Shown here: piece by piece, positions 1 through 64,000 of the stretch
Layout: each line of letters starts with the position of its first letter
How positions within the stretch are numbered: the first letter of the stretch is position 1
Sequence record: JX128258
Length of the DNA stretch: 64,000 nt
Direction: 5' to 3' (one strand)
Origin: Escherichia phage ECML-117
Translations under genes and position numbers: made by a program
The notes under the pieces: model-generated
Databases searched by the model: none
Seen by the model: the letters and a program-made list of their open reading frames with translations, nothing else
Told to the model about the DNA's origin: nothing

Positions 1-116
1 GCATGACGCTGACCAGACTTTAATTCAATGGGTAAGTTTTGATAAAACTAGCGGCGGAAAGTATCGCTACTATGGCGACGAGCGATTCACCACTAAATTT
101 TATAAGGTACTCGACC

Positions 117-464
117 ATGGCTCATGTTAAAGATGAAACGCTGTATGGCGCAGAGATCAAGAAGCGTGTGCGTGAGATGGCTGAAGGCGGAACATTGCTA
201 CCGCCGCGAGTCCGCTGCGACCACGTGATTGGCGTATCCGGCACGAAGGAGATGGGCGTGTTGGTGAAAGACATTCGCGTTGGGGATGTCATGGTCATCG
301 ACCGACAAGCGCGAGTCGTTATCCAGGTGCAACCGAACGATGATGAAGGATGTGTCCTATTGAAGCTGAAGAAACTTTCATCCAGCCCAGCAAAGGCAGT
401 CATCAAGAAGGTCTGGCCAGAAGGATTACGCAAACTCATTCGTCGACCCGTGGAGAATGTGTGA
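117..464 (+). CDS. hypothetical early protein (about 115 aa)
   Basis: Track ORF 39..464; in-frame ATG at 117 preceded by AAGG; stop overlaps next start (TGATG). Start uncertain. Confidence 0.4.
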   Translation: MAHVKDETLYGAEIKKRVREMAEGGTLLPPRVRCDHVIGVSGTKEMGVLVKDIRVGDVMVIDRQARVVIQVQPNDDEGCVLLKLKKLSSSPAKAVIKKVWPEGLRKLIRRPVENV

Positions 465-700
465 TGGAAGATTATATTAACGCCATGTATATGGCATTCT
501 ATGTCGTTCAACTTCCCAATGGCGCGGTATTTTATGGCGAGTACACCTTTGACGTTCAATATGGCGTTTCAGAGCGTACAGTGTTAACAAGGGAGTTGAT
601 TGCGGACCTTAAGGACGACATCAAGCGCGTCGCGCGGCAGCAGTTCAATTTGGATGACACAGTCATCGTTCGTATAACCGGAATAACAGAGGTGCAGTAA
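464..700 (+). CDS. hypothetical early protein (78 aa)
   Basis: In frame with track ORF 350..700; ATG at 464 overlaps upstream stop; its stop overlaps next start (TAATG), suggesting translational coupling. Confidence 0.45.
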   Translation: MEDYINAMYMAFYVVQLPNGAVFYGEYTFDVQYGVSERTVLTRELIADLKDDIKRVARQQFNLDDTVIVRITGITEVQ

Positions 701-1029
701 TGACCCGTGATCAGATACTCGCCGCGCATGAGCGTGAAAAGGTCAAAGATATTTGTAAAAGGCACAAATCATTTGCCGATTCTTACGCCTTCTTAAAGTC
801 CTGCATCAAGCAAAATGCAAGGATGGATAACACTGTATTGACATTCAACCTTTTGTCTAACGGAGCAAAGCTTGATGCAATATGCGGCTGCAGATTTGCC
901 AGCGTGATGTTTGAAAGATGTGCTCACAAAGACTCTTTCTTCCATCAAGTCTCTCACCGGACGGGTGATACAAAGATAACAAGGACAAGGCACGAGATAG
1001 AGATTGACCTACTCCACTATGTAAAATGA
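700..1029 (+). CDS. hypothetical early protein (109 aa)
   Basis: Track ORF; start overlaps previous stop; same strand as neighbours. Confidence 0.5.
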   Translation: MTRDQILAAHEREKVKDICKRHKSFADSYAFLKSCIKQNARMDNTVLTFNLLSNGAKLDAICGCRFASVMFERCAHKDSFFHQVSHRTGDTKITRTRHEIEIDLLHYVK

Positions 1030-1053
1030 ATATCAAAAAGGTGAGCTAAATGC

Positions 1054-1082
1054 TTGCCTTTTCTTTTATCAATACTTATACT
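1054..1082 (+). promoter_or_regulatory. sigma70-like promoter (TTGCCT-N17-TATACT) in repeated cassette
   Basis: Hexamers read directly; the same about 80-bp cassette (AAAAAGGTGAGCTAAATGCTTGCCTTTT...TATACT) recurs at 2566-2640; precedes gene at 1115. Confidence 0.45.
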
Positions 1083-1114
1083 CTTTTCATCAAGACTAAC
1101 AAGCAAGGTGAATT

Positions 1115-1432
1115 ATGATTTACTTAGGCATCGACCAGGAACAAGACGAGCGGCTAGGAAGCGTGTTAAACGTAGAATTAAACACAGCTGTACACATCAA
1201 GCCTTGGCCAGAGGCGCACCCCGACGTAGTTGTACCCGTTGCACCTTGGACTCGTTACGTTGCCATTGACAATGATGGCCTTGTCCATTGTTACTCAGAA
1301 AAGCCGACATACTTCGAAAAGTATCACCAATGGCTTATGACTGGTTGGGCAAAGGTGCGATGCTGCGGCGAAGTCGGTCTGGAAGGCTGGAGCTTCAAGG
1401 CTAGTGAATCGTGTGTCGAGGTGCAATTATGA
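1115..1432 (+). CDS. hypothetical protein (105 aa)
   Basis: Track ORF; AAGGTG 7 nt upstream of ATG. Confidence 0.55.
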   Translation: MIYLGIDQEQDERLGSVLNVELNTAVHIKPWPEAHPDVVVPVAPWTRYVAIDNDGLVHCYSEKPTYFEKYHQWLMTGWAKVRCCGEVGLEGWSFKASESCVEVQL

Positions 1433-1647
1433 ATGCCGCGCTGGGTAAGCTGTCTTTCAACAAGCGCAATGAGTTGCGCATGGTGTCTCGTTTTCAATTT
1501 TTATTAAATGCTATGTCAAGCGTTGCCATAGCAATGCTTCGCGCTGATTGCCCTGCTGAAAAGCGTGAGACTTTATTCAAGCGTCACCAACAATTACGAA
1601 ATGCTGCTTATAAACTGCAGCAATATGCTATGGAGTATGCAAAATGA
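1429..1647 (+). CDS. hypothetical protein (72 aa)
   Basis: In frame with track ORF 1411..1647; ATG at 1429 overlaps upstream stop (ATGA). Confidence 0.45.
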   Translation: MNAALGKLSFNKRNELRMVSRFQFLLNAMSSVAIAMLRADCPAEKRETLFKRHQQLRNAAYKLQQYAMEYAK

Positions 1648-1928
1648 AGATGCAAAGATGTCCACATTGCTTGTCCACGATGCGGCTTACTGCTGAAGAA
1701 TATTTACATCACGTTAACGTTTGTGAGGCTAATCCTGAAAATTCGACGCGTTACTATTATCACTATCACGCAGAAGCGGAAGATGGATCAGGCGCAACAG
1801 GAATCGTTACCACGAAAGAAATGGTGATCACCAAAAAGGCGTATGAAAGCCTGCTGGATACAATCAAGGAAGTGTCTGGCAAAGAAATAGTCTGCATTAA
1901 ATCTTTATCTTTCTTGCACGAGGTGTGA
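1644..1928 (+). CDS. small C2HC zinc-finger-like protein (94 aa)
   Basis: Track ORF; N-terminal RCPHC...H...C motif; paralogous to the next gene. Confidence 0.5.
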   Translation: MKMQRCPHCLSTMRLTAEEYLHHVNVCEANPENSTRYYYHYHAEAEDGSGATGIVTTKEMVITKKAYESLLDTIKEVSGKEIVCIKSLSFLHEV

Positions 1929-1929
1929 A

Positions 1930-2307
1930 ATGAGAATGAAGCGTTGTCCGTATTGCCACGATGTGATGCATCTTCCGCATGAAGAGTTCGTGCAGCACAT
2001 GACTAATTGTGATAAGAATCCTAAGAGTGAAAGCCAGCTTGAAGAAAGAATGTTTCTGGTGTCATTCAAGTATTCAGCTTACGATGCACAGCCTGCTTAC
2101 GGTGCACCAAGTGCTGTTTACAGACCATTGAGAAGCGACATTGACTCAATGCAGCTTGCGGCCTGGATTAACGTTAAGGAAGGCATCACTCCGCACTTTA
2201 TCGCGCGCATCCAATCTCAGATTCTACAAATCAAGCGCGAATACAACCGTGACATCACTGAAGTGAAGGTGCTTTCCATTACGCCGATGAATAAGGAGTT
2301 GCCGTGA
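1930..2307 (+). CDS. small C2HC zinc-finger-like protein, paralog (125 aa)
   Basis: Track ORF; N-terminus MRMKRCPYCHDVMHLPHEEFVQHMTNC parallels MKMQRCPHCLSTMRLTAEEYLHHVNVC of the previous gene. Confidence 0.5.
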   Translation: MRMKRCPYCHDVMHLPHEEFVQHMTNCDKNPKSESQLEERMFLVSFKYSAYDAQPAYGAPSAVYRPLRSDIDSMQLAAWINVKEGITPHFIARIQSQILQIKREYNRDITEVKVLSITPMNKELP

Positions 2308-2564
2308 ACAAGGGTCCGATGACTAAGTTGGCCGTTGCCGCGCGGAAGCTTCGACAAGCCGTTAATGGGTCGCGGCCCGTGGTGTTGACACTCGACGACG
2401 CAAAGGCGCTGGTAGAGCTACTCGACGAGCACAACCGACGAAAGAATCTGGAGAACACATTACGCTGGCGCGTCACCCCAGCCGGGCGGGAGAGCGAGAA
2501 GAAAGCTTACTTGCGACGCAAACTAATGTCAGTCGGCCTTCACGAAGAGGCGAAGAAGATTTGA
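2304..2564 (+). CDS. hypothetical protein (86 aa, GTG start)
   Basis: Track ORF; GTG start overlapping upstream stop. Confidence 0.4.
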   Translation: MNKGPMTKLAVAARKLRQAVNGSRPVVLTLDDAKALVELLDEHNRRKNLENTLRWRVTPAGRESEKKAYLRRKLMSVGLHEEAKKI

Positions 2565-2586
2565 TTCAAAAAGGTGAGCTAAATGC

Positions 2587-2614
2587 TTGCCTTTTTATTT
2601 GCCTGTATTATACT
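2587..2614 (+). promoter_or_regulatory. sigma70-like promoter (TTGCCT-N16-TATACT), second copy of cassette
   Basis: Near-identical to cassette at 1033-1082; precedes gene at 2643. Confidence 0.45.
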
Positions 2615-2642
2615 TGTTTCATCAAGCAAAGGAGAATTGATT

Positions 2643-2948
2643 ATGAGTACCGAAGCGATGAAGAAAAAGGTTTCGAATGCTTTGCAAGAAGCCGTGAACT
2701 GTGGTGCCATTAAAGAGTTCAAGGAGACTCAAGAAGGCGGTGAGCCAGTATTCTTCTTTAAGAATAAAAAGGACGGTGTTGCAGCAATCATGTTGTTAAA
2801 GAATAGTGATGACACATTTATCCTTTGCGTCGGAGGATATGACCTTATCGTTGATGATGTATTTATCAATTGTGCCGACGGTCTTAACCCTATGCTGACA
2901 TTTGAGCGTCGCACCATCCGTGTTGCAACGTTTGGAGGGAAGTTATGA
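2643..2948 (+). CDS. hypothetical protein (101 aa)
   Basis: In frame with track ORF 2583..2948; ATG at 2643 preceded by AAAGGAGA; N-terminal region similar to product of 3587..4099. Confidence 0.5.
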   Translation: MSTEAMKKKVSNALQEAVNCGAIKEFKETQEGGEPVFFFKNKKDGVAAIMLLKNSDDTFILCVGGYDLIVDDVFINCADGLNPMLTFERRTIRVATFGGKL

Positions 2949-3130
2949 GTACCGAAGTCCACAACGCATCAGCCTTGGTTAGCTTTTACCGTAACAAAGG
3001 CGTGTCGCTCGTTAAAACGCCGCAAGGGATGTTGTTCTTTGGCACGCGATTCCTGAAAGCATCGGAGCGTGAAACGCTGTCCAAGTTCGACCAGAAAACA
3101 TTGCACGCAGTTTGGAGAAGACAACAATGA
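2945..3130 (+). CDS. hypothetical protein (61 aa)
   Basis: Track ORF; start overlaps upstream stop. Confidence 0.4.
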   Translation: MSTEVHNASALVSFYRNKGVSLVKTPQGMLFFGTRFLKASERETLSKFDQKTLHAVWRRQQ

Positions 3131-3420
3131 GACTAAGCCTAGCGCAAATTCAAACATTGTACCGGATGGAAGACGGAACGCCATACATGCTGCGCGGCGA
3201 CCGCAAGAAGGCTTATGAAAAGCGGCCATCACTGTTTCACGACATCAATGCGCCATCAATCCCTGTCTTATTCCGGTTGGGCCTTGTTGATTGGGCGGCG
3301 CCAGGAGAGAAAGACCCGACGCGCTATTCATCCGTGGTGATGACAAAAGCAGGTCGCGCGGCATTAAAAGAGATTAAAGAAAATATGGCTGGAGGTAAAT
3401 ATTATGACATCAAATCTTAA
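3127..3420 (+). CDS. hypothetical protein (97 aa)
   Basis: In frame with track ORF 3112..3420; ATG at 3127 overlaps upstream stop. Confidence 0.4.
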   Translation: MRLSLAQIQTLYRMEDGTPYMLRGDRKKAYEKRPSLFHDINAPSIPVLFRLGLVDWAAPGEKDPTRYSSVVMTKAGRAALKEIKENMAGGKYYDIKS

Positions 3421-3568
3421 AGCCCGTTTATTATTCATCAAGCCGCATGTGCCATATAAGATTAGTAAGCGCACCTGGCTTAACATTTACAACCGCAGCG
3501 GCGACCGTTGTTTGTACAAGGCAAAGCGGCGCAAGAAGGTATATTCTTACACAACATCCATCAAATAA
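3404..3568 (+). CDS. small basic protein (54 aa), not in ORF track
   Basis: ATG at 3404 with GGAGGT 7 nt upstream; translation MTSNLKARLLFIKPHVPYKISKRTWLNIYNRSGDRCLYKAKRRKKVYSYTTSIK; below the track size cut-off. Confidence 0.4.
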   Translation: MTSNLKARLLFIKPHVPYKISKRTWLNIYNRSGDRCLYKAKRRKKVYSYTTSIK

Positions 3569-3586
3569 GACTAGGAGAAGAATAAA

Positions 3587-4099
3587 ATGAAAATCGAACA
3601 ACTCGAAGCAGTATTGGAAATGGCCGTAAAGGCAGGCGCAATCAAAAGCTATCGTCGCGAGAAGTCAGATAGCGATAAGGTGTTTTGTCGCAACTTCTAT
3701 ATCGTTGGCAACCTTAACGACCACTACACCATCGAGTGGTATACTAACGTGATGACCCTTAAGTCGCGCACCATGGAGCTTTGGTGTGATGACATCTGTC
3801 TTTCGAATACTCACCCAAGCTATGATGTCGCCCTGGCATTCTATCACGGAAGCCGTCAACCTGTCGCCCACATCGGTGAGAAGCATGAGCATCTTAAGGC
3901 ACGACCAGAGGAATCAATGGAAGGTTGGATTGAATGGGCTGGCGGAAAGAATCCGGTGCCTGGTAAGATGGTCGAATACAGGCTGCGCAATGAAGGGGAT
4001 AAAGTGCTGTCAAGACTCTCTGACCATCTGCACTGGGCCCATATAGGAGGACTAAAAGGTAGTGACATCATTGCTTATCGGGTCGTTAAGGAGGGATGA
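3587..4099 (+). CDS. hypothetical protein (170 aa)
   Basis: Track ORF; AGGAGAAG upstream; N-terminus resembles product of 2643..2948 (AVKAGAIKSY vs AVNCGAIKEF). Confidence 0.55.
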   Translation: MKIEQLEAVLEMAVKAGAIKSYRREKSDSDKVFCRNFYIVGNLNDHYTIEWYTNVMTLKSRTMELWCDDICLSNTHPSYDVALAFYHGSRQPVAHIGEKHEHLKARPEESMEGWIEWAGGKNPVPGKMVEYRLRNEGDKVLSRLSDHLHWAHIGGLKGSDIIAYRVVKEG

Positions 4100-4548
4100 T
4101 GGGTAAACGCCTTATCGCCGCTGGTTGGGCCATACCGAAGTGGGGTCATCGTGCGCATTACTTTGACGAAGGAGAAGTGCAAAGCCTTTGTGGTCGCGCA
4201 ACGTATTTCGGTGATGAGCGCGTCAGCGGCGATTATATCGACTCGCTTTTAGGCAAAGGTGATTGCAAGAAGTGTCAGAATATATTAAGGGATATTCTTA
4301 CGCAAAAAGGATTGCTTGAGCTTGATGAATCGGAAGAAGTAATTGAACTTAAGCTGGAAGCCAATCACCTTATTAATATGTTCAAGAACTATTACGCAAC
4401 TAATATGCGCTCAAAAATGAGCGAGGAAGTAATAGAAAAGGTGTTCACCTACAATCCGCTAAGGATGAATAAAACCAAATTGAAGAAGTTTAATATAATG
4501 TTAAGGAAAGAATTTAAAAGGCTAGGGGTGAAGAATTTTATATTTTAA
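4096..4548 (+). CDS. hypothetical protein (150 aa)
   Basis: Track ORF; start overlaps upstream stop. Confidence 0.5.
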   Translation: MMGKRLIAAGWAIPKWGHRAHYFDEGEVQSLCGRATYFGDERVSGDYIDSLLGKGDCKKCQNILRDILTQKGLLELDESEEVIELKLEANHLINMFKNYYATNMRSKMSEEVIEKVFTYNPLRMNKTKLKKFNIMLRKEFKRLGVKNFIF

Positions 4549-4566
4549 TAGTGATTAATGTTAAGA

Positions 4567-4590
4567 GGGCCGATTGGCCCTTTTTGTTTG
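4567..4590 (+). terminator. rho-independent terminator (GGGCC-gatt-GGCCC + T-tract)
   Basis: Hairpin and TTTTTGTTT read directly after the stop at 4548. Confidence 0.6.
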
Positions 4591-4874
4591 CCCGTGGGGT
4601 GTGAGTCTTTATTATCGGATAAAGCGATTGATTTGTGTAAATCTATTAGAGGATGGTGGGGAATGAGGATTGTGACGTGATTTGTGTGTCTTGAATATGT
4701 GTGCGGATTTGGAAGAATATTGTACTGTGGTGCTGTGGGATTGGAGAGGGAATCACTAGGTTTTGGGGCGTGTACCGTGGTGTGTGGGCCTGTAGGCTGC
4801 GCCGTCTCTGGGATTGCCGCCTGAAATTTAAAAGGAGATATAGTTAGCTGGCTAACCTTACGTATAGAATTTAA

Positions 4875-5162
4875 GCGTATAATGACGTAAGATTTGGACC
4901 TATCCGTAGTTCACTCCACACACTTCTATGGTGCGCCGCGACTGGGTTCAGTGGTACATCTTACGGATGATACGGATGATACGCGTCGCCGCTATACTTT
5001 ATACAACTTTGAAAAAAACAATTAACTCCATTTTGAATTAATTTAAATTAATTTTTTTCTACATCCTCATACTTATACTAAACTTATGTTTATACGTATT
5101 ATCCGTAAGATATAAGTAAAAACAAAGACTTGCGGCAATACGGATGATACGTCATGATACGC
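4875..5162. promoter_or_regulatory. iteron/AT-rich control element, copy A
   Basis: GCGTATAATGACGTA at 4875-4889; tandem 9-mers in CTTACGGATGATACGGATGATACGCGTCGCCGC at 4960-4992; AT-rich tract 4993-5100; inverted ATCCGTAAG at 5101; ACGGATGATACG at 5140-5151. Homologous to copy B at 20906-21180. Confidence 0.5.
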
Positions 5163-5389
5163 TTCAACCAGCCAGCAGCGGCTAAGTCATTGATTTGCAT
5201 AACAAGCGGCGAAAGGGATGGATTTCTTTTATACGTATCAAACAGTACACCACGCACCACGGTCCGCTATTCATTCAGCACTATGATTTGTGTACTTTTA
5301 CAGCCAATTTGAACATCAATCTGCACTTGAATATAATGTTCATTCATTGTATAATTCACACTATTAATTTGCACTATGGGATTTGCACT

Positions 5390-5863
5390 ATGAGTCAAGA
5401 TTATGTAGCAATGCCTGAAGACTTTGAAGACCCGCGATTTGCAGAGCATAATCAGGCATTATTCGATGAGTTCATTGACCTTGTTATTCAGGGCCATGAC
5501 ATGCGCGCAGCTTTTGCACTAGTATTTGGCATGGAGGTTGCGACCGATAACTACACTGGCCAGCGAATCCTCTGCACGCAACGCAATCCGTACTACAAGA
5601 TGCGCTACAAAAAGCGTATGGAAGAGATGCCATTGAAGGAATTGTGGAGTGTAAAGAGTTCCATCCACAATTTAGTGAAGCTTGTGCGTGATCCAGAAGT
5701 CGCAGCATCAGCCAAGCTTAATGCCATTCGTGAACTGAATATCATCTACGGCATCACGATGATTGATGAGAATGGCAATAGTAAAATGGGCCGTTCCATG
5801 GACGATTTCTACAAGGATTTTGGAGAGGCAGCCAAAGAGGGTGAGCAATTCTCCCGCCACTAG
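5390..5863 (+). CDS. hypothetical protein (157 aa)
   Basis: In frame with track ORF 5195..5863; ATG at 5390 after two TATAAT-like boxes; the start codon overlaps a copy of the ATTTGCACTAT motif. Confidence 0.5.
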   Translation: MSQDYVAMPEDFEDPRFAEHNQALFDEFIDLVIQGHDMRAAFALVFGMEVATDNYTGQRILCTQRNPYYKMRYKKRMEEMPLKELWSVKSSIHNLVKLVRDPEVAASAKLNAIRELNIIYGITMIDENGNSKMGRSMDDFYKDFGEAAKEGEQFSRH

Positions 5864-5882
5864 CCAATTTGCACTATAAAAC

Positions 5883-5916
5883 GGCCCTAGAACACATTTT
5901 CTCCACTTCTAGGGCC
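5883..5916. other. perfect 10-bp stem-loop (GGCCCTAGAA-N14-TTCTAGGGCC)
   Basis: Read directly; lies 20 nt after the stop at 5863; no clear T-tract on the plus strand. Confidence 0.5.
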
Positions 5917-6261
5917 ATCGGTAATACGACGGGGAAGGTTACAACCATAAACGCTTTAGAAAGTGTATTATTATAAGTCATCTTTTAGTCACTTTACGTA
6001 ACAATTTACGACCTTCCGCCGTCCAGTCGAACGACTCCACCAGCAGATTTGCACTATAACCTAAGACGATGCGCCCTTTCTCGTTATCGACCCGCCAACA
6101 AGTCTCGAATAGCATTCGATTTGCACTATTAACTATCGCCGCAACGCGCGTTGGGTAAGCGCAATTTGCACTATGGTCGTAAAGGGATAAGGTGCGACCA
6201 CTTCCGATGGACAACGTAGCGATGAGAATAAGCGTATTCATAAGCCACCAATTTGCACTAT

Positions 6262-6284
6262 GAAAAGCGACCCCGAAGGGCCGC
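6262..6284 (-). terminator. putative rho-independent terminator for minus-strand gene 6292..6918
   Basis: Minus-strand GCGGCCC-ttcg-GGGTCGC hairpin (one mismatch) followed by TTTT. Confidence 0.4.
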
Positions 6285-6291
6285 CATTCGA

Positions 6292-6918
6292 TTAGATAAT
6301 CTGGAATGTGTAGGACTTGTTGCCGAACTCAAAGGTCAAGCGTCCAGCTTCTTTAAGCTTCATGCGGAAGCGAATGTGCTTGCTATCCGGTAATCCCAGC
6401 GCGGCGAACGCTACGCGGACCGATTTGAACTCGCCTACACCTTCGACCATGACGCCGTTACGGGTGAGACGCTTTTGCGCCACTTCCTTGTTATCCCAAC
6501 TTTTTGCAATACCTTCGCTATTCGAACGGCGATGGGAAGGACTGGCAATTTTATCCGCGCCAACCGGAGCATCATTCAGGCCGCTTTTAACGAAGGCTTC
6601 ATATTCTTCGTCGGTCATCGCGTCGAGTTCTTCCTGGGTCGGCTCCGCTTTTTTAACGACCGCACGCGCTTTGTGCGTTTTTACATCGCTGGACACTTCC
6701 TCGCGCGGCTTCGCGTCTGGGATGGGCGATTCGTTGGACGGCTCATCGAGCGCGTTTAAGGACTCGATTAACGCGATGACGCGAGTCTCAGCGGTGCGAC
6801 GGTCCGCAAACTTCTTAATCGGTTTTGAGCCGGAGTTAGCGTTATAGAATGCAACGAGGTCGGCGGTCTTAGTTGCGATAACGTCGCCGCTAGTAGAGAA
6901 ACGATTCAAGCTAACCAT
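6292..6918 (-). CDS. hypothetical protein (208 aa) with acidic central linker
   Basis: Track ORF; AGGAG upstream on minus strand; antisense plus-strand ORFs are Ser-rich and low-complexity; CpG-rich composition. Confidence 0.6.
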   Translation of the reverse strand: MVSLNRFSTSGDVIATKTADLVAFYNANSGSKPIKKFADRRTAETRVIALIESLNALDEPSNESPIPDAKPREEVSSDVKTHKARAVVKKAEPTQEELDAMTDEEYEAFVKSGLNDAPVGADKIASPSHRRSNSEGIAKSWDNKEVAQKRLTRNGVMVEGVGEFKSVRVAFAALGLPDSKHIRFRMKLKEAGRLTFEFGNKSYTFQII

Positions 6919-6987
6919 AATAAACTCCTAGTTTGGGAGCGGCGTTAACGACCTATTCGCTAACTCATCCCGTCCCGATATGAGTAC

Positions 6988-7015
6988 ATTATAATATAGT
7001 GTAGAAAAAAGTAAA
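6988..7015 (-). promoter_or_regulatory. sigma70-like promoter (TTTACT-N16-TATAAT) for 6292..6918
   Basis: Minus-strand read GTGCTTTACT...TATAATGTACTCATATCGGGACGGGATGAGTTAGCGAATAGGTCG is homologous to the plus-strand module upstream of 7554. Confidence 0.45.
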
Positions 7016-7059
7016 GCACTTTTTCGATAAAAATGCGATAAATTATTTTATCTTTTTTC

Positions 7060-7087
7060 TTTACTTCTTCGTACACTCGCGTATACT
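7060..7087 (+). promoter_or_regulatory. sigma70-like promoter (TTTACT-N16-TATACT) for 7144..7446
   Basis: CTTTACTTCTTCGTACACT shared with promoter at 7458; followed by TGTTTATATCGAGACGGG leader. Confidence 0.45.
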
Positions 7088-7143
7088 TGTTTATATCGAG
7101 ACGGGCGATGGCCCTTCCTTCTACTAGCATCGGGAGCTTTATT

Positions 7144-7446
7144 ATGACTACTTTAATCTCTTCCATCCTTACTTACGACGAAGACCGTTTAACCGTTCGC
7201 TCTCTTATCGCCGCCGTTAACGCGGAACTAGAATCTAGCGCCATTAAGGTCCGCGCGGTCGCCTTCATCGGCCTTTCCTTCGACGATATGAAGTACGCCG
7301 AACGTAGCGCCATCCGCTTCGCGAAGACCGACGACGAAGCCGTTACCCTTATCGAGACGGTTACGCCGCGCGGCGAAGCGTTAATTATCGTCGAGTATAT
7401 CGACGTAGAAGGCGATAAATCTTATAAACATTTTATCGCAGAATGA
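7144..7446 (+). CDS. small acidic protein (100 aa)
   Basis: In frame with track ORF 7087..7446; ATG at 7144 after GGGAG; codon usage rich in CpG, almost no CTG/CAG. Confidence 0.55.
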   Translation: MTTLISSILTYDEDRLTVRSLIAAVNAELESSAIKVRAVAFIGLSFDDMKYAERSAIRFAKTDDEAVTLIETVTPRGEALIIVEYIDVEGDKSYKHFIAE

Positions 7447-7457
7447 CGAAAAAGTGC

Positions 7458-7486
7458 TTTACTTCTTCGTACACTAAGACTATAAT
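7458..7486 (+). promoter_or_regulatory. sigma70-like promoter (TTTACT-N17-TATAAT) for 7554..7844
   Basis: Hexamers read directly; duplicated module of 7060-7087. Confidence 0.5.
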
Positions 7487-7508
7487 GTTTTATATCGAGA
7501 GGGGATGA

Positions 7509-7529
7509 GGTAGCGAATAGGTCGCTACC
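7509..7529 (+). other. leader stem-loop (GGTAGCGA-atagg-TCGCTACC) in 5' UTR
   Basis: 8-bp perfect stem between promoter and RBS; a related imperfect copy lies in the minus-strand leader of 6292..6918. Confidence 0.45.
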
Positions 7530-7553
7530 CTCCCGACTAACTAGGAGAATATT

Positions 7554-7844
7554 ATGATTACTTTAGCCGCTATCCGTTCCGCTCGCGTCGAAACTTCCGA
7601 AAACTCTAACGTATTTGGCGAAACCTTAGAGAGCGTTTATCTCTCTAACGTAGACGCAACTATCGAGTCTATTTATGAGCCGATCAACTTTCTCGACCTT
7701 TACAAGTATCGCGACGAGGACATCGTATCCTACCGCGTAACGATTAACGGCTTCGTTTATACGATCACCGAAATCGGCGGCGAATATATAGCTGTACCGC
7801 AACTCGGCGGCGAAGTAACTTACTTTAAAATCGTAAGCCTTTAA
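7554..7844 (+). CDS. small acidic protein (96 aa)
   Basis: Track ORF; AGGAGAA upstream; same unusual codon usage as 7144..7446; similar size and N-terminus (MITLAAI vs MTTLISSI). Confidence 0.6.
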   Translation: MITLAAIRSARVETSENSNVFGETLESVYLSNVDATIESIYEPINFLDLYKYRDEDIVSYRVTINGFVYTITEIGGEYIAVPQLGGEVTYFKIVSL

Positions 7845-7855
7845 GGAGAAGAAAG

Positions 7856-8065
7856 ATGACTAATATGAATAACTCTCTTAACGCGCGCGCCCATCGCACC
7901 GCCGTAATCGATATGTTTCGCGAGCTTAAGGAATTATGCGATAATATGAACGCGATGTTATCCATCGGCGGCTGGGGATACGAAGAAGAAGTTAAATACG
8001 CGGTTATGCGTCGCCGTCGCGATAACGTCCTTGGACAAATTAAACGCGCCGGATTATTCCTTTAA
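7856..8065 (+). CDS. hypothetical protein (69 aa)
   Basis: Track ORF; AAGGAGAAGAAAG upstream; same codon usage; followed by terminator. Confidence 0.55.
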   Translation: MTNMNNSLNARAHRTAVIDMFRELKELCDNMNAMLSIGGWGYEEEVKYAVMRRRRDNVLGQIKRAGLFL

Positions 8066-8091
8066 TTATAATCACCCACCGTTACTAATAG

Positions 8092-8116
8092 GCCGCGCTT
8101 AGTCGCGGCTTTTCTT
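8092..8116 (+). terminator. rho-independent terminator (GCCGCG-cttagt-CGCGGC + TTTTCTT)
   Basis: Read directly after the stop at 8065. Confidence 0.6.
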
Positions 8117-8586
8117 CGTCCCTATCTCAATGCGCTTCTCCGCGAAAATTCCTTTATCCTTCCCTTCGTCGTCGCATAATCTTCGTCGAGATGCTCCTTA
8201 GTTCGCATAACGGGTATTACGTTAAATGGAGAACATCGCGTAAGTCCTTGTTTTATATAGACACCTATATCGGACCGTTAAGGCGGGTCGCGTAAGTCGT
8301 TGTTTTATAAAGGCGCAAAACTTTCCCTTCGTTCCGAACTAAAACGAGAAATATGCGGACCCTTCGCCCGAAAATAGTACGCATGCGAAATTACCGACAT
8401 CTAGAATAATCCCCGCCGATATTATCCTACACGCAATCATTAGCCTTCGAATCATTATGCTTCATATTATTATGCATCGAATCATTCGCTTTCGAATTGT
8501 AACGCTGGAAACTGTAACGGCGATTGATTATTGCGTTCGTGTGGTTTTTATGGCATGGGTCTTTTGGTGCGTTTTGGTACTTGATG

Positions 8587-8709
8587 AAATTTGCAGTACA
8601 CTAATCAAAATACGACACATTTGGTCCACTAACTTTTCAAAGAAAAAGTCCTAGACAGTACCGTACTATTTTGTGCCCACAGTAAATTTGCAGTACACTC
8701 CTGCGCGGC
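8587..8709 (+). repeat. two copies of 16-bp motif AAATTTGCAGTACACT
   Basis: Exact copies at 8587-8602 and 8694-8709; shares the ATTTGCA core with the 11-bp array at 5367-6261. Confidence 0.7.
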
Positions 8710-8767
8710 AGGCAAAGAAAGGGCCGCCACAGCGACCCACGATTCACGGTTAAATCAGCAACACCCA

Positions 8768-9178
8768 CTATTCGCTCTTATGGGCATCACCAAAGCCATC
8801 CGCAATCTGGCTGATCAATGATTCAATGGACACAGTTTTACCAATTGATCGAGCGGTAATAGCAAGCATATTATCAATCAAACCATGATTGGATGCATAT
8901 GGTCCAGGTTTTGAATCATCTTCAGGACAGCCAAAAAGCTGGTCGCGCAAACTTTCGAGAGAACGCTCAATATTTTCCAGCTTCTCTTCTAAATCAGATT
9001 GGCGACGTAAAACCCATGTTAAGTCTCGGTTGCCGACTTCCAACCCATCAGAATCGCAAGCTGGAACGTCAATTTTGATGCTGCCACCAAAGGCCATTCC
9101 GCTGCCTTTAGTATATGTGTTGTGAATAGAATCATTCTTATTTGACATATCATTACCTTTCATGAGGGTGATTAACAA
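8768..9178 (-). CDS. hypothetical protein (136 aa)
   Basis: Track ORF on minus strand; start may be an internal Met. Confidence 0.5.
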   Translation of the reverse strand: MLITLMKGNDMSNKNDSIHNTYTKGSGMAFGGSIKIDVPACDSDGLEVGNRDLTWVLRRQSDLEEKLENIERSLESLRDQLFGCPEDDSKPGPYASNHGLIDNMLAITARSIGKTVSIESLISQIADGFGDAHKSE

Positions 9179-9208
9179 TAACTATAATAAAGCCGCATAG
9201 CGCGGCAT

Positions 9209-9469
9209 TCAAATCGGTTTGTTAATTGTAACGATTGGATTCATCAATCGATACCAACTGTGCTGGGTCGCCGGATACGGTCGAGCCAATGATACCCATC
9301 TGCTGAAAGAACTCTGAATAAACTTCCTTCCAGTATCTACGCGCTGCTTTCTGAGCCTGCCTTTGCGCTTGAAGCTTTTACCTTGAAAGATGAAACGGTC
9401 GCTTGCCGCTCGATACTCCACCACACCTTCCAGCCATTGTAAGAACGCTACTGATTCATTCTGATTCAT
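9209..9469 (-). CDS. hypothetical protein (86 aa)
   Basis: Track ORF on minus strand. Confidence 0.4.
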   Translation of the reverse strand: MNQNESVAFLQWLEGVVEYRAASDRFIFQGKSFKRKGRLRKQRVDTGRKFIQSSFSRWVSLARPYPATQHSWYRLMNPIVTINKPI

Positions 9470-9476
9470 GTTAACC

Positions 9477-9932
9477 TCAATATTTTAATAAGAAAGCACC
9501 CAACCAACTTTCCTCAATCTCGCGGCCAGTAGCCACACGGTCGGTCTTTGCTATGGGTCTGGATTCGCCGCAAGGTAATCCGTCTTGCAGTTGTGTACTA
9601 TTGCCAATTCTCACCATGACCTTTCCATCAGGGTCGATATAAGCGCGACAACCCATGATTTCGAGTCGTTGTAGACACTGGCGAATCGTTTTCAGCCTTT
9701 CACCGGACCGGATAGAGCGCGGTCGCGACCGCTGACCGTTCTTATTCACTGTCCGCTTAACGACCGGAATCTCATTGGTGCGTTTCGCTTTCGGTCGGTA
9801 ATAGGCTTCTTCGCCAGGAGTCGCACCTGGCGTCAATTCACGCTTGAGCGCCTTTTCAATATCGATGATCATAATTATGCCGCAGCAGCGTGGATGATTA
9901 CGTAAACTATGCCAAATAGCGCGGCAATACAT
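9477..9932 (-). CDS. hypothetical basic protein (up to 151 aa)
   Basis: Track ORF; the Cys/His-rich N-terminal extension looks unnatural, so the start may be the internal Met at 9872. Confidence 0.45.
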   Translation of the reverse strand: MYCRAIWHSLRNHPRCCGIIMIIDIEKALKRELTPGATPGEEAYYRPKAKRTNEIPVVKRTVNKNGQRSRPRSIRSGERLKTIRQCLQRLEIMGCRAYIDPDGKVMVRIGNSTQLQDGLPCGESRPIAKTDRVATGREIEESWLGAFLLKY

Positions 9933-9965
9933 ACCGTGCCCCAGAATGCAAAGCGTCGTGACTCT

Positions 9966-10187
9966 TTATCCATTGTCCACCGCTCCAATATCCTTCAAGA
10001 ACTTGTGCAAGTCACCTTTCTTATTAAGCTTTTGCATAGTTTTGATATCATCAAGTGATATGCCTTGATCGCTTTGTTGTTTGTCAATGCAGACAATGCC
10101 GCCTTTCTTGGCCTTGATTGTCATGCCTTTGGCTTCAATACTTTTTACGAAATCGGACAATAATTTAATTTCCATAATACACCTCAC
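9966..10187 (-). CDS. hypothetical protein (73 aa)
   Basis: Track ORF on minus strand. Confidence 0.4.
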   Translation of the reverse strand: MRCIMEIKLLSDFVKSIEAKGMTIKAKKGGIVCIDKQQSDQGISLDDIKTMQKLNKKGDLHKFLKDIGAVDNG

Positions 10188-10256
10188 TTGTTAACGTATA
10201 ATGAGTATAACTTAATAGCGCATAAAGTAAAGGCGCTTTTCAGCGCCTTGAGTGAA

Positions 10257-12614
10257 TTATTTTGCTGCTTTCAGCGCGGCTATTTCTGCCTTTAGTTCAT
10301 CTATCTGATCCATCAATGCAAGAATTGCCTCGTGATGGAGTGCTGCTGCAACGCCAGAAGTGTTTACTGACTTTACGTCATCCAGAATTGACCCATCACG
10401 CAGGGTGACTGGTGATGATTTTGTTTCTGATACGGCTTCAGGGAAGTCTTTCTCTACGTCCTGCGCGATGAATCCGTATCCGATTGAGCCATTTGTCTCC
10501 AGGACCCATGTGACCCCTTTGATGTTTCTCATCTTGGAGAGCGGATTACTGATGCGCTCAATGTTGCTTTTAATTCTTTCGTCAGATGTGCTTCGCCATT
10601 CCTGGCATCTTGCTATGCCGTCAGCACCAAATAGATAAGAGGCACTGCTGCCAATGCCATTCAAAATGTTAAGTTGCGCACGGTCCAATGCTGTTGTGCC
10701 ACTTCTGACTCCGCCAAGCATCCAATTCCCGTCATACCAGTCGCCGCCAACGGAGTTTATATAGCCTCCTTCTGGCACATTCGCGTAGTTGATCATCCTG
10801 ATGGCATTTCTTTCTGAAGCTGCCACCCCGACTGAATTCAACGGTTGTGCAACGACATCCTTGGGCCTTACGTATGCGTCAATGTGTAATGCGCCGTCAG
10901 GCCTTAGTGTGCCAATTTGAGTCTCTGCGCTTGGGAAGTACAAAGTCCCAGCTTGGTTGAATGACCATTCTTGCACCCCATTAGATATCACCGCACCTTG
11001 TTCAGATGTTAATCCATCAATTTTTCCGTATGCCTGCAAGAATGCTTGATACGCAACGTTCGTGCCAATCTTATATTCAGATTTTACACTACCGCCTCTG
11101 ACAAGCGTTCCGGCTGCAGGTTTTACTGCGTCGCCGTTAATCACACTCCAAGAAGTATTCGCGGCAACAAATCCACCCGATGCACGAATCACCCAAACGC
11201 CAACAAAGTTGCGACCCATGATTTCGTCAGTTGCCGCTCCATAAATCGGGCTTGATCTGGATGCATCAATATTTATTGTATTGAGACGCCCCTCCACTGC
11301 CCCGCTTCCAACAGGTATGGTGTCGCCGCCGCCTTGGGGGTACAAATCGTTGTTTGTGTAAAAAGCACCTCGGACGGCTGTGCCAAAGATTTGCGCATAA
11401 GTGCCTGCCGATACACCAGCAGCTGAGCCTGTGATGTTTGGTGCAGCAGATTCAAATATTTGACCGTTCGCAGTGGAGTTGCCGCCATCACCGCGCCCGT
11501 AAAGCGCCCGTACAGAGCCTGTCTGGACACCGTTAAGGTCTGGGACACGGAATGTCGTTGTGCCGTTACCTGAAGAATATTTTGCACGTTTGAACTTATC
11601 CGCAAGCCAGTCGGCATCTGCGATGGGTGAAAGCATCTGCGCATACGCCCAAAGTTCAGGCCAGTCAGCACGGTTTAGCAATTGCCCGTCTGCAACGACT
11701 TCGTATGGCTGAATATATGATCTACTATTGCGAAGATGGAAATCGCCAACACCATAGTTCATGACACCGTTCATACTTGGGCCAACGGTGCCTGTGTTTA
11801 CTAAGTTTTCAACCCAACGCTTAGTCGCGGCATCATAATCATTTACAGGGTCGCCAGCGAGCGGCGTTGATCCTTGTGGACGGATGTTTAGCCACGCCTG
11901 AGCATTATCTGCAGAGCCTGTGCCGCCCATTGAAGTTGGAACGATGCTCTGATCAGCAACAGGGCCGAATCCGAAAGCAGTCTTCATTCCTTGAATGGTG
12001 GTCTGCCCAGTTCCGCCATTTGCAATTGGAATCGTGCTTTGCGTACTATACATTTGCACCCAATCCGACCAGGATGATGAGCCAGCATTGTATAGCCTTT
12101 GGTATATGGCGTTGATCCAATAAGGCGTATATCTTTGGACGCAGCTTTCTCCTGCGACGCCAGTATTGTAAACTTCAAGAATACCAGCTTGTGAGACTGG
12201 ATAGTTCAGCGCCGATGATGCACCAGCATTTGCTGATTGATGATATTGACCAAACCATGAACCAGTCAAGGCATTGAGATTTATTCCGTTAGGAATCTCT
12301 CCAAAGTTTCGGACAGTACCCGTCAAAGTTGCGGCAGTGGTTCGAATAGAAAGCATGTCGCCAGCCGCCCATGCACGCGCTGCAGTCCCTTCTTGTGCAC
12401 GCTGCACGGTCAGGACGTTTCCAACAACGGCTGTTACTGTGACGATTTCGAATTGGAGGCCTGTTGCAGCGTCGACGATTGTCGCCACTACACGCTCGTT
12501 TGCGCCCAAGGTCGGAAAGCCCGACCCTGAGCGAATTGTGATTGTGGTGTCTGAAGTCGTCGTTGGTTGAGCCAGCGCGACCTCAAAGTTGTTTTTGAAT
12601 ATTAGCCTTGGCAT
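10257..12614 (-). CDS. tail spike/fibre protein with C-terminal intramolecular chaperone (S74-type autoproteolytic) domain
   Basis: 785 aa; Gly/Ser/Thr/Asn-rich fibrous body; C-terminal segment containing SDERIKSNIE and a terminal coiled coil, as in endosialidase-type chaperone domains. Confidence 0.7.
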   Translation of the reverse strand: MPRLIFKNNFEVALAQPTTTSDTTITIRSGSGFPTLGANERVVATIVDAATGLQFEIVTVTAVVGNVLTVQRAQEGTAARAWAAGDMLSIRTTAATLTGTVRNFGEIPNGINLNALTGSWFGQYHQSANAGASSALNYPVSQAGILEVYNTGVAGESCVQRYTPYWINAIYQRLYNAGSSSWSDWVQMYSTQSTIPIANGGTGQTTIQGMKTAFGFGPVADQSIVPTSMGGTGSADNAQAWLNIRPQGSTPLAGDPVNDYDAATKRWVENLVNTGTVGPSMNGVMNYGVGDFHLRNSRSYIQPYEVVADGQLLNRADWPELWAYAQMLSPIADADWLADKFKRAKYSSGNGTTTFRVPDLNGVQTGSVRALYGRGDGGNSTANGQIFESAAPNITGSAAGVSAGTYAQIFGTAVRGAFYTNNDLYPQGGGDTIPVGSGAVEGRLNTINIDASRSSPIYGAATDEIMGRNFVGVWVIRASGGFVAANTSWSVINGDAVKPAAGTLVRGGSVKSEYKIGTNVAYQAFLQAYGKIDGLTSEQGAVISNGVQEWSFNQAGTLYFPSAETQIGTLRPDGALHIDAYVRPKDVVAQPLNSVGVAASERNAIRMINYANVPEGGYINSVGGDWYDGNWMLGGVRSGTTALDRAQLNILNGIGSSASYLFGADGIARCQEWRSTSDERIKSNIERISNPLSKMRNIKGVTWVLETNGSIGYGFIAQDVEKDFPEAVSETKSSPVTLRDGSILDDVKSVNTSGVAAALHHEAILALMDQIDELKAEIAALKAAK

Positions 12615-12652
12615 TTTACGGTCCTCGTTTTGTCGACAACCGTATTATAACC

Positions 12653-12994
12653 TTAATTTCTTTTGAGAGGAATATGACGGTGGCTGCCATTATCTGGTTT
12701 AATAATGAGCATAAAAACGATTAGAAAGATGATGGCTGATATACTTAATTCAATCAGCGCGGCCTGAGATATGGATTGATCTTCGTGATACTGCTTTTGC
12801 ATTTCTGCTTTCTTCTGAGCGCAAACTTCAGGCGATATATAATCACCTTTTGAGTTGCCATAATAAATCTCGCCATTCTCAGAAATAAGTCTGCCGCAAA
12901 TATCCGTATCGGCCTTTGCGCTTGACATCATAATAACAGTGCCGATGATAGCAGCAATTGTCCAGATTAGCAGTTGTGATAAAGTATTGTTCAT
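12653..12994 (-). CDS. membrane/secreted protein (113 aa)
   Basis: In frame with track ORF 12653..13084; start at MNNTLSQLLIWTIAAIIGTVIMMSSAKA (signal-like) with a C-terminal hydrophobic segment. Confidence 0.45.
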   Translation of the reverse strand: MNNTLSQLLIWTIAAIIGTVIMMSSAKADTDICGRLISENGEIYYGNSKGDYISPEVCAQKKAEMQKQYHEDQSISQAALIELSISAIIFLIVFMLIIKPDNGSHRHIPLKRN

Positions 12995-13190
12995 GATAAC
13001 CTCTTTAAATTCCCTTCCCATATCGGGAAGGGCGAATGTTATTTTACGCGAAAGAATAGGCGCGTGCCACACAGCGAGTCCCAACGGCCCTCACCATCCC
13101 ATATCGACCCAACACCAGCGGTGATTGGGCCAGCAGAATTGGCGGCATTGGCCCAGGCGAGACGTTTCAACTTCCAACTGCACCAACGAT

Positions 13191-13454
13191 TCACAGTTCA
13201 CCTCCAGATTGCAAAACAAGTCCCGCATAGAGGATTGCTAAAGCTAAAGGCGCACCACTTCCAGCTTCTCTATTCTCTTTGATTTGAAGAGTGTCCTTAA
13301 GGAATTGCAGCTGAACGTTGAATTCATTTTCAATTCCAAGCACTCCAGCTAATTCTTTTACAGAATCTGCATATGCCTTGTCTAGCACTTCTTTTGGTAC
13401 TGTTAAAGTCAATTCATTTGCCATTTTCTTTCCACTCCACAAATGTGCTGCCAC
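13191..13454 (-). CDS. hypothetical protein (87 aa)
   Basis: Track ORF on minus strand. Confidence 0.4.
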   Translation of the reverse strand: MAAHLWSGKKMANELTLTVPKEVLDKAYADSVKELAGVLGIENEFNVQLQFLKDTLQIKENREAGSGAPLALAILYAGLVLQSGGEL

Positions 13455-13635
13455 TTGTTTCTCTATTTAGCAGGTATCTGCCGCGCATTCCATGAAGGCT
13501 GAATTCAACCGTCGATGGATTAGATTTTGAAAGCCACATCGCTTGACCGTCGAATGGTCCGCCAACGCATGTGTATTTGGCTTTTGGCTCACTCCTTTTG
13601 GGCCGTTTTGCCCGCTCTTTGATTGATAGTCTCAT
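13414..13635 (-). CDS. hypothetical protein (73 aa)
   Basis: Track ORF on minus strand. Confidence 0.35.
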   Translation of the reverse strand: MRLSIKERAKRPKRSEPKAKYTCVGGPFDGQAMWLSKSNPSTVEFSLHGMRGRYLLNRETSGSTFVEWKENGK

Positions 13636-13850
13636 CAGTCTTCACCTTGAGATTCAAGACAAGTAAGAACAAGCCATGTCATCGGAAGAATCAAAACCAG
13701 AGAAATAAGGGACCAGATGGACCAGCACAAGATGACAGACTTGAATGTGTGAACGTCGCCAAACGCAGCAGTGAAACAAAATCCCATCACGAAAGCAAGC
13801 GCGGTGGAGTGGTTATCAATGGCTTTGATGGCACGGTCGATGAGTTTCAT
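13635..13850 (-). CDS. small membrane protein (71 aa)
   Basis: Track ORF; two hydrophobic segments. Confidence 0.4.
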   Translation of the reverse strand: MKLIDRAIKAIDNHSTALAFVMGFCFTAAFGDVHTFKSVILCWSIWSLISLVLILPMTWLVLTCLESQGED

Positions 13851-13939
13851 ATTACCTCCGGTTTTGAGTTAATATGATTATAACGCAGAGCTTCAGAAAG
13901 GCAAACTTTTTGTGAATTTATGCCGTCCATGGCAAATGA

Positions 13940-14170
13940 TTAGTGAGAAGACACGACTAATGTGCCGCTTCCTTTCGCGAAAATCTCAACACCTGGCGGG
14001 ATTGTGACCGTGCCAACCACTGCGATTCCGATCAACTTGTCATCGGCTTTTTCTTCGAAACAGATCTCTGCGCCACCGCCGCGAACTTGAATAAGTGCGC
14101 CTGATACGTTTTCAGCAACAGAAAGAACGGAAGTGTAAGATGGAGTGAGTTGAATATTTACTAGGGCCAT
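13940..14170 (-). CDS. hypothetical protein (76 aa)
   Basis: Track ORF on minus strand. Confidence 0.4.
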   Translation of the reverse strand: MALVNIQLTPSYTSVLSVAENVSGALIQVRGGGAEICFEEKADDKLIGIAVVGTVTIPPGVEIFAKGSGTLVVSSH

Positions 14171-14288
14171 GATTTACTCCTGATAAAAAAATGGCCAGAA
14201 AGAATCTGGCCGAAAAGATCACCCTTTATCCACTACTAAGCTGGAATCATAATTTTACTTGATATAGCTGTCGCAAGCAAACTATAAT

Positions 14289-15749
14289 ATGAATAAAATA
14301 TTAACACATAATTGGAAAGTCATGTACCAGTTGAATCCTGCTTTAAGAGAAGTCTGGAAGACGAAAGCGCGATACAAAGTAATATACGGTGGTCGTGCAT
14401 CTTCCAAATCGCATGATGCCGCTGGTTTTGCTATTTATTTGGCGGCAAACTTTAAATTAAAATTCCTTTGCGTTCGACAATTCCAGAACAAGATTTCTGA
14501 ATCAGTATATACGCTATTAAAAGACAAAATAGAAATTTCTGATTTCAAAGATGAGTTCAACTTATTAAAGAACTCCATTGAACACAAAAGAACAAAATCT
14601 GAATTCTTATTTTACGGTATCGCACGCAATGTTGACGAAATCAAATCAACAGAAGGCGTTGATGTTCTTTGGCTTGAAGAAGCGCACGCACTTACTGAAG
14701 AGCAGTGGGACATCATTGAGCCGACAATTCGTAAGGAAGGGTCAGAAATATGGATCATATTTAACCCTGATGAAGAGGCTGATTTCGTCTACCAGAACTT
14801 TGTTATGCGACCGCCTAAAAATGCCATCGTTAAGAAGATTAACTGGCAGGACAATCCATTCTTGTCGCAAACAATGCTGGACGTTATCGCTGGCATGTAT
14901 GAGCGCGACCCGAAAAAGGCAGAACACGTTTATGGCGGAGTACCGAAGACAGGCGGCGACAAGTCGGTCATCAACCGTGCATTCGTCAAGGCCGCGCTAA
15001 ACCTCCACAAACACCCTACGTTGGGATGGAGCTTGTCAGGGTCTAACCGTATAGGCTTTGACGTGGCAGACGACGGCGACGACTTAAACGCCACAGCATT
15101 TGTCACGGGCAACGTATTGCGCGGCATCAAGACATGGGAAGGTCTGGAAGATGAATTGCTTAAGTCCGCAAGCGGAGTTTGGAAAGATGCATTAACATTC
15201 GGCGCATCAATTACCTATGACGCCATCGGTGTTGGTGCATTTGCTGGTTCAAAATTTGATGAGCTTAATGAGTATGCAATCCATGAAAATCCAACATTCC
15301 CAAGAATCGAATTTAATGCGTTCAACGCGCAAGGTGCTGTTGATGATCCTGATGACGTCTTCCTTGAGTTACCACACGTTGAAATACTCAATAAAGACCA
15401 TTTCGCAAACATAAAAGCGCAAAAATGGACTGAGATTGCCGAACGATTCAGGAAGACATATGAGTATGCAACAGGGCAGGCCGTATACCCGACTGATGAG
15501 CTGATTTCCATCGACACAGACGGCATTCCAGAACTTGGGATTCCTGCTTGGTCTGCGGAAGAAATTGAGACATTTCTTTTTGAGATGTCAGCGCCGCGCA
15601 AAGACACGTCTGTGCTTGGTAAGTTTAAAGTTGAATCGAAAAAGGATATGGCAAAGCGTGGAGTCAAATCGCCTAACAAAGCGGACGCAGCAATCATGGC
15701 GTTGATGAAACCAATTGTTGCAGCATCCGGCTTCTTCTCTAACCTTTAA
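14289..15749 (+). CDS. terL: terminase large subunit
   Basis: 486 aa; Walker A-like GGRASSKS, LWLEEAH Walker B-like segment, C-terminal nuclease-like region. TTGATA-N18-TATAAT abuts the annotated ATG, so the true start may be the internal Met at 14322. Confidence 0.8.
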   Translation: MNKILTHNWKVMYQLNPALREVWKTKARYKVIYGGRASSKSHDAAGFAIYLAANFKLKFLCVRQFQNKISESVYTLLKDKIEISDFKDEFNLLKNSIEHKRTKSEFLFYGIARNVDEIKSTEGVDVLWLEEAHALTEEQWDIIEPTIRKEGSEIWIIFNPDEEADFVYQNFVMRPPKNAIVKKINWQDNPFLSQTMLDVIAGMYERDPKKAEHVYGGVPKTGGDKSVINRAFVKAALNLHKHPTLGWSLSGSNRIGFDVADDGDDLNATAFVTGNVLRGIKTWEGLEDELLKSASGVWKDALTFGASITYDAIGVGAFAGSKFDELNEYAIHENPTFPRIEFNAFNAQGAVDDPDDVFLELPHVEILNKDHFANIKAQKWTEIAERFRKTYEYATGQAVYPTDELISIDTDGIPELGIPAWSAEEIETFLFEMSAPRKDTSVLGKFKVESKKDMAKRGVKSPNKADAAIMALMKPIVAASGFFSNL

Positions 15750-15752
15750 CAA

Positions 15753-15992
15753 TTAAAGCATTCCGTGCTGAAGGTCGAGTTTTCTTGCGGCAAACGACCT
15801 GGCACGGAATCGCTTACCCGCCCTTACTGCCTGTCGAATCTTCTTTTGCAAACACTTACGATCAAAATCGTTGCGGTCGACGGCTTCGAGTAAATCACGA
15901 CGCAGAGCACCCAGTGTCGACTTTTCAGAGACTTCAACGCCCAGCGCCGCTGCAACGTCTTTCAAAACATCGAGTTCGGTTAAAGTTCTCAT
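15753..15992 (-). CDS. small protein with Rho-N/HeH-like helix motif (79 aa)
   Basis: Track ORF; AAGGGGA upstream on minus strand; N-terminus LTELDVLKDVAAALGVEVSEKSTLGALRRDLLEAV. Confidence 0.45.
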   Translation of the reverse strand: MRTLTELDVLKDVAAALGVEVSEKSTLGALRRDLLEAVDRNDFDRKCLQKKIRQAVRAGKRFRARSFAARKLDLQHGML

Positions 15993-16405
15993 TTGATAAT
16001 CCCCTTGATGTCTGATTCTGCCATAAAGATTGGAGTTCCGCCGCCAGGAACAATCGAGCGCGTGACTTTATCAAACATATCGTTTTCTTCAACTTGAATA
16101 CGATAGAATTTATTTTTGGATGAAGATGGGCACAATCCCATAAATTTGCCGATTCCGCGAACGCATTCATCTTCAAAGTATACTGTTTCACCTTGGATGG
16201 AGTCGATGTCGTCTACTGGATAGACCTTGCGACCCAATAGCCACTCGTCCATAGTCGCCTGCAAGACGTTTCGCGCATCTAAAATCCACGGGTCAATAGT
16301 AGCACCTTCGTATCGCGCAGCAGTGGCCTTTGCCAGTTCTTCATATTCGCATACGTTAACGACTTCGCCGTTGTGCAAGACGACAAATACAATTGTTGTG
16401 CTCAT
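15989..16405 (-). CDS. hypothetical protein (138 aa)
   Basis: Track ORF; AAGGAG upstream on minus strand. Confidence 0.55.
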   Translation of the reverse strand: MSTTIVFVVLHNGEVVNVCEYEELAKATAARYEGATIDPWILDARNVLQATMDEWLLGRKVYPVDDIDSIQGETVYFEDECVRGIGKFMGLCPSSSKNKFYRIQVEENDMFDKVTRSIVPGGGTPIFMAESDIKGIIK

Positions 16406-16567
16406 TTCAATCTCCTTTCGTTTGGTTAACTAAAATATAACTCAAAATGATGCAAAAGCAAAATATTTTATGAACTATTTATGATCACCATACATATCAT
16501 TTGCTTACAAACACATGAATATTTATAATATAGATTGATTCCCTTTCACTGTCAGGTGGCGTTAACA

Positions 16568-18943
16568 ATGAAAATTCTTGGCATAAAACTCTGGGAGAAG
16601 ACGCAACCAGAAGCCGAACCAGCGGAGATGCCGCCAGGCGACCCATTGGCACCGTTTGAACGCCTTGAAAGGCGCGGCAGCGGTCAACGCTGGGAAAAGA
16701 CTGAAAGCAATCGACCTACCTTTAAGACGGTTGATGACTTCCCTTTGTATGAGCCTGATATTAATGGCGACGGTGTTGCTATCATAAAAGGTCGTTCAGT
16801 CGATTCCGCAACAGTATCCAAAAAAGTTATGGATAATGCCTTGAAGAACATCAGTTCAGAAGGGCAGGTCAACCCATACACAGTACCTATTCAACTTCAA
16901 AACTGGTATTTGTCACAGTCATTCATCGGCTATCAAGCTTGCGCAATCATCGCGCAGCACTGGCTGGTGAACAAAGCGTGTTCCATGGTAGGCCGCGATG
17001 CAGTCCGTAAAGGCTGGGAAGTCAAATCCAGTTCTGAGTCCGAATTATCAGTGCAGGCCAGCGAACGCCTAAAGCAAATTGATAAAGAATTTAATATCAA
17101 AGAGCACTTAGTTGAAGCCGAACGATTCAAAAATATTTTTGGTATCCGCGTCATCATATTTGATGTGCGTAGCGATGACCCAGAATACTACAGTAAACCT
17201 TTTAACATTGATGGTGTGACAAAGGGGTCTTATAAGGGAATCATTCAGGTTGACCCTTATTGGATGATGCCGTTTCTGACGTCTGAAAACACAGCAGACC
17301 CTGCATCACAGCACTTCTATGACCCAGAATATTGGGTAATCAGCGGACAACGTTATCATCGCAGCCACCTCATAATCTTGCGCAACGATGAGCCAGCTGA
17401 TATTCTCAAGCCGACTTATATTTACGGCGGCATTCCTCTGACTCAGCAGATTTATGAACGCATCTATGCCGCTGAACGTACCGCCAACGAAGCGCCATTG
17501 CTGGCGATGTCCAAGCGTACAACGACGCTGCGGACCGACGTTGACAAGGCTATTGCCAATGAGCGGTCTTTTGCAGAACGTCTGATGATGTGGATCAAGT
17601 ACCGCGACAACTATGCAGTCAAAGTGCTTGGCCAAAAAGAAGAGATGGACCAGTTTGACATCAACTTGTCAGACTTCGACAGCATCATCATGAACCAGTA
17701 CCAGCTTGTGGCCGCAATCGCAAAAGTTCCGTCGACCAAACTGCTTGGGACTTCGCCAAAAGGCTTTAACGCCACTGGTGAATTCGAGATGGTCAGCTAT
17801 CACGAAGAGTTGGAAACGTGCCAGCAGCATGACCTGACAAAAATTCTCGACCGCCATTACAAAATCCTTCTCAAATCAGAAGGGGTGGATGTCGATGTTA
17901 AGGTTGCATGGGAACCAGTTGGCTCACTTACTGCTACTCAACTTGCAGAAATCAATGATAAGCGAGCCAACACTGGCAAAACTCTTATTGATGCTGGCGT
18001 CATTTCTCCTGATGAAGAGCGCGACCGCATCAAAGACGACAAAAACAGCGGCTACAACCGTCTGCCGGAAGACGCAGCAGAAGAAACCCCAGGGATGTCT
18101 CCAGAGAATATGGCATTGCTTGGCAAGTCTGCTGGTGAAGTCCTGCAAGGTAAGGCCGATATTGAACAGGCGAAGGCTGATGTCGTTAAGATGGGCGGCC
18201 AGTTCTATAGCGAAACAGGTATTATGCCAGAGGGTGCCGCGCGTGGTGAGTTGGCGGAAAACCCTGACAAAGCGCCTGTCGAAATCAACATGGACGACAC
18301 CGATGATGAATCAAGCCATCAGGTTGATGTCCTAACGCAGTTGAAAGAAGGGCTGGAGGGCATTGCGGATTACTACCTGAAAGAAGGTCAGGATGTGGAT
18401 TTTGACCCTCAAAAAGATTCACGGTCGGTGCAACCGTCTACCCTTCCAAGCGTTAAAGGACACGTCGTCAACTTACGCCACAACGTGGGTAAAATGGACG
18501 CAGCATCATTACCTAAGATGAAGTTGCACGGAATGATTCTTGGCATTGAGAATCCGCGAAACAGCATTCGTAGAGGAAACAGCCTTGACGGTGAATGGGC
18601 CGTGAAGATGCCGCACCACTACGGATTCATCAAGGGCACCAAGGGCGCAGACGGTGATGAAGTCGACTGCTTTGTGGGTCCAAATCTGAAGTCGCCGAAA
18701 GTCTTTATCGTGAACCAAAACGATAACTACTCTGGCGAGTTTGATGAACACAAGTGTATGCTTGGATTCGATTCAGCAGAAGAAGCGAAAGAAGCTTATC
18801 AAGCATCATTTGGTAACGGTTGGAACGGATTCGACTCAATCCACGAATTAGATGTGAACTCATTCAAGGAGTGGTTGAAGGGTGATTGCTCTCAAGCATA
18901 CGGAGCACTCAATAATCCTACTAATTCACCGAAGCAAGGTTGA
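16568..18943 (+). CDS. portal protein with long C-terminal extension
   Basis: In frame with track ORF 16535..18943; ATG at 16568 after AGGTGG; about 790 aa; sits between terminase and head-morphogenesis genes. Confidence 0.7.
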   Translation: MKILGIKLWEKTQPEAEPAEMPPGDPLAPFERLERRGSGQRWEKTESNRPTFKTVDDFPLYEPDINGDGVAIIKGRSVDSATVSKKVMDNALKNISSEGQVNPYTVPIQLQNWYLSQSFIGYQACAIIAQHWLVNKACSMVGRDAVRKGWEVKSSSESELSVQASERLKQIDKEFNIKEHLVEAERFKNIFGIRVIIFDVRSDDPEYYSKPFNIDGVTKGSYKGIIQVDPYWMMPFLTSENTADPASQHFYDPEYWVISGQRYHRSHLIILRNDEPADILKPTYIYGGIPLTQQIYERIYAAERTANEAPLLAMSKRTTTLRTDVDKAIANERSFAERLMMWIKYRDNYAVKVLGQKEEMDQFDINLSDFDSIIMNQYQLVAAIAKVPSTKLLGTSPKGFNATGEFEMVSYHEELETCQQHDLTKILDRHYKILLKSEGVDVDVKVAWEPVGSLTATQLAEINDKRANTGKTLIDAGVISPDEERDRIKDDKNSGYNRLPEDAAEETPGMSPENMALLGKSAGEVLQGKADIEQAKADVVKMGGQFYSETGIMPEGAARGELAENPDKAPVEINMDDTDDESSHQVDVLTQLKEGLEGIADYYLKEGQDVDFDPQKDSRSVQPSTLPSVKGHVVNLRHNVGKMDAASLPKMKLHGMILGIENPRNSIRRGNSLDGEWAVKMPHHYGFIKGTKGADGDEVDCFVGPNLKSPKVFIVNQNDNYSGEFDEHKCMLGFDSAEEAKEAYQASFGNGWNGFDSIHELDVNSFKEWLKGDCSQAYGALNNPTNSPKQG

Positions 18944-18944
18944 T

Positions 18945-19796
18945 ATGGCTTTTAAAGCTTCGAAAAAACGTGAACGCCGCTCACCCGATAGAATTGGGCG
19001 CGGCAGTCCGATAATCCCATCAAACGCTATTGCGATGGCCTACCGTCGTGAGATGAAAGGTCTTTGCTATGCGATGATTGATGACTATCAGGCAGGAATT
19101 TCAGAGTGGCTTGAAAAGAAGCAGGTGCAGAAGTTCTTTGCGCAAGACTCTGCTGATTCAACATTCCAAACTCTTATGAAACGTCTGCAGCTGAAATGGG
19201 CAAAGGCGTTTGCTCGTGTTGGGTCGAAGATTGCCGCTGATTTTATCAAATCGGTTGAAAAGGGTGCTACTTCTGCTACATTCGCCAGCCTTAAGTCCGC
19301 AGGCATAGAAGCGCCAAAGGCCACATATAACAAATTCGTTGAGAACACTCTTAGAACAAGCGAGACGTTTAACACGACTCTAGTGACTAAGGTCGGCGAG
19401 GATATTCACAACAGAGTGTACGAAGCAGTCATGCTTTCGCTGACTTCGCCCGACCCAGCCCAGCAAGGCACGTCAGGCATTCAGGCGGCGTTGCGAAACG
19501 TAAAACACTTCTCTGCAAAGAGAGTCGACTTAATCGCTAAAGACCAGACAAGCAAATTGTATTGCGTTCTAAGCGATGAAAGGATGCGCCAGAATGGAGT
19601 CGAAGAATTTGAGTGGGCGCACTCAGGAGCAGGAAAGGAGCCGCGAATCTCTCATGAACACGTCGACGGAATGAGATTCAAACTTGATGACAAGCGCCTA
19701 TGGGAAGTTGGCGGCGAATTGAAGTTCAAAAAGGGTGACATCGGTCCTCCTGGATGGGCAATACACTGCAAGTGCAGAAAAATACCAATCATTTGA
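18945..19796 (+). CDS. head morphogenesis protein (minor capsid, Mu F/SPP1 gp7-like)
   Basis: In frame with track ORF 18882..19796; position immediately after portal; basic N-terminus. Confidence 0.5.
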   Translation: MAFKASKKRERRSPDRIGRGSPIIPSNAIAMAYRREMKGLCYAMIDDYQAGISEWLEKKQVQKFFAQDSADSTFQTLMKRLQLKWAKAFARVGSKIAADFIKSVEKGATSATFASLKSAGIEAPKATYNKFVENTLRTSETFNTTLVTKVGEDIHNRVYEAVMLSLTSPDPAQQGTSGIQAALRNVKHFSAKRVDLIAKDQTSKLYCVLSDERMRQNGVEEFEWAHSGAGKEPRISHEHVDGMRFKLDDKRLWEVGGELKFKKGDIGPPGWAIHCKCRKIPII

Positions 19797-19803
19797 GGTC
19801 ATT

Positions 19804-20724
19804 ATGACGATACCAATCAGCACGTTTCCTCTATCTGGACAAACGCCAGTATTGCCTGCTGTATATGCTAACGGCTTGGCGATTGTTTCAGAATTTACAT
19901 CTGATAAAAACCTGATTGTTCCATTGAGTCCGCCATTGGCGTCTGGTTACAACTCAGTTGGTCAATTCTTTATGATCGGTAATGATGGCGATTCTACCAG
20001 CAAGCCGAATCTGACACTTTCAGTTCCCAAAATGAACATAACAGACGTGCAGACTGGTTTAACTGCATCTACAATCACCATCGCTTTTGGAGAAGCAGTG
20101 ATTATAGGTATGGAGTCTGGAGGGTCAAAGAATGCTGTCGCCGTTAAAGTGGTAAAATCAAGCGGCAACCAATACACGTTACCAGCGGCAACGGCTTCTG
20201 TTCTCGGCGGCGTCAAGATAGGAAGTGGCATAAGTGTTGCAGGCGACGGTACAATTAGTGTTACTCAATACTCGTTACCGATTGCATCAGCATCAACCTT
20301 GGGTGGCGTAAAAGTAGGAACGACACTATCAATTGATGGTTCTGGAGTTCTCAATGCTGCTGCAAGCAATGTGCAAAACACAAGCAATAGTGTAAGCAAT
20401 CCTCCGACAACTCTGGTGAATCTGGCAACATTAAACCTGCCTGCAGGGAAATGGCTTGTGACAGCAAGTCAGTTGACTGTAGCAACAGAAGGAGTTCAAG
20501 CGAATACCGGAATTACAGTAAAATTGTCAACAAGTAATTCAGATATTACGGATGATGCATTTACGATGTCGGCTGGCATTCGGGCTGCAGGTCGTTTCGG
20601 CGGCAATATTCCAACAAAGATAATTACTCTTGCCGCGCCTGGCAACGTGTATCTAAACTATCAATGCACAGACGCATTGACATCTACCGTTTACGGACAG
20701 ATCACCGCAATTAAGTTGAACTAA
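19804..20724 (+). CDS. virion protein with fibre-like repeats
   Basis: In frame with track ORF 19735..20724; repeated LGGVKIGSGISVAGDGTISV and LGGVKVGTTLSIDGSGVLN units. Confidence 0.5.
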   Translation: MTIPISTFPLSGQTPVLPAVYANGLAIVSEFTSDKNLIVPLSPPLASGYNSVGQFFMIGNDGDSTSKPNLTLSVPKMNITDVQTGLTASTITIAFGEAVIIGMESGGSKNAVAVKVVKSSGNQYTLPAATASVLGGVKIGSGISVAGDGTISVTQYSLPIASASTLGGVKVGTTLSIDGSGVLNAAASNVQNTSNSVSNPPTTLVNLATLNLPAGKWLVTASQLTVATEGVQANTGITVKLSTSNSDITDDAFTMSAGIRAAGRFGGNIPTKIITLAAPGNVYLNYQCTDALTSTVYGQITAIKLN

Positions 20725-20734
20725 AGAGGAAGTT

Positions 20735-20872
20735 ATGCAAAAGATTATCCAGTCACGTTACGTTAAAGTGCGAAATATTAATTGCAACTCTTTGCTTTCT
20801 TGGAAATGGGCTGTTTACGACTCGATGCTGATTGGCGTTTTAGTTGCTGGAGTGCTTTTTAATATTCACTGA
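20735..20872 (+). CDS. small membrane protein (45 aa), not in ORF track
   Basis: ATG at 20735 after AAGAGGAAG; translation MQKIIQSRYVKVRNINCNSLLSWKWAVYDSMLIGVLVAGVLFNIH with one hydrophobic segment. Confidence 0.35.
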   Translation: MQKIIQSRYVKVRNINCNSLLSWKWAVYDSMLIGVLVAGVLFNIH

Positions 20873-20905
20873 ATCGCCTGGCAATGGATTGTCGCAGGAT
20901 TTTAC

Positions 20906-21180
20906 GCGTATAATGACGTATCATCCGTATCAAGTAAGTAGTTGTTTTCAAAAGAATCTTACGGATGATACGGATGATACGCGTTGCCGCGATACTTTAT
21001 AGGAATTCAAATAAATTAATTTAAAATTATATATCTAATTTAATTTTATTTTTTTATAAACTCTTATATATGAAAAGTATCCGTATCATCCGTATCATCC
21101 GTAGCACACCAGTGATAGCGCGGCTTATACACCGATACGGATAAAAAATACGCCTCATCTTATCCGTATCATCCGTATCA
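20906..21180. promoter_or_regulatory. iteron/AT-rich control element, copy B
   Basis: GCGTATAATGACGTA at 20906-20920; CTTACGGATGATACGGATGATACGCGTTGCCGC at 20958-20990; AT-rich tract 21001-21075; inverted triple ATCCGTATCATCCGTATCATCCGTA at 21079-21103; inverted double at 21162-21180. Confidence 0.55.
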
Positions 21181-21289
21181 CACTAATTAAGGCGCGGCTA
21201 TATCGGCTGTTATACATATTCAAACCATAATTATTGTTTGCCTAAGTTTTTTTCATTAGATATAATACACAATACTTATTTGAGGGTGG

Positions 21290-22708
21290 ATGCGAATGCA
21301 AACGGCACGCGAAATTGACAAAAATGGATTCTTGACGATTGTGGGTTGTCCCATTTCGTCATTTGGCATTTTTGATTATTCTGCAGGTCAGGTTGGACTT
21401 GATGGTGATCCGAATCGCATCGTAAAAGTTTATCGCCCAGAGTCAGCGGTGAAAGACCCCGAAGCGATAGATTCATTCAAAAATATCCCTTTCATCGACA
21501 ATCACGAAATGCTTTCTGGATTCGAAGGTGATGAGGATAACACAGCACCCGAAGAGTATGGCGTTGATGGCGTTCTAACTGGCAATGTTTATTATGACAA
21601 GCCATGGATGCGCGGCGACCTTAAAGTTTTTAGCCGTCGTCTGAAGAAGGCCATCGACTCTGGAAAGGTTGACTTGTCTTTGGGCTATGACTGTGAATTC
21701 ATCATACAGTCTGGAGAGTTTGACGGGCAGCCGTATGAAGTGGTACAGACAACTCTTCGCGGCAACCACATTGCTCTCGTGGACGTTGGTCGAGTACCAG
21801 GTGCACGGGTGCTGGATGGTCGTTGCTTTGACCATCTTTGTTTGACGACTGTAACACCATCCAACGAGGATTTAGACATGCCAAAACCGTTAAAAGGTAA
21901 AGCGCGTGATAATGCTGTTGAACAGCTGAAATCACTGATCCCTGCGCTCGAACAATTTCTGAATGAAGAGAGCACCGAAGCTGCTCATCAGGACGAAGTT
22001 GAAGTGAAAGCAGAAGAGAAGGATTCAACCGAAGAACGTGAAGAAGTGATGGTTGATCCAGAAGTCAAAGCAGAAGCTGAAGAGACTCCAGAAGGTGAAG
22101 AGAAGTTTGAATTTGAAACTGAATCTCACGCTGGCGGCGAGCTTCCGCAACTGATCAGCCAAATCGAAGCACTTATTGCAAAACTGAAAGGTGGCGCGGT
22201 AGGTGATGAAGAAGAAGTTGAAGCCGAAGTCAAAGACGAAGAAGTTGAAGTCAAGGCTGAAGATGTATCACCTTGCGACAAAGCTGAAGATGTGGTTAGC
22301 GGCCTGCAAAACAGCAACGTAAAGGGGGCTTCGGTCGAAAAAGATGACAAACCGACAAAAGCGGCGAAAGCGTCGCCAGGTCCAGCAAAAGGGGAACACT
22401 CAATGGCATCTGATTCAGCAGTTGCTGCTTTCTACGCTGATTCTGCTCGTAAGAATAGCCTCTACCAGCGCCTGTCTAAAGTTGTTGGTGCCTTTGATCA
22501 TGCAACTATGGACTCCAAGTCCGTAGCGAAATATGGCGCTAAAAAGTTAGGCTTGAAGTGCGTTGATGGTGCTGAGTTTGACGTGGTGGATAATTATCTG
22601 CGCGGCGTTGAACACGGTCAAAAACAGCGTGTAGTCGCAAAACAAAAGGCCGCTGCGGATTCTGCAGCAACTGACGAAGCGTTTGAAGCTTGGTTGAAAG
22701 GGGAATAA
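21290..22708 (+). CDS. prohead scaffold/protease-like protein with acidic low-complexity centre
   Basis: 472 aa; Glu/Lys/Ala-rich acidic repeats (EVEVKAEE...); lies immediately upstream of the capsid gene. Confidence 0.55.
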   Translation: MRMQTAREIDKNGFLTIVGCPISSFGIFDYSAGQVGLDGDPNRIVKVYRPESAVKDPEAIDSFKNIPFIDNHEMLSGFEGDEDNTAPEEYGVDGVLTGNVYYDKPWMRGDLKVFSRRLKKAIDSGKVDLSLGYDCEFIIQSGEFDGQPYEVVQTTLRGNHIALVDVGRVPGARVLDGRCFDHLCLTTVTPSNEDLDMPKPLKGKARDNAVEQLKSLIPALEQFLNEESTEAAHQDEVEVKAEEKDSTEEREEVMVDPEVKAEAEETPEGEEKFEFETESHAGGELPQLISQIEALIAKLKGGAVGDEEEVEAEVKDEEVEVKAEDVSPCDKAEDVVSGLQNSNVKGASVEKDDKPTKAAKASPGPAKGEHSMASDSAVAAFYADSARKNSLYQRLSKVVGAFDHATMDSKSVAKYGAKKLGLKCVDGAEFDVVDNYLRGVEHGQKQRVVAKQKAAADSAATDEAFEAWLKGE

Positions 22709-22710
22709 AC

Positions 22711-23328
22711 ATGACTTTCCAAACTAGTGTAGGCCGTCAATATACAACTGGCTTTCCTGGCGACATCGTTCGCGACGGCCCACAGCGTGGGAAGCCAGGC
22801 CGAATTGCCAACGCTAACGAAGGCGCAAACGTAAACGCCATCAGCCGTGTGTTCGGTTTTAAGACTGACGTATCCTTAATGGGTACTGGTCAAACCAAAA
22901 CTTTGGGCGCGCAGGACTTTGAAGTTGAGCTGGGCGGCACTAACTACTACGGCATCCTCGGCAATAGCAAGCGTTACGCGCTGTATGGCAACTCTACTGG
23001 TCCTTTGGGTGCCAGCATGGTTCTGCCTCAATATAGCGAAGGCGAGTTCTATGATATGTGCACGGGCCTCGTAGTTGAAGTATTCAACCCAAGCACCAGT
23101 CCGCAGACGCTTAACTATGGCGACCTGCTTGCTTATGTACCTAAAGGCATTTCCAGCGGTAACAACCCGAACAACTTGCCTATTGGTGCAATTATCGCCT
23201 ATACTGGCTCATTGCCAACTGGCATGGTTGCCATCCCAGGCGGTATTGTGATTGACCCGACGACTATTGCCCTTTCCGGCCCAAGCGTCCAGTCTTCCAC
23301 TTATACCATTGTACAATTGACTCGTTAA
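22711..23328 (+). CDS. head structural protein (205 aa)
   Basis: In frame with track ORF 22690..23328; ATG at 22711 after GGGGAA; between scaffold and capsid genes. Confidence 0.45.
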   Translation: MTFQTSVGRQYTTGFPGDIVRDGPQRGKPGRIANANEGANVNAISRVFGFKTDVSLMGTGQTKTLGAQDFEVELGGTNYYGILGNSKRYALYGNSTGPLGASMVLPQYSEGEFYDMCTGLVVEVFNPSTSPQTLNYGDLLAYVPKGISSGNNPNNLPIGAIIAYTGSLPTGMVAIPGGIVIDPTTIALSGPSVQSSTYTIVQLTR

Positions 23329-23342
23329 TAGGCAGGTGAATA

Positions 23343-24482
23343 ATGACTCGCATTAGCCAAACACACTCTCGCCTCCCAGCGAGCAAGGTGCGCCCTTTTG
23401 ATATGCAATCCGTGACCGACGCGGCTGTTTCCCAGCTTGCGCGTATCGGTATTGTGTTTGATTCCGCGATTGTGCGTGATCAGATTGAGCACTTAAACCG
23501 TGCAGGCGCTTTCCGCGTAGGTGACGCCGCATTTACTGCGCCGCAAACCACGCCATCAATCCCGACCCCGCTGCAGTTCCTGCAACAGTGGCTGCCTGGC
23601 TTCGTCAAAATCATGACCGCTGCCCGTAAAATTGACGAGCTGGTTGGTATTGACACCGTTGGTCAGTGGGAAGATGCAGAAATCGTTCAGGGCATCGTTG
23701 AACCAGCTGGCACCGCAGTTGAATATGGTGATTTCACCTCTATTCCTCTGGCAAGCTGGAACGTGAACTTTGAACGCCGTTCCATCGTTCGCGGTGAAAT
23801 GGGCATGGCAGTCGGCATGCTGGAAGAAGGCCGCGCGTCTGCGATGCGTCTGAACTCTGCAGAGACCAAGCGCCAGCAGGCTGCTGTATCTCTGGAAATC
23901 ATGCGTAACGCAATCGGCTTCTATGGTTGGTATAACGGGAACAACCGCACGTTCGGCTTCCTGAATGATCCAAACCTGCCAGCGGCAATGACTTCAAACA
24001 CCACTTCCGGCTGGGCTACTGCGACCTTCCAACAGGTGACTGCAGACATCCGTTTGATGGTTCGTCAAATCCGTGTCAACTCTCAGGACCAGATTGATCC
24101 AGAGAAGGTTGATATGACTCTGGCGCTGCCGACCAACTCTATTGATTGGCTGTCAAACACCACCGACTTCGGTATTTCTGTACGTGACTGGATCACCCAG
24201 ACTTATCCGAAGATGAAGATCAAATCTGCACCGGAACTCAACGGCGCACTTGGCAGTGACCCGACTTTCCTGAACGTGGCATATCTGTACGCTGATCACA
24301 TCGATTCCTCAATTGATGGCTCAAGCGATGATGGTTCCGTATTCAGTCAGCTGGTCCAGACTAAGTTTATGACTCTGGGCGTTGAGAAACGCGCTAAGAG
24401 CTACGTTGAAGACTACGCAAACGCAACAGCAGGCGTTCTGCTCAAGCGTCCTTTCGCAGTCGTCCGTATGACTGGTATCTAA
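23343..24482 (+). CDS. major capsid protein
   Basis: 379 aa; follows scaffold; typical size and position; followed by stem-loop ATGGGGCG-N14-CGCCCCAT at 24508-24537. Confidence 0.65.
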
Positions 24483-24597
24483 TTGCTGTGATTACACAGT
24501 AAAACACATGGGGCGTGGTCGAAAGGCTTCGCCCCATATCAATAGACCTCAAGGGCTGTAGGGGCTTATCTGAGGCTTATATAAATAGGACTACAAA

Positions 24598-25062
24598 ATG
24601 CCAAAATACATCGTTTCAACTATGTCTATGTCAGTCAACTACACTTTCTATACGGAAGTGAAAGAAAACCCGAATGCAAAAGCTGGTTCAGGCGCTCTTC
24701 CAAATATTCGCAAACAGATTCTGATCAAGGGCGGTGCTGGTCTTACTTCGGCAACTTCCGGCTTTGGTGAAATGGCAAAAGGCGCTGATGGTGCACCTTT
24801 GTGGACTCCTGAAGGAATCGTCACCGTTGTAAGCGATGCTGATTTTGAACATTTAAAAGATCATCACGTATTCAAGCAGCACCTTGAAAAAGGTCTGGTT
24901 AAAGTGGTTAACCACGACATCGTTGGCAATCATAAAGCTGTCGCTAAAGAAGTGCGCGGCATGTCAGATGACCCGTTCGCACCTATGACGCGTGAGACGG
25001 CTGACAAGCGCATCAAGGTTAAATTGAGCGGCGAACAAGAAGATGATTTGTTCCGCGTTTAA
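24598..25062 (+). CDS. head-associated protein (154 aa)
   Basis: Track ORF; AGGACTACAAA upstream; position after capsid gene. Confidence 0.45.
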   Translation: MPKYIVSTMSMSVNYTFYTEVKENPNAKAGSGALPNIRKQILIKGGAGLTSATSGFGEMAKGADGAPLWTPEGIVTVVSDADFEHLKDHHVFKQHLEKGLVKVVNHDIVGNHKAVAKEVRGMSDDPFAPMTRETADKRIKVKLSGEQEDDLFRV

Positions 25063-25067
25063 ATAAG

Positions 25068-25532
25068 GTGAATGCCATGTCATTAGATTACGAAAAGTTC
25101 AGAATAAAATTTCCACAGTTTGCTGATCAGGTAAAATTCCCTGACACAACGCTTCAAGTATTCTATGACATGGCATGTGAATTTATTGAATCACAAGACA
25201 GTCCTTGTCGTGTTTTAAATGGCAGTAAATTGGAGCTGGCATTGGAATATATGACGGCTCATCTTTTATGCATAGCCACAGACCAACAGGTGTCTGTGTC
25301 TTCTGGTGACGGAGTTGAACAAGGCGGCTTCGTGACTGGTGCAACAATCGGTGACATCACCGTGAATAAGGTAGCGCCGCCTGCAAGTGATGGTTGGGAA
25401 TACTGGCTTTCAAGCACTCCTTATGGCATGGCGCTTTGGGCGCTTCTGCAAGCACTGGCTGTCGGCGGCTTGTCGTTTGGCGGTCTTCCAGAGCGCGAAG
25501 GATTTCGTAAAATTGGTGGGGTATTCTGGTGA
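25068..25532 (+). CDS. head-tail connector/completion protein candidate (154 aa)
   Basis: Track ORF; position in module. Confidence 0.4.
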   Translation: MNAMSLDYEKFRIKFPQFADQVKFPDTTLQVFYDMACEFIESQDSPCRVLNGSKLELALEYMTAHLLCIATDQQVSVSSGDGVEQGGFVTGATIGDITVNKVAPPASDGWEYWLSSTPYGMALWALLQALAVGGLSFGGLPEREGFRKIGGVFW

Positions 25533-25915
25533 GGATTCCTGGCGTAAACTTATATCGAGTTGCGACAAAGGTCATCGGTCGCCAACCGATTCAATATTAC
25601 ATGTACAAGGGGCGTACTCTTGATAAAATGCGCAACTACGTTACCACTTATGAAGAGCCAATCACCCTGCTTGCTTCGGTGCAGGCTGTGCTTCGAAATC
25701 AATACGTCGAGCTTGGATTAGAGCTTCAAAAGAACTATGTCAAAATCTGGGTGGACAAAGACATCGTTGACCTTGACCGCGACGCTTCCGGCGACTATTT
25801 TGTGTTTGGTGGGAAAACGTATAAAATGGAAGACGAAACGACATGGTTTGACCAAGATGGTTGGACGTCTTGCCTTGCCGTGGAAGTAAAACAAAGCTTT
25901 CCAGTGTCTACTTGA
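25529..25915 (+). CDS. head-tail joining protein candidate (128 aa)
   Basis: Track ORF; overlapping start and stop with neighbours. Confidence 0.4.
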   Translation: MRIPGVNLYRVATKVIGRQPIQYYMYKGRTLDKMRNYVTTYEEPITLLASVQAVLRNQYVELGLELQKNYVKIWVDKDIVDLDRDASGDYFVFGGKTYKMEDETTWFDQDGWTSCLAVEVKQSFPVST

Positions 25916-25916
25916 G

Positions 25917-26498
25917 GTGCATATGACAGATGTCGACCTGATTGACATGCTGGCAACGCGAATTGAAGAAGGTCTGGCGGCGTATAGTCGTGCAGACCTT
26001 TCTGCTGTTCCGGTCCAGAAAAAGTATCAACCGACTCAACAGGGTATTCCGACTGGTGACCAAATTTGGTTTAACCTTTTATTCTCAGTTCCTTTTGGTT
26101 GGTCCATGAGGAAAAGTGAATTTGTCAATGATGAGTCTCAATTCGTAAACGGAAAATTCAAGGATATTGAAGATCAAATATACGCTACACGTTTTCAAAT
26201 TAGCGGCTTATTTCCAGAAGTCCCTGGCAATCCAGAAAAGCCTACTGCTAATGACGTGTTGACTTATTTGGCAAGATTCATAACTCATAAAGCTAATCTG
26301 AGAGATTGGTTCAAAAAGCACCAAGCTTCAGTATATCGAATCGACATGAATAATAATGAAAAGTTTTATGATGACATGTCGCAATTTGAATCATTCCCTT
26401 CTTTTGATTTAGTAATACTTCACAGAAACGCAATTTCAATTGATACTCCTGCAGTTGCAAGAGCTGTTAATAATGACTTGGGTGACGTTCCGGTGTAA
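25917..26498 (+). CDS. hypothetical virion protein (193 aa)
   Basis: Track ORF. Confidence 0.4.
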   Translation: MHMTDVDLIDMLATRIEEGLAAYSRADLSAVPVQKKYQPTQQGIPTGDQIWFNLLFSVPFGWSMRKSEFVNDESQFVNGKFKDIEDQIYATRFQISGLFPEVPGNPEKPTANDVLTYLARFITHKANLRDWFKKHQASVYRIDMNNNEKFYDDMSQFESFPSFDLVILHRNAISIDTPAVARAVNNDLGDVPV

Positions 26499-26499
26499 T

Positions 26500-26985
26500 A
26501 TGACAAAATCAAAAATGATAGAAAAACAGATTAAGGCACTTCAATCTATGAAGGGTCTTACTGTTGAGGCAGGATGGTTTGATTCAACAAGATACCCTTC
26601 AGAAACTGGTGGAGAAGGAATGTTGGTGTCAGAAGTCGCGCGGCTTAATGAATTTGGTCACATAGCCGTTTTGAACTTTGGGCAAGGGCCAGTCAGGGTA
26701 GAAGTTCCACCCAGACCATTCATGAGATATGCCTATGAATTATTCGTTAGTGAGCGCAGTGAAATAGAGAATAAAATTGCTAAAAAGATTTTTTCCGGTA
26801 AAATAGACGCTAGACAGGCATTAGGTCAAATTGGGCTTGCGATGGAAGCAAAGATTGTCGAATCAATTAAAAACGGACCGTGGCAACCAAACGCCAGATA
26901 TACTGTACGTGTGAAGGGATTCGACAAGCCTTTGATTCACACTAGCCTCATGTGGCAATCTGTCAGCAGCCAAGTCATTAAATAA
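26500..26985 (+). CDS. tail completion protein candidate (161 aa)
   Basis: In frame with track ORF 26440..26985; ATG at 26500. Confidence 0.4.
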   Translation: MTKSKMIEKQIKALQSMKGLTVEAGWFDSTRYPSETGGEGMLVSEVARLNEFGHIAVLNFGQGPVRVEVPPRPFMRYAYELFVSERSEIENKIAKKIFSGKIDARQALGQIGLAMEAKIVESIKNGPWQPNARYTVRVKGFDKPLIHTSLMWQSVSSQVIK

Positions 26986-26997
26986 GAGGACACCGAC

Positions 26998-28536
26998 GTG
27001 ATCAGTCAATCTCGTTATATTAAAATTGTATCAGGGGTCGGAGCAGGCGCGGCTGTTGCAGTTCGCAAACTGTCGCTTCGCGTCATGACTTCTAATACAG
27101 TTCTGCCGCCAGGCATTGTAGCAGAATTTTCAACGGCTGATGCTGTTGGATCATATTTCGGTTATTCTTCCGAGGAATATAAGCGCGCAGCATTATATTT
27201 TGGATTCATCAGCAAGCAAATTAACTCGCCTGATTCAATCAGCTTCTCGCGTATTGTTTCAACTGCGATTCCAGCAATGGTAATCGGTGATACTGAGCCT
27301 AAAGTGCTTGCTACGTTTCAAGCATTCACTGGCGCTATATTAAGCATCACTTACGATGGCACAGACTACCTGACTGACGCAATTAACCTTTCAGCGGCGA
27401 CAAGTCTGGCGAATGTTGCTGAACTTCTGGAGACGGCAATCAATACTAAATTTGCAGCAGAAGGTGGCACATCGGTGCCTGCACTTGCTGATGCAGAGGT
27501 GTATTGGAATGCTAATACTCAGCAGTTCACGCTGGAAGCAGCGCCGTCTACCGCTGGTGCAGGCAACCTGTCTATCAACGTCACAGGCCAACCGACCGAC
27601 CCGTCTCAAGCGTTGGGTTGGACCACCACTGGCACCGTAACAGTTGCAGGCCAGGGCGTTTCAAGTCCGGTAGAAGCAATCGCAGCATCTGTGGAAATCT
27701 CCAACAACTTCGGCTCATTCCTTTTCGCTGGAGCAGACCGAACTCTGGAAGAGATTACCGCTGTGGCAGCGTGGACTCATTCGCAGAATAATATGTACAT
27801 GTATTTATTCTCGACTTCTTTTGCTAATATCGGGTCATACTACACCGCTCTGAAAGGGTACTCAGGCGTTGGCATGATGATTCGCGCAACTAACCTTGCA
27901 AACGATTACATCGACCAAGCACCTGCTGAAATCCTCGCGGCAACAAACTATAATACTGTGAATGCAACTCAAAACTACATGTATTATCAGTTTGACACTC
28001 GCAACGTGACTGTTTCAACTGACTCTCGCGCAGATACTGCTGATCAAAACCGTGCCAACTACATCGGCGCTACTCAGCAGGCAGGACAAACATTGGCGTT
28101 CTTCCAGCGCGGTGTATTGATGGGCGGGTCAACTGCAGCAGTCGATATGAACACTTATGCCAACGAGATGTGGCTCAAGTCCGCTATTACATCTCAGCTG
28201 TTCAGCATGTTCTTGAATCTTGGTCGCGTCCCTGCTAACGAAGAAGGGAAAGCGACTGTACAAGCCATGATTCAGGTTGCTGTGGATAACGCAAAAGTAA
28301 ACGGCACCATCTCTGTTGGCAAGGCGCTGACTGAGATTCAGAAACAATACATCACGCAAACTTCCGGTGACAACACTGCTTGGCGGCAGGTTGAAACTAT
28401 CGGTTACTGGCTGACTGTAGATTTTGATACTGAAACCACTTCCGATGGGCGCACCGAATACTATGCAACATACACGCTAATCTACTCTAAAGATGATGCT
28501 GTGCGTCGCGTTGAAGGTCGTGACGTTCTTATCTAA
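26998..28536 (+). CDS. tail sheath protein candidate
   Basis: 512 aa; lies immediately upstream of a 155-aa tube-like gene; GTG start on track, with an alternative internal Met. Confidence 0.5.
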   Translation: MISQSRYIKIVSGVGAGAAVAVRKLSLRVMTSNTVLPPGIVAEFSTADAVGSYFGYSSEEYKRAALYFGFISKQINSPDSISFSRIVSTAIPAMVIGDTEPKVLATFQAFTGAILSITYDGTDYLTDAINLSAATSLANVAELLETAINTKFAAEGGTSVPALADAEVYWNANTQQFTLEAAPSTAGAGNLSINVTGQPTDPSQALGWTTTGTVTVAGQGVSSPVEAIAASVEISNNFGSFLFAGADRTLEEITAVAAWTHSQNNMYMYLFSTSFANIGSYYTALKGYSGVGMMIRATNLANDYIDQAPAEILAATNYNTVNATQNYMYYQFDTRNVTVSTDSRADTADQNRANYIGATQQAGQTLAFFQRGVLMGGSTAAVDMNTYANEMWLKSAITSQLFSMFLNLGRVPANEEGKATVQAMIQVAVDNAKVNGTISVGKALTEIQKQYITQTSGDNTAWRQVETIGYWLTVDFDTETTSDGRTEYYATYTLIYSKDDAVRRVEGRDVLI

Positions 28537-28583
28537 ATAATTGCCGCCGTAATTGGCGGCCATCTCTCTGAGAGGAATCTGTA

Positions 28584-29051
28584 ATGATTAACGTTTCCGG
28601 TTTTGGCGCTTCGATTCGTTTAGTGGCATCAAACACTTTTCCAAATGGTGTAACCCTTTCTGATTTCGCAGATGATGCTGATCCGATTGACGCGCCTGAT
28701 CTTCAAATCTCTGAAGCGGCAATGGGATTGAACGGTGACTTGGTAGTCTGGAACCGTGCCAACCCTCTTGAAGTAGGCGTCAACATCATCCCTACTTCTG
28801 AAAGCGATGTAAACTTAGATGTTCTGGCAGCAGCTAACCGTGTAGGCAAGCGCAAGAACTCTGCGAAAGACGTGATCACCCTTATTCTGACCTACCCTTC
28901 TGGCATGGTCATCACACTGAACAAGGGCACTTTGACGACTGGTTCAGTGATTCCTGGCATCCAGTCTCAGGGTCGTGTAAAAACACGTCAATATCGCTTT
29001 AAGTTTGAGAACGTAGTCAAAACTGGCGTGAGCAACCAAGAGATTTTATAA
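28584..29051 (+). CDS. tail tube protein candidate
   Basis: 155 aa; AGAGGAATCTGTA upstream; paralogous to 30002..30499. Confidence 0.5.
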   Translation: MINVSGFGASIRLVASNTFPNGVTLSDFADDADPIDAPDLQISEAAMGLNGDLVVWNRANPLEVGVNIIPTSESDVNLDVLAAANRVGKRKNSAKDVITLILTYPSGMVITLNKGTLTTGSVIPGIQSQGRVKTRQYRFKFENVVKTGVSNQEIL

Positions 29052-29380
29052 TGTATCAAATACCACTTGACAGCGTACCTAACCAGAATATCAGCTTTAA
29101 CGTTGACGGTGCTTATTGGCAGCTGCACATATTCGCCGCAATTGAGCACATGTGCGCAGATGTTTACCGCAATGGCGAATTGTTGATTCAAGGGGTGCGC
29201 TGTTTTGGTGGTGTACCAATGGTGCCTTATAAATATCTCATGATTGGGTACGGCAACTTTATTTTTGACAGCGTACCCGATTATGAGAATTTTAACTCTG
29301 GCGGCTGTAATTTATATTACATGTCAGAATCTGAGTTGGCTGAATTCCAGAAAACTGCTGAAGCGGAGTTTGCAATTTGA
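29051..29380 (+). CDS. hypothetical tail protein (109 aa)
   Basis: Track ORF. Confidence 0.4.
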   Translation: MYQIPLDSVPNQNISFNVDGAYWQLHIFAAIEHMCADVYRNGELLIQGVRCFGGVPMVPYKYLMIGYGNFIFDSVPDYENFNSGGCNLYYMSESELAEFQKTAEAEFAI

Positions 29381-29733
29381 CAACTCTAACGATTGAAGTT
29401 AATGATAACAACGACCTGTTTCTGCCTGATGGAAGAAATTTGAATATTCTGTCAGGAGAAAAGGCTATGGTACAAGTTATCAAGGCAGCGCATCAAATGC
29501 GACTTGGTGAAGACTTGTACGATGTTGAAAACGGAGTCGATTATTTGGGCACTGTTTTCAAATCGCCCGTTGATGAAGACGGTGCGAGAAAGTCGATTGC
29601 AGATGCTATTCTGAAGAAAGCAGACGTTGCCGGAATCGACTCATTGACTGTCACCATCCAAAACGGTATTCTTGGATTTACCGCTGAAGTGGTGACTATT
29701 TATGGCGAACGTATAAAGGTGAGTAATCAATAA
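29377..29733 (+). CDS. hypothetical tail protein (118 aa, TTG start)
   Basis: Track ORF. Confidence 0.35.
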   Translation: MTTLTIEVNDNNDLFLPDGRNLNILSGEKAMVQVIKAAHQMRLGEDLYDVENGVDYLGTVFKSPVDEDGARKSIADAILKKADVAGIDSLTVTIQNGILGFTAEVVTIYGERIKVSNQ

Positions 29734-29999
29734 TGGCACAAGTAATTCATTTTGCTAATGGCGTCATGAAATTTGGCGAAAAATTTGAAGACGCATCGGA
29801 ATTATTTAACAAGACTTCAAAGCCTGTTGCGGAGAAGAAAGAACAGGTCGAAGAGAAGACATTAGAGTCGAAAGTTGATTTTGATTCAATGAGCGTCTCT
29901 GAATTGAAGGCTTATGCAAAGGAACATGAGATTGACATCAAAGGTCTTTCTTATAAGGATGAAATTCTTGCGGCAGTTAAATCTGCATCTGCGGAGTAA
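29733..29999 (+). CDS. small protein with C-terminal HeH/Rho-N-like motif (88 aa)
   Basis: C-terminus MSVSELKAYAKEHEIDIKGLSYKDEILAAV. Confidence 0.45.
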   Translation: MAQVIHFANGVMKFGEKFEDASELFNKTSKPVAEKKEQVEEKTLESKVDFDSMSVSELKAYAKEHEIDIKGLSYKDEILAAVKSASAE

Positions 30000-30001
30000 A
30001 C

Positions 30002-30499
30002 ATGGTCAATATTAGTGGATTTGGCACAAGCATTAGAATTGTCGCTCTCCAATCTTTCCCTGTTGGGCTGAATATCAGTTCTTTGTCTGATGACCAGGAT
30101 TCGCTAATTATTGAGGAAGTTGAATCAGTAGGCTATCAACTTACTTATGACGGCGGCATTTGTATTTATGATAAGGCCGCCGTCGTTCGCGTATCCATTG
30201 CGGTGATCCCAAACACTGAAGACGACATAAACCTAAAGCTTTTGCTTTCCGCTCGTAAAGGCGGATTCAAGTGGCTTCCTATACAGGATGTCACGTCAAT
30301 GCTTATTACATATCCTGATGGCGGCAGAGTAGCATTTTCGAACGGGACCATAATCAGCGGTCCGCTTGGCGACTCCATTGAGCAATCCGGTCGCCGTAAG
30401 ACAAACAGATACACATTCGTGTTTGCCAGCTACGGCGGCGCACAGAGCACATCACAAATTGCAAAAGGCGTGGTGCAGAGTATATTGGGGTCAATTTAA
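30002..30499 (+). CDS. tail tube-like paralog (165 aa)
   Basis: MVNISGFGTSIRIVALQSFPVGLNISSLSDDQD parallels MINVSGFGASIRLVASNTFPNGVTLSDFADDAD of 28584..29051. Confidence 0.5.
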   Translation: MVNISGFGTSIRIVALQSFPVGLNISSLSDDQDSLIIEEVESVGYQLTYDGGICIYDKAAVVRVSIAVIPNTEDDINLKLLLSARKGGFKWLPIQDVTSMLITYPDGGRVAFSNGTIISGPLGDSIEQSGRRKTNRYTFVFASYGGAQSTSQIAKGVVQSILGSI

Positions 30500-31032
30500 T
30501 GGCTATCGATTTATTGTCATATAGTCTTTCCAACAGAAGCTTCACAATAAGAAGCTTCAACCTTGGGGAAGTGTCAACGCTTGGTTGGGCGATTGTTAAC
30601 GTTAAAATAAGACTCCAAGCAAAGATATTCAAGAACCAAAGGGAGGATGGGAGCTATATTGTCGATGGCAGGGTCAAAATGCCTAGAATATTGACTGTGA
30701 CTGTAATAGCACAGACAAAAAGCGCGTCCGAAGCAATCGCAAAGATGCTGCAAAATAGGTCCACTATATACACAATAAATTCTCGTGGGCTAATATTTGA
30801 ACGTATGGTGCTGCAAAATAACAATTTCAGCCAAGATGCTGACAATATAACTTCACAACCCATACAACTGGTCTTCCATGAGATATTAACACAGCAGGAT
30901 GTGTCTATTCAAACAGCGCAAGCAGCCGACTCCACTGTCATTGAGCGCGGCATCGCTTATATAAAAGAGACTACTGCCAGCGTCACTGGCGTTGCAACAA
31001 AGGTGATGAATGGCATCAAGGGGATGTTCTGA
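30499..31032 (+). CDS. hypothetical tail protein (177 aa)
   Basis: Track ORF. Confidence 0.4.
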   Translation: MAIDLLSYSLSNRSFTIRSFNLGEVSTLGWAIVNVKIRLQAKIFKNQREDGSYIVDGRVKMPRILTVTVIAQTKSASEAIAKMLQNRSTIYTINSRGLIFERMVLQNNNFSQDADNITSQPIQLVFHEILTQQDVSIQTAQAADSTVIERGIAYIKETTASVTGVATKVMNGIKGMF

Positions 31033-31592
31033 TGGACTTTGTTTCGATTCTGCTTTCTGGTCAATCTCTGACCATAACGAATGAGTCGACAGGGCTTCCT
31101 GTCTGGACAAGGCTTTCTCCAGTGTCTGCAGAAATAACATCACCAGCAGAAACTACTCAATTTCCCCTTGCTGGAACGGCGATGCAGGTGGTGGAAGTAT
31201 CAAGCACATCCTCAGTAAGCAATTTACAGGCGGCAAAAGTAATAATGCCAGCGCACATGGCGCTAAACGTAATTTGCAACGACCAATCGACTATTGAAAA
31301 CATAATTAATACATTCGACAATGATGAAGTCACATTTTCGATAACTTCTCGAAGCATAATTGCAAGCAAAATGTCGATGTCTGATGTCGAAATAACTCAG
31401 TCAGAAGAAAACCTGAATGGAGTCTCAATTGTAATAACATTTGAACAGACGTCATTTAGTATTCAAGGAAGCTTTGACCCTAAACAGTCCGCAGATGAAT
31501 CGTCAAATGGCGTGGCTATTAAAGAGCCAGTCAGTTTGACTACAACTGTGAGTTCGTTATATAATAAAATAAAATCAACAGTAGGAATATAA
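31032..31592 (+). CDS. hypothetical tail protein (186 aa)
   Basis: Track ORF. Confidence 0.4.
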   Translation: MDFVSILLSGQSLTITNESTGLPVWTRLSPVSAEITSPAETTQFPLAGTAMQVVEVSSTSSVSNLQAAKVIMPAHMALNVICNDQSTIENIINTFDNDEVTFSITSRSIIASKMSMSDVEITQSEENLNGVSIVITFEQTSFSIQGSFDPKQSADESSNGVAIKEPVSLTTTVSSLYNKIKSTVGI

Positions 31593-31593
31593 A

Positions 31594-32010
31594 ATGAAGA
31601 TCACCAATAAACAAACTGGTCGCAAAGTAGAAATTAAAATCAGCAAAATGACTGCGATGGAAGGTTGGAACATACAGCGCCGATTCATCGAATTTGCGAT
31701 GTCAAAAGACCCTGCCTTTCGTTCAGAATACACAATGGAAGTATTAAGCTTTGCGAAGGTTGAACTTGATGTCGGGCAAGAAATTCCTCTGAGCACTGGC
31801 GCACTTATTGACAACCATCTTGGCGACTGGGAAAACTTGAAATTGGTTTTCGAAGCAGTATTGATGGAAAACGGAATCAACCCAGAGACTCACGCTGAAC
31901 GTGAAGGATACTGGGAACAAGCTGGCGGCGAAATGGCTGCAGCATTTATTGGCGAATCGATGCGATTAATCGCGCCATTCCTCAGCGGCGAGACTCCAAA
32001 CAAGGGGTAA
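31594..32010 (+). CDS. tail assembly chaperone candidate (138 aa)
   Basis: Lies immediately upstream of the tape measure gene. Confidence 0.4.
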   Translation: MKITNKQTGRKVEIKISKMTAMEGWNIQRRFIEFAMSKDPAFRSEYTMEVLSFAKVELDVGQEIPLSTGALIDNHLGDWENLKLVFEAVLMENGINPETHAEREGYWEQAGGEMAAAFIGESMRLIAPFLSGETPNKG

Positions 32011-32013
32011 ACT

Positions 32014-34194
32014 GTGTCTGACTCATTAGAAAAATTTGTTCTTCAATATACGGTGGACTTGAAAGAGTCCATCAATCGTCTTGAGCAATTGCAAGATAAG
32101 GTTGATCAGACAAACAAAAAGGCAAAGTCCGCTGGTAAAGACTTCACCGGAGCATTCAAAGATGTGTTTGGTGAGTTGAAGCCTCTCACAGCTGAACTGG
32201 GGTCTATTGACGGAATCCTTGCGCGGCTTACTTACCGCTTTGCCGCGCTCGTTCCTGTTGTCGCAGGATTGGCTGTCGTCGTCAAATCCATTGTTGATGT
32301 TCGAAAAGAATACGAAGCGCAAAGGAAGCTGGGATTTGAAGCAGGACTTTCACCAATTGGCGTGGAGCAATTACAGCGACAATTGAATGAGAGTTCAGGC
32401 GGAGTTCTTGGTGCGCAAGGGTCAAGGGATTTAATCAGCAAGGCTTCTAATCTCGCATTCAACGCATACACCAACCCCGATGTGATGAACAAGGACAACT
32501 TGTTGCTGAACAAGATGGGGACCAGTCCTTTCAACAGTAACGGCGGCATAAAAGACACGAACCAGCTGCTTGATGAAATTGGCACAAAGCTGAGAAGTGT
32601 GAATGAGCAAACCGCTCGTGCTATTGGTGCTCTGGCAGGTTTTACCGCCGATGAAGTCCGTGCGCTTCGTGAGCGAAATCAATCAGTCAAAGAAAGCACC
32701 CGTATAAGCGACGAAGAAACCGCGAAGCTGCAAAGACAGCAGGCTGCGCTTGAAACGATACGAAACAGCATGGGGCAAATTCAAGAAGACTGGCGACGCA
32801 TTGAACTGGTAATCGGTGAGAACGTGATGCCAGCATTCTCGACGCTTGTCAGTAAAACCGCCGATACAGTCGAAGGATTCCAGATGATGTTCCAAAGAAT
32901 GTCTGATGGATGGTCCGAATTTGTCGACAATTTCATTGCTGACTTGAAGCACCCGTTTGATAAACAGGCGGCTGTTAACGAGCGCCACGAGCGCGCCGTT
33001 GATAGATGGATCACACAGATGGCAGACGGCGATGTGAAACGCCAGAGGAACCAGGAGCAAAACGCGGCTGAACAACGTTCTGCGCAAGCACTTTTCACTC
33101 GCGACATCAACCTGTTTTCAAGTGCCGTTTCAACCTTTGCTGGAGTCATTGATGAGCGACAAGCATGGGCTGCATGGGCTGGTGAGATAGGACGAAGCGC
33201 AGGCCAATCCGCAATGCCTGGCACGCCAGCACTAAGCACTGGTGCGACCGTAGGCAACAACTTGGGGTCAGGAAATCCGACTGCATATGACTCAATCTAT
33301 GAGGAAGCCTCCAAGCGTTATGGAATCCCTGTTGCGATGATGAAGGCCGTCACAGAAGTCGAATCTGGATTCAACCCTAATGCCGTAAGCGGAGCAGGTG
33401 CGACCGGATTGATGCAAATAATGCCTTCCAACTTCAAGGGGCTTGGCATTACAGACGGTAACGACCCAAGACAAAACATTATGGGCGGCGCTCAACTTCT
33501 CAAGGAATATTTAACTGCTGCCAATGGCGATTGGAATCTTGCGCTGACTATGTATCACGGCGGATATGACCGCAGCGGATGGGGGAAGAACACCCGTGCA
33601 TACCCTGGCAAGGTAATGGCCGCTCTCGAACGACAGGCAAATGGAGAATACGCCACGGGAGCGCCGCAAGGTGCACCAGTGACTCCAGTCCTTAGCGGTA
33701 GCGGAGTAGAAGCGCCGAAAGGAAGCTATGCACCAGTACAAGGCCAATCCCGCCAAACGGTGCAATACAGACAGTTGCAAGAAGCCATTGCAGGATACCT
33801 AAACGTGCCAGTTGAGCAGTTGATGCAAGGGCAAGTTAACAAAGGCGATATTGACTTTGCTCAAACTTACCTTAAACTTGGAACGCAAAGGGATTATATT
33901 AAAAACATGCAGCTGGCTTCAACTCCAGGCGTAAGACCGAACATTCAGGCCGAAGCGATGAAGAATGCTCGTCTTGCCGCATTCCAGCTTGAGGCGTTCC
34001 AGAAATACGGCGGCGACCTCTCCGCGAATAGTCGACCTGGTGGGCGTGATATTACTATGGGTCAGAAAAACGTTGTCATCAACGTCAACGGCGCTCAAGA
34101 CCCACGAAGCACGGCTATTGAGACTAAGCGCGTGCTTGAACAAGATGATATCAACGACATAAACAACCTTACTGCTACACCTTTGAAGTGGTGA
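32014..34194 (+). CDS. tail tape measure protein with lytic transglycosylase (SLT) domain
   Basis: 726 aa; helical N-terminal half; EVESGFNPNAVSGAGATGLMQIMPSNF, an SLT-type catalytic region; GTG start. Confidence 0.65.
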   Translation: MSDSLEKFVLQYTVDLKESINRLEQLQDKVDQTNKKAKSAGKDFTGAFKDVFGELKPLTAELGSIDGILARLTYRFAALVPVVAGLAVVVKSIVDVRKEYEAQRKLGFEAGLSPIGVEQLQRQLNESSGGVLGAQGSRDLISKASNLAFNAYTNPDVMNKDNLLLNKMGTSPFNSNGGIKDTNQLLDEIGTKLRSVNEQTARAIGALAGFTADEVRALRERNQSVKESTRISDEETAKLQRQQAALETIRNSMGQIQEDWRRIELVIGENVMPAFSTLVSKTADTVEGFQMMFQRMSDGWSEFVDNFIADLKHPFDKQAAVNERHERAVDRWITQMADGDVKRQRNQEQNAAEQRSAQALFTRDINLFSSAVSTFAGVIDERQAWAAWAGEIGRSAGQSAMPGTPALSTGATVGNNLGSGNPTAYDSIYEEASKRYGIPVAMMKAVTEVESGFNPNAVSGAGATGLMQIMPSNFKGLGITDGNDPRQNIMGGAQLLKEYLTAANGDWNLALTMYHGGYDRSGWGKNTRAYPGKVMAALERQANGEYATGAPQGAPVTPVLSGSGVEAPKGSYAPVQGQSRQTVQYRQLQEAIAGYLNVPVEQLMQGQVNKGDIDFAQTYLKLGTQRDYIKNMQLASTPGVRPNIQAEAMKNARLAAFQLEAFQKYGGDLSANSRPGGRDITMGQKNVVINVNGAQDPRSTAIETKRVLEQDDINDINNLTATPLKW

Positions 34195-34198
34195 TCAT

Positions 34199-35071
34199 TT
34201 GAAAAAGAGAATCCTTAAAGTCACCTTATCCATGCCGGATGGCACAAGCCAAGTGCTTGACGAAGGATTGATGCTTAGATGCCGAATCAAAAAGGCAGCA
34301 CTTTCCGTTCAGAATAAGGCCACGATTGAAGTTGCAGGATTAACAGGGTACTTGAGAGAGTACCTGCTTTCCAACTTCACGGCATTCAACAAACGTCTGC
34401 GTGATCAAGGCCAGCTGGCGGCGAACTACGTCAACGTGACTATTGAAGCTGGATACAGAGAAGGGAGTGTAATCAGCAGCAACTTGGTATACAAGGGACA
34501 GGTGACGACAGTTGAGATAACAGCGCCGCCGCCGAATATTGTCATCAGAATCACTTGCTACACCAACCAAATAAACAGAACTAAGTTCATCACTCAAGCT
34601 GCGCCATCCAACCCGACTTTCAAAGAGTTTGTGGAATGGTCTGCAAAACAAATGGACATCGATACTGTTATTTGTGATACGTCGATTAACAATCAGCGAC
34701 TTGTGAATCCAGGAAGAACGACATATGTTGCTGCTGCGCTGCTGCTTGAGATCCAGAACTATCAACGCAACTCCATCGCGGCATACATTGATGACGATAC
34801 GTTAATTGTCAAGGATAAAGACAAAATTCTAAATCCAGACCAGATTACGGTCATTGAGGAATTTGTCGGAATACCGATGTGGAACGAGTGGGGTGCAGAC
34901 TTCACTTGTATGTATAACGCAGATTTGAAGCTTGCACAAGGTGTTAAATTCAAATCAGTCTTAAACCCAAGCTTGAACGACACCACATTTGTCATCATGC
35001 AACTTGAATATGATTTAGCAAGTCGTGATGATATATTTACGGTGACGGGCGGCGTTGCACCATCGGCATAA
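34199..35071 (+). CDS. tail/baseplate hub protein candidate (290 aa, TTG start)
   Basis: Track ORF immediately after tape measure. Confidence 0.4.
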   Translation: MKKRILKVTLSMPDGTSQVLDEGLMLRCRIKKAALSVQNKATIEVAGLTGYLREYLLSNFTAFNKRLRDQGQLAANYVNVTIEAGYREGSVISSNLVYKGQVTTVEITAPPPNIVIRITCYTNQINRTKFITQAAPSNPTFKEFVEWSAKQMDIDTVICDTSINNQRLVNPGRTTYVAAALLLEIQNYQRNSIAAYIDDDTLIVKDKDKILNPDQITVIEEFVGIPMWNEWGADFTCMYNADLKLAQGVKFKSVLNPSLNDTTFVIMQLEYDLASRDDIFTVTGGVAPSA

Positions 35072-35073
35072 AT

Positions 35074-35595
35074 ATGAGAAAGAATAAAATAATCGACTTG
35101 TTTGGCGTGACTTATGAAATTCATCAATTCAGTGCAATAGATGCATTTGAAATGGTGGATGACATAAGCATATTGACTCCACTTGAATTATTAAGTGAAT
35201 GTTATGTGATCAAATATGACGGAACTAAAGTCAGATTAAATTCTGAGAAGGCCATCAGTGAAGAAGTGAAAAGTGTGCCAAATCACTTGCCGCCCAACCT
35301 TGTATTGAAAGTTCTAATGGAAGCGGTGAAGAAGCACAATTTTGGATTCCTCAGTGATTGGAAAGGCACTAAGATTCCAAATAGATTCTTGGCTGACGTA
35401 CCGACCGTAGAGCCTAATTATCTTGAGCCGATGGTTGCAAGCCTAATAAACAATGGTCTTGCTTCGTTAAAAGAATTGGAAGAATATTATTCATTGCGTG
35501 ATGCATTCGCTATGTTTGATGGACTAATAGCAAAATCACTTAATGAAGCCTACTCAAACGAAGCTGCCATTAAAGAATCAAAGTCAAATCGCTAA
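35074..35595 (+). CDS. baseplate-associated protein candidate (173 aa)
   Basis: Track ORF. Confidence 0.4.
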   Translation: MRKNKIIDLFGVTYEIHQFSAIDAFEMVDDISILTPLELLSECYVIKYDGTKVRLNSEKAISEEVKSVPNHLPPNLVLKVLMEAVKKHNFGFLSDWKGTKIPNRFLADVPTVEPNYLEPMVASLINNGLASLKELEEYYSLRDAFAMFDGLIAKSLNEAYSNEAAIKESKSNR

Positions 35596-35608
35596 AATAT
35601 TGCTTATA

Positions 35609-35651
35609 GACTCCTTATAGATTATAATTTGTTGATCAGATATAAGGAGTC
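35609..35651 (+). promoter_or_regulatory. 11-bp perfect inverted repeat enclosing TATAAT and the RBS of 35653..36381
   Basis: GACTCCTTATA (35609-35619) and TATAAGGAGTC (35641-35651) separated by 21 nt; the right arm contains the AAGGAG Shine-Dalgarno. Confidence 0.5.
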
Positions 35652-35652
35652 T

Positions 35653-36381
35653 ATGATGGCAGAAAAGTTAACCCAACTTACAAGCCCCAACCAAACTGAC
35701 AAATCAAGTATGTTTGCCGCGCTGCAGGGAATGCTGGACCGTGGCAAGTATACCACTGACGGCATGATTCCTGCACAAGTAATATCTTATGACCGCAAAC
35801 AGAATTTAGCAGTCATAAAGCCTGTTATTCATTTCGTAAGTCTTGATGATAAGCCAGTGGAGCGTCAACCTTTGGTGTCAATTCCGGTACTGGCAATCGG
35901 CGGCGGCGGCTTCGTGATCAACTTCCCTTTGAAGGAAGGGGACTTGGGCTGGATATTCGCTGGCGACCGAGAGTTGTCGACATTCCTTGAAGAATTGAAG
36001 CCGACTGCGCCTACCAATGGCCGTGTAAAAACTTTCGCTGATGGACTGTTCATACCGGATGTATTCCGAAAATACACCATAAGCGGAGAGGATGCAGGGT
36101 CAATGGTAATTCAATCCCTCAGCGGCGCTGTGAGAATTGCACTAAGCGATGACTCAATAAACATAACTGCGTCTGCTGGAGTAAACGTCAAGACCCCGAT
36201 AACCACTATCGATCAACAATTGATAGTAAATGGAAAGGCAACATTCAATGGTGGGATAGAAGGCAAAGAAGGAACGACGGCAACGCTTCCGACTGGCACA
36301 ACGGTCGGCGGCATTGATGTATCCACTCACGGGCATATCGGTAACGGGCCTGGAAACAGAACTGGGAATATGATAGAATGA
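35653..36381 (+). CDS. baseplate central spike candidate (gpV/Mu gp45-like)
   Basis: In frame with track ORF 35629..36381; Gly-rich beta-like body and C-terminal VSTHGHIGNG (HxH apex-like). Confidence 0.45.
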   Translation: MMAEKLTQLTSPNQTDKSSMFAALQGMLDRGKYTTDGMIPAQVISYDRKQNLAVIKPVIHFVSLDDKPVERQPLVSIPVLAIGGGGFVINFPLKEGDLGWIFAGDRELSTFLEELKPTAPTNGRVKTFADGLFIPDVFRKYTISGEDAGSMVIQSLSGAVRIALSDDSINITASAGVNVKTPITTIDQQLIVNGKATFNGGIEGKEGTTATLPTGTTVGGIDVSTHGHIGNGPGNRTGNMIE

Positions 36382-37649
36382 GTGCACAATATTCTTACAT
36401 AGTAAGCACTGGTGTGATCACCATTGACACGGCAGATTTATTGGCTGATGTTCAAGGTGAATGGATTGAGTCTTTAGGGGTCGGGCTTGATGTTGATGCT
36501 TCGACGCCGCAAGGCACGCTAATCGCAACAGAGACATTGGCAAGAACTTCAGTGATGAAGAACAATGCCGAATTGGGAAGCCTCATCAACCCTAACTACT
36601 CATATGGAGTATACCTTGATGCAATCGCGGCGCTTCTTGGCATCGAGCGCACAAAGAATGTAAGCACAATGTTGAAAGGTGTGACTGCAGAGGGAACGCC
36701 TCTGCTGGAAATTCCTGCTGGAAGTCTTCTTACTGATTCAAATGGTACATACTGGTATGTGCTGGAAGACGTTCAAATCACTTCGACTGGCAAGACAAGT
36801 AATATGACTCTTGCGTCAAAAGATTATGGATCATTCACTGTTGCGCCTGATGAAGAGTTTACAGTGGTGCAAGGTTATGACGTCATCGGATGGTCAAGAA
36901 CTTATTCAACGTCGGCAACAACGACCGTGCCAGGAACACAATACATGAGCGACGGAGCATTAAAGGCCGCTCGCGTTAAGCGTCTTTACCAGCAGGGCAT
37001 TGCATCACTTGGTGCCATTCGCGCTCGCGCCATGTCGGTCGACGGTGTAGAATCTGTGATGGTCGTGGAGAACGACACAGGAGCGCCTGGAACGGTGCGC
37101 GGCATCACCTTCTCAACGCCTAACGGTGTTTGGGTGTGCGCAAGCGGAACATTTGACAAGCAAGTTTTTGCGGAGACGATATTCAAGGCGAAGATGGGCG
37201 GTCAACCTTGGGACTTTGGCGCTGCTAATCAAGGTGATCCGGTAAACTCTCCTGATGGAATCGAAGTGGTCGATGCAGAATCACAGCTGTCTTATTTCGT
37301 CAAATTCAACAATGCAGTGATATATGATTTGTATGTTGATATAACCGTTTCAAGAGGAACGGCTACCGCTGATGCTGAGTCTATCATTGCCGCTGTGCTG
37401 AATTACGGCAATGGCAATTTTAACGGTGAGCAGGGATATACAGTAGGTCAATCTCAATCTTCTTTTGAAATCGCTTCAGCAGTATCCTGTGAATATCCAG
37501 GACTTTATATCAAAGATTGCAAAATTGCAGCAGTCAAAAGCGGACAGGCAGCGCCAACTTATCCTTCCGATTATGGCAGCGAGTGGATTGCCAATCCATG
37601 GGATAAGGCCAATACTATGCGCGGCTTCATCAACGTTAAATTTGTGTGA
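36378..37649 (+). CDS. baseplate J-like wedge protein
   Basis: 423 aa; follows spike candidate; size and position typical of gpJ/gp6 family. Confidence 0.5.
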   Translation: MSAQYSYIVSTGVITIDTADLLADVQGEWIESLGVGLDVDASTPQGTLIATETLARTSVMKNNAELGSLINPNYSYGVYLDAIAALLGIERTKNVSTMLKGVTAEGTPLLEIPAGSLLTDSNGTYWYVLEDVQITSTGKTSNMTLASKDYGSFTVAPDEEFTVVQGYDVIGWSRTYSTSATTTVPGTQYMSDGALKAARVKRLYQQGIASLGAIRARAMSVDGVESVMVVENDTGAPGTVRGITFSTPNGVWVCASGTFDKQVFAETIFKAKMGGQPWDFGAANQGDPVNSPDGIEVVDAESQLSYFVKFNNAVIYDLYVDITVSRGTATADAESIIAAVLNYGNGNFNGEQGYTVGQSQSSFEIASAVSCEYPGLYIKDCKIAAVKSGQAAPTYPSDYGSEWIANPWDKANTMRGFINVKFV

Positions 37650-37655
37650 GGAACT

Positions 37656-40394
37656 ATGCAAAAGTTTGACACAAACCTGTTGCAAAACCTTAAGTGGATG
37701 CAGAACAACGCGCCAAACATCACATCTTTGGTTCAGAAGAAGAGTGACTGGTATGAGCGATATCAAGATCAGTTTTGGATTGACTGGTACAAGAACATAT
37801 TCAACATTGATACTTGTGATGCAATGGGCATCTATATTTGGTGTGACATACTATGCATACCAAGGGATTTTGTTGACTTAAGCAACTATGAGCACAACTG
37901 GGCATTTGGACCCACACGCGACAACTTCGAAGGGCCGGACAATATCGGCGGCAACTTCTTTGGTGCTGGCGGAAAGGTTGTGAAAAACATCGAAGAAGCC
38001 CGCATCCTTCTGAAGCTTCGTTATCTGACGCTTACAAGTGATGGCCGCATAGAAAGCATCAACCGTATGCTTAAGTGGATTTTCAACCGTGGAGAAGATT
38101 GGGATTACTCTTCATCGCGCTACGCATATGTGACAGATAATACTCAAGGCGCGGTGTCTTCTTCTGAAGCAACAAACGGCTCATTCCTTCTGTACGACTG
38201 GCAGGGGTCAACTGAGATTCAGCACGATTATAAACAAGTTCTTTTGAGCCACGGCAACAACGCAGGACTTACCATAAGTGGGGTGGCAGGGACCGTTTCG
38301 CGAATGGCACACCCAGACTGGTATTCATGGGGTAATGGTTCCGGCGCTGGTATTGTCGGCGGTGATACACGACAATATGGCGGCCCTGACTATTACGGCC
38401 AACTGTGCGGTGACTACCCAGGAGAGGCCATAGAGAATTTCGCCAACGCAGTACGGGTCATCAAGACCGCTTCCAGCGGCGAGCCTGTGTATTCTTTGGC
38501 CAATAATCCAAGCGCCAAATCTATTGCTCTTCCTTCTCAGGCTGGTGTAAACGTTTGCTATAGCTTCTACATAAAAGTGCTTTCTGAAAACGTGGCTTCT
38601 GTTTCCGTAACAGAGAACAGTGATGCATCGAGTAATGGAAAACTTTTCGACCCAGTGACTGGGCAGTTCAACCTTGACTCTTCTTTGAGTTATTTCATCA
38701 CAGGCAAGTTCGACGGTGTGAGAAGGGAATCAAACCGTGGTGGCATCAAGGCAATCGGCGGCGATTGGTACAGAATCTGGATTGTAGAGCAAACTGCAAA
38801 CGCGACGGCTGGGGTGAAAACAAGCTTTTCAATTGAGTTGAAAGCAACTGCCGCTGGATCAACCCAGACTCGCGAATTGCCTGAAGGGTCTGATGCGCTT
38901 CTTTTTGGATACTCCATTTGTGTTTGCGACCCTGTTCAAAATCCTAATGGACCTGAGCCTTATTTCTATGGGACTCAAAATCCTCCTGCAGATGGAACGG
39001 CAATCCTGTCTGTTACGGCAGGAACGCTCAACAACATATCTTGCGCAAACGGTCCGTTGACAACAAGGGATGGCGTGGTAGGTGAATCATTCATGCAGCC
39101 TGGTTCATCGCTTGCATACTCTGGTTCAATCGACGGCTACCCGTACCCAGGAAACGCAACATTGATTGCAGAGACTGACGGCATCAGACGCTCATGGAAC
39201 GTTAGCCGATTGGACGGCGTACCGCCGCCGCCGACCGCTGACTATTACATGGAATATGTCATCGGGCCTTATTTCGCCAACAACTTATCCGACAACTTTA
39301 AGACGCTAGTTGGCGACAGGAATGAAGGATTCTTGCCAGCAAATGCCGGAATACGTTGGCAGCTTTACCAAGAAGTCGCAGACTTATCTGATATTGATTT
39401 GACTGTCAGCAACATAACAGACACGCGAGTAGGATTCGAAACGGAAGGTGTCGCATGGATTAACACTGACGGCATCATCAGAGTTGGCGGCATAAACGAG
39501 TGGCCGTTGAACAACTTCAAAGGTGTTATACGACAGCTTGAATCTTTGAAAGGTGTGAACCAAGTTATCGACGGCGCACTTGTCAACGACTATTCAATCT
39601 CAAAAGCATCAAGAGATGACTTTGGTCGTGAAATCCCACGTGCCGCGATCACAAACTACTGGCGATACACACAACCCAATGACGGCACATCTTTTGGCAA
39701 TATCGTCAAGGACGGAGATAACACGGTAACGGCGACGCCAATCAGCGGTGTGCCCAACCAGTTCCCATCATTCAAGCTTTCCGCTACAATAGGGACTGTG
39801 CCAGCATCCGGCTATGCACGTGCTGTACTTGCTACTAAATACACTGGCAACCTGACTGGTCCTTTGTCATTTATCGCAATAGTTAAAAACAACACGGTAA
39901 ACGGTCAAAAACTTTTCGTAACCGTACCGGATGGTATGGGCGGCTATATCCCTAAATTCTACAGCATAGGCGCAGGTGATTTGCAACGTATCGAAATTGA
40001 CCTTGCCGCTGAGATTGTTGCAGGAACGACTTGGGATGGTTCGACAGGTGGAATCAGCATTGGTTTGATATCAGGGAAAGACTTGCCGACCGAAGTTGGT
40101 ACGACTCTTGAACTTGATATTTTAAGCTTGATGCTTGTTTCTGGTAATACGATGAATGCGCTTGCGATTTCAACAAGCGAAGACTTTGCAAAGAAAACTG
40201 CAACTTCTATATACATCAAAAACCCAGGGTCACTGGCGACTGGAGTTCAATTGATAGCTTCGAATGGGGATGTTGTAGCGACAGTAAACTTTCCAAGAAG
40301 TGCTGCTGGCGGTTATGTTTCAAGCATGAATATAACTGACTTAACTGGTGATTGGGCATCAACCCTTTTATCAAAAATTAAATACATCGTGTAG
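37656..40394 (+). CDS. large baseplate/tail fibre protein (912 aa)
   Basis: Track ORF; Gly/Thr/Ser-rich; precedes distal fibre gene. Confidence 0.55.
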   Translation: MQKFDTNLLQNLKWMQNNAPNITSLVQKKSDWYERYQDQFWIDWYKNIFNIDTCDAMGIYIWCDILCIPRDFVDLSNYEHNWAFGPTRDNFEGPDNIGGNFFGAGGKVVKNIEEARILLKLRYLTLTSDGRIESINRMLKWIFNRGEDWDYSSSRYAYVTDNTQGAVSSSEATNGSFLLYDWQGSTEIQHDYKQVLLSHGNNAGLTISGVAGTVSRMAHPDWYSWGNGSGAGIVGGDTRQYGGPDYYGQLCGDYPGEAIENFANAVRVIKTASSGEPVYSLANNPSAKSIALPSQAGVNVCYSFYIKVLSENVASVSVTENSDASSNGKLFDPVTGQFNLDSSLSYFITGKFDGVRRESNRGGIKAIGGDWYRIWIVEQTANATAGVKTSFSIELKATAAGSTQTRELPEGSDALLFGYSICVCDPVQNPNGPEPYFYGTQNPPADGTAILSVTAGTLNNISCANGPLTTRDGVVGESFMQPGSSLAYSGSIDGYPYPGNATLIAETDGIRRSWNVSRLDGVPPPPTADYYMEYVIGPYFANNLSDNFKTLVGDRNEGFLPANAGIRWQLYQEVADLSDIDLTVSNITDTRVGFETEGVAWINTDGIIRVGGINEWPLNNFKGVIRQLESLKGVNQVIDGALVNDYSISKASRDDFGREIPRAAITNYWRYTQPNDGTSFGNIVKDGDNTVTATPISGVPNQFPSFKLSATIGTVPASGYARAVLATKYTGNLTGPLSFIAIVKNNTVNGQKLFVTVPDGMGGYIPKFYSIGAGDLQRIEIDLAAEIVAGTTWDGSTGGISIGLISGKDLPTEVGTTLELDILSLMLVSGNTMNALAISTSEDFAKKTATSIYIKNPGSLATGVQLIASNGDVVATVNFPRSAAGGYVSSMNITDLTGDWASTLLSKIKYIV

Positions 40395-40404
40395 AGGAAC
40401 GGCA

Positions 40405-42189
40405 ATGCCAACACTTATTAACAGACCTTTCGCGCAAAGCGGTGATGTATCCGTGGTGCCGGATGCAAGCCCAAGCGGTTATGTGAACTTCCAGCGCGGC
40501 TACACTCCTGACTATGCGCTTGCGCTGGAGGCCGGAAACGTCGCCGCGAAAGCTGTTGAGCGCGAATCGATGAACTGGTTGCTGAATTTGATTACAGACA
40601 ACCTTATGTTTATTCAAGATCATGGCGCTCAACAATATTTCTCTTCTGACTTGAAGCCGGATGGATACCCGAAAAACGCCATTGTTGTCAGCAACTCTGG
40701 AACGCCTTCAGCACCTGAGTGGCGCATCTTTCAAAGCGTGGTCGACGGCAACACAAGCGCCGTACCAGCTAACGGAGAAACGGAATCTTGGCAGGAATTA
40801 ACACTGCCCAGCGAAGCGCGAAAATACATTCCTATGCCTGCTGGCGGCGATGCGCAAAACCCGTACTTCGTTCGCGGATTGATTTCAAGCTTTGTTGACT
40901 TCGATAATATTACGACTTCCACAACTATCGTCATTCAATCCGATGCCGTCGCCGCTCTTTGCTCTAACATCCCGAATGCGGTTGGCGCAACGAAGGTTGC
41001 AGGTCGACTGCAGGTCTGCGCTTGGCAGGTCAATGCGCAGACCTTTGCTTTGCAGCAATATACATCAATGAATGGCTATTTGTTTACTCGCTCTTATACT
41101 TCTGGTGCTTGGAGTGCTTGGATTCAAAATGCCACTGTTCAAGACGTGCAAATCGGAACTCCAAACCTTGCATCTGGTAAAGGCGCGCAAGATATAATCC
41201 TCACCGTTCCAGCAGGGTATTCATGGCCGCCTTCTGCGGGTAGTCGTTTGACCATCGTCAATGACGTGACTACTACCGGACCTGTCACCGTGACCATTGG
41301 TGTAAACAAAGTTGCCGTTCTTGGATTCGACGGCGGCGAGTTACCAGCTGGCGCTATCGTAGGCTTGTTGCCATTCACCATCATTTATGACGGCGCTGTT
41401 TGGCGTCTCCTTCAGGCATTTGGCGCGGCGCAAATCGGCGTTGATGCTACTGAGCCGCAACAGTTTGTTACAAAGCGCCAACTCGATGCTTTGGCTGCGA
41501 AGTTGATCACTATGGGTGACGTATTCGAAGTCGGTGAGACTCGATTCCTTACCAACGGAACCAACCCAAATACTAAACTGGGCGCTTACGGTCAGGTATG
41601 GACACGACTGCCTGATAACATGGTCATTAGAACATCTGGAACGTCGCGGAACGGTCTTGCCACTGGCGGCGCGGACTCTGTCACCCTTACCGCTGCCATG
41701 CTCCCTCTTCACAACCACAGCGTAAACATAACTACGCGTCAGAGCGGCCCATGGTCCAATACTACTGGAGATGCTGGAAATCACAACCACACAGGCGATA
41801 CCAGTCAGAACGGCGCTCACTCTCATGGTATGGATGCAGCAGGAAATCATTACCATGACAGCGGTTGGGGAGAGGCGTATGCGGACCAAGCGCGTTACGG
41901 AGTTTATGACGGTACTCACAACAACCTTGGGAGTGCAAGGTCTGATTATGATAACTACAAATACAACACTTCAACTAATGGCAACCACGTCCATAATATT
42001 CAATCTTCTGGATCACACACTCATGGTTTGAATATAAATTACGCTGGCAATCACAGCCATGGCTATACCCTTCCCGCTCACACTCACGATGTGGTCGGTA
42101 ATACTGGCGATGCAGGGCAGTCGGTGCCAACGGCTGTTGCGACTTTGCCGCGATACGTTGTTTTGAATGGCTGGTACAGAAGCGCATAA
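40405..42189 (+). CDS. tail fibre with His-x-His repeat tip
   Basis: In frame with track ORF 40348..42189; ATG at 40405 after GAGGAACGG; C-terminal GNHNHTGD, GAHSHG, GNHYHD, GNHVHN, GSHTHG, GNHSHG, AHTHD repeats as in metal-binding fibre tips. Confidence 0.65.
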   Translation: MPTLINRPFAQSGDVSVVPDASPSGYVNFQRGYTPDYALALEAGNVAAKAVERESMNWLLNLITDNLMFIQDHGAQQYFSSDLKPDGYPKNAIVVSNSGTPSAPEWRIFQSVVDGNTSAVPANGETESWQELTLPSEARKYIPMPAGGDAQNPYFVRGLISSFVDFDNITTSTTIVIQSDAVAALCSNIPNAVGATKVAGRLQVCAWQVNAQTFALQQYTSMNGYLFTRSYTSGAWSAWIQNATVQDVQIGTPNLASGKGAQDIILTVPAGYSWPPSAGSRLTIVNDVTTTGPVTVTIGVNKVAVLGFDGGELPAGAIVGLLPFTIIYDGAVWRLLQAFGAAQIGVDATEPQQFVTKRQLDALAAKLITMGDVFEVGETRFLTNGTNPNTKLGAYGQVWTRLPDNMVIRTSGTSRNGLATGGADSVTLTAAMLPLHNHSVNITTRQSGPWSNTTGDAGNHNHTGDTSQNGAHSHGMDAAGNHYHDSGWGEAYADQARYGVYDGTHNNLGSARSDYDNYKYNTSTNGNHVHNIQSSGSHTHGLNINYAGNHSHGYTLPAHTHDVVGNTGDAGQSVPTAVATLPRYVVLNGWYRSA

Positions 42190-42197
42190 GGTGATTT

Positions 42198-42842
42198 ATG
42201 ATTAATGCAAACGTAATATCTAAAGGGACCGGATGCAGCATGGATGTTGCAGAGAAATGGGTGGACCCTTTCAAGCAGGCTTGTGAGCACTACGGAATCA
42301 AAAGCAAGAATGCCATCGCGGCATTCCTTGCAAATGTAGGAGTAGAGACAGGCAGCTTGAAGACATTTGTGGAAAATCTCAATTACTCCGCTCAAGGTCT
42401 TGCCAATACATGGCCTAGTCGTTACAGCGTCAACGGTCGCTCTGGAAGCGCCCCGAACTCATTGGCCCTGTCTATTGCCCGTAAACCTGTGGAAATCGCC
42501 AATAATACATATGCAAACCGCATGGGCAACGGTTCAGTAGCATCTGGCGACGGTTGGAAGTACCGTGGCCGTGGTGCCATTCAGCTGACTGGTAAGGCGA
42601 ACTATGCGGAATATACGCGCCAATCAGGTTATGATGCATTGAACAATCCTGATATTCTGACTGAACCAAAATACATCGCTGACAGCGCGGCATGGTTCTT
42701 TAAGAATAGCGGCTGTATTCCTCTTGCGGATGCAGGAAATTTTGATTCAACCGTTAAGCGGATTAACGGGGCCGCGCCGAACGCAGCAAACCACGGTGAG
42801 TTGCGAAGAAAGCGTTACAAAGATGCACTAGCAGTTATGTAA
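42198..42842 (+). CDS. endolysin, glycoside hydrolase family 19-like
   Basis: 214 aa; AAFLANVGVETG and YRGRGAIQLTGKANY motifs typical of GH19 phage lysozymes. Confidence 0.7.
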   Translation: MINANVISKGTGCSMDVAEKWVDPFKQACEHYGIKSKNAIAAFLANVGVETGSLKTFVENLNYSAQGLANTWPSRYSVNGRSGSAPNSLALSIARKPVEIANNTYANRMGNGSVASGDGWKYRGRGAIQLTGKANYAEYTRQSGYDALNNPDILTEPKYIADSAAWFFKNSGCIPLADAGNFDSTVKRINGAAPNAANHGELRRKRYKDALAVM

Positions 42843-42848
42843 GAAAAA

Positions 42849-42875
42849 GGCCCATATGGGCCTTTGTTTATTTTA
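42849..42875. terminator. bidirectional rho-independent terminator (GGCCC-atat-GGGCC)
   Basis: Palindrome flanked by A-tract upstream and TTTGTTTATTTT downstream, between convergent genes. Confidence 0.6.
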
Positions 42876-43098
42876 CGGCTTCAACTTGGACGGGCGGAGC
42901 GGAACTTGTATCAATGTCTGGTAAGTCGAAATAATACCCCGCCATACCAATTGCACCCACAATCGCGGCCCGTGCCACCTTGTTGCTAATTGACTCCCCA
43001 ATAAGCTTTACCAACAGGGACAAGATTTGAGACGTCAAAGCCTTTTTCAGCCTTTTGTTTTCTTCCAAATCTTTCTGCATAACTACCACCCATGTCAA
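42868..43098 (-). CDS. small membrane protein (76 aa), possibly holin-like
   Basis: Track ORF; one hydrophobic segment AAIVGAIGMAGYYF. Confidence 0.35.
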   Translation of the reverse strand: MTWVVVMQKDLEENKRLKKALTSQILSLLVKLIGESISNKVARAAIVGAIGMAGYYFDLPDIDTSSAPPVQVEAVK

Positions 43099-43637
43099 CG
43101 CACTTCCTGTGTCTTAACATTACCTGAAGCATCTCTCAAGGGCAGTGGATAGTAGGCCATTTGGTAGTCTGATACGCCTTCAATGTGATAAAACACGATT
43201 ACGTCTTTGCTGTTGATGAGCATGTTAACGACATCTGATTTATCTTCTGGAGTGAGTATTAGTGCGCCGCCTGTCCTGCTGTCTACTGCAACAGGGTATG
43301 TCTTGTCGACAAGGCCGCTGTCCAATGTATTATACCTGACAACGATTTCAGGGGCATCAACTTTTGCCATTGACATTCCGAACACAAACGACACGACTTG
43401 TCGACCGCGATCATTCATTACGCACATCTTTTCTTTGTCAAATCTTTCTTTTATTACGTCGTATTTGTTCCAGCAGAACTCAAAGGATTGCCCATTGTTG
43501 AAATATCTCGTCAAAACTTTCGCAATTCCATTCGGCGGAGTAAACATATTTTCAGCCGATGCAGTCTTGGTGAAGAATATAACTGTCAGCATGGCCATGA
43601 TGATGATCAAAACAATCTTTAATTTGTTAGCTTTCAT
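43095..43637 (-). CDS. secreted/periplasmic protein (180 aa)
   Basis: N-terminal signal-like MKANKLKIVLIIIMAMLTVIFFTKTASA. Confidence 0.5.
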   Translation of the reverse strand: MKANKLKIVLIIIMAMLTVIFFTKTASAENMFTPPNGIAKVLTRYFNNGQSFEFCWNKYDVIKERFDKEKMCVMNDRGRQVVSFVFGMSMAKVDAPEIVVRYNTLDSGLVDKTYPVAVDSRTGGALILTPEDKSDVVNMLINSKDVIVFYHIEGVSDYQMAYYPLPLRDASGNVKTQEVR

Positions 43638-43710
43638 TATAATTCACCTTTTGATTATGAATATTAATAGTATAGGCTTAAGGTTTTGAAAGTAAATACG
43701 CCGAAAGTAA

Positions 43711-43739
43711 ATAAAAGAAAAGCCGGAAATTTCCGGCTT
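43711..43739 (-). terminator. rho-independent terminator after ligase gene
   Basis: Perfect palindrome AGCCGGAAATTTCCGGCT followed on the minus strand by TTTCTTTT. Confidence 0.5.
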
Positions 43740-43811
43740 ATGTATACACTGTATATTAAATTCTATAAAACGGCGCGATAGATTATACGCAACAATTATT
43801 TATCCAGTGTG

Positions 43812-44786
43812 TTAAAAATACTCCATATCGGTAATATCACGGAAGCACTTATACAAGGCAGAGCGCGGCACGTCAACGATGCCAAAGTTAAAGAATTTAT
43901 ATGTCAGATATTTGTTGCGATAGTTCTCGCGATTCTCCCAAAGCATTTTTCTCTCTGCCATAGGCATTGAACCAGCGGAGACGCGGAAAGGAATCATTTC
44001 GCCTTTCTCATCAACATATTTTGGATTGACAACCACAAATGATCCAAGGTATCCTTTCGCAACTAAGCCTTCAGCCTCTTTCGAACGCTTAGTGCGACCC
44101 AACTCATCAATGAATGCCTCGTTGTTGTTCTCCATCATCTCAACGAAGTCTATGATCAATCCTTCTTCATCGGTCCACGGCTTGTCCTTCCACACATCAC
44201 GTGACTTTGGCGTCGCGCGGCCATGCTTGTATTTGCCCGTCCAAGACTTGCCATACAAGCCTTCATAGCCAAGCTGGTCTGCTTCGATTTGCATTGCCGC
44301 GTACTGTTCCATATTTTCGATGTTTCGATATTCGAGAGCGCGAAGGAATGGGCGTCGACCATGGTTGATGAGGTGCTGATTGACTTCAGCAACTCTAGCG
44401 CGATAGTTTGCATAACGCTTTTCAAAAGGCAAATCAGGGTCGCTGAAGTCATCAAACACCCACCATGTAAAGTTAGTGATTGCATCAGTATTCATGCAGG
44501 CTGTATAGGCTTGCTGCATGACGTTCTTGTCGTTCGGATTGCCGTCAATAAGCTCTCCATCAAGGCCATGAATCAATTCACCCAAAAAGAGGAACTCTTT
44601 TTTGATTTGAATGTTGCGCAGAGCCATGCCGGACGTGCCCATTGGCAAGTTGTCATACGCCATCGCGCGTATGCCATCGACCTTGAAGGACAACCCGCAA
44701 GGCAGCGGCACATCTTCGCCGCGCTCGATAATTTGCTTACGCTGGCAACCCTTCATTGGTTTTAATGCTTTGATTTCCCCTGCCAT
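43812..44786 (-). CDS. ATP-dependent DNA ligase
   Basis: 324 aa; adenylation motif I FKVDGIRAM (KxDG). Confidence 0.7.
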   Translation of the reverse strand: MAGEIKALKPMKGCQRKQIIERGEDVPLPCGLSFKVDGIRAMAYDNLPMGTSGMALRNIQIKKEFLFLGELIHGLDGELIDGNPNDKNVMQQAYTACMNTDAITNFTWWVFDDFSDPDLPFEKRYANYRARVAEVNQHLINHGRRPFLRALEYRNIENMEQYAAMQIEADQLGYEGLYGKSWTGKYKHGRATPKSRDVWKDKPWTDEEGLIIDFVEMMENNNEAFIDELGRTKRSKEAEGLVAKGYLGSFVVVNPKYVDEKGEMIPFRVSAGSMPMAERKMLWENRENYRNKYLTYKFFNFGIVDVPRSALYKCFRDITDMEYF

Positions 44787-45379
44787 TATTCGCGACCCTC
44801 ATTCATTACTTGTTCCATTGCGTAGGCATAAGCCTGATCAGTCGATTTGATGAACGTGCCGTTGTACATCACCCCTTTACGGTCCTTGATGTCTTCATAG
44901 GCGGCTTGAGCGCAATCAGAAAGTCGAAGTCCATAATCATGCGCTACGCCGGAAAGATAATCCACAGCGGCCATGATGGTGACATCAATATCCATGCTCT
45001 GATTTTTAGCAATGGCGTCGCCAAGTCGTCCGAGCGTCTTTGCCAAGCGAAGGATAAAGGAATGAGGGTGAGCGCCTTTGTCAGCGCAACCGCCGCCGTT
45101 AATGTCTTCGATTTTTGCGCCATTTTGCGCGGCAAGAATAGTTAACACAACAAGGCAATCGCCGATGTCGTCCTTGATGGCGGCTTGTAAATCACAGATG
45201 GCCTGCTCTGTATATCCGATTTCAGGGTCAAAGAACACAAGGTCATGTAATTGATCAACGTGGTCGGTCAACTCCCCAAACTCGCTAATAAGCTTCGGGT
45301 ATTGGTCTTTAAGGCCGCAACCTTTGATGATGTTACGGTCAGAAGCCCACTGGCGAATGTTTGCATAAATCTGGTTCAT
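44786..45379 (-). CDS. MazG-like nucleotide pyrophosphohydrolase candidate
   Basis: 197 aa all-helical; EFGELTDH and DIGDCLVVLTILAA segments resembling MazG metal-binding helices. Confidence 0.45.
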   Translation of the reverse strand: MNQIYANIRQWASDRNIIKGCGLKDQYPKLISEFGELTDHVDQLHDLVFFDPEIGYTEQAICDLQAAIKDDIGDCLVVLTILAAQNGAKIEDINGGGCADKGAHPHSFILRLAKTLGRLGDAIAKNQSMDIDVTIMAAVDYLSGVAHDYGLRLSDCAQAAYEDIKDRKGVMYNGTFIKSTDQAYAYAMEQVMNEGRE

Positions 45380-45894
45380 TTATTTTCCTTTGATGCGTTG
45401 AATTGGTCGATTTTAATTTTAGCCTGATTATAAGTATCAATCAAGCTATTAACTTTCTCTTTTAATCGGTTCGTTTCTGCGGCGAACTGAACAAGAAATC
45501 GGACATCCTCTTCTGATAGTCCACAGTTTCCTTCTGGGATAGAGAGGCGTCCAGTGGTCGCAGAGTCGGGCACACTCCTGAGTAATTCACGGGAGCAGCT
45601 GAGTTGCTCGCGCAGCTTGATATTCCCAGACTTGTAACGAGCAATAGTGTCATCAGCAACCAGTTGCGCTTCCTGGCGACCCTTCTCATATGCCGATGCC
45701 GATTCAACCTGTAAAGATGCAATTTGCTCTTCGAGTGCATTTATCTTGTCCTTACGCTCATTAAGCGATGTCAGATATTGATTATCCTTGGCCAGTGATG
45801 CGTTGGTTTGCTGAAGGTCTTCAACGTATGATCCAGCGGCGAACGCGCCAACAAGGGCCAGAATTTTCAGAAGCGGCACAATTCTTTCTATCAT
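45376..45894 (-). CDS. Rz: i-spanin (Rz-like)
   Basis: 172 aa; N-terminal transmembrane segment then coiled coil; contains an embedded out-of-frame lipoprotein ORF. Confidence 0.6.
   Translation of the reverse strand: MIERIVPLLKILALVGAFAAGSYVEDLQQTNASLAKDNQYLTSLNERKDKINALEEQIASLQVESASAYEKGRQEAQLVADDTIARYKSGNIKLREQLSCSRELLRSVPDSATTGRLSIPEGNCGLSEEDVRFLVQFAAETNRLKEKVNSLIDTYNQAKIKIDQFNASKENK
45462..45653 (-). CDS. Rz1: o-spanin (Rz1-like), embedded in Rz gene
   Basis: Out-of-frame ORF wholly inside 45376..45894; MTLLLVTSLGISSC lipobox-like signal; Pro-containing mature part. Confidence 0.5.
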   Translation of the reverse strand: MTLLLVTSLGISSCASNSAAPVNYSGVCPTLRPLDASLSQKETVDYQKRMSDFLFSSPQKRTD

Positions 45895-45951
45895 GATGCA
45901 CCAGATAAATAAAAGGCCGCCAATCGGCAGCCTTGTTGATTTGATTGTCGA

Positions 45952-46812
45952 TTAAAACTCTTCTGCGTCAGTCGGAGTTTCGTTGACAGGACCAGCGGCA
46001 CCGCTTGCTTCTTCCTGCTTGCTGCGGTCAATGTTAACGTTGCCGCCAACTACGTCGTTGTGGAATGCTTTGGCGACTTCATACAGACCTTTGTCCTGCA
46101 CCAGACCTTCCAGCTCAAACTTCAGAACTGACCAGGTGTTGCCGTCTTTGGACTGAGACGCAGTACCCATGCGAACGATGTTCATAAAGGTCGGCGGAGT
46201 TTTCAGGCCCTGCGGAGTCTGAACTTTCTTCTGCTGCAGAGCGGTCATCAGCATGCGAGACGGCTTGATCATGGAAGAAGTCAGAGACAGCATTGCGCTA
46301 CCAAATTCACCAGTTTCTTCGTTTAACAGGATCACAAAGTGGTTACGTGTATCTGCGTAGTAAGGTGATTTCTTCTCGTGCACTTTGCCGTTTTCATCCG
46401 GCACAAACACCTTACCGTTGATCTCAACAGCGCGGCCTGCCGCGACTTCTGCATCAACGTGCTCTTTGGTGAATTCACCTTTAAAGCCTTTATCGTCTGA
46501 CTCGCGACCGCCCCAAAGGATGAAGGTGCGTTTGAATGCGCAAGGGATGATCTGCACGCCTTTCTTGCCGTCATACAACTCACCAGTAACTGTGTTGTAC
46601 AGCATACCAGCTTTTGCGCCAGGCACGTGTTTTGGATCATCTTCGTCGACCATCGGAGACATCTTTTGCAGTACAACGATAAAAGGAATGGCATAAGCGT
46701 CGGCATCGGCACCTTCAAAACCAGCGCCAAAATCGGTCATATCGACAAAATCAGCCATAGCGGACATCTGGGTGTTTTTCACTGCAACTTCGGTAGTTTC
46801 TTTCTTAGACAT
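45952..46812 (-). CDS. putative ssDNA-binding/annealing protein with acidic C-terminal tail
   Basis: 286 aa; C-terminus NETPTDAEEF as in phage SSB tails; call is tentative. Confidence 0.3.
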   Translation of the reverse strand: MSKKETTEVAVKNTQMSAMADFVDMTDFGAGFEGADADAYAIPFIVVLQKMSPMVDEDDPKHVPGAKAGMLYNTVTGELYDGKKGVQIIPCAFKRTFILWGGRESDDKGFKGEFTKEHVDAEVAAGRAVEINGKVFVPDENGKVHEKKSPYYADTRNHFVILLNEETGEFGSAMLSLTSSMIKPSRMLMTALQQKKVQTPQGLKTPPTFMNIVRMGTASQSKDGNTWSVLKFELEGLVQDKGLYEVAKAFHNDVVGGNVNIDRSKQEEASGAAGPVNETPTDAEEF

Positions 46813-46871
46813 TTGATGTTTTCCTATAGTATCAAGTTTCGTGGCAACCTGATTTCAAGATAAAGGTTAAA

Positions 46872-47429
46872 TTACTTTTTGCTTTTAGGCAAGGTTATTT
46901 TAGCTTCTTTATACTCAAAAACGCTAATATCTTCACTAACTGGATTACCCGCTTCCAGCTGTTCTTTTACAAATGACTTCAGTGTAGCAGAATGAACGCC
47001 TTGTTTCAACGTGGCTTCAACACCGTCTTCACGCAGCGCGGCAACAATCTCTTGCGCTTGCTCGATTTCTTCGCGACCGAACTCAGCCGTGACGCTGGAC
47101 TTGATCAAGCCGCCGTAACCGTTGTTGACAAGCCAATCGAATACTTTCAATTCATTTTCTTTCTTGATTGAAGCATTGACTTTTGACTCTACCTTGATTT
47201 TGGTTTTGTCTTCAAGCTTGATTTCGGACACGCCAAGCTCATCCATAACGCCAGGAAGCAGAACAGTTTTGATTTCACTGATGCGCTGCTTTTGCATATC
47301 AGCTTCATCTTCAAGCTCTGTCAAAGCTTCTTGGCGTTCTGCCAATTCCGATACTAAGCGCGCAAGGCGCTCTTGAATGCTCTCAGGAGCGACCTGCGGC
47401 AAATCATCTTCCCAATTAATATTGCTCAT
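46872..47429 (-). CDS. hypothetical coiled-coil protein (185 aa)
   Basis: Track ORF. Confidence 0.5.
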   Translation of the reverse strand: MSNINWEDDLPQVAPESIQERLARLVSELAERQEALTELEDEADMQKQRISEIKTVLLPGVMDELGVSEIKLEDKTKIKVESKVNASIKKENELKVFDWLVNNGYGGLIKSSVTAEFGREEIEQAQEIVAALREDGVEATLKQGVHSATLKSFVKEQLEAGNPVSEDISVFEYKEAKITLPKSKK

Positions 47430-47689
47430 ATTTTACCTTCTTGCATTAGCCCTTCAACACGGGTCATTTGATAACGTTCAGGTTTCCAAGCCGCCAAAGC
47501 CTTCTCAGCGCCTTTTAAAGTTTTATATGCCTTGATGCCAGGCATAATAACGGTATTCACCCCAGCACCGTTGCCATAATCAAACTCTTTTACAACGCGG
47601 AATATGCCGTCAATTTCTTTGACCAAAAGACGTTTGAACGCGATTGCGCCAGTAGCTTCATTTTTGTAACGTTCAAGGATGCGTACCAT
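47426..47689 (-). CDS. hypothetical protein (87 aa)
   Basis: Track ORF; AGAGGA upstream on minus strand. Confidence 0.45.
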   Translation of the reverse strand: MVRILERYKNEATGAIAFKRLLVKEIDGIFRVVKEFDYGNGAGVNTVIMPGIKAYKTLKGAEKALAAWKPERYQMTRVEGLMQEGKI

Positions 47690-47721
47690 TTTGTATTCCT
47701 CTGTTTCGTTTCGATGAAGTA

Positions 47722-47750
47722 ATTATGACTCATCTTCCCTGACAAGTCAA
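47722..47750 (-). promoter_or_regulatory. sigma70-like promoter (TTGACT-N17-CATAAT)
   Basis: Read on minus strand between the SNF2 stop and the start of 47426..47689; overlaps a CGTTTCGATGA element. Confidence 0.4.
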
Positions 47751-47763
47751 ATTATTTTTGATA

Positions 47764-49287
47764 TTAATTCATCTTTTTGCCGTCGAGGATGTGATCAGCA
47801 AGCATAGACTTCATACTTAGTGAACGCTGAATTTCTTCGTCGATGGTATCAACACCAATAAAATCAACATACAATACGCTTGATTTTGTTCCGATGCGGT
47901 GATTTCGGTCTTCGGATTGCTTGCGCAACTCGTTGTCATAGTTGCAAGAATAGTAGATTGCCAAGTCAGCGGCGGTAAGCGTGATGCCGATGCCTGCCGC
48001 TGCAGCGTGGCAAACCAATACCTGTGTTCCGCCATTCGCCACTGTGTTCTTCTGGAAGTCATCAATTAAGAACTCGCGTTGCTCTTTTGACGTTTCACCG
48101 TTGTATACACCAGTGACCACGCCTTCAGACTCAAGCCAATCCTTAATCTGGTTCATCTCTTCCTTAAAGATGGCCCAAACAATGAATTTGCGCTCTGGGT
48201 CATCTTCCAACACCCCTTCCACATAGTCCTTAAATGCCGTGAATCGTGGGTTGTCTTCCATGTAGACCATCTCATCATACACCTTAACAAAGCCGGATGT
48301 CACCTGCTTCATCTTAGTGCGCGACGCGATCATCTCAAACTTGACGTTTTCTTCTTCGCCTTTGTACTCCATCAGATAGTTGTACTCATTCTTGAGTTCA
48401 TCGTAAACATCGCGTTGTTTAGGCGACAACTCGAAGTCAATAAACTTGTACACCTTCTCTGGAAGGTCCGGCAAGTATTCCGCTTTTGTCGCACGAAAAT
48501 AGTGCGGTTCCATCAGCCGGATAAGCTTGTCAAGGTTTTTGTACATCGGTCGGCCAAACTGGTCTTTGCGCGGCACTTGCGGAATCCCATGGCCATTGCC
48601 GCCGATTTTCTTGAGGATGGCTTGCATCTCTGGGTCGTGCGCTTCAAGTAGCACCGTGAATTCAGAGTTGAATGCACGGAATGATTTGGTGCCGAGCAAG
48701 CCTGCTTCAAGGAAGTGGTATTGCATGTAAATATCCGCAGGCGAGCGCGGCAACGGCGTGCCAGAAAGGATTCGACGGGCCTTTGCCAGCCGTCCCAATT
48801 CCACAACCTTGATGGAGCGTTTTGCTGTGTTATTCTTGATTCGCGTTGATTCGTCGATAATCATCAGGCAGCGGTATTTCTTCAAGACCGACTCGATGTG
48901 TTGATAACCGACTGGTGTGTTGACTGTGTCGATGTTGAATGAGAAAATGCGCGCAGGCACTTCGCCTTCAGGGTAGTGATCAGCAAACATCTTCTCCCAA
49001 AGCGCCTTGCCCTTTTTAGTCTTCATCTTGTCATTGCCGCGCCAGTAGTGCCCAATCCACTTGATGGAAAGGTGTTCTGGTGCTTCACGACGAATCCAGT
49101 TTGAGTGGACACCGTTTGGAGCGATGACGACCATGGCATCGAACGCGCCAGCGACGAAGTGCTTTTCAAACTCTGCCAAAGCGGTCCAAGTTTTACCAAG
49201 ACCCTGTTCCATGAAATAGGCAAAGTATTTTCTGCGGCCTGCTTTATCAAGCGCCAGAAGCTGGTGGCGCATCCCTTGTGTTTTCAT
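47764..49287 (-). CDS. SNF2-family helicase/ATPase
   Basis: 507 aa; Walker A GLGKT, DEST box (MIIDESTRIKN), C-terminal helicase domain. Confidence 0.7.
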   Translation of the reverse strand: MKTQGMRHQLLALDKAGRRKYFAYFMEQGLGKTWTALAEFEKHFVAGAFDAMVVIAPNGVHSNWIRREAPEHLSIKWIGHYWRGNDKMKTKKGKALWEKMFADHYPEGEVPARIFSFNIDTVNTPVGYQHIESVLKKYRCLMIIDESTRIKNNTAKRSIKVVELGRLAKARRILSGTPLPRSPADIYMQYHFLEAGLLGTKSFRAFNSEFTVLLEAHDPEMQAILKKIGGNGHGIPQVPRKDQFGRPMYKNLDKLIRLMEPHYFRATKAEYLPDLPEKVYKFIDFELSPKQRDVYDELKNEYNYLMEYKGEEENVKFEMIASRTKMKQVTSGFVKVYDEMVYMEDNPRFTAFKDYVEGVLEDDPERKFIVWAIFKEEMNQIKDWLESEGVVTGVYNGETSKEQREFLIDDFQKNTVANGGTQVLVCHAAAAGIGITLTAADLAIYYSCNYDNELRKQSEDRNHRIGTKSSVLYVDFIGVDTIDEEIQRSLSMKSMLADHILDGKKMN

Positions 49288-49706
49288 GACAATTCCTCTA
49301 AATACTTGATGATGTGGTGAATAGTTCCCTTCACGATTATCTCACGTTGAACGTCTGCAATATTATAACGCTTTAATTCAATCGAAGGGTGGACTAAATA
49401 AAACATCTTCTCAGAATCGACTTTAAGCAAAACAAATGATGGGTATTTCCAATCATTCCACGAAGAAAGAAAGCTGCACTGACCTTTCTCAAATGCATTT
49501 CTGAAAGGTGCAGTGGTGGCCCTTGCAGGCCACGATTCAAAGAACTTCATTTCAAGCCAAAAGCCGCGCCCTTTCCGGTTGGTGCCGATTACGTCCGGCA
49601 CGCCATCACCCGTCATCGATTCGATTCGTTGAAGCTTCAATATTGATTCTGAATGTTTCTTCAAAGGAACGAAAATGTATTTTTGTTCACGGTTATTTGT
49701 TGCCAT
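49284..49706 (-). CDS. VRR-NUC domain nuclease
   Basis: 140 aa; GVPDVIG...GRGFWLEMK (PD-(D/E)xK) motif. Confidence 0.6.
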   Translation of the reverse strand: MATNNREQKYIFVPLKKHSESILKLQRIESMTGDGVPDVIGTNRKGRGFWLEMKFFESWPARATTAPFRNAFEKGQCSFLSSWNDWKYPSFVLLKVDSEKMFYLVHPSIELKRYNIADVQREIIVKGTIHHIIKYLEELS

Positions 49707-52590
49707 CTGGATACACCTGTTTGATCACGTCGACGATAAACATGTCAATGCCTTCAAGCTTGCGGCCTTTCATCAGGAAGAATGCACCGTTCCCAACGTT
49801 CTCTGCGATGTATTTCCCGTACTTCTGGAACTTCTCTGGGCGAATCCTGAAGCGCATTGGCGAGTCTGTCGAATCATCCTTGCACATAAGGTCGATGAAC
49901 TGGGTCTCAATCTTGTTTCCAAACTTATCCTTATCCGCATAGCGGCCATCAGCTTGAAGACCCTTTTTAAGTTTGCCGTGCTTTGTATAAATGCCGCGCT
50001 CAAGACGTTTACGGATGCGTGTTGCTTCGTTTTCATCTGCCAGCACTTTCTTGGTCAACTTGCCGATTACTATTGCACGCTCGTCATCGCCGACTTCCTT
50101 CATCTGGCGTATTGAAGCACCGGAAGTAACGCCAATCAGATATGGGTCATTATACGCCCAACCGAACTTGGTGTGCATCTCTGTAAGGTCGCCGTATTTG
50201 ACTTCAGCATTTGCCAATGCGTCCTTTTGTTTTTGCGTTAAGGTTCCGGCTTCACGTGCTTCGATGTACTTCATCGCCTTCACCATTCCGTACCCTTTAG
50301 CGTTCATTATGCCGCCAATTAGCTTTCCGTTAGCGATGGTCCAGTTCATTGAAGAGTGATCAGGGTCGATTGGCACATAATCCACGCCTTCCTTCGCAAG
50401 TTCACGTAATATCGCAATCGTCTGGTCTTCGTCCTTAGCAGCGCGTAAGCAAGCAGCAGCAAATTCCAACGGGTAGTGTCGTTTAAGCCACAAGGTCCAG
50501 TAGGTCACGACCGCGTATGACACGGAGTGTGACTTGTTAAAGCCCCATGACCCGAACGTCGCCATCGCCTGCCAAAGCTTTCTTGCATCCGCTTCCGGTA
50601 CGCCGTTATTTATTGCGCCTGCAACGAAGTCTTCGCCAAGCTTGTTAAAGTATTCCTCACCCTTACGACCTGACATCGCCTTACGTACAGCGGATGTTTT
50701 CGCCCAGTCAAATGAACCAATCTCTTTAACCACGGCCATGATTTGCTCTTGGTAAAGAAACACGCCGTAAGTCTCTTTTAAGTACGGCTCAAGTTGCGGT
50801 ACGTCGTACTCAATCGGCGCACGTCCTGCCGCGCGTTCAATGTATTTCTGGGCCATACCGGACGACAACGGGCCAGGTCGGCCAAGTGCTGTCAGGTTAT
50901 CGATTTTGTTAAAGTTATCAACGTGCACAAAGTTGGTCACTGAGCGTACAGCGTCGCCTTCAAACTGGAAGATGCCTGACATCTTGTTTTCGTTAAGGAT
51001 GTCAAGGACGCTTTGGTCATCAAGCTTGATTCCGTACAGCGTTTCAGCATCTATCACACCAGTATCAGAAATGATTCCGAGGGTACGAAGACCCAATGCA
51101 TCAAGCTTCAAAAGGTTAAGGTATTCGCTGTCAGGCTTATCAATTTGCGCAATCCCTTCCGCCGTCACTGTACAGTAATCAGAGATTGGGTCATTACACA
51201 CGATGATTCCCGCTGCGTGAACGCCAGTGTGGGAAGGGTGAATCTCAAGGTCACCCATGCATCGCGCGGCATCGGGATATTTAGCCACAAACTCTTGGCC
51301 CGTGGTCGTTGTTGCAAAGGTATCCTCCAGGCCGTGACCATAACGGGCGTCACCAGATGAGTATTCAAGCAATGCGTTTTTAATGTTGGCCGTTTCGTGA
51401 TATCCAATGTTGAATTTCTTACCAACTTGAGCCATTACTGAGTTGGCCTTAAGCGTGTTGATGTTGCCAAGCTTTGCAACGTTCATTTCGCCGTATTTTT
51501 CTTTAAGGTAATCAAACACCATATAGCGTTTGGTATCCTCAAAGTCAATATCAATATCAGGAAGGTCGGCGCGGCTTACGTCGATGAATCGGGCGAACAG
51601 CAGCTTATACGGGATTGGGTCAACTTCCGTGATGCCGAGGCAATAACAAACCAGTGAACCAGCCGATGAGCCGCGAGCGGGTCCGACGAGCATTTTTGTT
51701 TTTGCAAATCGTACAAGGTCCGCTACCACCAGAAAGTATGAGTCGAAATCTTTCAGCTGAATCTGGTGAATCTCTTCGTTGAATCGGTCCTCATATTCCT
51801 GAGTCCATTCTTTGATGTGACCTGCCTTAAGGCGGTACTCCATACCCTCACGAGCAAGCTTTACCATGTCACCAGCAAGGTGGATAATCGGTGCCTTGCG
51901 CAGCTTCAGGTCAAGTCCCACGATTCCGTTTGCAATATCAACCGCATTGGCAGTTGCTTGATTCAACTCATCTTCGGTCAGGATTCCTTTAAGCTGTTTG
52001 CGCAAGTCTTCCGCGTCAACAATGCAGTGCGGCTTGACCGTGTCGCGAACTTCCCAAGCATAAGCAAAGTCAACGTGCTCAGGTGAAGGCATGTGGTTGT
52101 ATCCGGTTAAAACCAGCGGCCTTCCGTTGCTGCGGTGAGCCAATACCTGGCGCTTGGCCAAAAGGAACGATGATGGGTTGACGTCTATATAATCGTAGTC
52201 CTCTGGCCGCAGCAACTCCACGGCACCGCCACAGAATTTAACGACTCCATCGAGCGCCCCGAACTCTGCACGGGTCAGTCCGCCGCGTTGTGTTGCAAGC
52301 GTGGTCGCGTTGTAAAAGGACTTCAGGTCAAGCGCCAATATCCAAGCCTTCGGTTTGAATCCATTTTTCGGGTCCGCATCAGGGTCGATGATTGGAATTT
52401 CCATGCCGAACATAGGCTTGATATCATTCTTCTGACATTCCTTTTCCCAGCGAACGTGACCCCATGTATTATTATCAACTAATGCCGCGACTTCGCAGCC
52501 CAACTCTTTGAGCCGTGCTATAATTTCAGGATGCCGTCCATATACTTCTTTGAACGTGTAACCGCTGCGAACTCTCAATTGTGGAAACAT
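49693..52590 (-). CDS. dnaE: DNA polymerase III alpha-type (DnaE-like) polymerase with PHP domain
   Basis: 965 aa; N-terminal PHP-like region, central palm-like region (GPARGSSAGSLVCYCLGITEVDP). Confidence 0.75.
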   Translation of the reverse strand: MFPQLRVRSGYTFKEVYGRHPEIIARLKELGCEVAALVDNNTWGHVRWEKECQKNDIKPMFGMEIPIIDPDADPKNGFKPKAWILALDLKSFYNATTLATQRGGLTRAEFGALDGVVKFCGGAVELLRPEDYDYIDVNPSSFLLAKRQVLAHRSNGRPLVLTGYNHMPSPEHVDFAYAWEVRDTVKPHCIVDAEDLRKQLKGILTEDELNQATANAVDIANGIVGLDLKLRKAPIIHLAGDMVKLAREGMEYRLKAGHIKEWTQEYEDRFNEEIHQIQLKDFDSYFLVVADLVRFAKTKMLVGPARGSSAGSLVCYCLGITEVDPIPYKLLFARFIDVSRADLPDIDIDFEDTKRYMVFDYLKEKYGEMNVAKLGNINTLKANSVMAQVGKKFNIGYHETANIKNALLEYSSGDARYGHGLEDTFATTTTGQEFVAKYPDAARCMGDLEIHPSHTGVHAAGIIVCNDPISDYCTVTAEGIAQIDKPDSEYLNLLKLDALGLRTLGIISDTGVIDAETLYGIKLDDQSVLDILNENKMSGIFQFEGDAVRSVTNFVHVDNFNKIDNLTALGRPGPLSSGMAQKYIERAAGRAPIEYDVPQLEPYLKETYGVFLYQEQIMAVVKEIGSFDWAKTSAVRKAMSGRKGEEYFNKLGEDFVAGAINNGVPEADARKLWQAMATFGSWGFNKSHSVSYAVVTYWTLWLKRHYPLEFAAACLRAAKDEDQTIAILRELAKEGVDYVPIDPDHSSMNWTIANGKLIGGIMNAKGYGMVKAMKYIEAREAGTLTQKQKDALANAEVKYGDLTEMHTKFGWAYNDPYLIGVTSGASIRQMKEVGDDERAIVIGKLTKKVLADENEATRIRKRLERGIYTKHGKLKKGLQADGRYADKDKFGNKIETQFIDLMCKDDSTDSPMRFRIRPEKFQKYGKYIAENVGNGAFFLMKGRKLEGIDMFIVDVIKQVYPDGNK

Positions 52591-53132
52591 TATTTACTCC
52601 ATATGTCATATACGCCAATTTGTTGGCAGACTTTGTGCAGTAATATTACGTCGTCTAATGCACGGTGCTTCTGTTCATATTTTCCGAAATATAATTCATA
52701 CAGCTCTTGAAGCTTAACTCTTCGGCCAAAAATAGGCAAGGTTTGCTCGACTGTACAAATGTTTATTTCTGGAAAATTAACATCACCAAGTGTAAGACCT
52801 TCGCGCTGTAATGCATAGTCAAGAATGTTTTTATCAAACGCATGGTTGTGCGCGATAGTTGCATCCGTCTTCTTGAAGATTTCTTTTAGTTGCGGAACGA
52901 AATGGATGAAGGGTGGATTACACTCAAGGTCTTCGTTGGTTAATCCGGTAATCTTTGTGATGATTTCTTCAATCACAATTTCAGGATTAATTATGAACTC
53001 GAACGTTTCAAGAATCTCTTTGCCGTCCGTCAGCAGTCCTGCAAATTCAATAGGGCGCGGCTGCATTCCAAGCGGCGCTTTCGGGTGCACGGTTAATCCG
53101 GTTGTTTCGAAGTCATAAGGGAGAAATAACAC
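52590..53132 (-). CDS. DnaQ-like 3'-5' exonuclease (DEDDh)
   Basis: 180 aa; YDFETTG (Exo I), HNHAFD (Exo II), HRALDD (Exo III). Confidence 0.7.
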   Translation of the reverse strand: MLFLPYDFETTGLTVHPKAPLGMQPRPIEFAGLLTDGKEILETFEFIINPEIVIEEIITKITGLTNEDLECNPPFIHFVPQLKEIFKKTDATIAHNHAFDKNILDYALQREGLTLGDVNFPEINICTVEQTLPIFGRRVKLQELYELYFGKYEQKHRALDDVILLHKVCQQIGVYDIWSK

Positions 53133-53186
53133 ATTGGCCTCCTACAAAAAGGCCGCCCATTAGGACGGCCACAGATTCACGATTCG

Positions 53187-53738
53187 TTATGCAGTGTACG
53201 GAGTACCGTCTTGATTCAAGCGCACGATAAACTTCAAATCAACGCCGATGATTTCACGCGTATCAAAGATCACATAGTTGTAACGACGCTGACCAGCAAT
53301 ATTTGGGTTGGTGTGAGAGTCGGTCACAACTTCCTGCGCAACCTGAATGCCTTCTTCTTTAAAGAACTTGCGCCATTCAGCAAGTTCAGCGGCAGTCACG
53401 TGCATACCAAGATGGCTAACCTGATTGTCGTGCGCATCGATGTATTCGATGTTTTCGTGAATCCAGTTGCAACCTTTTGTATAGTCAAGAATTTCAAGCT
53501 CAAGAGGCTTACCAGCGCCGCCATCGGTGCCGTTGCCAGCCTGATAGTTGAAGCGCAAGTCAGCTTCGTTGGTGCAATCGCCGCGCTGACCCTTAAAGAC
53601 ATCAGCTTCAAATACGCGACCAGTAGCAACAACGTGATCATGGAACCATTCTGTCAGGCCGATTTTAGCCAGGAAATTCTGTGCGCGCTGAGCACCTGGA
53701 ATTGACAGGGCGATTTGTTCAATTTTAAAGTGTGGCAT
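53187..53738 (-). CDS. hypothetical protein (183 aa)
   Basis: Track ORF; no confident motif. Confidence 0.5.
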   Translation of the reverse strand: MPHFKIEQIALSIPGAQRAQNFLAKIGLTEWFHDHVVATGRVFEADVFKGQRGDCTNEADLRFNYQAGNGTDGGAGKPLELEILDYTKGCNWIHENIEYIDAHDNQVSHLGMHVTAAELAEWRKFFKEEGIQVAQEVVTDSHTNPNIAGQRRYNYVIFDTREIIGVDLKFIVRLNQDGTPYTA

Positions 53739-53834
53739 TTTGTTTCCTTAATTAAATATTATTGATTAATTACTGTGTTATCTTCGTCCTGTTTCTTTTC
53801 AGGAGCGGGTGTGACAACTTCAAATGTTCGTGAT

Positions 53835-54518
53835 TTATTTCCCAAATGGAATATCAGTACCAGACATAAAACGCCATGCGCCCGTAATTAAGATATGGCG
53901 AATGAAGTCAGCAATTACTTGCGGCTCAGTCTCCAATCCATTCATCAACGCCTTTTTCTGGTATTCAGCAGCATACTCAGGAGTCCAGCCGCGAGTCGCG
54001 CAAACAGCATCTTCAATCTGTTTGGACATACCAGTGCCGCGCAACTTGTTAGGACTAATAGAAAATACCGTGATCCCGTATTTAGGCGTAAGCTCGTGAG
54101 CCATCTGCTTGCTAATCATGAGCGCAGCAGCCTTGGAAGCATTATAACACAAGCTGGACGTCATAGGAATATGCGCAGCGTTGGAAACGATATTGATCAC
54201 AAAACCTTTGTTGTCGATAAGACTTTTCAGCGCGGCTTGAGTCGTGTTGACGAAAGAGAAGGCGTTGGTGTGCATAACGCGATTGAACTCTTCGTAGTTA
54301 ACATCTTCAAACCAGTTGTTGGAGTTGACGCCAGCACAGTTGATCAAGCCTTCTACATCATATGGGCTTAAAATTTCTTTCATCTGTTTCGCGTCGCGGA
54401 CGTCATATCCGTATGCTGAATCGATTCCAAGCACGTTATGACCGTAAGCGCCAAGGGTGTCAAAAATAGATTTACCAAGACCGGAATTGGAACCTGTTAC
54501 AACAATTACTTTTTTCAT
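53835..54518 (-). CDS. short-chain dehydrogenase/reductase (SDR)
   Basis: 227 aa; VTGSNSGLGKS cofactor-binding motif and YNASK catalytic motif. Confidence 0.65.
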   Translation of the reverse strand: MKKVIVVTGSNSGLGKSIFDTLGAYGHNVLGIDSAYGYDVRDAKQMKEILSPYDVEGLINCAGVNSNNWFEDVNYEEFNRVMHTNAFSFVNTTQAALKSLIDNKGFVINIVSNAAHIPMTSSLCYNASKAAALMISKQMAHELTPKYGITVFSISPNKLRGTGMSKQIEDAVCATRGWTPEYAAEYQKKALMNGLETEPQVIADFIRHILITGAWRFMSGTDIPFGK

Positions 54519-54539
54519 TTATTTATCCTTTTTGGACTT

Positions 54540-54573
54540 CGTTTCGATGAGATAAATATAACTCATCGAAACG
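54540..54573. repeat. perfect 12-bp palindrome CGTTTCGATGAG-N10-CTCATCGAAACG
   Basis: Read directly between HAD and SDR genes; a related imperfect element lies at 47706-47733. Confidence 0.7.
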
Positions 54574-54583
54574 CACAAGTAAA

Positions 54584-55456
54584 CTATTTATTGAAATTAA
54601 TATTGTGGGTGTTGACGAGACGTTCACACATGGCGCTGTAAACACCATCGTCGTGTATAGAGTCTTCGTGCTTCAGGCCGCTGATTGCAAAGCGTGTAAG
54701 CTTGACAATCTTAAGCTCGAACAGATGCCACATGTGGTAGTCTTCCGGCGTTTTCAACGTTACGCCATTAGGGAAAAGCACCTGCATAACCTGGCCAACC
54801 ATCACGGCATTATCGCCATAGACAGCGTTGCGCTCACGGAAGGTTGCTGCCATTGCATCAAGAATATCGGCGGCAGTTGCCGGAGATTGTTCAACTTCCA
54901 CAGTCTTAGTCTCTTCTTGTCCTGTTGCGCTTGGATCAATTGCTAATTGTTGCACCACTTCACCTGCCTTGCAAAGATTAAATGTAAAAGCGATTTTATT
55001 TTGAGCAACGGAATTATAATACAATGCTTCATCTTGCATCCGCGCGAGCACGTCTTGTCGGTCGTCGAATACATTGATGATTCGATAATCGCCGTGCCGC
55101 AATGCGTGCGATAGCCATGCAGATTTCATAATAGTTGATGGACGTTTGTCGCCATAGTCTCTCATCTTGATTGTAAATTCATCAAAAGGAAAAACATTGT
55201 CCAGACGTTCAAAAGTCACTTGTCTGTATTTTTCTGGCCTTGCAGTCCAATATTCAACCGCCTCACCGCGAAGAGATGCCGACTCTACTGCTGATGCAAT
55301 GCGAGGATAGAACTGATCATAACCAATACCGCTGTGATAGTCATCATAGTCTGACAACGGACCTGCCACCTTTATGCGGTCCAAGCGCCAACGGTCATCA
55401 AACAGCGTTCCGTCAAGGTCGAATACGTTTAATATTTGGTTATTTTTAATACTCAT
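54584..55456 (-). CDS. HAD-superfamily hydrolase/phosphatase
   Basis: 290 aa; N-terminal motif I FDLDGTLF. Confidence 0.55.
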   Translation of the reverse strand: MSIKNNQILNVFDLDGTLFDDRWRLDRIKVAGPLSDYDDYHSGIGYDQFYPRIASAVESASLRGEAVEYWTARPEKYRQVTFERLDNVFPFDEFTIKMRDYGDKRPSTIMKSAWLSHALRHGDYRIINVFDDRQDVLARMQDEALYYNSVAQNKIAFTFNLCKAGEVVQQLAIDPSATGQEETKTVEVEQSPATAADILDAMAATFRERNAVYGDNAVMVGQVMQVLFPNGVTLKTPEDYHMWHLFELKIVKLTRFAISGLKHEDSIHDDGVYSAMCERLVNTHNINFNK

Positions 55457-56256
55457 CCCTTTGACACTCCATCTTTAGCAACTGGATTGTTGGTGATTGG
55501 CGCGGCATCCCAAAACTGGATGCGCAACTCTTCTTGCTGTGCCGTGGTATCCATCCAATCACGATACCAAGGGCAATGGGCTTTGCCATGACGAGGAAAC
55601 GCGCATTTACCCATACCGATGCATTGCGGCTGTAGTAAAGGATTAGCCCACGGGTGCACCTTGAGGACTTCCGCAACCATTGCGCGAAATACTTCTTGAT
55701 ACTCGCCTTGGGTGCGCGTGCACAAGCGGTTGGAAGCCATCTGTTGCAGCGTGCGCAAGTTGAACTTTGCCATGATATGCGTTTGCATATTAGAAGGCAA
55801 CACGGCACGTGCATCTTGAATCTCTGCGCCAGCCGCGCGAAGTTCTTGGTATAGGGCGTCAATGGTCGCCATTGCATCATCCCAGGTGTTAGCCAACTTC
55901 AAACGCTGCTCGTCGATTCTCTCGCCGATAACCCTGTCAGGGTCGTCATACTCAAACGCTTTCGGACGAATCGCATCAAACGCAGAAGACTCCTGAGCGC
56001 GGCTGGTGCGTTCTTGATATGCGCCTGTGCGTGTGCGTACCATCTGATGGGTCATGTTCTTTGATACATCTGTGATATCAAAAATATAGTCCACAAAGTC
56101 AAAAGGTGACTTGATTGTATCGAGCATGTAGCGCCAATGCTCTTGCTTCTCTGATTCCGTCATCTCAGAGACAGGCTTACCAGTCATGCGCGTGTTCTTT
56201 GTTTCCAGCAAAAGGTCAAGTGCATCTTGGGTGTATCGAATTAATTCAACTTTCAT
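55453..56256 (-). CDS. ThyX-like (flavin-dependent thymidylate synthase fold) protein with non-canonical motif
   Basis: 267 aa; SPFDFVDYIFDITDVS and RTRTGAYQERTS align by eye to ThyX TPFEHIVFTFHVKAP and RHRIASYNELS; the RHR-x7-S signature is altered. Confidence 0.4.
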   Translation of the reverse strand: MKVELIRYTQDALDLLLETKNTRMTGKPVSEMTESEKQEHWRYMLDTIKSPFDFVDYIFDITDVSKNMTHQMVRTRTGAYQERTSRAQESSAFDAIRPKAFEYDDPDRVIGERIDEQRLKLANTWDDAMATIDALYQELRAAGAEIQDARAVLPSNMQTHIMAKFNLRTLQQMASNRLCTRTQGEYQEVFRAMVAEVLKVHPWANPLLQPQCIGMGKCAFPRHGKAHCPWYRDWMDTTAQQEELRIQFWDAAPITNNPVAKDGVSKG

Positions 56257-56269
56257 TTTAATTATCCTA

Positions 56270-56716
56270 TTAACGGTAATTCACTAGTTGCTGATCACCA
56301 GAGAAGGTGCAATGATAAACGAATTGTGCGTTATAAAGCAACTGAAAACTTTTCTTTGGTTCACTATTAGCACTCATCGATGTGAATACTTCTGCACCGG
56401 AACGGTTTTCACCGATTAAGTTGACAAAGCCGCCAGTTGTGCGAGGTTGAACGAAAGTGAAGCGTTGCATCCACGGAGTCCGGTTGGCACCTTTACCTGT
56501 GAATCCTTGAATCTGAATATTCAGACCTTCTTGCTCGTTCACACCGATGTAAGTGGTAATCTTTGCACCAGTCGTTGCTGCGGTCTTCCCGTCCATCGCT
56601 TCGCAATCGTAAACAGCGATTGAATCGGAAGTGCGGATGGCAGCTTCAGTCGCTTCCATATACATGGTGCCGAGAATAGCAGTTGCGGCAAGCGCGATTC
56701 CAGTGATTCGTTTCAT
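56270..56716 (-). CDS. secreted protein (148 aa)
   Basis: Signal-like N-terminus MKRITGIALAATAILGTMYMEATEA. Confidence 0.5.
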   Translation of the reverse strand: MKRITGIALAATAILGTMYMEATEAAIRTSDSIAVYDCEAMDGKTAATTGAKITTYIGVNEQEGLNIQIQGFTGKGANRTPWMQRFTFVQPRTTGGFVNLIGENRSGAEVFTSMSANSEPKKSFQLLYNAQFVYHCTFSGDQQLVNYR

Positions 56717-56781
56717 TTTCGTTTCCTCTATGAGTTCTGCTTCAATGATTAAAGTATACGCCCATTGAAGCAGAAAGCAAA

Positions 56782-57777
56782 TTATTTATTAGCAATATAA
56801 GCAAATTTTTGATAGTTATTTGCTTTGATGAGTTTTTCGACTTCAACAAGGTCATGAGCGACGTCATCAAGCAAAATGTTTCGCCAGGTAGCGAATCTAC
56901 CGACACTAAAAACGTTCAAATCCATAGTCAGCTGCAGGAGTAGGGCGTGTCGCAAGTCTTTCGGAATGTCGACAATCTTGCCATATTTCTGGTCGACCTT
57001 TTCAACTTCTTCAAGAGCGATATCACTCCATGAAAGGCCAAATGCCGTCAACACTTCGTCGACTTCTGCGCGAAGCTTCATGTCACGGTAACGAGTGATG
57101 CCTCCAGCGGCTTCAACTGCAGCTTCACTTACGCTGACTAAAGGAATTGTTTCAATGATAAGCGTGTCACCAGTAATTGATGCGCGGTAAGTTCTGACGG
57201 AGTAGTCAGGGAAGTAAATTGTCTGATACAAATCACACTTACGTTTAATCTTAAAGCGGTAAACGCGAATGTTTGCTTTATCAAATGAAAAATCAAGCTT
57301 TTGATCAATTCCAGCAAGCTTCATCATGACTGGCAGCGGCGACGTGTTGATGATTGGCGTCTCGCTATAGCCGCAAAGAGTATCAACAGGAGTATTAAAG
57401 AATATGCGGTCACCCAGTTTGTCGACAAGCTGATCATAAAAGTCATCAGGCGCAATATAACGCGTTGCAGTCTTAAGCTTCATGATTGAACGGCTGCCAA
57501 ACTGATTGGTGACCTTCATGGAATACATATTGGCAAGGTTAATTGGGCAATGGTCATGGTAGTAGTTGCCGCGAAAATACACAGCCTTGTCAACTGTCAC
57601 GGCCTTAAAGGGGATTCCGGTAATACGGCTTACTTCTTCGCCACGGAAGCGTAGCAATGCCTTGTGCTGTTGCGCTCGTTCCCCTGCTTCGTACACAACA
57701 GAGTTCGGGAAGTGACACGCTGTGATAAGTCCTGCCAGTCCGCCGCCGATAATCATTACAGGTTGTTTCATGTTCAT
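56782..57777 (-). CDS. FAD/NAD(P)-binding flavoprotein oxidoreductase
   Basis: 331 aa; N-terminal IIGGGLAGL Rossmann motif; C-terminal GRFATWRNILLDD resembles the C-terminal motif of UGM/amine-oxidase-type flavoenzymes. Confidence 0.5.
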   Translation of the reverse strand: MNMKQPVMIIGGGLAGLITACHFPNSVVYEAGERAQQHKALLRFRGEEVSRITGIPFKAVTVDKAVYFRGNYYHDHCPINLANMYSMKVTNQFGSRSIMKLKTATRYIAPDDFYDQLVDKLGDRIFFNTPVDTLCGYSETPIINTSPLPVMMKLAGIDQKLDFSFDKANIRVYRFKIKRKCDLYQTIYFPDYSVRTYRASITGDTLIIETIPLVSVSEAAVEAAGGITRYRDMKLRAEVDEVLTAFGLSWSDIALEEVEKVDQKYGKIVDIPKDLRHALLLQLTMDLNVFSVGRFATWRNILLDDVAHDLVEVEKLIKANNYQKFAYIANK

Positions 57778-57909
57778 TTGTCCTTTGTGGGTGATATGAG
57801 AAGTATAATAGCTAAATTATTTTACAGCAACAAGTCATTTTATTTAGTACAGATGAAAAAAGACCCACAACAAGTGTGGGTCAATTACCGCTGCATAACC
57901 GTCCTAAGG

Positions 57910-58755
57910 TTATTCCGCTTGATCACCGTCTTCGGCATCGTCGTTGGATTCAACATCGACAAACTCGATGTGACCCATCTCTTCCAGCTTGCTCAGGTAG
58001 GAGCGAACGGAAGCGCCAAACAGTTGATCTTTAACTTTTTCGCCCAGCTCATCGATAGACTGCGCCACGCCAACTTCGCCTTCTTTGATCGCCGCCAGAA
58101 CGCGTCCACGGGTGGAGTGCTCTTGCGGCTGGCTCAGGCCATTGCCAGTGTAGATGAAGTGAGTAGCTTTTGCACGACGCTGACCGTTTGCCTTTTTAGC
58201 GGCCTTACGTTCTGCGATGGCTTTGCGACGTTCTTCAGCTTCTTTCTTACGCTGTTCTTTCTGCTGTTCTGCAGCTTCTTTCGCCGCAATCTTAGCAGCT
58301 TCACGCTCTGCCTTGCGTTTCGCTTTAGCTTCTTCTTTAGCCTTCTCTTTTTCGGCCTTCGCTGCAGCACGGGCTTGATCACGCTCTGCTTTCTTAGCAG
58401 CAGCTTGCTCAGCTTTCAGACGCTTGGCTTCTTCTTTAGCCTTCGCCTTTTCGATTTCTTTTGCTGCTTTAGCGGCTTCACGCTCTGCCTTCTTAGCAGC
58501 AGCCTTTTCTGCACGCTCTTTGGCTTTCTTCGCTGCTTCTTCAGCACGTTTCTGAGCCTTCTCATCAGCAGCCTGCTTACGTTTCAGTGCAGCTTCTTCA
58601 CGCTTGGCTTGTTTTTCCTGCTCACGCTTTTGGCGTTTTTCTTCGGCTTCTTTCTTTTTAGCCAGGCGTTTTTCTTCAGCCACGCGACGACGTTCTGCTG
58701 CAGCTGCTTGTTTTTCTTCTTTAGATAATACTTTGATTGCTTCGGCCATGTTCAC
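57910..58755 (-). CDS. Lys/Ala/Glu-rich (TolA-like repeat) protein with C-terminal globular domain
   Basis: 281 aa; about 180 residues of KAEEKAA-type repeats; the plus-strand ORF 57664..58728 is its low-complexity antisense. Confidence 0.55.
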   Translation of the reverse strand: MNMAEAIKVLSKEEKQAAAAERRRVAEEKRLAKKKEAEEKRQKREQEKQAKREEAALKRKQAADEKAQKRAEEAAKKAKERAEKAAAKKAEREAAKAAKEIEKAKAKEEAKRLKAEQAAAKKAERDQARAAAKAEKEKAKEEAKAKRKAEREAAKIAAKEAAEQQKEQRKKEAEERRKAIAERKAAKKANGQRRAKATHFIYTGNGLSQPQEHSTRGRVLAAIKEGEVGVAQSIDELGEKVKDQLFGASVRSYLSKLEEMGHIEFVDVESNDDAEDGDQAE

Positions 58756-58908
58756 AGTCCTTAAATAAATTAGTTTATTTTATATTCCCCGTTTGGGATA
58801 ACTTAATTATGCCTTCAGTCGCCGCCAGTAGCAACTAAAAACTCTGGCGGCAATGCCACTTTAATTAAACTGATTTTCAGTTTTATTTTTCGTAAATTTA
58901 CGTCAACA

Positions 58909-60093
58909 TTAACGCGCTTTCAAATCACGGTACACAGTCAGATTCTTCTTAGCGCGGGTAATAGCCGTATACATCATCTTGGCATACGGAACGCCGCGCA
59001 AGATTTCTTCCAGCACGCACACATTGTCCCACTCGCTGCCTTGCGATTTGTGCACCGTTATGACATAGCCATAGTCCATTCCTCCAACAGCGCGTTGGGC
59101 CTCTTTGCGCACTTCCTGATCAGTAGAGAAGGAAAGAGGATTTATCTTCACCTTTATATCTTTGCCATCGGTAAGCGAGCGCAAATTGACATACATTATT
59201 TCATTAGACTCATCTTCATCCCTTTCAAAGTCCGGCACTGGCTCATAACTAATAACAATTCCTTGTTCGCCATTACAGAATCCTGGCCCGTGTTGGTTGA
59301 ATGTGCAAATAACTTTCTCGCCGATTCCTGGCATTGGCGTTATACGTCCGCTCACTTGTCGCAATAATGAATTCCATTTATCTTTGGTGCTATTATAAGA
59401 GCAAATAATTTGATCATCTTCGCCCATAAATTTCTTCAGAGCGGTAACGCGCGGCGATTCAGCCAACACCTTTACATCATCATATTCACGCGGAGGAAGT
59501 CGGTTGCCCTGTCGCACGAAGAAGGAAGCGCGGATTATGTTGGACTCTTTCCCCTGCCGCATGATTTCGGTCAACAGTACGTCAACTGCATCTTCAGTAA
59601 AGTAGGCAGCGGCTTTTACCGGAGGGACTTGTCCAATGTCGCCTAATGCCAGCACAGGGATGCGGTGATCAAGAAGGCGTTCTGTGTCCCACTCACCGAC
59701 CATTGAAGCTTCATCAAGGACGACAAGATGCGGCCTTTCATCAAGAGTTGACTTTCTTGCGAATATTGGTTCATTGTCATCGTTAACGCCGCGCACGTTA
59801 TAGATGAACTGGTGAAGGGTCTTAGCGCCACGACACCCTTTCTGCTTCAATCGGCTGGCTGCCTTTCCGGTCGGCGCAATATAAATGGCACCGTACTCAC
59901 CGACACAACGGCGCACAATCTCACGCGCAATAGAGGTTTTACCTGTTCCTGCATAGCCAGCGATGAAAAATACGCGCTTCGTTGTTTTACCGTCCTGCAA
60001 TCGCTTGTACCATGCAACGGCCTTTTCGATGGCATCAATTTGTTGCGCGTTGAACTGAATCACCGGCTCATCATTAAATTCTGGAATGTTCAT
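58909..60093 (-). CDS. SF1 DNA helicase (Dda/RecD-like)
   Basis: 394 aa; Walker A GYAGTGKTS, Walker B VLDEASMV, C-terminal ITVHKSQGSEWDNV. Confidence 0.7.
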   Translation of the reverse strand: MNIPEFNDEPVIQFNAQQIDAIEKAVAWYKRLQDGKTTKRVFFIAGYAGTGKTSIAREIVRRCVGEYGAIYIAPTGKAASRLKQKGCRGAKTLHQFIYNVRGVNDDNEPIFARKSTLDERPHLVVLDEASMVGEWDTERLLDHRIPVLALGDIGQVPPVKAAAYFTEDAVDVLLTEIMRQGKESNIIRASFFVRQGNRLPPREYDDVKVLAESPRVTALKKFMGEDDQIICSYNSTKDKWNSLLRQVSGRITPMPGIGEKVICTFNQHGPGFCNGEQGIVISYEPVPDFERDEDESNEIMYVNLRSLTDGKDIKVKINPLSFSTDQEVRKEAQRAVGGMDYGYVITVHKSQGSEWDNVCVLEEILRGVPYAKMMYTAITRAKKNLTVYRDLKAR

Positions 60094-60419
60094 TATAACT
60101 CCACTACGCTTTCAAGGTCCAGATATACTGGAATAAAATGGCAATCTTCTTTTCGTTCAAACATCTCACCGTCAACTCGGCTGAAGAAAACAGTCGTGTT
60201 TGGTATCTTCCACCCTTGCTCGTCGCGCACCAGGTACGCCATGGATTCAACAGGGATGTAAAGTGATACCGGATTTGCGGCAAAGATGAATTTGATTCTG
60301 TCTGGTTGACCCAGGAATCGCATAATTGTAAGACTTGAATTCAGTCTTGTATTAAGGAAGGACTCAACGATGCCGACGTGTGTTGCACGTTCGCGTTGCT
60401 TCGTATCTTTTTCGTTCAT
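60093..60419 (-). CDS. hypothetical protein (108 aa)
   Basis: Track ORF. Confidence 0.45.
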   Translation of the reverse strand: MNEKDTKQRERATHVGIVESFLNTRLNSSLTIMRFLGQPDRIKFIFAANPVSLYIPVESMAYLVRDEQGWKIPNTTVFFSRVDGEMFERKEDCHFIPVYLDLESVVEL

Positions 60420-60522
60420 TTCAGGCGACCTTTGTTAGTGCGGAAATATTTTCTGATAGTATAATTGCAGATATAGTATAAAGCAAAGTAAATCGAAATT
60501 GTGAAATAAATGGTAAATATTG

Positions 60523-60550
60523 TTGACTTTGTATCACTCAATATTATACT
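60523..60550 (+). promoter_or_regulatory. sigma70-like promoter (TTGACT-N16-TATACT)
   Basis: Read directly in the divergent intergenic region upstream of 60580. Confidence 0.5.
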
Positions 60551-60579
60551 GCAGGTATTGATCACCGAAGGAAAGAAAG

Positions 60580-61662
60580 ATGGCTAGTTTAAGAGAAGAA
60601 GCAAAAATAATTGAAGAGTTTTTGACGGAACTCCAAAGAGGCATTCCAGAAGATGAACGCGTCATGACCGTGTTTGCGCCTGAAGCAACGGTGCAGACCG
60701 ACGAGCGCGGCAAAAAGATTAACAGCAGCTTCTGGCCTAAGCCTTGGAAGCTTGGCAAGCCGCTGATGCAACATCAGAACGGTTACGCCTGCATAAGTTC
60801 AATGCGTAAGTCTCCCAACCCCAAGACAGGCGAGATGCGATACTGGCGCACGGAATCGGCTTTCGGTCATGGCATGGCGATGATGGTCGACGACATTGGT
60901 CACGGTAAAGGGTCCAAAGGCGATTTAGATTTGGAATTCTTTTTCGAGCGCCTGAAGCCAACCGTCATTGTCGAGACTTCACCGAACAACCACCAGCTGT
61001 GGTATTTCTTTAAAGACCCGATTGACCATCTTATCCAGTTCAAAGCATTCCTTGGGTCTTTCGTAAACATGGTACTCAAGAAGGGCGGCGACAACACGAT
61101 TAAAGATGTAACGCGCGTGGGCCGTGTTCCTGGGTGCATCAACAACAAGCGTGTGACTCACGACGGCCCCTATAAATATGTCGATGAGAACGGCGACCCG
61201 TTCCGCTGCCGACTTGTTCATGCAGACTATTCTTTGCGCTACACAATCGAAGAGATTTGCCAAGCCTTCGGTTTCCACGTCGTTATGCCGCAAAAGCGTG
61301 AAATTCAAATCGACGTTGACGAATACAAATATGACGCTGTTTGGTATAAGATAGCCCAGCAAATCCTTGCGCGCAATAAGATGGGCGAAGGGTCCGATGG
61401 CGATGTGGTTGAAAATATGTCAGGTAAATGTCGCATCATCTGTCCTTGGGGTGAAGAGCACACCAACGGCGACCCATACGGCGCTTATTTTCGCGGCCCA
61501 ATCCCTGGCGCTGAACATGAATTCGTTTTCGGTTGCGCTCACGACTGTCACCGGAAAGGGGAAGGCAAGAAAGGATGGACCGCTTTTGTTGAAGCAGTAG
61601 TCATGCCTTATATTGAGAATCAACTTGATATGATAAATCGTCGCGCAGGTGGCATAAAATAG
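60580..61662 (+). CDS. primase-like replication protein (Prim-Pol/RepB'-like candidate) with C-terminal Cys/His cluster
   Basis: 360 aa; MVDDIGHG acidic motif, C-terminal CPWGEEH...CAHDCH; lies upstream of an SF3 helicase. Confidence 0.35.
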   Translation: MASLREEAKIIEEFLTELQRGIPEDERVMTVFAPEATVQTDERGKKINSSFWPKPWKLGKPLMQHQNGYACISSMRKSPNPKTGEMRYWRTESAFGHGMAMMVDDIGHGKGSKGDLDLEFFFERLKPTVIVETSPNNHQLWYFFKDPIDHLIQFKAFLGSFVNMVLKKGGDNTIKDVTRVGRVPGCINNKRVTHDGPYKYVDENGDPFRCRLVHADYSLRYTIEEICQAFGFHVVMPQKREIQIDVDEYKYDAVWYKIAQQILARNKMGEGSDGDVVENMSGKCRIICPWGEEHTNGDPYGAYFRGPIPGAEHEFVFGCAHDCHRKGEGKKGWTAFVEAVVMPYIENQLDMINRRAGGIK

Positions 61663-61720
61663 TTTGCTTTTATTTTTCTAGCAACTATAATCATTTTATG
61701 AACTGAAGCAGAGGTGATCT

Positions 61721-61867
61721 ATGCAAAGCGAAGAATTGAACATCGAGCTTGAAGGTCTGTTAAATTCGTTAGAACCTAAGCACGTAGAGCTTCCCACCCT
61801 TGAAGGTGTCATGGCTCACAACCAATCGGCTGCGGCCAAACACTACTTTGAATTTGTTAAGGAATAA
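61721..61867 (+). CDS. small protein (48 aa), not in ORF track
   Basis: ATG at 61721 after GAGGTGA; stop at 61865-61867. Confidence 0.35.
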   Translation: MQSEELNIELEGLLNSLEPKHVELPTLEGVMAHNQSAAAKHYFEFVKE

Positions 61868-61869
61868 AA

Positions 61870-62160
61870 ATGAACGAACCAAAAATGATGACTCCTGAAG
61901 AAGCGCAAAAACTTCGCGTGGAGAACGAGCTTAAGCTTGTCAATGAAATTCTTCCTCTGTTTAAAGGCTATGCGGTTGAAGAAGTCGTTGGCGCAATCCT
62001 TAATGTGTCGACGCACGTAGCGATGAATCTGAATGCAGAGCGTTTCAATACTTTGCTGACGATCAACAAATTTACTGTCAGTGCAACATTCACCGTTGAG
62101 CCAGTAAATTTTGAAGAAGCTGCAGCCGCAATTCAACAACAGCGAGATCAAGAGGTGTAG
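61870..62160 (+). CDS. hypothetical protein (96 aa)
   Basis: Track ORF. Confidence 0.45.
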   Translation: MNEPKMMTPEEAQKLRVENELKLVNEILPLFKGYAVEEVVGAILNVSTHVAMNLNAERFNTLLTINKFTVSATFTVEPVNFEEAAAAIQQQRDQEV

Positions 62161-62161
62161 C

Positions 62162-62425
62162 ATGGGCGCTTTCCGCAACGAGTTTATTTGGAACGTCACA
62201 AGCAGTCTTTCGACTTGTCCTAACTGTGCGAGCGATGTGATCAAGGTGCGGCAGCATCGCAGTGCAGAGGAAGGTGCCTGGGAGGACGGCGACCTTGTAG
62301 AGTGCCAGTGCTGCTCTCACGAAGGCGTGGTGGAGCTTTACGCAGGAGAAGGTTGTCCACCAGCAGAACGTTCAGCACGCGTTGAATGGGATGCGACAGA
62401 CTCCATCGGTGATCCTCAACAGTAA
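62162..62425 (+). CDS. small zinc-ribbon protein (87 aa)
   Basis: In frame with track ORF 62111..62425; ATG at 62162; CPNC...CQCC Cys pairs. Confidence 0.45.
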   Translation: MGAFRNEFIWNVTSSLSTCPNCASDVIKVRQHRSAEEGAWEDGDLVECQCCSHEGVVELYAGEGCPPAERSARVEWDATDSIGDPQQ

Positions 62426-62544
62426 ATTTAGGTATAGATACATATGAAAGCCGTAAAGAAATACACATTAATCATTTCCCTTGTTATCATCCTGGGGCTA
62501 TTATATGTATTGGATATGGCATATTATTTGGCAGGGGTGAGTAA

Positions 62545-62835
62545 ATGAATATTGTAATTCTTTATGGTGAGAATATCAGCGATGACGACATCGAAGTTGC
62601 CGTTGATGTTTACGGTATCGATGAGGTGAAACGTGTTGAAGAAATTAATGGCTCAAATCTTAATGAGATTGCCAAAGAAGCTGGTTGCCCTTCGGAAGAG
62701 ATTTTGGTGGTTACTAACGATGACCTGTCTTCTATGGATTGTTTGCGCCGCATCTTCACCGATTGCCAATACCTTCATTCTGTTCAGTCAGTAAACAAAT
62801 TGAGAAAGGCATACGCTGACCAATTTCCTTGCTGA
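62545..62835 (+). CDS. hypothetical protein (96 aa)
   Basis: Track ORF; GGGGTGAG upstream. Confidence 0.45.
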   Translation: MNIVILYGENISDDDIEVAVDVYGIDEVKRVEEINGSNLNEIAKEAGCPSEEILVVTNDDLSSMDCLRRIFTDCQYLHSVQSVNKLRKAYADQFPC

Positions 62836-62886
62836 TAGTTCACCAGTTATATTGCTTTAAACTGAGTTTTACTATATTAATATACA

Positions 62887-62910
62887 ACGCCAGATTTCTG
62901 GCGTTTATTT
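62887..62910 (+). terminator. rho-independent terminator (ACGCCAG-attt-CTGGCGT + TTATTT)
   Basis: Read directly after the stop at 62835. Confidence 0.55.
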
Positions 62911-62971
62911 ACCGCACCCTGAAAGGATATATCCATGCAACAATATAACAAAGCCGTATCAGGAGGATTAA

Positions 62972-64000
62972 ATGTCAATTGAACATGACAATCTTCCAGA
63001 GGATACAGGTGATGAATTTGGTGCAATCTTTGACGAAATTCAAGACGCTGGTGTTTCAGAAGAGATGCAAGCGGCAGAGCAGCAAGGCACCAGAGCTAAA
63101 ATCAGCCTCCAGCATAAGGCTGTTGAGAAAGATGCAGAGCGCATGGAATGCTACGGTGAAGAAGACTTGGTTGAAAGAGCACGCTTGCTCGCCTCACTTC
63201 AGGTAATCAAGTTCCCTCATTATAAACCGACGAAAGATGATTTTGTTCTTCAGGCGGACCGGACGAGTGACATGAACCGTTATGCGGTTTTCGACGCGTT
63301 GTTTGATAAGGGAAGCGGCATTGTCCCATTCCCTCACAAAGATACTTTTCGTGGACGCTTAGTCGACCATCGCGGAGAAACATTCACCGACCGGACGTTG
63401 GAAGTCACAGAGATAGTTGCCGCTGTCGACGCAGCAGGCCTGTCCAACCCAAACTCACGTCAGGTCGCTCAATCCTATAAGGAATGGGCCATGCGTTATC
63501 AGCGCGACGACCTGATGGACTTCTTCTACAAGAAGCTGCCTGAATGGGACGGTACTGCGCGCATTGAAAAATACCTTATCGAGCTATTCCGACCGTTCGA
63601 TACAGAGTTAAACCGACAAATCGGTGTGTATTTTTGGCTATCGCTCTATAACCGCCTGACCAATCCTGGCTGTCAAGCGCCAATCTCCATTGCGCTAATC
63701 GGCGGCCAGAACGCAGGGAAGAGTTATTTTAGTAAGCTACTTTGCGAAGCTATTATGAACGACCGCCACGCAACACCGATTCCGTTGAACTTGGCCGCGC
63801 AAAACTTCAACCCGTTCTTGCGAGCTATTACGGGTCGCTCAATTATCGCGAACGTTGGCGAGATGACAGGCTTTAAAAAGGCTGACATCGAAAACATGAA
63901 AGCATTCCTGACTAAGACGGAAGATGACCTGGACTTCAAATTTGAAGACACGCAGGTTAAACCACGCCAGTGGATTGCTATCATGGACGGCAACGAATAC
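62972..64000 (+). CDS. SF3 (D5/VirE-like) helicase, 3'-truncated by window end
   Basis: ATG at 62972 after AGGAGG; open to window end (343 codons); Walker A IGGQNAGKS and Walker B-like IAIMDG; absent from track because no stop lies in the window. Confidence 0.55.
   Translation, partial: MSIEHDNLPEDTGDEFGAIFDEIQDAGVSEEMQAAEQQGTRAKISLQHKAVEKDAERMECYGEEDLVERARLLASLQVIKFPHYKPTKDDFVLQADRTSDMNRYAVFDALFDKGSGIVPFPHKDTFRGRLVDHRGETFTDRTLEVTEIVAAVDAAGLSNPNSRQVAQSYKEWAMRYQRDDLMDFFYKKLPEWDGTARIEKYLIELFRPFDTELNRQIGVYFWLSLYNRLTNPGCQAPISIALIGGQNAGKSYFSKLLCEAIMNDRHATPIPLNLAAQNFNPFLRAITGRSIIANVGEMTGFKKADIENMKAFLTKTEDDLDFKFEDTQVKPRQWIAIMDGNEY

Follow-up and report, generated by a model that had tools for sequence, protein, structure and literature searches.

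The product of the minus-strand gene at 10257..12614 of Escherichia phage ECML-117 is very probably the variable tail fibre that serves a Wifcevirus myophage as its primary means of host recognition and processes itself through a Peptidase S74 intramolecular chaperone (IMC). Coordinates refer to the window, the whole stretch of 64,000 nucleotides that was analysed (record JX128258). An exact sequence look-up identified the product as ECML-117 gp24 (YP_009101025.1, 100% identical), labelled "tail fiber protein" in GenBank, and in a PHROG search the 'tail fiber protein' family phrog_6921 spanned the open reading frame (ORF) end to end (E = 1e-271). The protein, its annotation and its fibre type are already known, and the finding is an ordinary one, though the biology is real. 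Orthologues were annotated with PF13884 in 2019-2020, and Humolli et al. (PLoS Biol 2025; PMC11990801), the BASEL study, describe the two fibre sets of Wifcevirus: the HxH fibre is conserved, whereas the "T-shaped" one is variable and carries an IMC and two receptor-binding domains (RBD1 and RBD2). The general principle has also been published: the anchor is conserved, receptor modules are exchanged independently of one another, and the self-removing chaperone moves together with the tip that it folds. Here, we add a module map, breakpoints and a correlation between O157 and RBD2, which sharpen the known picture into a testable domain-swap design, together with the invariance of the catalytic dyad in 103 orthologues, the peptide coverage of the fibre in virions, its chimeric make-up and the RBD2 shared by six O157 phages.

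Locus and domain map of the fibre

An earlier note on this DNA had proposed a 785-aa minus-strand ORF at this position, and its coordinates proved exact. The gene has the synteny of a Wifcevirus T-shaped fibre, a minus-strand locus with the genome end on one side and a terminase gene on the other; the synteny is shared with WFC gp013, vB_Eco4M-7_27 and Bas100_0105, and the annotation is the same in WFC, vB_Eco4M-7 and Bas100. The following features were assigned:

12622..12626, minus strand: Shine-Dalgarno sequence GAGGA, 7 nt 5' of the ATG, read from the sequence
10257..12614, minus strand: tail fibre gene, 785-aa ORF with ATG start, 83.0-kDa precursor
12315..12614, minus strand: N-terminal attachment (anchor) domain, aa 1-100, near-invariant in the genus
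12015..12314, minus strand: pyocin-type knob, aa 101-200, first variable module, 21 clusters at 75% identity
11490..12014, minus strand: GGTG shaft repeats and conserved RBD1 scaffold, aa 201-375, 83-98% conserved
11265..11489, minus strand: RBD1 hypervariable insert, aa 376-450, second variable module, 26 clusters
11115..11264, minus strand: conserved junction FVGVWVIRASGGFVAANTSWSVINGD, aa 451-500, recombination crossover zone
10584..11114, minus strand: distal receptor-binding domain RBD2, aa 501-677, third variable module, ending at the cleavage serine
10569..10586, minus strand: Ser-Lys catalytic dyad and scissile Ser677/Asp678 bond, S-D-E-R-I-K, aa 677-682
10260..10583, minus strand: intramolecular chaperone (Peptidase_S74), aa 678-785, 11.7 kDa
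10230..10249, minus strand: terminator-like hairpin AAGGCGCT-GAAA-AGCGCCTT, immediately 3' of the fibre stop codon
40405..42189, plus strand: the other fibre, HxH-tipped and conserved, in the baseplate module; 63.2 kDa, 594 aa counted from the ATG

The WFC record annotates the same hairpin element as a putative terminator. A sigma-70 promoter scan around the gene was uninformative, because it returned 18 sites against 16.4 expected. As the earlier note had stated, the gene lies on the opposite strand to the baseplate and fibre genes, including the HxH-tip fibre, and 25-28 kb from them (25.0 kb to the 912-aa baseplate gene at 37656 and 27.7 kb to the second fibre at 40348/40405-42189, +). Only ~1.7 kb separates the fibre gene from the gene for the large terminase (14289, +), which is transcribed divergently, and the fibre gene therefore stands at the head of the late region and not in an unrelated part of the genome; this nearness is a nuance that the earlier note did not contain.

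The gene product is a fibre in which an invariant anchor is followed by a knob of the pyocin type, a putatively collar-type RBD1 with its hypervariable insert, a distal RBD2 and an IMC. Across 102 orthologues, the anchor was 96-100% identical to the query per 25-aa block and formed a single cluster (95-100% identity in Wifcevirus phage records). Its homologues include the N-terminal part of the 8jov tail fibre (18 chains, E = 1.7e-7) as well as the N-termini of fibres or spikes from Ralstonia phage GP4 and from Burkholderia and Klebsiella phages. Residues 101-192 matched knobs from the fibres of R1 and R2 pyocins (6ct8, 6cl6 and 6cl5; E = 1.4e-7 to 6e-4), and the NCBI name of relatives is 'pyocin knob domain-containing S74 family peptidase'; the nearest named phage for the knob was WFC (94-95%). 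Sequence homology to R-type pyocin and P2-like fibre knobs covers aa 101-190 (E = 1e-7), but pyocins have their knobs in the distal part of the shaft, ahead of a lectin-like foot, whereas the ECML-117 fibre carries one knob right after its anchor. This knob (aa 101-200) is not singled out as a third variable module in the consulted parts of Humolli et al. (PMC11990801).

The RBD1 scaffold (aa 201-375) contains GGTG repeats at aa 200 and 230 and the collar-type motif TTFRVPDLNG. The Pfam Collar match on RBD1 was sub-threshold (E = 0.003; 17.8 bits against a cut-off of 24), as were all matches in relatives (13/63). DT57C LtfA 539-831 (PDB 8hqz) matched aa 233-523 of the fibre with E = 1e-115; however, 8hqz provides no structural template for RBD1, because the matched part of LtfA is not modelled in it. 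The T5-like branched lateral fibres LtfA/LtfB of DT57C are ~85% identical over the conserved scaffold and are likewise O-antigen-recognising and IMC-bearing; LtfA differs in that a coiled-coil 'lasso' ties it to the collar protein LtfC in a siphovirus, and its N-terminus alone has been solved. The junction at aa 451-500 is common to T5-like and Gordonclarkvirinae fibres, and the C-terminus of S16 gp37 was also among the PDB sequence matches of the fibre.

Published work gives HHpred and AF-Multimer support for a gp12-like RBD1 in relatives. With the models and profiles used here, we could not reproduce the published assignments of a 'gp12-like RBD1' and a 'T5-like RBD2'. Alignment of the family (Neff ~2) by hhalign gave no significant match to T4 gp12, and none to T5 pb1 970-1396 except for the IMC motif; a profile search of PDB sequences matched neither gp12 nor pb1. 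The AF2 single-chain model (aa 233-785; mean pLDDT 56.5, below 50 in RBD1) was usable for the IMC only, and Foldseek with this monomer model returned T5 pb1 at E = 0.025 and TM 0.24.

The chaperone domain and its release

The earlier note had assigned the protein a C-terminal auto-cleaving chaperone with the motif SDERIKSNIE, and this part of its reading held. The C-terminus of the fibre has the IMC fold, the motif is located at aa 677-686, and the profile search that the note suggested found the domain present: Pfam Peptidase_S74 (PF13884) matched aa 677-728 (E = 1.4e-12), scoring 48.1 bits where the gathering cut-off is 22, and was above the cut-off in 63/63 relatives too. Ser677, Asp678 and Lys682 were invariant in 103/103 orthologous sequences, while neighbouring residues vary; they give the S-D-x-x-x-K pattern at the start of the domain, in which the catalytic Ser and Lys lie five residues apart. 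The dyad aligned with the T5 pb1 motif TSDARLK. Relative to the S74 IMCs of K1F endosialidase, T5 pb1, S16 gp37 and GA-1 gp12, the passenger here is a fibre tip from another sequence family, and neither a sialidase beta-propeller nor a beta-helix. The ICA of MyRF is a eukaryotic homologue of the Peptidase S74 intramolecular chaperone. In EP335 gp13, Ser621/Asp622 align with Ser677/Asp678 and the motif RCQEWRSTSDERIKSNIERIS is identical; cleavage at Ser621/Asp622 has been mapped by mass spectrometry (MS) and autoproteolysis shown experimentally (Witte et al. 2021; PMC8217332).

The fibre is present in ECML-117 particles. Virion MS, another check that had been suggested, is available as published data on CsCl-purified ECML-117, in which the fibre was detected in processed form. 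Peptides of the exact protein cover aa 8-669, the last being aa 646-669; 18/20 detectable tryptic peptides of aa 1-677 were found and 0/7 of aa 678-785 (hypergeometric P = 4e-5 for the absence of IMC peptides). In a purified sample of the sister phage vB_Eco4M-7, IMC peptides were abundant, at 25% of the fibre's PSMs; therefore, either IMC release from particles is not universal or that sample held free precursor. With vB_Eco4M-7 as a caveat, the evidence for autoproteolytic release of the IMC from the mature ECML-117 fibre is indirect but specific.

In the mechanism that we propose, three chains would be synthesized, each as an 83-kDa precursor, and the S74 chaperone (aa 678-785) would nucleate trimer folding of the distal domain. 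After trimer folding, a cut at Ser677/Asp678 catalysed by Ser677-Lys682 would free the chaperone and leave a mature chain of 71.3 kDa. The trimer, presumably 'T'-shaped, would be docked on the baseplate by the invariant aa 1-100, for which the ~400-aa extension of the 912-aa triplex protein (37656-40394) is a candidate docking site.

Mosaic structure and module exchange

The fibre is a mosaic. Backbone DNA was 97-98% identical to relatives versus ~86% in the fibre region, and the best named protein match of the fibre was 79%. Among 103 orthologues, 61 distinct module combinations were counted, that of ECML-117 being unique in the set. Alleles of RBD2 and the IMC co-assorted (AMI 0.87) far more closely than those of RBD1 and RBD2 (AMI 0.26). 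The RBD1 insert was 20-59% identical to orthologues, yet 98.9% to WFC (next best, 70%), with a dN/dS versus WFC of 0.02; for the fibre, dN/dS versus WFC was 0.03 at a dS of 0.73. RBD2 formed 13 clusters with bimodal identity, and its aa 524-676 were 89-90% identical to EP335 gp13 and PH444, 74% to vB_Eco4M-7 and 20% to WFC; the tblastn figure for aa 500-676 was 87.6-88.1%. The change from WFC-like to EP335/4M-7-like sequence was a sharp breakpoint at aa ~485-500, alike in protein and DNA. By sequence comparison, the ECML-117 fibre is a natural chimera, WFC-like to aa ~485 and then carrying an EP335-like RBD2 and IMC. The suggestion of an exchangeable host-range cassette was borne out by these identities and module counts, in that the fibre seems to behave as such a cassette and as the primary variable determinant of host range, which would evolve by whole-allele module swaps at conserved junctions, with no gradual change.

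EP335 gp13 is the lateral fibre of a Gordonclarkvirinae podovirus (PMC8217332). It is 89% identical to the ECML-117 fibre over aa 524-676, with an identical cleavage motif, and 83% over aa 677-785 (88% over aa 677-775). In contrast, its RBD1 insert is only 30-31% identical, and it belongs to a different phage morphotype, lacks the Wifcevirus anchor and knob and is joined to the particle via the proximal fibre gp12. DNA homology to EP335 ends within the fibre gene. We considered whether the small ORF that follows the fibre gene had been acquired with the EP335-like segment, and rejected this: it showed no similarity to the 72-aa holin that EP335 has in that place, and it belongs to a pair of alternatives specific to Wifcevirus. 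Gp114 of ManiWeber/Bas99 (PMC11990801) shares the locus, length class, conserved anchor, variable RBD1 and RBD2, IMC and accompanying HxH fibre. In ECML-117 the alleles are combined differently, the knob and RBD1 being of the WFC type and RBD2 and the IMC of the EP335 type, and ECML-117 infects O157/O25 and not O16.

Host recognition and the roles of the two fibres

Both fibres were seen by MS in purified ECML-117 particles, the HxH fibre as PI34_gp61. The latter carries eight HxH motifs at its C-terminal tip, matched PDB 9b45 'gp47 Tail fiber' (E = 1e-31), was 34% identical to Pbunavirus fibres in its N-terminal half and is an orthologue of the Pbunavirus baseplate fibre. We propose that the knob, the putatively collar/gp12-type RBD1 with its hypervariable insert, and RBD2, as three modules each independently exchangeable, would contact variable surface glycans, most likely O-antigen, and that the HxH fibre, which is conserved and encoded in the tail module, would then perform an invariant later step. 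The earlier note had called the separate-locus protein a second receptor-binding protein; it is a receptor-binding fibre, but it would not be second in importance, being the variable primary host-range determinant.

The note had also suggested dual receptor specificity from the two fibres, in the manner of SP6/K1-5, where the separate-locus fibre and the HxH fibre would use different primary receptors, either of them sufficient. Two distinct fibres are indeed encoded and present in particles, and ECML-117 infects two serogroups, O157 and O25. However, the HxH fibre was 90-99% identical across all 27 Wifcevirus records, whatever the host (O157, O16, Shigella), and this conservation, with its Pbunavirus orthology, means that it cannot explain host differences; vB_Eco4M-7 carries the same conserved HxH fibre yet has no O25 activity. 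According to the BASEL study (PMC11990801), Bas98-101 lose infectivity entirely without the O16 O-antigen, which argues for sequential and not alternative use of the two fibres. We therefore find the SP6/K1-5-type arrangement improbable and dual specificity from two fibres unsupported. Dual specificity, if any, is more likely to reside within the single fibre, with its two or three independently assorting variable modules.

ECML-117 forms plaques on O157 and O25 strains only, and EP335 gp13 binds O157 cells strongly and O26 cells weakly (PMC8217332). One RBD2 family (56-88% identity) is common to six O157-associated phages of three morphotypes, ECML-117, vB_Eco4M-7, FEC19, Ro157lw, EP335 and FFH1. 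From these comparisons, we tentatively consider it possible that the ECML-117 fibre is bispecific, the shared RBD2 family directing it to the O157 O-antigen and the WFC-type RBD1 insert or knob conferring the extra O25 activity. The WFC isolation strain is O-non-typeable and therefore uninformative for the O25 prediction. O157 specificity might instead be set by RBD1 or the knob, with RBD2 otherwise employed, for a second glycan or as a structural tip. The BASEL authors found that the phylogeny of RBD1, not RBD2, tracked host-recognition breadth in Gordonclarkvirinae, though their data did not show which RBD is decisive, and Bas89 combines an RBD2 72-77% identical to those of O157 phages with dependence on O16. 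Against this, the RBD1 inserts of the six O157 phages are mutually unrelated (23-55%), and EP335 and FFH1 have either no knob or an unrelated one; FEC19 (O157:H7) and Bas100 (O16) have RBD1 inserts that are 94% identical but unrelated RBD2s (13%); and ECML-117 and vB_Eco4M-7, whose RBD1 inserts are 35% identical, nevertheless agreed in every plus/minus result on a set of 40 O157 strains. We regard O157 specificity from RBD1 or the knob as rather unlikely. If RBD2 does direct the fibre to O157 and RBD1 or the knob to O25, ECML-117 would be a natural domain-swap experiment on the BASEL question of which of the two RBDs in a T-shaped fibre recognises the O-antigen. A commercial food-safety cocktail against O157:H7 contains ECML-117, and assigning modules to O-antigens would permit rational retargeting of its host range. 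An enzymatic tailspike or depolymerase of the endosialidase type, in keeping with the term 'tail spike' in the earlier note, is extremely improbable. The S74 domain was first described in endosialidases, and the SP13 orthologue is annotated 'endo-N-acetylneuraminidase' in GenBank; but Pfam, PHROG and PDB searches for a beta-helix or beta-propeller glycosidase or lyase found no sialidase, pectate-lyase, other beta-helix or catalytic domain, and all matches were fibre modules, so that the protein is a fibre and not a spike. The SP13 label stems from the Pfam name 'Chaperone of endosialidase'.

Position and modular anatomy of the variable fiber

The 785-aa open reading frame was found exactly where the earlier note had placed it. 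It and the other genes considered here are, in window coordinates:

10257..12614, minus strand: variable tail fiber gene, ATG start, 785 aa
40348/40405..42189, plus strand: HxH fiber gene of the tail module, eight HxH motifs in the C-terminal 130 residues
37656-40394, plus strand: 912-aa baseplate protein (DUF2612; PI34_gp60, 98.6 kDa)
12653-12994, minus strand: 113-aa membrane protein, 38 nt upstream of the fiber gene
13940-14170, minus strand: first gene of the minus-strand cluster, 76 aa, 7.7 kDa (PI34_gp30 by mass)
9966-10175, minus strand: 69-aa ORF downstream of the fiber terminator (MEIKLLSDF…, 7.6 kDa, phrog_5649)

A Shine-Dalgarno sequence, GAGGA, was read 7 nt 5' of the fiber ATG, and a GC-rich hairpin lies immediately 3' of the stop codon. 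An exact-sequence look-up returned 100% identity to "phage tail fiber protein [Escherichia phage ECML-117]" (YP_009101025.1 / AFO10457.1), and the predicted masses of five ORFs of the window agreed with the published proteome table of ECML-117, one of three phages in the anti-O157:H7 cocktail EcoShield. The gene does occupy a minus-strand locus separate from the tail module, 25.0 kb from the 912-aa baseplate gene and 27.7 kb from the HxH fiber, yet ~1.7 kb from the large-terminase gene (14289, divergently transcribed). The region is syntenic with that of the Wifcevirus myophages WFC, WFH, FEC19, vB_Eco4M-7, and BASEL Bas98-101.

The WFC orthologue was already labeled "tail fiber protein … Peptidase_S74" in 2019, and the vB_Eco4M-7 orthologue carries the 2020 annotation "Chaperone of endosialidase domain (PF13884) found". 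Humolli et al. 2025 (PMC11990801) describe, for Wifcevirus phages, a conserved HxH-tip fiber in the tail locus and a second, variable, "T-shaped" fiber that comprises a baseplate anchor at its N-terminus, a Gp12-like receptor-binding domain (RBD1), a T5-like RBD2, and an intramolecular chaperone (IMC); they also report total O16 O-antigen dependence of all four isolates. Since the same two-fiber arrangement is described there, the observation in the earlier note is correct but already known at the levels of exact protein, domain annotation, and genus-wide architecture. Its interpretation is partly right: the exchangeable cassette is supported, the protein is a fiber rather than a spike and the primary variable receptor-binding protein rather than a secondary one, and two fibers as two receptors is not supported. 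What is added here is a module map with its breakpoint, a re-analysis of mass spectrometry (MS) data in which the fiber on particles is without its chaperone, and a domain-swap prediction.

The PHROG family phrog_6921, "tail fiber protein", spans the whole protein (E=1e-271). In PDB sequence searches, aa 4-97 matched the N-terminal part of the "putative tail fiber protein" of 8jov (18 copies in the entry), aa 101-190 matched R1/R2 pyocin fiber knobs, aa 233-523 matched DT57C LtfA 539-831 (E=1e-115; a sequence relationship only, because 8hqz models just the LtfA N-terminus), and aa 664-782 matched the S16 gp37 C-terminus, to which a profile search added MyRF and GA-1. At 37-53%, the anchor is distantly related to the N-termini of fibers or spikes from podo- and siphoviruses (Ralstonia GP4-like, Burkholderia, Klebsiella, and Pseudomonas). 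No enzymatic domain was detected in Pfam, PHROG, and PDB searches, and the protein is therefore a fiber and not the "tail spike" first proposed. GenBank OP352608.1 (phage vB_EcoM_SP13) labels the orthologous gene "endo-N-acetylneuraminidase", a label almost certainly carried over in error from the Pfam domain name "Chaperone of endosialidase", because this fiber family has no sialidase domain.

The published RBD folds were neither reproduced nor refuted by profile comparisons and a single-chain model. The AF2 single-chain, non-trimeric model had a pLDDT of 56.5 (RBD1 <50), and the T5 pb1 match to this poor model was at E=0.025 and TM 0.24. Pfam Collar was sub-threshold in the fiber; of 63 relatives, only 13 matched it, likewise below the cut-off. 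A comparison with T4 gp12 by hhalign was negative.

Conservation and diversity of the fiber modules. Identity to the query is per 25-aa block in 102 full-length orthologues; clusters are at 75% identity among 103 sequences.
Module; residues; identity per block; clusters
Anchor; 1-100; 96-100%; 1
Knob (part for identity); 126-200; 53-65%; 21
Shaft and RBD1 scaffold; 201-375; 83-98%; 1 (scaffold)
RBD1 insert; 376-450; 20-59%; 26
Junction block; 476-500; 86%; –
RBD2 (part for identity); 526-675; 29-45%; 13
IMC; 676-775; 36-51%; 10

Removal of the intramolecular chaperone

The earlier note had read a chaperone-type domain from the string SDERIKSNIE (aa 677-686), and the Pfam search duly found Peptidase_S74 over aa 677-728 (E=1.4e-12; bit score 48.1, gathering cut-off 22). 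Ser677, Asp678, and Lys682 are invariant in 103/103 sequences, while neighboring positions are free to vary. Ser677 aligns with Ser621 of EP335 gp13 within an identical 21-residue motif, and gp13 loses 11.8 kDa through Ser621/Asp622 cleavage, as measured by LC-ESI-MS (PMC8217332). The TSD-x-x-x-K motif is also aligned in T5 pb1 (970-1396 fragment; Ser1264/Lys1269 by position arithmetic). Cleavage of the ECML-117 fiber is predicted to yield products of 71.3 kDa and 11.7 kDa.

The MS of virions that the note had suggested was in effect already available for CsCl-purified ECML-117 (Necel et al. 2020). We mapped the published supplementary peptide list for PI34_24, the exact protein, onto the fiber (18 unique peptides, 109 PSMs). 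All peptides fell within aa 8-669; of the tryptic peptides that could be detected, 18/20 were observed for the mature part and 0/7 for the IMC (hypergeometric P=4e-5). This re-analysis shows that the particle-borne ECML-117 fiber lacks its chaperone. In the CsCl-purified vB_Eco4M-7 sample, six IMC peptides contributed 500 of 2011 fiber PSMs, or 25% (supplementary Table S2, PMC7048862), and it could be that the vB_Eco4M-7 IMC stays bound to the particle after all. The fiber of this phage (L004 1501-3840; IMC region fully represented, 83% coverage) is, however, the top-scoring protein (2013 PSMs), above every capsid protein, making excess free unprocessed precursor a plausible source of these peptides.

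Module exchange and possible determinants of O157 recognition

The proposal of an exchangeable cassette gained support. Across the structural backbone (window 14000-38999), DNA identity to TH35, WFH, and others is 97-98%, whereas no DNA match to the fiber region (window 9000-14000) exceeds 86.5%, and the closest named protein stands at 79%. Among 103 sequences, 61 different knob/RBD1/RBD2 combinations were found, that of ECML-117 once. RBD1 and RBD2 assort nearly independently (adjusted mutual information, 0.26), while RBD2 and IMC are tightly linked (0.87), in line with a need for the chaperone to fit the tip that it folds. Judged from its alignments, the ECML-117 fiber is a chimera, WFC-type and then EP335-type. 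Identity to WFC is ~99% over aa 1-485 but drops to 20% over aa 524-676, a segment that instead resembles EP335 gp13 and PH444, a phage of 115 kb, at 89-90%. For the IMC (aa 677-785), identity is 83% with EP335 gp13 and 32% with WFC. The crossover lies at aa ~485-500, within the motif GVWVIRASGGFVAANTSWSVINGD, which fibers of Wifcevirus, Gordonclarkvirinae, and T5-like phages have in common. Against WFC the fiber has a dS of 0.73 and a dN/dS of 0.03 (0.02 in the "hypervariable" insert); such low dN/dS ratios within an allele class indicate that diversity stems from allele replacement, not drift. The upstream 113-aa membrane protein, near-identical in all relatives (3-6/113 differences from the WFC, vB_Eco4M-7, and Bas100 orthologues, despite adjoining the variable fiber), is the limit of the exchanged region.

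We also set the modules of phages whose hosts are stated side by side. Six O157-associated phages, namely the myoviruses ECML-117, vB_Eco4M-7, FEC19, and Ro157lw, the podovirus EP335, and the T5-like siphovirus FFH1, carry RBD2s of a single family (56-88% pairwise) together with RBD1 inserts that are unrelated to one another (23-55%). FEC19 (O157:H7) and the O16-dependent Bas100 have RBD1 inserts 94% identical and unrelated RBD2s (13%). ECML-117 and vB_Eco4M-7 gave the same plus/minus outcome on 40/40 O157 strains tested, and ECML-117 but not vB_Eco4M-7 formed plaques on 6/10 O25 strains; their fibers have the RBD2 type in common (74%), with the RBD1 insert at 35% and the knob at 78%. Across 102 orthologues, RBD2 identity to ECML-117 is bimodal (64 at <20%, 35 at ≥50%). 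These correlations, from few and partly related phages, tentatively assign O157 recognition to RBD2 and O25 recognition to RBD1 or the knob, a reading we regard as rather doubtful. A counter-example is Bas89, with an RBD2 72-77% identical yet O16-dependent, and the authors of the BASEL set saw no correlation of RBD2 phylogeny with host recognition among their own phages (PMC11990801).

The conserved HxH fiber and neighboring genes

The HxH-tip fiber noted in the tail module is real, and follows sheath, lytic tail protein, hub, and wedge genes. Its longest ORF starts at GTG (40348), with a 47-nt overlap with the preceding gene. From ATG 40405 it encodes 594 aa and 63.2 kDa, and since the MS table of ECML-117 lists the same mass, ATG 40405 is the likely start. 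Identity of the fiber is 90-99% across 27/27 Wifcevirus records. In its N-terminal half it resembles about 290 Pbunavirus fibers at 34%, and that half also matches "gp47 Tail fiber" of the solved Pbunavirus baseplate. It is therefore a vertically inherited baseplate fiber that cannot explain host differences, which leaves the idea of two fibers for two receptors unsupported; the protein called the "second" receptor-binding protein is instead the primary, variable one. This conservation supports sequential use, in which the variable fiber would engage the O-antigen first and the HxH fiber would act next, an order that we infer; use of the two fibers as alternatives is less likely. The variable fiber, suggested to be an addition in the Wifcevirus lineage, matched in any part only 31 Pseudomonas records, 24/31 of them from P. 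fluorescens SBW25 phages, and no ~66-kb Pbunavirus-sized genome was among the Pseudomonas records listed for the anchor.

The match of the 912-aa baseplate protein to Pbunavirus "triplex gp45" / "baseplate wedge 2" covers only its first ~186 residues, and it is longer by about 400 aa than the Pbunavirus proteins (500-504 aa); speculatively, the extra fiber could dock on this extension. The 113-aa protein has an N-terminal signal or transmembrane segment and a C-terminal transmembrane segment; it had no family match and is absent from the main-text MS table of vB_Eco4M-7. The 76-aa gene corresponds by position to vB_Eco4M-7_32, and because PI34_gp30 and vB_Eco4M-7_32 (high score, 1002) were both detected in purified phage, further particle-associated proteins may be encoded by the cluster of small genes near the fiber. 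In window 5500-15000, sigma-70-like promoters were at chance level (18 versus 16.4 expected), and terminator-like hairpins were ~2x those of shuffled sequence (20 versus 10.1 ± 3.6 expected).

The slot 3' of the fiber terminator is dimorphic within Wifcevirus. The 69-aa form (PI34_gp23, weakly detected by MS) occurs in 13 records at 96-100% identity, including ECML-117, WFH, FEC19, Bas99, and Ro157lw. WFC, vB_Eco4M-7, and Bas100 carry an unrelated 91-95-aa gene (MKFEDIDKAQ…) in the same slot, and its vB_Eco4M-7 product was detected by MS with 62% coverage.

Follow-up and report, generated by a model that had tools for sequence, protein, structure and literature searches.

The question raised by this locus is why an element of short repeats and AT-rich DNA should lie in the morphogenesis region of a phage genome, in a place described as unusual for a simple promoter when it was first noticed, and what it does there. 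The element, referred to as element B, was found in a stretch of 64,000 nucleotides from Escherichia phage ECML-117 (sequence record JX128258), the whole of which is called the window below. The original prediction, made from the sequence, had noted that a homologous copy (element A) lies elsewhere in the window and had proposed either dual origins of replication or repeated binding sites for one phage regulator.

The window region matches phages of the genus Wifcevirus that infect E. coli and Shigella (WFH, FEC19, Mansfield, and Bas98-101) at 99% identity; Wifcevirus is a PB1-like genus of E. coli myoviruses and distant kin of the Pseudomonas Pbunavirus. The predicted location between virion-protein genes and the scaffold gene is correct: to the left of B lie a head-fibre-like gene (19735-20724) and then a 45-aa ORF (20735-20872), which was used as the query to retrieve wifcevirus contigs, and to its right lies the prohead protease/scaffold gene, beyond which come the capsid gene and then the tail genes. 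According to curated relatives, the gene order before B runs terL (14289-15749), portal, Mu-F-like, head-fibre-like, and the 45-aa ORF. An exact-protein look-up of the prohead protease gave no match on record. The features of B and its right-hand neighbourhood are as follows.

20905-20932, minus strand: outer-left array of three inverted units, CGTATAATGA, CGTATCATC, and CGTATCAAG, partly degenerate
20955-21000, plus strand: 46-bp block, 44/46 identical to 4957-5002 of element A
20960-20986, plus strand: direct triple iteron within the 46-bp block, read from the sequence
20984-20991, plus strand: TTGCCGCG box within the 46-bp block, read from the sequence
~20995-21078, unstranded: AT-rich core of B, homologous to the core of A that carries the left terminus of the genome
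21079-21103, minus strand: inverted triple iteron, three times ATCCGTATC, read as ATCCGTATCATCCGTATCATCCGTA
21118-21125, plus strand: first copy of the GCGCGGCT box, which belongs to the (C)GCGGC(A) motif seen across genera
21134-21157, plus strand: direct unit GATACGGATAA (21134-21144), then a degenerate unit TACGCCTCA from 21149
21160-21180, minus strand: inverted double iteron TTATCCGTATCATCCGTATCA (unit pair 21162-21180)
21192-21199, plus strand: second copy of the GCGCGGCT box
21238-21266, plus strand: sigma-70-like promoter TTGCCT-17-TATAAT of the protease-scaffold-capsid operon, 10/12 match
21290-22708, plus strand: prohead protease/scaffold gene, the first gene 3′ of B in 4/4 genera

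The 9-bp unit TACGGATGA is present in about 11 copies, in opposed arrays over 20905-21180, around an AT-rich stretch of 80 bp, and within the 64-kb window it is essentially limited to B and to element A (4856-5167). The AT-rich tract, the inverted triple at 21079-21103, and the inverted double at 21162-21180 had all been recognized in the original prediction, as had a direct double iteron at 20961-20981, which in fact starts one base earlier: the direct array TACGGATGATACGGATGATACG, read directly from the sequence, occupies 20960-20981. Every part then listed is real, but the inventory had missed the triplet at 20905-20932, the units at 21134 and 21149, and both GCGCGGCT boxes. The first outer-left unit overlaps a GCGTATAATGACGTA box, which occurs in element A as well, and the 38-bp module 21162-21199 is a duplicate of 21088-21125 with 84% identity. 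The inverted array at 21079-21103 forms a perfect 22-nt inverted repeat with 20960-20981, with 100 nt between them, and folding of the opposed arrays as single-stranded DNA has a z-score of -8.2. No Rfam family reached its gathering score on B, the best matches (20-32 bits against thresholds of 50-211 bits) being due to the large inverted repeat.

These repeats far exceed what base composition would produce. The 15-mer TACGGATGATACGGA, allowing at most two mismatches, has 10 copies where shuffles predict 0.05, with 10/10 of them in A or B, and the 9-mer GATACGGAT occurs 10 times against 0.35 expected, with 8/10 copies in A or B. Tandem Repeats Finder reported a 9-bp period at 4962, 20960, 21079, and 21162. 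In both elements an AT-rich core has opposed iteron arrays on either side, and the core of B includes the lowest-GC 80-bp window in the 64 kb (20996-21075, 8.8% GC). The heptamer GCGGCAA was considered as a phage-wide promoter mark and rejected: its 44 copies in the window fall mostly within coding sequence, so that by itself it lacks specificity.

Comparison among wifceviruses revealed that B is a real non-coding module under purifying selection, with a level of conservation equal to that of the adjacent coding sequence. Public assemblies supplied ten more wifcevirus contigs, each 68-69 kb long, in which the sequence continues across B, and over 11 sequences the nucleotide diversity in B amounts to 0.015 for the AT-rich core, 0.025 for other intergenic positions, and 0.037 for the iterons, the last value being raised by a single contig from which precisely one 9-bp unit is missing; the flanking coding sequence gives 0.019-0.027. 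Between the 45-aa ORF and B, 32 bp (20873-20904) are hypervariable in the same 11 sequences (0.167), which gives the conserved element a sharp left edge. In the contig with the missing unit, Logan SRR30861143, the left direct array lacks the unit equivalent to 20960-20968, so natural wifceviruses differ in their number of iterons. In some records, ORFs have been called over the iterons or AT-rich cores (window 5099-5312 and 20844-21002, Mansfield CDS 125-283, SP13_001), and these small ORFs across A and B are probably not genes.

What B might do is best approached through its paralogue, whose features are listed here.

4798-4812 and 4932-4946, plus strand: A-specific motif TGCGCCGNNNCTGGG, two exact copies, none in B
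4856-5167, plus strand: element A, paralogue of B, aligning with B in the same orientation
4962-4986: direct units of A
5003-5090: AT-rich core of A (5015-5094 has 17.5% GC and is the second-lowest 80-bp window)
5090-5107: inverted units of A
5139-5166: further direct units of A
5030-8564, plus strand: direct terminal repeat, mapped from the WFH and Mansfield records
5309-5355: tandem sigma-70-like promoters of terS
5390-5863, plus strand: small terminase (TerS) gene, 157 aa, homologue of the TerS decamer of Pseudomonas phage E217 (PDB 7UXE, E = 9e-33)

Element A is the packaging site and the physical left end of the genome, followed by terS. The left terminus, defined as the start of the terminal repeat, falls between 5029 and 5030, inside the AT-rich core of A, and five records (WFH, WFC, Ro157lw, SP13, and Mansfield) from at least three laboratories begin with ATTTT(G/A)A..., corresponding to window position 5030. 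The repeat is present at both ends in the WFH, WFC, Ro157lw, and SP13 deposits and once in Mansfield. Positions 1-3701 of WFH recur at the right end of WFH, a terminal repeat of ~3.7 kb has been reported (Korf 2019), and Mansfield 1..3673 is annotated as a ‘direct terminal repeat predicted by PhageTerm’, with MTx annotated likewise. Its right boundary, where GGGTCTTT is followed by TGGTGCG, is identical in WFH and Mansfield and corresponds to window ~8564. The gene at 5390-5863, annotated as TerS in Mansfield, is the first gene inside the repeat. Element A lies 220-530 bp upstream of terS, and B lies 15.6 kb downstream of it, by the protease gene. Since A holds the left end of the genome and adjoins terS, the two elements are best described as a pac/terminus module and its paralogue.

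One difference between the copies may bear on the choice of cut site. The second copy of TGCGCCGNNNCTGGG falls in a 34-bp insert of A that is absent from B, and both copies are found in element A of Serratia phage MyoSmar, making this motif a candidate determinant of why A, and not B, is cut. Its CTGGG core recalls a non-sigma-70 promoter motif reported for phage 14-1; as a general promoter motif TGCGCCGNNNCTGGG was rejected, there being just two exact copies, both at A. At the opposite end of the terminal repeat, a 15-bp tandem repeat, AATCATTAGCCTTCG, is present in 4.2 copies at 8435-8497, 65-130 bp inside the right boundary. The repeat is free of iterons and not rich in AT; its motif also stands ahead of the right boundary in Pantoea phage Kyle, and it may be a right-end (termination cut) signal.

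The two elements had been called near-identical. They are indeed homologous, with 44/46 identity in the common block, but the overall identity is ~77% over 150 bp and the 34-bp insert of A separates them. They have in common the GCGTATAATGACGTA box, the 46-bp block, the AT-rich core, and the right-hand units. The pair recurs in three more genera, Kylevirus, Myosmarvirus, and Pbunavirus, with B at the syntenic spot 5′ of the protease gene and, in each genus, with the repeats of B reappearing upstream of terS. Each genus has an iteron sequence of its own, common to its A and B: GAATAACCN with a 9-bp period in Pantoea phage Kyle, ACTTTTCG / CACTTTTN in Serratia phages MTx and MyoSmar, and GTAATTTG in Pseudomonas phage Ab27. 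The motif TGCCGC(G) / (C)GCGGCA accompanies the arrays in all genera. In Kyle, AATAACC clusters are confined to 17676-17956 (B) and 69451-69736 (A), and the 3603-bp terminal repeat of this phage begins within the AT-rich core of its A; likewise, the PhageTerm-predicted repeat of MTx begins inside the A of MTx. For Pbunavirus, position 1 of Ab27 was set by a fixed read end (Essoh 2015), and a ‘putative pac site 59,376’ was given for JG024 on the strength of long reads together with a pac restriction fragment (Ipoutcha 2024). The fixed end and the pac site turned out to be the same base, between CAGCGAAAA(T) and CGATTGC, inside the Pbunavirus A.

Cognate pairs of A and B give local alignment scores of 104-113 (61 for MyoSmar), compared with 21 +/- 2.5 for shuffles and 18-31 across genera; the aligned stretches cover 150-277 bp at ~72-77% identity, and 33-50 canonical 9-mers are common to cognate pairs, compared with 2-11 for pairs from different genera. 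The elements are thus unalignable between genera and alignable as paralogues within a genome, which means that A and B evolve in concert. As their likeness runs through the non-iteron spacer, gene conversion in addition to common selection is suggested, and judging by these alignments recurrent gene conversion probably keeps the two alike. In most of 13 loci with a TerS homologue, nine of them on metagenomic contigs, an AT-rich dip and lineage-specific repeated 8-mers are seen 315-640 nt upstream of terS. A partner B was sought for the metagenomic TerS lineage by a gapped-pattern scan, which proved too unspecific. Xanthomonas phage FoX7 (Carpasinavirus) encodes a homologue of TerS (31% identity) and has its head genes in the same order, and no A/B iteron pair was detectable in it, so it is not a fifth genus and the A/B system is not universal in the wider group. 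In the literature consulted, where the Pbunavirus B core appears as a predicted promoter (Garbe 2010) and pac as a single putative position (Ipoutcha 2024), neither the paralogy of A and B nor the way in which the pair co-varies between genera was found described. The proposal that the repeats represent binding sites for one phage regulator is well supported by iterons that are common to A and B and vary with the genus, together with the conservation of B, and on these comparisons A and B would be its putative targets.

The promoter next to B is separate from the element, a distinction that the original prediction had not made. The sigma-70-like promoter at 21238-21266, a 10/12 match unchanged across 11 wifcevirus sequences, sits 3′ of the last iteron, which ends 58 bp 5′ of the -35 hexamer, the majority of units being 100-330 bp 5′ of it; inside B just a weak 9/12 match is present. 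In four genera, the promoter that drives the protease-scaffold-capsid operon is invariably preceded by B, and a sigma-70-like promoter is found 3′ of both elements, with a similar layout visible in relatives. AT-rich intergenic motifs had been noted in JG024 without an assigned function (Garbe 2010).

Taken together, these data lead to a reading in which B is a conserved paralogue of A that acts as a second docking site for the pac-recognizing phage protein, most likely TerS, a reading to which we give about even chances. Both elements would be nucleoprotein assembly sites, in which opposed lineage-specific iterons and GCGGC boxes surround an AT-rich core that could easily be bent or melted, and one phage-encoded protein would bind the two. 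TerS is the best candidate for this protein because its gene is always next to A, terminase acts at A, its rings carry helix-turn-helix domains, and its putative recognition-helix region varies between genera. The TerS of the E217 family is a decameric ring with outward-facing helix-turn-helix domains (PMC9611059), and a 9-bp repeat is compatible with DNA wrapped on a ten-subunit ring at ~9-10 bp per subunit, as far as geometry goes. At A, the sole carrier of the TGCGCCG...CTGGG insert, TerS would pass the DNA to TerL, which would cut inside the AT-rich core. The same complex would assemble at B as well, without generating a mature end. B, which has neither this insert nor a mature end, is therefore read as a further place for docking and not as another cut site. 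By analogy with the gene 16 and gene 19 sequences of T4, B may be the partner in a TerS-mediated pairing of two pac-like sites; it may also, by analogy with an operator, couple expression of the head operon to the TerS level, the two uses being compatible. A bolder version, in which packaging in PB1-like myoviruses, the therapeutic Pbunavirus phages among them, needs the pairing of A and B by TerS, the complex at B couples head-gene expression to packaging, and TerS-driven recombination homogenizes the copies, is regarded as unlikely.

Several observations count against parts of this scheme. In purified form, E217 TerS did not bind DNA appreciably in vitro, with DNA that was possibly non-cognate (PMC9611059), which speaks against the TerS assignment, and going by sequence the binder could equally be another lineage-specific DNA-binding protein. 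Opposed arrays are unexpected as contacts of a single C10-symmetric ring, and FoX7, with its TerS homologue and no A/B pair, weighs against the main reading too. So does the 84-bp tract of 9% GC between iterons, which has the textbook look of a replication origin.

Were A and B two replication origins, an initiator would bind the iterons and melt the core, and terminase or end processing would exploit the origin at A. An AT-rich element of 8.8% GC adjoining iterons is indeed what was found, these being the two most AT-rich tracts of the window, although this is an argument from appearance only. Precedents exist in the dual dispersed origins oriL and oriR of Bacillus phage SPP1, which have common repeats bound by G38P, and in the promoter-plus-AT-rich origins of T7, both internal and near the ends; moreover, in Pbunavirus and Myosmarvirus the gene directly upstream of A encodes a large primase-like protein with HHpred-reported similarity to papillomavirus. 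Iteron-type origins, however, usually have helically phased iterons of 17-22 bp and a Rep/initiator encoded nearby, whereas the units here are 8-9 bp head-to-tail, and no initiator was annotated in curated relatives or detected next to B, the adjacent and terminal-repeat proteins giving no Rep-like Pfam or PHROG match. No DnaA box (TTATCCACA, at most one mismatch) occurs in A or B, and the element has no similarity to plasmid replicons. In one Pbunavirus study, phage Banzai has its GC-skew minima among the replication genes and not at either element; within the window, GC skew was discarded as an origin indicator, since its direction flips where gene orientation changes and the cumulative curve, following gene orientation, is uninformative on origins here. 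Packaging is the only function of the module with an experimental anchor, provided by the ends and the pac fragment. The dual origins first suggested have thus gained no positive support, and we consider them improbable.

Similarly doubtful is a scheme in which the iterons are an operator or enhancer for a regulator other than TerS that controls the terS and head promoters together, the terminus being set by A-specific sequences. The fixed position of B beside one promoter could mean a purely transcriptional role, every genus has a sigma-70-like promoter and a late gene 3′ of each element, the A-specific motif is absent from B, and the B core of JG024 was itself earlier predicted as a sigma-70 promoter (Garbe 2010). 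A candidate is at hand in a 69-aa protein of the terminal repeat (7856-8065, plus strand; phrog_10377, ‘transcriptional regulator’, E = 1.6e-37), an alternative regulator at A and B; among the terminal-repeat proteins other than TerS, no DNA-binding Pfam match was obtained. The spacing is less favourable, with the nearest iteron 58 bp from the -35 hexamer and most units 100-330 bp away, and this scheme leaves unexplained both the long AT-rich core between opposed arrays and the terminus inside that core in four genera, while other late units (terL, portal) have no iterons. A use of B as a second, minor site of packaging initiation or cleavage, yielding a subpopulation of ends, appears much less probable still. 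The B core shares homology with the region in which A is cut, and the record of the Pbunavirus E215 (MF490241, positions 1 and 66789) opens and closes inside the B core, between GTTC and CAATAG, ~15 nt away from where the pac end of A would fall by homology, a break that may stem from assembly or mark a genuine minor end. One metagenomic wifcevirus contig of 68.5 kb in IMG/VR (3300045988_152943) ends at window 20956; this is the start of the 46-bp block common to A and B, as for a repeat assembly break, which is the simplest explanation of it. Against such cutting, 0/27 wifcevirus GenBank records start at B, the terminal-repeat records start at A, the 10 metagenomic contigs of 68-69 kb cross B, PhageTerm gave a single terminal repeat, and the A-specific insert is missing. 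Finally, a non-functional duplication or chance cluster is effectively refuted by the comparative data: repeat counts far above the shuffle expectation, an A/B pair kept with co-varying iterons in four genera, and a diversity in B as low as in coding DNA.

The docking-site reading can be set beside several known systems. The pac of P1 has hexamer clusters flanking the cut region, and the pacL-pacC-pacR region of SPP1 is bound by the TerS protein G1P. As in these sites, short repeats lie on either side of a terminase cut region at or near terS, which applies to A, and to the architecture of B by homology. Unlike them, B lies 16 kb away from terS and does not form a mature end, the core is ~85 bp long at 9% GC, and the repeats are 9-bp tandem units in opposed arrays; to our knowledge, no second conserved pac copy has been described for P1 or SPP1. 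In lambda, cosB combines R sites for gpNu1 with an IHF bend and adjoins cosN. Mixed-orientation repeats by the cut site and upstream of terS are a common trait, TerS binding being putative here; the differences are two copies instead of one, a 3.5-3.7 kb terminal repeat or headful ends instead of cohesive ends, and the absence of an IHF consensus from B, a single one being found at the right flank of A. The oriL/oriR pair of SPP1 offers a parallel for two dispersed copies of repeats plus AT-rich DNA, one of them in the late region, with a common binder that is putative here; unlike those origins, A and B have no initiator gene or DnaA boxes, the unit is 8-9 bp, and one copy is a packaging end by terS.

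The closest parallel is T4, whose TerS (gp16) binds a pac in gene 16 that recombines with a homologue in gene 19 (Wu, Wu and Black 1991; PMC10893049), a finding that led to the twin-ring synapsis model (PMC10893049). In both cases two dispersed homologous pac-like sequences, one of them by terS, bracket terL: A (4856-5167) and B (20905-21199) are in direct orientation, with terS, terL (14289-15749), and portal between them. The T4 sequences are short, GC-rich, in coding DNA, and a few kb apart, whereas those described here are 300-bp intergenic iteron/AT-rich modules, 16-20 kb apart and present in four genera, for which pairing is putative. Recombination is documented for the T4 copies and is suggested for A and B by their concerted evolution.

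If the bolder pairing version is true, A and B would represent a natural, selected, genus-spanning version of the T4 twin-ring synapsis model. A conserved, co-evolving second pac-like site, if borne out, would offer independent natural evidence for, or a clean test of, the long-debated pairing of two pac sequences by TerS ahead of the cut. The iteron arrays of both elements are concrete candidate cognate sites for TerS of the E217 family. Pbunavirus and Wifcevirus phages have been used or considered for therapy and rebooted synthetically; the locations of cis packaging elements matter for genome design and stability, and the directly repeated 46-bp blocks that bracket terS, terL, and portal are relevant to genome stability.

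Among the viral contigs searched, the iteron array is confined to wifceviruses, and a pattern scan of metagenomes for the element returned only two contigs, neither informative about ends. The iteron 22-mer gave 19 matches in 596 Gb of bacterial genomes, mostly Asp/Thr-rich tandem codon repeats in unrelated taxa. Three Bacteroidales contigs (Alistipes / Rikenellaceae MAG) have TGATACGG-type arrays, some of them opposed, which resemble the wifcevirus iterons, probably by convergence.

Follow-up and report, generated by a model that had tools for sequence, protein, structure and literature searches.

A predicted promoter nested in a hairpin over the baseplate spike gene's ribosome-binding site in Escherichia phage ECML-117 and its PB1-like relatives

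In Escherichia phage ECML-117, translation of the baseplate central spike gene probably depends on the promoter from which its transcript originates: RNA begun at the gene's own promoter would be open for initiation, whereas RNA reading through from upstream would be masked. We give this reading a probability of roughly 60%. The proposed element is a σ70-type host promoter nested in a hairpin, the 5′ arm of which would lie in the promoter spacer, while the 3′ arm would form the 5′ untranslated region (UTR) with the Shine–Dalgarno (SD) sequence and the start codon. RNA begun near position 35635 would lack the 5′ arm, leaving the ribosome-binding site (RBS) free. RNA from further upstream (tail-tube, tape-measure and hub genes) would contain both arms, and the helix that these form, at about −25 kcal/mol, would conceal the RBS. 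Under this mechanism, the spike would be translated essentially only from own-promoter transcripts, and the wedge gene behind it, being translationally coupled, probably obeys the same rule. The hairpin would insulate two modules of the tail operon from each other at the level of translation, and the untranslated read-through RNA may also be exposed to Rho or to decay. All positions refer to the window, that is, the whole 64,000-nucleotide stretch of sequence record JX128258 that was analysed.

The window belongs to a Wifcevirus-type E. coli myophage, a relative of the Pseudomonas PB1-like phages, and is matched at 91%–98% identity by 27 Wifcevirus-type E. coli/Shigella myophages (WFH, WFC, FEC19 and Bas98-101 among them). 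The spike gene (35656..36381, plus strand) encodes a Gp138-like N-terminal domain (Pfam PF18352, 4.4e-15) and is followed by a Baseplate_J wedge gene, the start of which overlaps with the stop codon of the spike. In the window and in phage NH-4, the wedge gene forms a single ORF, unlike in PB1, where a possible ribosomal slippage is annotated as joining ORF42A and ORF42B just 3′ of the spike (2162-2215 / 2208-3461 of the PB1 locus, L015). Upstream of the spike, the ORF list places a plus-strand gene at 35074..35595 (173 aa), a homologue of PB1 ORF40 and 14-1 gp41 that matched no Pfam family and is itself preceded by an E217-gp41-type baseplate hub gene. Between the ORF40-like and spike genes lies a gap of 57 nt, the only sizeable one in this tightly packed tail/baseplate run. 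Any RNA covering the ORF40-like gene must run into the hairpin.

The earlier note on this DNA had described a perfect inverted repeat with 11-bp arms that would sequester the RBS, and these arms, GACTCCTTATA at 35609-35619 and TATAAGGAGTC at 35641-35651, were found exactly. The 21-nt spacer between them was likewise confirmed, with the TATAAT that had been noticed in it at 35623-35628. The perfect repeat is longer than first reported, reaching 14 bp on the plus strand. Its left (5′) arm, ATAGACTCCTTATA (35606..35619), holds the anti-SD CTCCTT, and its right (3′) arm, TATAAGGAGTCTAT (35641..35654), holds the SD AAGGAG at 35644-35649. When the repeat is considered as RNA, a U·G pair and a 4-bp outer helix extend the pairing back to 35601 and on to 35661, giving a helix of approximately 19 bp with both candidate ATG codons inside; a 5-bp inner stem is also present. 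Two details of the earlier description need small corrections: AAGGAG occupies 35644-35649, and the ATG at 35653, which had been taken as the start codon, is a less likely alternative than the second ATG at 35656. The latter has a 6-nt spacing from AAGGAG, its equivalent is the annotated ‘baseplate spike’ start in Bas101, and it aligns with the MAEK N-terminus of the spike homologues.

The folding energy calculation that had been proposed as a check yielded −26.7 kcal/mol, compared with −10.9 ± 2.45 kcal/mol for shuffled sequences (z = −6.45), and none of the 200 shuffles folded as well as the window hairpin. After GC correction, the hairpin ranked third among 25,574 windows of 70 nt taken from both strands. 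The computed RNA fold pairs the SD and the start codon at an opening cost of ca. 22 kcal/mol, bearing out the earlier claim that the hairpin would occlude the RBS in mRNA. This cost depended strongly on where the RNA began. For read-through RNA, opening positions 35644-35658 required 22-23 kcal/mol, with a mean unpaired probability of 0.02-0.08, whereas for RNA starting at 35633-35637 the cost was 4.5-5 kcal/mol and the mean unpaired probability ca. 0.6. From these thermodynamics and the covariation described below, we infer a translational effect of the hairpin. An Rfam covariance-model search of 35300-35900 on both strands returned no match at E ≤ 1. A search for intrinsic terminators across 34000-37500 found no terminator-like site, and an intrinsic (Rho-independent) terminator was also rejected as an identity for the hairpin itself, whose stem is AT-rich and followed by GATGGCAGAAAAG, in place of a GC-rich stem with a U-tract.

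Other parts of the window are also strongly structured. The strongest fold (40976-41045, −40.8 kcal/mol) consists of two adjacent hairpins in a long tail-fibre-like ORF. The second-strongest local fold lies in non-coding DNA (20725-21289), where a 16-bp perfect inverted repeat (CGTATCATCCGTATCA / TGATACGGATGATACG) and several ATCCGTATC / GATACGGAT repeats occupy 20917-20981 and 21084-21180, just 5′ of a promoter-like TTGCCT-17-TATAAT (21238-21266). These repeats may serve as a regulator-binding array or mark an origin-like region. A further stem of 17 bp with a 16-nt loop (29253-29268) was found at 29236-29285, inside the gene at 29051-29380 (GC-corrected z = −4.9), and its two G·U pairs suggest a sense-strand RNA structure.

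Judged from the sequence, the most fitting role for the TATAAT within the loop is that of −10 box in a σ70-type promoter, TTGCTT-17-TATAAT (35600-35628, plus strand), with its −35 hexamer at 35600..35605 and its −10 hexamer at 35623..35628. Promoter geometry, 7 nt past the −10 box, predicts transcription to start within the loop at about A35635 (35633..35637, plus strand), which is 6 nt 5′ of the right arm. Exact matches to TTGCYT-N17-TATAAT occur three times in the window (16501, 21238 and 35600), each 5′ of a plus-strand gene; approximately 0.7 matches would be expected with one mismatch permitted. Across both strands of the phage, the general promoter form is TTGCYT or TTTACT, a spacer of 16-17 nt and TATA[AC]T. 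This consensus sits 20-35 nt 5′ of many gene starts, and one candidate internal late-operon promoter, at 31536-31565, is the positional analogue of P016/P017 of Pseudomonas phage 14-1. Among the 23 promoter-like sites in the window, strong complementarity between the segments before and after the transcription start site (TSS) was found only at the spike site (z = −4.9), where the hairpin's left arm exactly fills the promoter spacer. Because the left arm lies 5′ of the predicted start, only read-through RNA can form the hairpin, a point that the earlier note overlooked. A 13-bp perfect inverted repeat elsewhere in the window (TTCTGCTTCAATG / CATTGAAGCAGAA, 56735-56775) brackets the −10 box of a promoter on the minus strand (TTGCTT-16-TATACT, 56780-56753). 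Its SD lies 3′ of the 3′ arm, leaving the RBS unmasked, and the duplex test there was marginal (p = 0.027).

The homologous promoter has been mapped in Pseudomonas phage 14-1. Promoter P018 was located by ONT-cappable-seq, with its TSS at 28318 on the plus strand (Putzeys et al. 2024; PMC10914365). It was classed as σ70, its transcription unit TU018 comprises gp42 (spike) and gp43 (PMC10914365; bioRxiv supplement Tables S3/S5), and it drove msfGFP expression in E. coli as well as in P. aeruginosa (PMC10914365). P018 occupies the same ORF40-like/spike intergenic position as the window promoter, and its −10 box TATACT (28306-28311), homologous to the TATAAT in the window, lies 32 nt before the ATG. 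In the sequence of 14-1, a left arm, CCTGGGAAGGC, was found at 28294-28304 and a right arm, GCCTTTCCCA, which extends into the ATG at 28337, at 28329-28337; the mapped start, 7 nt past the −10 box, falls between the two arms. Compared with the window, the 14-1 stem is shorter (9-14 bp with a G·U pair) and its predicted penalty smaller (ca. 6 vs. ca. 17 kcal/mol), and the two intergenic sequences can be aligned at the promoter boxes only. Putzeys et al. (2024; PMC10914365) presented P018 as a promoter only and did not mention a surrounding hairpin or RBS masking. A motif in the left arm of PB1 and 14-1, CTGGG, corresponds to the core of the element labelled ‘other motif’ among 14-1 promoters and was considered as a phage-specific promoter motif; this lead was dropped because P018 is classed as σ70, is active in uninfected cells and starts 7 nt after TATACT.

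Transcription across the hairpin would be expected from the lack of terminator-like sites at 34000-37500 in the window, together with the tight packing of the genes, and the site at 31536-31565 is a candidate upstream promoter for such RNA. In 14-1, no transcript end was mapped in the late plus-strand region. Against read-through, the longest of the long reads from P016/P017 in 14-1 end near 24.5-24.9 kb, short of the hairpin. A literature search for time-resolved expression data on 14-1 or Wifcevirus found none.

Spike homologues with 33%-60% identity occur in the Pseudomonas PB1-like phages (Pbunavirus), Serratia phage MyoSmar and many uncultivated phages, and a gap of 55-66 nt was found at the same place in PB1, NH-4, 14-1 and MyoSmar. 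Approximately 150 loci were fetched, and the 61 with an ORF40-like gene directly 5′ of the spike gene were kept, representing 38 distinct intergenic sequences and ca. 24 lineages. The ORF40-like gene lies 3′ of the spike instead in five loci (L062, L064, L111, L113 and L119). Nearly all lineages carry a TATAAT-like hexamer 29-39 nt 5′ of the start codon, preceded at a spacing of 17-18 nt by a −35 box that is usually TTTAC[TC] and otherwise TTGCYT. Across the ca. 24 lineages, the two promoter boxes and their spacing from the ATG have been retained, and in a 22-lineage alignment the −10 element (T-A-x-A-x-T) and the ATG were the sole invariant features. In one locus (L049:1053-1101), a TATAAT lies only 6-7 nt or so before the spike ATG, which is itself within the 3′ arm, so that a transcript from such a promoter would be leaderless.

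The spacer and the 5′ UTR could not be aligned across lineages, yet they were often complementary within a lineage. The energy of the duplex that the pre-TSS segment forms with the stretch between the start site and the AUG was compared with that of 200 shuffles, and pairing was significant (p ≤ 0.01) in approximately 12 lineages: Wifcevirus, L022, L035/36, L006, L123, L038, Pbunavirus, L037, MyoSmar/L024, L030, L026 and L005/8. Within Pbunavirus it was significant in most members (e.g., NH-4 and 14-1), while PB1 itself gave p = 0.03. The arm sequences of these ca. 12 lineages are unrelated to one another. In ca. 11 other lineages, the same 200-shuffle test detected no significant pairing between the pre-TSS segment and the RBS, and the promoter was kept; three lineages have no intergenic gap at all. 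Since about half of the lineages lack the pairing and three lack the gap, the hairpin is dispensable within the family and is an optional layer on a conserved promoter.

The summed energy of the cognate duplexes was −412.5 kcal/mol, compared with −278 ± 15 kcal/mol when partners were permuted among lineages, and the observed value was reached in none of 20,000 permutations. Permuting the partners is a fair control because base composition and the promoter and SD motifs are retained. For 11 of the 24 lineages, the cognate partner took first rank in one direction or in both. A single consensus structure for counting covariation was tried (alignments A3 and A4) and set aside; the alignment-free cognate/permuted test and pairwise comparisons were used because the register of the stem relative to the −10 box varies by lineage. 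Between L006 (TCTCTCCCGGTG / CACCGGGAGAGA) and L123 (TTATATCCGGTG / CATCGGATATAA), five double (compensatory) changes were found in the arms with the loop otherwise conserved, and between the window (GACTCCTTATAG / TATAAGGAGTC) and L022 (GACCTCTTACAG / TGTAAGAGGT) there were three. Within Wifcevirus, 23 of 27 records share the same 81-nt region, which carries no weight because the coding sequence on either side is conserved to the same degree (99%). The variants seen there comprise two with loop changes and one with an uncompensated right-arm change, an A-to-C substitution at 35642 in vB_Eco4M-7, at the apical end of the stem.

The placement of the arms was also consistent among the structured lineages. 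The 5′ arm lies 5′ of the predicted start in every one of them, and in all except L033 the 3′ arm extends over the SD, the AUG or both. The difference in opening cost between read-through and own-promoter RNA was largest in the window (Wifcevirus; 17 kcal/mol), followed by L022, L035, L006 and MyoSmar (11-13.5 kcal/mol), L123 (7 kcal/mol) and Pbunavirus (6 kcal/mol; 11.2 vs. 4.7 kcal/mol when the experimental 14-1 start site was used), and was ca. 0-4 kcal/mol in the unstructured lineages. The lineage-specific complementarity in these relatives argues that pairing with the RBS is under selection. In favour of a purely accidental palindrome around the promoter, with no function, about half of the related lineages lack the pairing. 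However, when the window was dinucleotide-shuffled 200 times, just 5 of the shuffles contained a perfect inverted repeat with arms of 14 nt or longer and a loop not exceeding 60 nt (mean 0.03). Moreover, the same architecture, built from differing sequences, recurs in ca. 12 lineages with a summed energy that no permutation matched, making chance a very improbable explanation.

The earlier note had also suggested that spike translation might be coupled to translation of the upstream gene. Under such coupling, the hairpin would throttle the spike until opened by ribosomes ending the ORF40-like gene, and the TATAAT would be idle. The RBS is indeed buried, and the upstream stop is 5-10 nt from the base of the helix. 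However, the stop codon (35593-35595) lies 10 nt before the 14-bp stem (8-24 nt in relatives), so that a terminating ribosome would open the helix base only: it would reach ca. 35605-35608, whereas the SD pairs with 35611-35616. The variation of this distance among lineages also speaks against coupling, as does the finding that nothing else in the region is as conserved as the TATAAT and the −35 box and that the homologous site in 14-1 is a mapped, active promoter. These observations leave the coupling proposal improbable.

Another suggestion, that of an operator around the TATAAT, places the function in the DNA: the arms would be operator half-sites for a regulator of phage or host origin, or a cruciform would clamp the −10/+1 region, switching the spike promoter. 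The arms do flank the −10 box and the start site, and the repeat at 56735-56775 shows that a second perfect repeat in the window flanks another −10 box without covering an SD. Nevertheless, the TATAAT is a conserved −10 box whose 14-1 homologue is mapped and active in vivo, and the arm sequence has no other copy in the 64 kb at ≤ 2 mismatches. In addition, 35 bp separate the centres of the half-sites, and a loop of 21 nt disfavours cruciform extrusion. Across lineages the arms differ completely in sequence but are still complementary, and the 3′ arm always tracks the RBS. Furthermore, 12 of the 15 structured lineages showed better folding of the sense strand than of the antisense one (−26.7 vs. 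−19.0 kcal/mol in the window), and G·U pairs, which function only in sense-strand RNA, are used in several stems. The strand asymmetry and the G·U pairs favour an RNA-level role over a DNA-level one, though modestly. A role in the DNA appears quite improbable on these grounds, and the operator suggestion was not sustained.

An RNA-level role might instead lie mainly in processing or stability, with the hairpin serving as an RNase III target at which the polycistronic late mRNA is cut, or as a 3′ stem-loop guarding the upstream mRNA against exonucleases, and its overlap with the RBS being a by-product of limited intergenic room. This explanation fits the covariation and the sense-strand bias as well as the length of the window helix (ca. 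19 bp plus the 5-bp inner stem), and stem-loops also follow the capsid-like and sheath genes of the operon. However, the 3′ arm covers the SD/AUG and the 5′ arm is an anti-SD in nearly all structured lineages, despite less constrained sites being available; the Pbunavirus stems (9-14 bp) are short for RNase III; and no 3′ end was mapped near the site in 14-1. We consider it rather unlikely that processing or stability is the main role, which could nevertheless coexist with translational masking. The stem-loops mentioned are GC-rich, lie at 24510-24540, 24580-24588 and 28541-28562 and directly follow the capsid-like and tail-sheath genes. Nearby, a T4-late-like TATAAATA box precedes the gene at 24598.

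Masking that depends on the promoter of origin has precedents. In phage T4, the genes e (lysozyme), soc, 49 and I-TevI have an RBS-sequestering hairpin that encloses a late promoter (McPheeters et al. 1986; Uzan and Miller 2010, PMC3014915). Long T4 transcripts sequester the initiation region, and transcripts from the internal promoter, which lack the 5′ strand, are translated (PMC3014915). The window resembles these T4 genes in that its SD and both ATG codons form part of the paired 3′ strand in a stable helix and that a promoter just 5′ of the RBS, whose start is predicted in our case, overlaps the DNA coding for the 5′ strand. The two differ in their promoters: that of the window is of the host σ70 type with −35 and −10 boxes, whereas the T4 late promoter (TATAAATA) is gp55-dependent and has no −35 box. 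The presence of both boxes and the activity of the homologue in uninfected E. coli indicate that the window element is T4-like in its working and is not a T4-type late-promoter element. Read-through RNA in the window would derive from neighbouring virion genes, unlike the early-gene transcripts of T4, and the window phage belongs to an unrelated family (the PB1-like supergroup), in which the translational effect is a predicted one.

A similar arrangement protects the insertion sequence IS10. Incoming transcripts carry a segment from before the IS10 start site that pairs with the RBS, and transcripts from the element's own promoter, which lack this segment, are translated. This ‘fold-back inhibition’, reportedly described by Davis, Simons and Kleckner in 1985, shields IS10/Tn10 against outside transcription. 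The logic proposed for the spike gene is the same as that of IS10, with RNA begun outside being masked and own-promoter RNA being free. The setting differs, as IS10 is a transposable element protecting its transposase and the present case lies inside a phage structural operon. Promoter-in-hairpin masking is a mechanism of a known kind and seems to be undescribed for the PB1-like phage group. The genes on either side of the hairpin are both virion genes, and a reason for uncoupling them is not evident, which counts against the masking reading.

A broader interpretation, which we regard as speculative and rather doubtful, is that an ancient host-type promoter midway along the tail operon and a co-evolving anti-RBS in its spacer form a translational insulator throughout the PB1-like supergroup (Pbunavirus, Wifcevirus, Myosmarvirus and many uncultivated relatives). 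Such an insulator would divide the late operon into modules that each have their own dose or timing, and it might bring upstream transcription units to an end by Rho-dependent polarity without a terminator. The arrangement would then represent a general principle for dense phage operons and would not be peculiar to T4.

If masking by promoter of origin is confirmed, the logic known from T4 and IS10 would extend to the unrelated and therapeutically important PB1-like phages and their E. coli and Serratia relatives, and to an ordinary host σ70 promoter within a structural operon. It would give a concrete reason for the internal promoter P018 of 14-1 and would mean that promoter spacers can hold a second, RNA-level code. 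RNA-seq coverage over such junctions would then fail to predict protein output. For phage engineering, spike and wedge genes placed under an upstream promoter would be silenced unless the left arm were deleted.

Follow-up and report, generated by a model that had tools for sequence, protein, structure and literature searches.

Replication modules of Wifcevirus and Pbunavirus phages

Polymerases of the C family were found in 28 of 808 dsDNA viruses (PMC3201878). The replication genes closest to those analyzed here are annotated in Escherichia phage vB_EcoM_WFH (genus Wifcevirus) and in approximately 300 Pbunavirus genomes (GenBank). A 2025 paper on the Pbunavirus Banzai reads the orthologous genes in the same way as we do, and describes alpha and epsilon homologues, a Holliday junction resolvase and an Ino80/CHD1L-like translocase, next to a Dda-like helicase, a SaPI-like helicase, a primase and a ligase (PMC12390725). 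For Wifcevirus, fast genome replication has been reported (PMC11990801).

The 64,000-nt stretch of Escherichia phage ECML-117 (JX128258) that was analyzed here, referred to as the window, showed 97% nucleotide identity to vB_EcoM_WFH. Its block of exonuclease, polymerase, nuclease and SNF2 genes shared 93-97% nucleotide identity with 27 sequenced Wifcevirus-type phages (vB_EcoM_WFH and 26 others), and the annotation of phage Bas99 matches gene for gene. Gene set, gene order and ORF overlaps are identical throughout the Pbunavirus/Wifcevirus module (vB_EcoM_WFH, Bas99, crassa, Banzai), of which the window is a member. Protein identities between Pbunavirus and the window are 56% for the exonuclease, about 58% for DnaE, 52% for SNF2 and about 32% for the nuclease. 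Judged by gene content, the locus is already known and represents the replication module that is standard in Wifcevirus and Pbunavirus phages. The novelty implied by a first-pass annotation of this DNA was therefore not borne out, the module being annotated in GenBank and discussed in the Banzai paper. Its statement that DnaE-type polymerases are uncommon in phages agrees with the published survey cited above and with the 1375 of 50,697 phage records counted here, and the replicase belongs to the few C-family polymerases known from viruses. The analysis of the cassette does not alter how phage replication is understood.

Organization of the four-gene cassette

Four ORFs on the minus strand fill positions 47764-53132 of the window (Table 1), and the block singled out in the first-pass annotation coincides exactly with the outer ends of this ORF set. 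Stops and starts overlap by 1 nt (exonuclease/DnaE), 14 nt (DnaE/nuclease) and 4 nt (nuclease/SNF2). As read from the sequence, the ORFs are genuine genes, far exceeding chance, and form a translationally coupled cassette that is the core of the replication module of an E. coli myophage of the Wifcevirus type. For all cassette proteins we infer both the activities and the physical interactions; on this footing the cassette probably encodes a minimal alpha-epsilon replicase together with a co-expressed branch-migration and resolution pair for replication intermediates.

Scans of the region gave 20 terminator-like sites with 20 expected, which is not above chance, and 32 promoter sites with 25 expected, an excess that is not clear. 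Since both scans were near chance, the strongest intergenic hairpins alone were taken into account. The hairpin at the upstream edge of the cassette has an 8-bp stem with seven GC pairs followed by TTTTT, and the next similar minus-strand hairpin downstream of the cassette is located at 45934-45913.

Table 1. Predicted genes and hairpin of the replication region, with positions in the window.
Feature	Position	Strand	Remarks
ATP-dependent DNA ligase	43812..44786	-	sub-threshold Pfam/NCBIfam matches and KVDG motif
SNF2-family ATPase, putative dsDNA translocase	47764..49287	-	507 aa; motor core only
PD-(D/E)xK nuclease, Holliday-junction-resolvase-like predicted fold	49284..49706	-	140 aa
DnaE-type (C-family) Pol III alpha homologue	49693..52590	-	965 aa
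DEDDh exonuclease, epsilon/DnaQ-like	52590..53132	-	180 aa; GTG start; stand-alone, catalytic domain only
Terminator-like GC-rich hairpin with T-run	53151..53170	-	directly upstream of exonuclease gene; upstream edge of cassette
SF1B Dda/RecD2-like helicase	58909..60093	-	AAA_30 E=2.5e-22, UvrD_C_2 E=3e-13, NCBIfam RecD2 E=3.5e-34
RepB'-type primase	60580..61662	+	Pfam RepB_primase E=4.1e-36
VapE/D5-like P-loop (SF3-type) helicase	62972..64000	+	gene cut by window end

A DnaE-type polymerase with a stand-alone exonuclease

Pfam searches with the 965-aa protein returned DNA_pol3_alpha (PF07733, E=3e-63, 214 bits, cut-off 23.9) and DNA_pol3_finger (PF17657, E=1e-37, 129.5 bits, cut-off 22), both far over cut-off, and an N-terminal PHP domain at 26.6 bits (cut-off 26.4). 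The protein also passed the NCBIfam cut-off of TIGR00594 (474.5 bits, cut-off 434) and was matched in the PDB search. It consists of a degenerate PHP domain, palm, thumb, fingers and a C-terminal OB fold. In BLASTP alignments D345, D347 and D497 correspond to the catalytic palm aspartates D401, D403 and D555 of the E. coli enzyme, and these aspartates are invariant across 36 homologues. The first-pass annotation had proposed a Pol III alpha-type polymerase with N-terminal PHP domain and had suggested HMM annotation as a check; profile matches and aligned aspartates confirm this assignment. None of the NCBIfam equivalog cut-offs for DnaE1, DnaE2 and PolC was reached, and the best 120 homologue matches were phage-clade sequences only. 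In all 36 homologues the metal-binding HxH motif of the PHP domain is replaced by RxR; judged by the loss of this motif, the domain is catalytically dead. A recent capture of the gene from the host was ruled out by an identity of 29% to E. coli DnaE and by the differing C-terminus. A second polymerase in the window was likewise ruled out, as no further ORF of fitting size or family is present.

The 180-aa protein was matched by RNase_T (Pfam, E=1.6e-21, 77.9 bits, cut-off 24) and by PHROG 192 'DNA polymerase exonuclease subunit', while the NCBIfam epsilon equivalog cut-off was not reached. It carries a complete DEDDh set with D7 and E9 (Exo I, DxE), D100 (Exo II) and H156 and D161 (Exo III, H-x4-D), in which D100, H156 and D161 align with D103, H162 and D167 of E. 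coli. The stand-alone DEDDh proofreading exonuclease of the first-pass annotation was thus recovered with profile and motifs. An AGGAGG ribosome-binding site is located 5 nt upstream of the GTG start codon, and the Pbunavirus orthologue (184 aa, 56% identity) shares the conserved N-terminus with DxE. In the Bas99 record the exonuclease starts at Met23, and such a start would delete the DxE motif.

Compared with the E. coli Pol III core, the PHP-palm-thumb-fingers-OB architecture, the catalytic aspartates, a non-catalytic PHP domain and a separate DEDDh proofreader are shared, whereas sequence identity is only 29% for alpha and 24% for epsilon. E. coli alpha is approximately 195 aa longer. The phage polymerase stops after the OB fold, leaving E. 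coli residues 873-1160 unaligned, and no tau-binding domain was found in it. Of the PHP HxH motif one histidine remains in E. coli, which is lost as well in the phage polymerase. In the 243-aa E. coli epsilon, the end of the phage exonuclease corresponds to approximately residue 186, where the epsilon catalytic domain ends; the phage protein therefore has no C-terminal segment for binding of alpha and the clamp (approximately 57 aa in E. coli). The DnaE-type polymerase with its dead PHP domain and the separate exonuclease would constitute a minimal C-family replicase in which the exonuclease provides proofreading, a division of labor that would match E. coli alpha-epsilon. With the PHP-tethering segment missing from the exonuclease, the overlap of the two genes is the one feature that suggests a contact between alpha and epsilon. 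An alpha-epsilon enzyme made of two proteins, with neither clamp nor tau nor theta, could serve as a handy minimal model for C-family function and for docking of a proofreader on a PHP domain.

Neighboring replication genes

Beyond the cassette, the first-pass annotation had listed a Dda/RecD-like helicase, a DNA ligase, a primase-like protein and an SF3 helicase, all of which were found (Table 1). For the ligase, DNA_ligase_OB_2 (E=5e-4) and DNA_ligase_A_M (E=5.5e-3) were both under the Pfam cut-off and NCBIfam PRK09125 (E=3e-6) was sub-threshold as well; the adenylation motif KVDG (motif I) lies at residues 35-38 and the gene carries a ligase annotation in Bas99 and phage crassa. The VapE-like helicase matched VapE-like_dom (E=7.8e-20) and DUF5906 (E=0.008) in Pfam, shows the Walker A sequence GGQNAGKS in its translation and has a full length of 556 aa in Bas99. 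It is probably an initiator helicase, and its Pbunavirus orthologue has been likened to SaPI self-loading helicases (PMC12390725). The nearby genes for a VapE/SF3-like helicase, a Dda-like helicase, a RepB-type primase and an ATP-dependent ligase would cover initiation, unwinding, priming and joining.

No SSB, clamp or clamp loader was recognized in the window, where the other neighbors are proteins of 183, 148, 331, 281 and 108 aa. The 331-aa and 281-aa proteins, encoded between ThyX and Dda, gave neither Pfam nor PDB sequence matches and matched only function-less PHROGs; as candidates for the missing SSB, clamp or recombinase they found no support from Pfam or PDB. With these factors unrecognized and several neighboring proteins uncharacterized, the picture of the replisome is incomplete.

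Possible clamp usage by the replicase

E. coli Pol III works with theta, clamp and clamp loader, none of which was recognized in the phage window, and its alpha subunit has internal and C-terminal clamp-binding motifs. To these no counterpart was detectable in the phage: a scan of 12 proteins of the replication region with loose penta- and hexapeptide regular expressions, which constitutes weak negative evidence, found no QL[SD]LF-like or hexameric clamp-binding motif in polymerase or exonuclease and only two unremarkable hexamers elsewhere among the 12 proteins. Since tau-binding domain and epsilon tether are missing and no clamp motif was recognized, the phage enzyme probably does not join the host holoenzyme by the canonical route. 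The polymerase may still use the beta clamp of the host, because clamp motifs are short and degenerate.

The alpha-epsilon pair might not be autonomous and instead hijack the beta clamp of the host, perhaps together with the clamp loader, through non-canonical contacts and serve as a substitute core within a hybrid holoenzyme of host and phage, an arrangement that we regard as possible though not likely. In its favor, the phage encodes no recognizable clamp, clamp loader or SSB, the polymerase keeps the counterpart of the E. coli beta-binding domain as far as E. coli residue ~872 as well as the OB fold, and the fast genome replication of Wifcevirus (PMC11990801) would be achieved more readily with a processivity factor. 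However, the absence of clamp motifs, of the tau-binding C-terminal domain and of the motif-bearing C-terminal segment of epsilon argues against it, as do the low identity to the host DnaE (only 29%) and the presence of the same cassette in phages of hosts as distinct as Escherichia, Pseudomonas and Ralstonia.

Recurrence of the cassette in other phages

The order exonuclease-DnaE-nuclease-SNF2 with overlapping ORFs was observed in the Pbunavirus crassa, in a 40.6-kb Ralstonia phage (identities of 41% for DnaE, 40% for the exonuclease and 36% for SNF2) and in a 59-kb metagenomic contig. A 72.6-kb metagenomic contig has the same order with a 40-aa ORF between exonuclease and DnaE. Polymerase, proofreader, resolvase-like nuclease and SNF2 motor hence travel together across unrelated phage backbones.

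Other phage C-family polymerases (actinophage DnaE-like, Bacillus SPbeta-like, Cellulophaga phiST, 'Gratiaviridae') share the DnaE-type core, but alignments are confined to this core (46-77% of the query, 24-37% identity) and the gene neighbors differ. Most of them have no accompanying clamp (PMC3201878, PMC8008677). In Gordonia phage Arti, RecA-like, RecB-like and RuvC-like genes neighbor DnaE and SNF2 is absent; the RuvC-like resolvase gene located two genes away from an actinophage DnaE gene is non-homologous to the 140-aa nuclease.

The cassette could also be read as a portable, self-contained machine that moves between backbones and combines clamp-free processivity, a novel docking of the exonuclease and a motor and resolvase coupled to the polymerase, which we consider unlikely. 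Processivity would then perhaps be conferred by the OB fold or the SNF2 motor. The exonuclease would sit on the dead PHP domain, unlike the C-terminal tether of E. coli epsilon or the PHP insertion of PolC, and SNF2 motor and resolvase would be physically joined to the polymerase, restarting and resolving forks. Such a machine, if true, could help to explain why the latent period reported for Wifcevirus is very short. For therapy, phages of both Pbunavirus and Wifcevirus are in use or under consideration; the practical value of the present findings is modest.

The SNF2 ATPase and the adjacent nuclease

The 507-aa protein matched SNF2-rel_dom (PF00176, E=1.4e-21, 77.3 bits, cut-off 24.9) and Helicase_C (PF00271, E=6e-11, 43 bits, cut-off 23.5) in Pfam, and its top PDB sequence match was the Sulfolobus SNF2/Rad54 core (1z63, E=4.5e-21). 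The motifs GLGKT (residues 29-33), DEST (145-148) and QSEDRNHRIG (457-466) occur unchanged in the Pbunavirus orthologue (52% identity). With both lobes above cut-off and motifs I, II and VI intact, the SNF2 ATPase that had been named beside the polymerase is well identified.

The 140-aa nuclease gave no Pfam match even at E up to 5, VRR_NUC and RecU (PF03838) included, and nothing usable from NCBIfam or single-sequence PDB searches, where NCBIfam RecU was far below cut-off (E=0.044). As a word-indexed homologue search found 6 close relatives only, the protein could be placed only by an exhaustive profile search together with structure prediction. It contains the motif G-V-P-D38 ... L-E52-M-K54, which evidently prompted the VRR-NUC label of the first-pass annotation, the D/E/K/Q residues are invariant in the family, and the acidic-D-ExK residues of a PD-(D/E)xK core are set on a predicted alpha-beta-beta-beta-alpha-beta scaffold, as expected of a resolvase. 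The predicted fold is nearest to Holliday junction resolvases and not to solved VRR-NUC domains, with a sequence identity of approximately 13% to the structural matches (RecU, archaeal Hjc and the VRR-NUC structures 4qbn and 4qbo). The family consists of phage proteins of approximately 130-150 aa, and Pfam searches with 114 members placed it neither in VRR_NUC nor in RecU; a RecU match was obtained for one of the 114 (E=0.0011). By profile comparison and predicted fold, the nuclease belongs to a small phage family of its own, situated between VRR-NUC and RecU/Hjc. The protein described as a VRR-NUC nuclease in the first-pass annotation thus has a PD-(D/E)xK motif, whereas Pfam membership in VRR-NUC was not supported.

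If the protein were nevertheless a true VRR-NUC, it would work in repair alongside SNF2, as a nuclease of the FAN1-like or flap-processing kind and not as a four-way junction resolvase. The G-x-P-D ... E-x-K ... Q-x-x-W pattern is typical of VRR-NUC, the family profile matches the phage VRR-NUC structure 4qbo (E=0.0012), and weak VRR_NUC (PF08774) matches were obtained in 5 of the 114 relatives (best E=0.0027); we judge this assignment distinctly unlikely.

SNF2 proteins have many roles. In the preferred reading as a branch-migration and resolution pair, the SNF2 translocase would most likely act as a branch-migration or fork-remodeling motor and the nuclease as a junction cutter, as fold, motifs and conserved linkage suggest, and both would handle the branched intermediates that arise in recombination-dependent or concatemer-forming replication, ahead of packaging. 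In distant members of the nuclease family an SNF2 partner is absent, so that the partnership of motor and resolvase is not obligatory for the family. That the pair serves host takeover or genome defence in place of recombination and resolution, for example with a RapA-like motor stripping host proteins or RNA polymerase off DNA and the nuclease degrading host or competitor DNA, appears distinctly improbable.

In some records the 140-aa nuclease is mislabeled 'DNA helicase'. This label and the exonuclease start that cuts off DxE are recurring annotation errors, which are corrected here.

Layout of the replication cassette

Four consecutive minus-strand ORFs, encoding an exonuclease, a DnaE-type polymerase, a 140-aa nuclease and an SNF2 ATPase, fill exactly the interval that the first-pass annotation had delimited as a replication module (47764-53132). 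The structure is operon-like, as each ORF runs into the next, with shared stretches of 1 nt (TAATG), 14 nt and 4 nt (ATGA), and the first gene, coding for the exonuclease, starts with a GTG that has AGGAGG 5 nt before it. The Dda/RecD-like helicase, ligase, primase and SF3-type helicase that had been noticed nearby were all found to be real genes, and genes for ThyX, a PNKP-type phosphatase and an SDR were recognized between them by Pfam.

Features of the cassette and other genes of the ECML-117 window
Feature	Coordinates	Strand	Evidence
Exonuclease	52590-53132	-	180 aa; Pfam RNase_T E=1.6e-21
DnaE-type polymerase	49693-52590	-	965 aa; Pfam DNA_pol3_alpha E=3e-63; DNA_pol3_finger E=1e-37; PHP 26.6 bits (cut-off 26.4)
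PD-(D/E)xK nuclease	49284-49706	-	140 aa; no Pfam match even at E=5
SNF2 ATPase	47764-49287	-	507 aa; Pfam SNF2-rel_dom E=1.4e-21; Helicase_C E=6e-11
Strong hairpin with T-run	53170-53151		just upstream of exonuclease gene
Dda/RecD2-like helicase	58909-60093		profile matches
ATP-dependent ligase	43812-44786		weak profile matches, KVDG motif
RepB-type primase	60580-61662		Pfam profile match
VapE/D5-like P-loop helicase	from 62972		gene continues past window end
FabG-like dehydrogenase	53835-54518		adh_short E=2.6e-31
331- and 281-aa proteins	56782-57777; 57910-58755		PHROGs 4828 and 4765 (function unassigned)
183-aa protein	53187-53738		faint Glyoxalase_4 match only (E=0.09)
Homologues of Pam3 gp33, gp34	45952-46812; 46872-47429		PF23984, PF23977; E=2.6e-37 and 4.2e-86
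785-aa protein	10257-12614	-	C-terminal Peptidase_S74

The FabG-like short-chain dehydrogenase is encoded between the PNKP-like phosphatase and the exonuclease, embedded in a string of replication and nucleotide-metabolism genes of a lytic phage. The 183-aa protein lies just upstream of the cassette, with the hairpin terminator in between. The 331- and 281-aa proteins, both conserved and located between ThyX and the Dda-like helicase, had no match in Pfam or among PDB sequences; they are candidates for missing replisome parts, e.g. SSB, a recombinase or a processivity factor.

Polymerase and exonuclease

Identification of the 965-aa protein as a DnaE-type Pol III alpha subunit was confirmed. 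It matched solved Pol III alpha chains with E=3e-85, and with 7e-111 when a 36-sequence profile was used. Residues 2-798 align with residues 6-872 of E. coli DnaE at 29% identity, and the catalytic residues are intact, D401, D403 and D555 of E. coli corresponding to D345, D347 and D497. Because of this low identity, recent capture of the polymerase from the host was rejected. The protein passed the NCBIfam superfamily model TIGR00594 and none of the equivalogs DnaE1, DnaE2 and PolC. In the PHP domain, the metal-binding H-x-H is replaced by R6-x-R8 and the preceding His by Q4, replacements common to all 36 homologues examined. These residues make exonuclease activity of the PHP domain very improbable, in keeping with the presence of a separate proofreader. 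Kazlauskas and Venclovas remarked that viral C-family polymerases do not resemble E. coli in their C-terminal parts (PMC3201878); the structure model nevertheless indicates an OB fold there. No counterpart of the tau-binding domain was detected in the alignment to E. coli DnaE, and no clamp-binding peptide came up in a scan with loose motifs. Among the longer polymerase homologues (P0121 and P0104, ~1215-1232 aa), one harbors the Pfam intein-splicing domain PF14890, and thus inteins have entered the phage DnaE clade.

The proposed stand-alone DEDDh exonuclease likewise held up, as the full motif set is present (D7, E9, D100, H156, D161); among solved structures, the closest in sequence is the Thermotoga PolC exonuclease domain (E=6e-6). 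In the Bas99 record (L001 20827-21303) the protein is annotated with 158 aa from the internal Met23, and the catalytic DxE (Exo I) motif is lost. The GTG start with its ribosome-binding site is preferred, since the Met23 start removes DxE and the N-terminus of the 180-aa form is conserved in the Pbunavirus orthologue (56% identity). The C-terminus coincides with the end of the catalytic domain of E. coli epsilon; there, a C-terminal segment tethers epsilon to alpha and the clamp, whereas the phage exonuclease has no such segment.

The alpha and exonuclease proteins most likely form a minimal proofreading replicase, which would not rely on the contacts through tau and the epsilon tail that are canonical in the host holoenzyme. 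Less probably, the replicase takes over the host clamp through non-canonical contacts, an unlikely arrangement that retains some credibility because motifs for clamp binding tend to be degenerate and the phage encodes no recognisable processivity factor. Around the minimal replicase, the VapE/SF3-like helicase, Dda-like helicase, RepB-type primase and ligase would most likely serve initiation, unwinding, priming and sealing.

The 140-aa nuclease

The assignment of the 140-aa protein to VRR-NUC was the one point needing correction, as it failed the VRR_NUC model and every other Pfam model. It carries the motif pattern G-V-P-D38 ... E52-x-K54 ... Q76. A word-indexed search returned only six close relatives and an exhaustive profile search 311, nearly all of 130-150 aa; when 114 of these were aligned, D38, E52, K54 and Q76 showed no variation. 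Five of the aligned sequences matched VRR_NUC weakly and one matched RecU weakly, and the family profile matched the VRR-NUC structure 4qbo (E=0.0012) about as well as RecU (E=0.005). The protein is best described as a member of a distinct phage PD-(D/E)xK family with a predicted Holliday-junction-resolvase-like fold, between VRR-NUC and RecU/Hjc. That it is a true VRR-NUC flap nuclease is disfavoured, as profile and fold tests speak against it. In PHROG 2165 and many GenBank records (~369 phage records have orthologues) it is labeled 'DNA helicase', which is wrong and was probably propagated from the SNF2 neighbour.

Linkage of the cassette in other phages

The order exo-DnaE-nuclease-SNF2 with overlapping ORFs was found in Pbunavirus crassa, in a 59-kb metagenomic contig and in a 40.6-kb Ralstonia phage with different other genes (identities: DnaE 41%, exo 40%, SNF2 36%; nuclease motif kept). 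A 72.6-kb metagenomic contig has the same order, with a 40-aa ORF between the exonuclease gene and DnaE. The four genes can thus be regarded as a conserved cassette. A more distant nuclease relative in a PolA-encoding phage is located just before terminase and has no SNF2 partner. In Gordonia phage Arti (L006 4986-9258), a RuvC-like resolvase is encoded two genes away from the DnaE-like gene, with RecA-like and RecB-like genes upstream. This resolvase is non-homologous to the 140-aa nuclease, so that polymerase plus junction nuclease occur here in non-homologous form, and placement of a junction nuclease beside the replicase seems to recur.

The SNF2 protein, as a dsDNA translocase, and the resolvase-like nuclease most likely remodel and cut branched intermediates, which would come from recombination-dependent or concatemer-forming replication. 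A role of both proteins in host takeover or defence is disfavoured by fold and linkage.

The genes that come immediately after SNF2 encode homologues of cyanophage Pam3 gp33 and gp34. Together with a Pam3_gp32 domain they also follow the cassette in the 72.6-kb contig (L009 8026-9984); none follow it in the 59-kb contig.

Distribution and previous descriptions

At the nucleotide level the cassette block is 97% identical to Escherichia phage vB_EcoM_WFH and 93-97% to 26 other records. All 27 belong to the Wifcevirus group, 66-72 kb myoviruses that are distant kin of Pbunavirus (PMC11990801; PMC6563267), and the genes follow one another exactly as annotated in Bas99. Wifcevirus records already carry the labels DNA polymerase III alpha, epsilon or exonuclease subunit, and DNA helicase. 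For Pbunavirus Banzai, orthologous alpha and epsilon homologues, a Holliday junction resolvase, an Ino80/CHD1L-like translocase, a Dda-like helicase, a SaPI-like self-loading helicase, primase and ligase were described in 2025 (PMC12390725). Annotations of the module thus exist in dozens of near-identical genomes, it has been treated for the sister genus, and its interpretation is largely published for close relatives. Of 50,697 phage records, 1375 (2.7%) have a DnaE-like gene, mostly phages of Pseudomonas, Mycobacterium, Streptomyces, Gordonia and Bacillus; a survey of 2011 counted DnaE-type polymerases in 28 of 808 dsDNA viruses (PMC3201878). The notion of an unusual phage polymerase stands insofar as these phages are a minority, but the group is well populated and already catalogued. 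To this the present analysis adds a family assignment for the nuclease, the degeneracy of the PHP domain and the OB fold at the C-terminus of the polymerase, the lack of tether and clamp elements, the cassette's portability and two corrections of annotations. Interest would rise modestly should the enzyme turn out to be a C-family replicase independent of a clamp.

Outside the cassette, the 785-aa protein, which ends in a Peptidase_S74 intramolecular chaperone domain, is a tail fibre. Its gene stands apart from the main block of structural genes, in agreement with the two sets of tail fibres reported for Wifcevirus.
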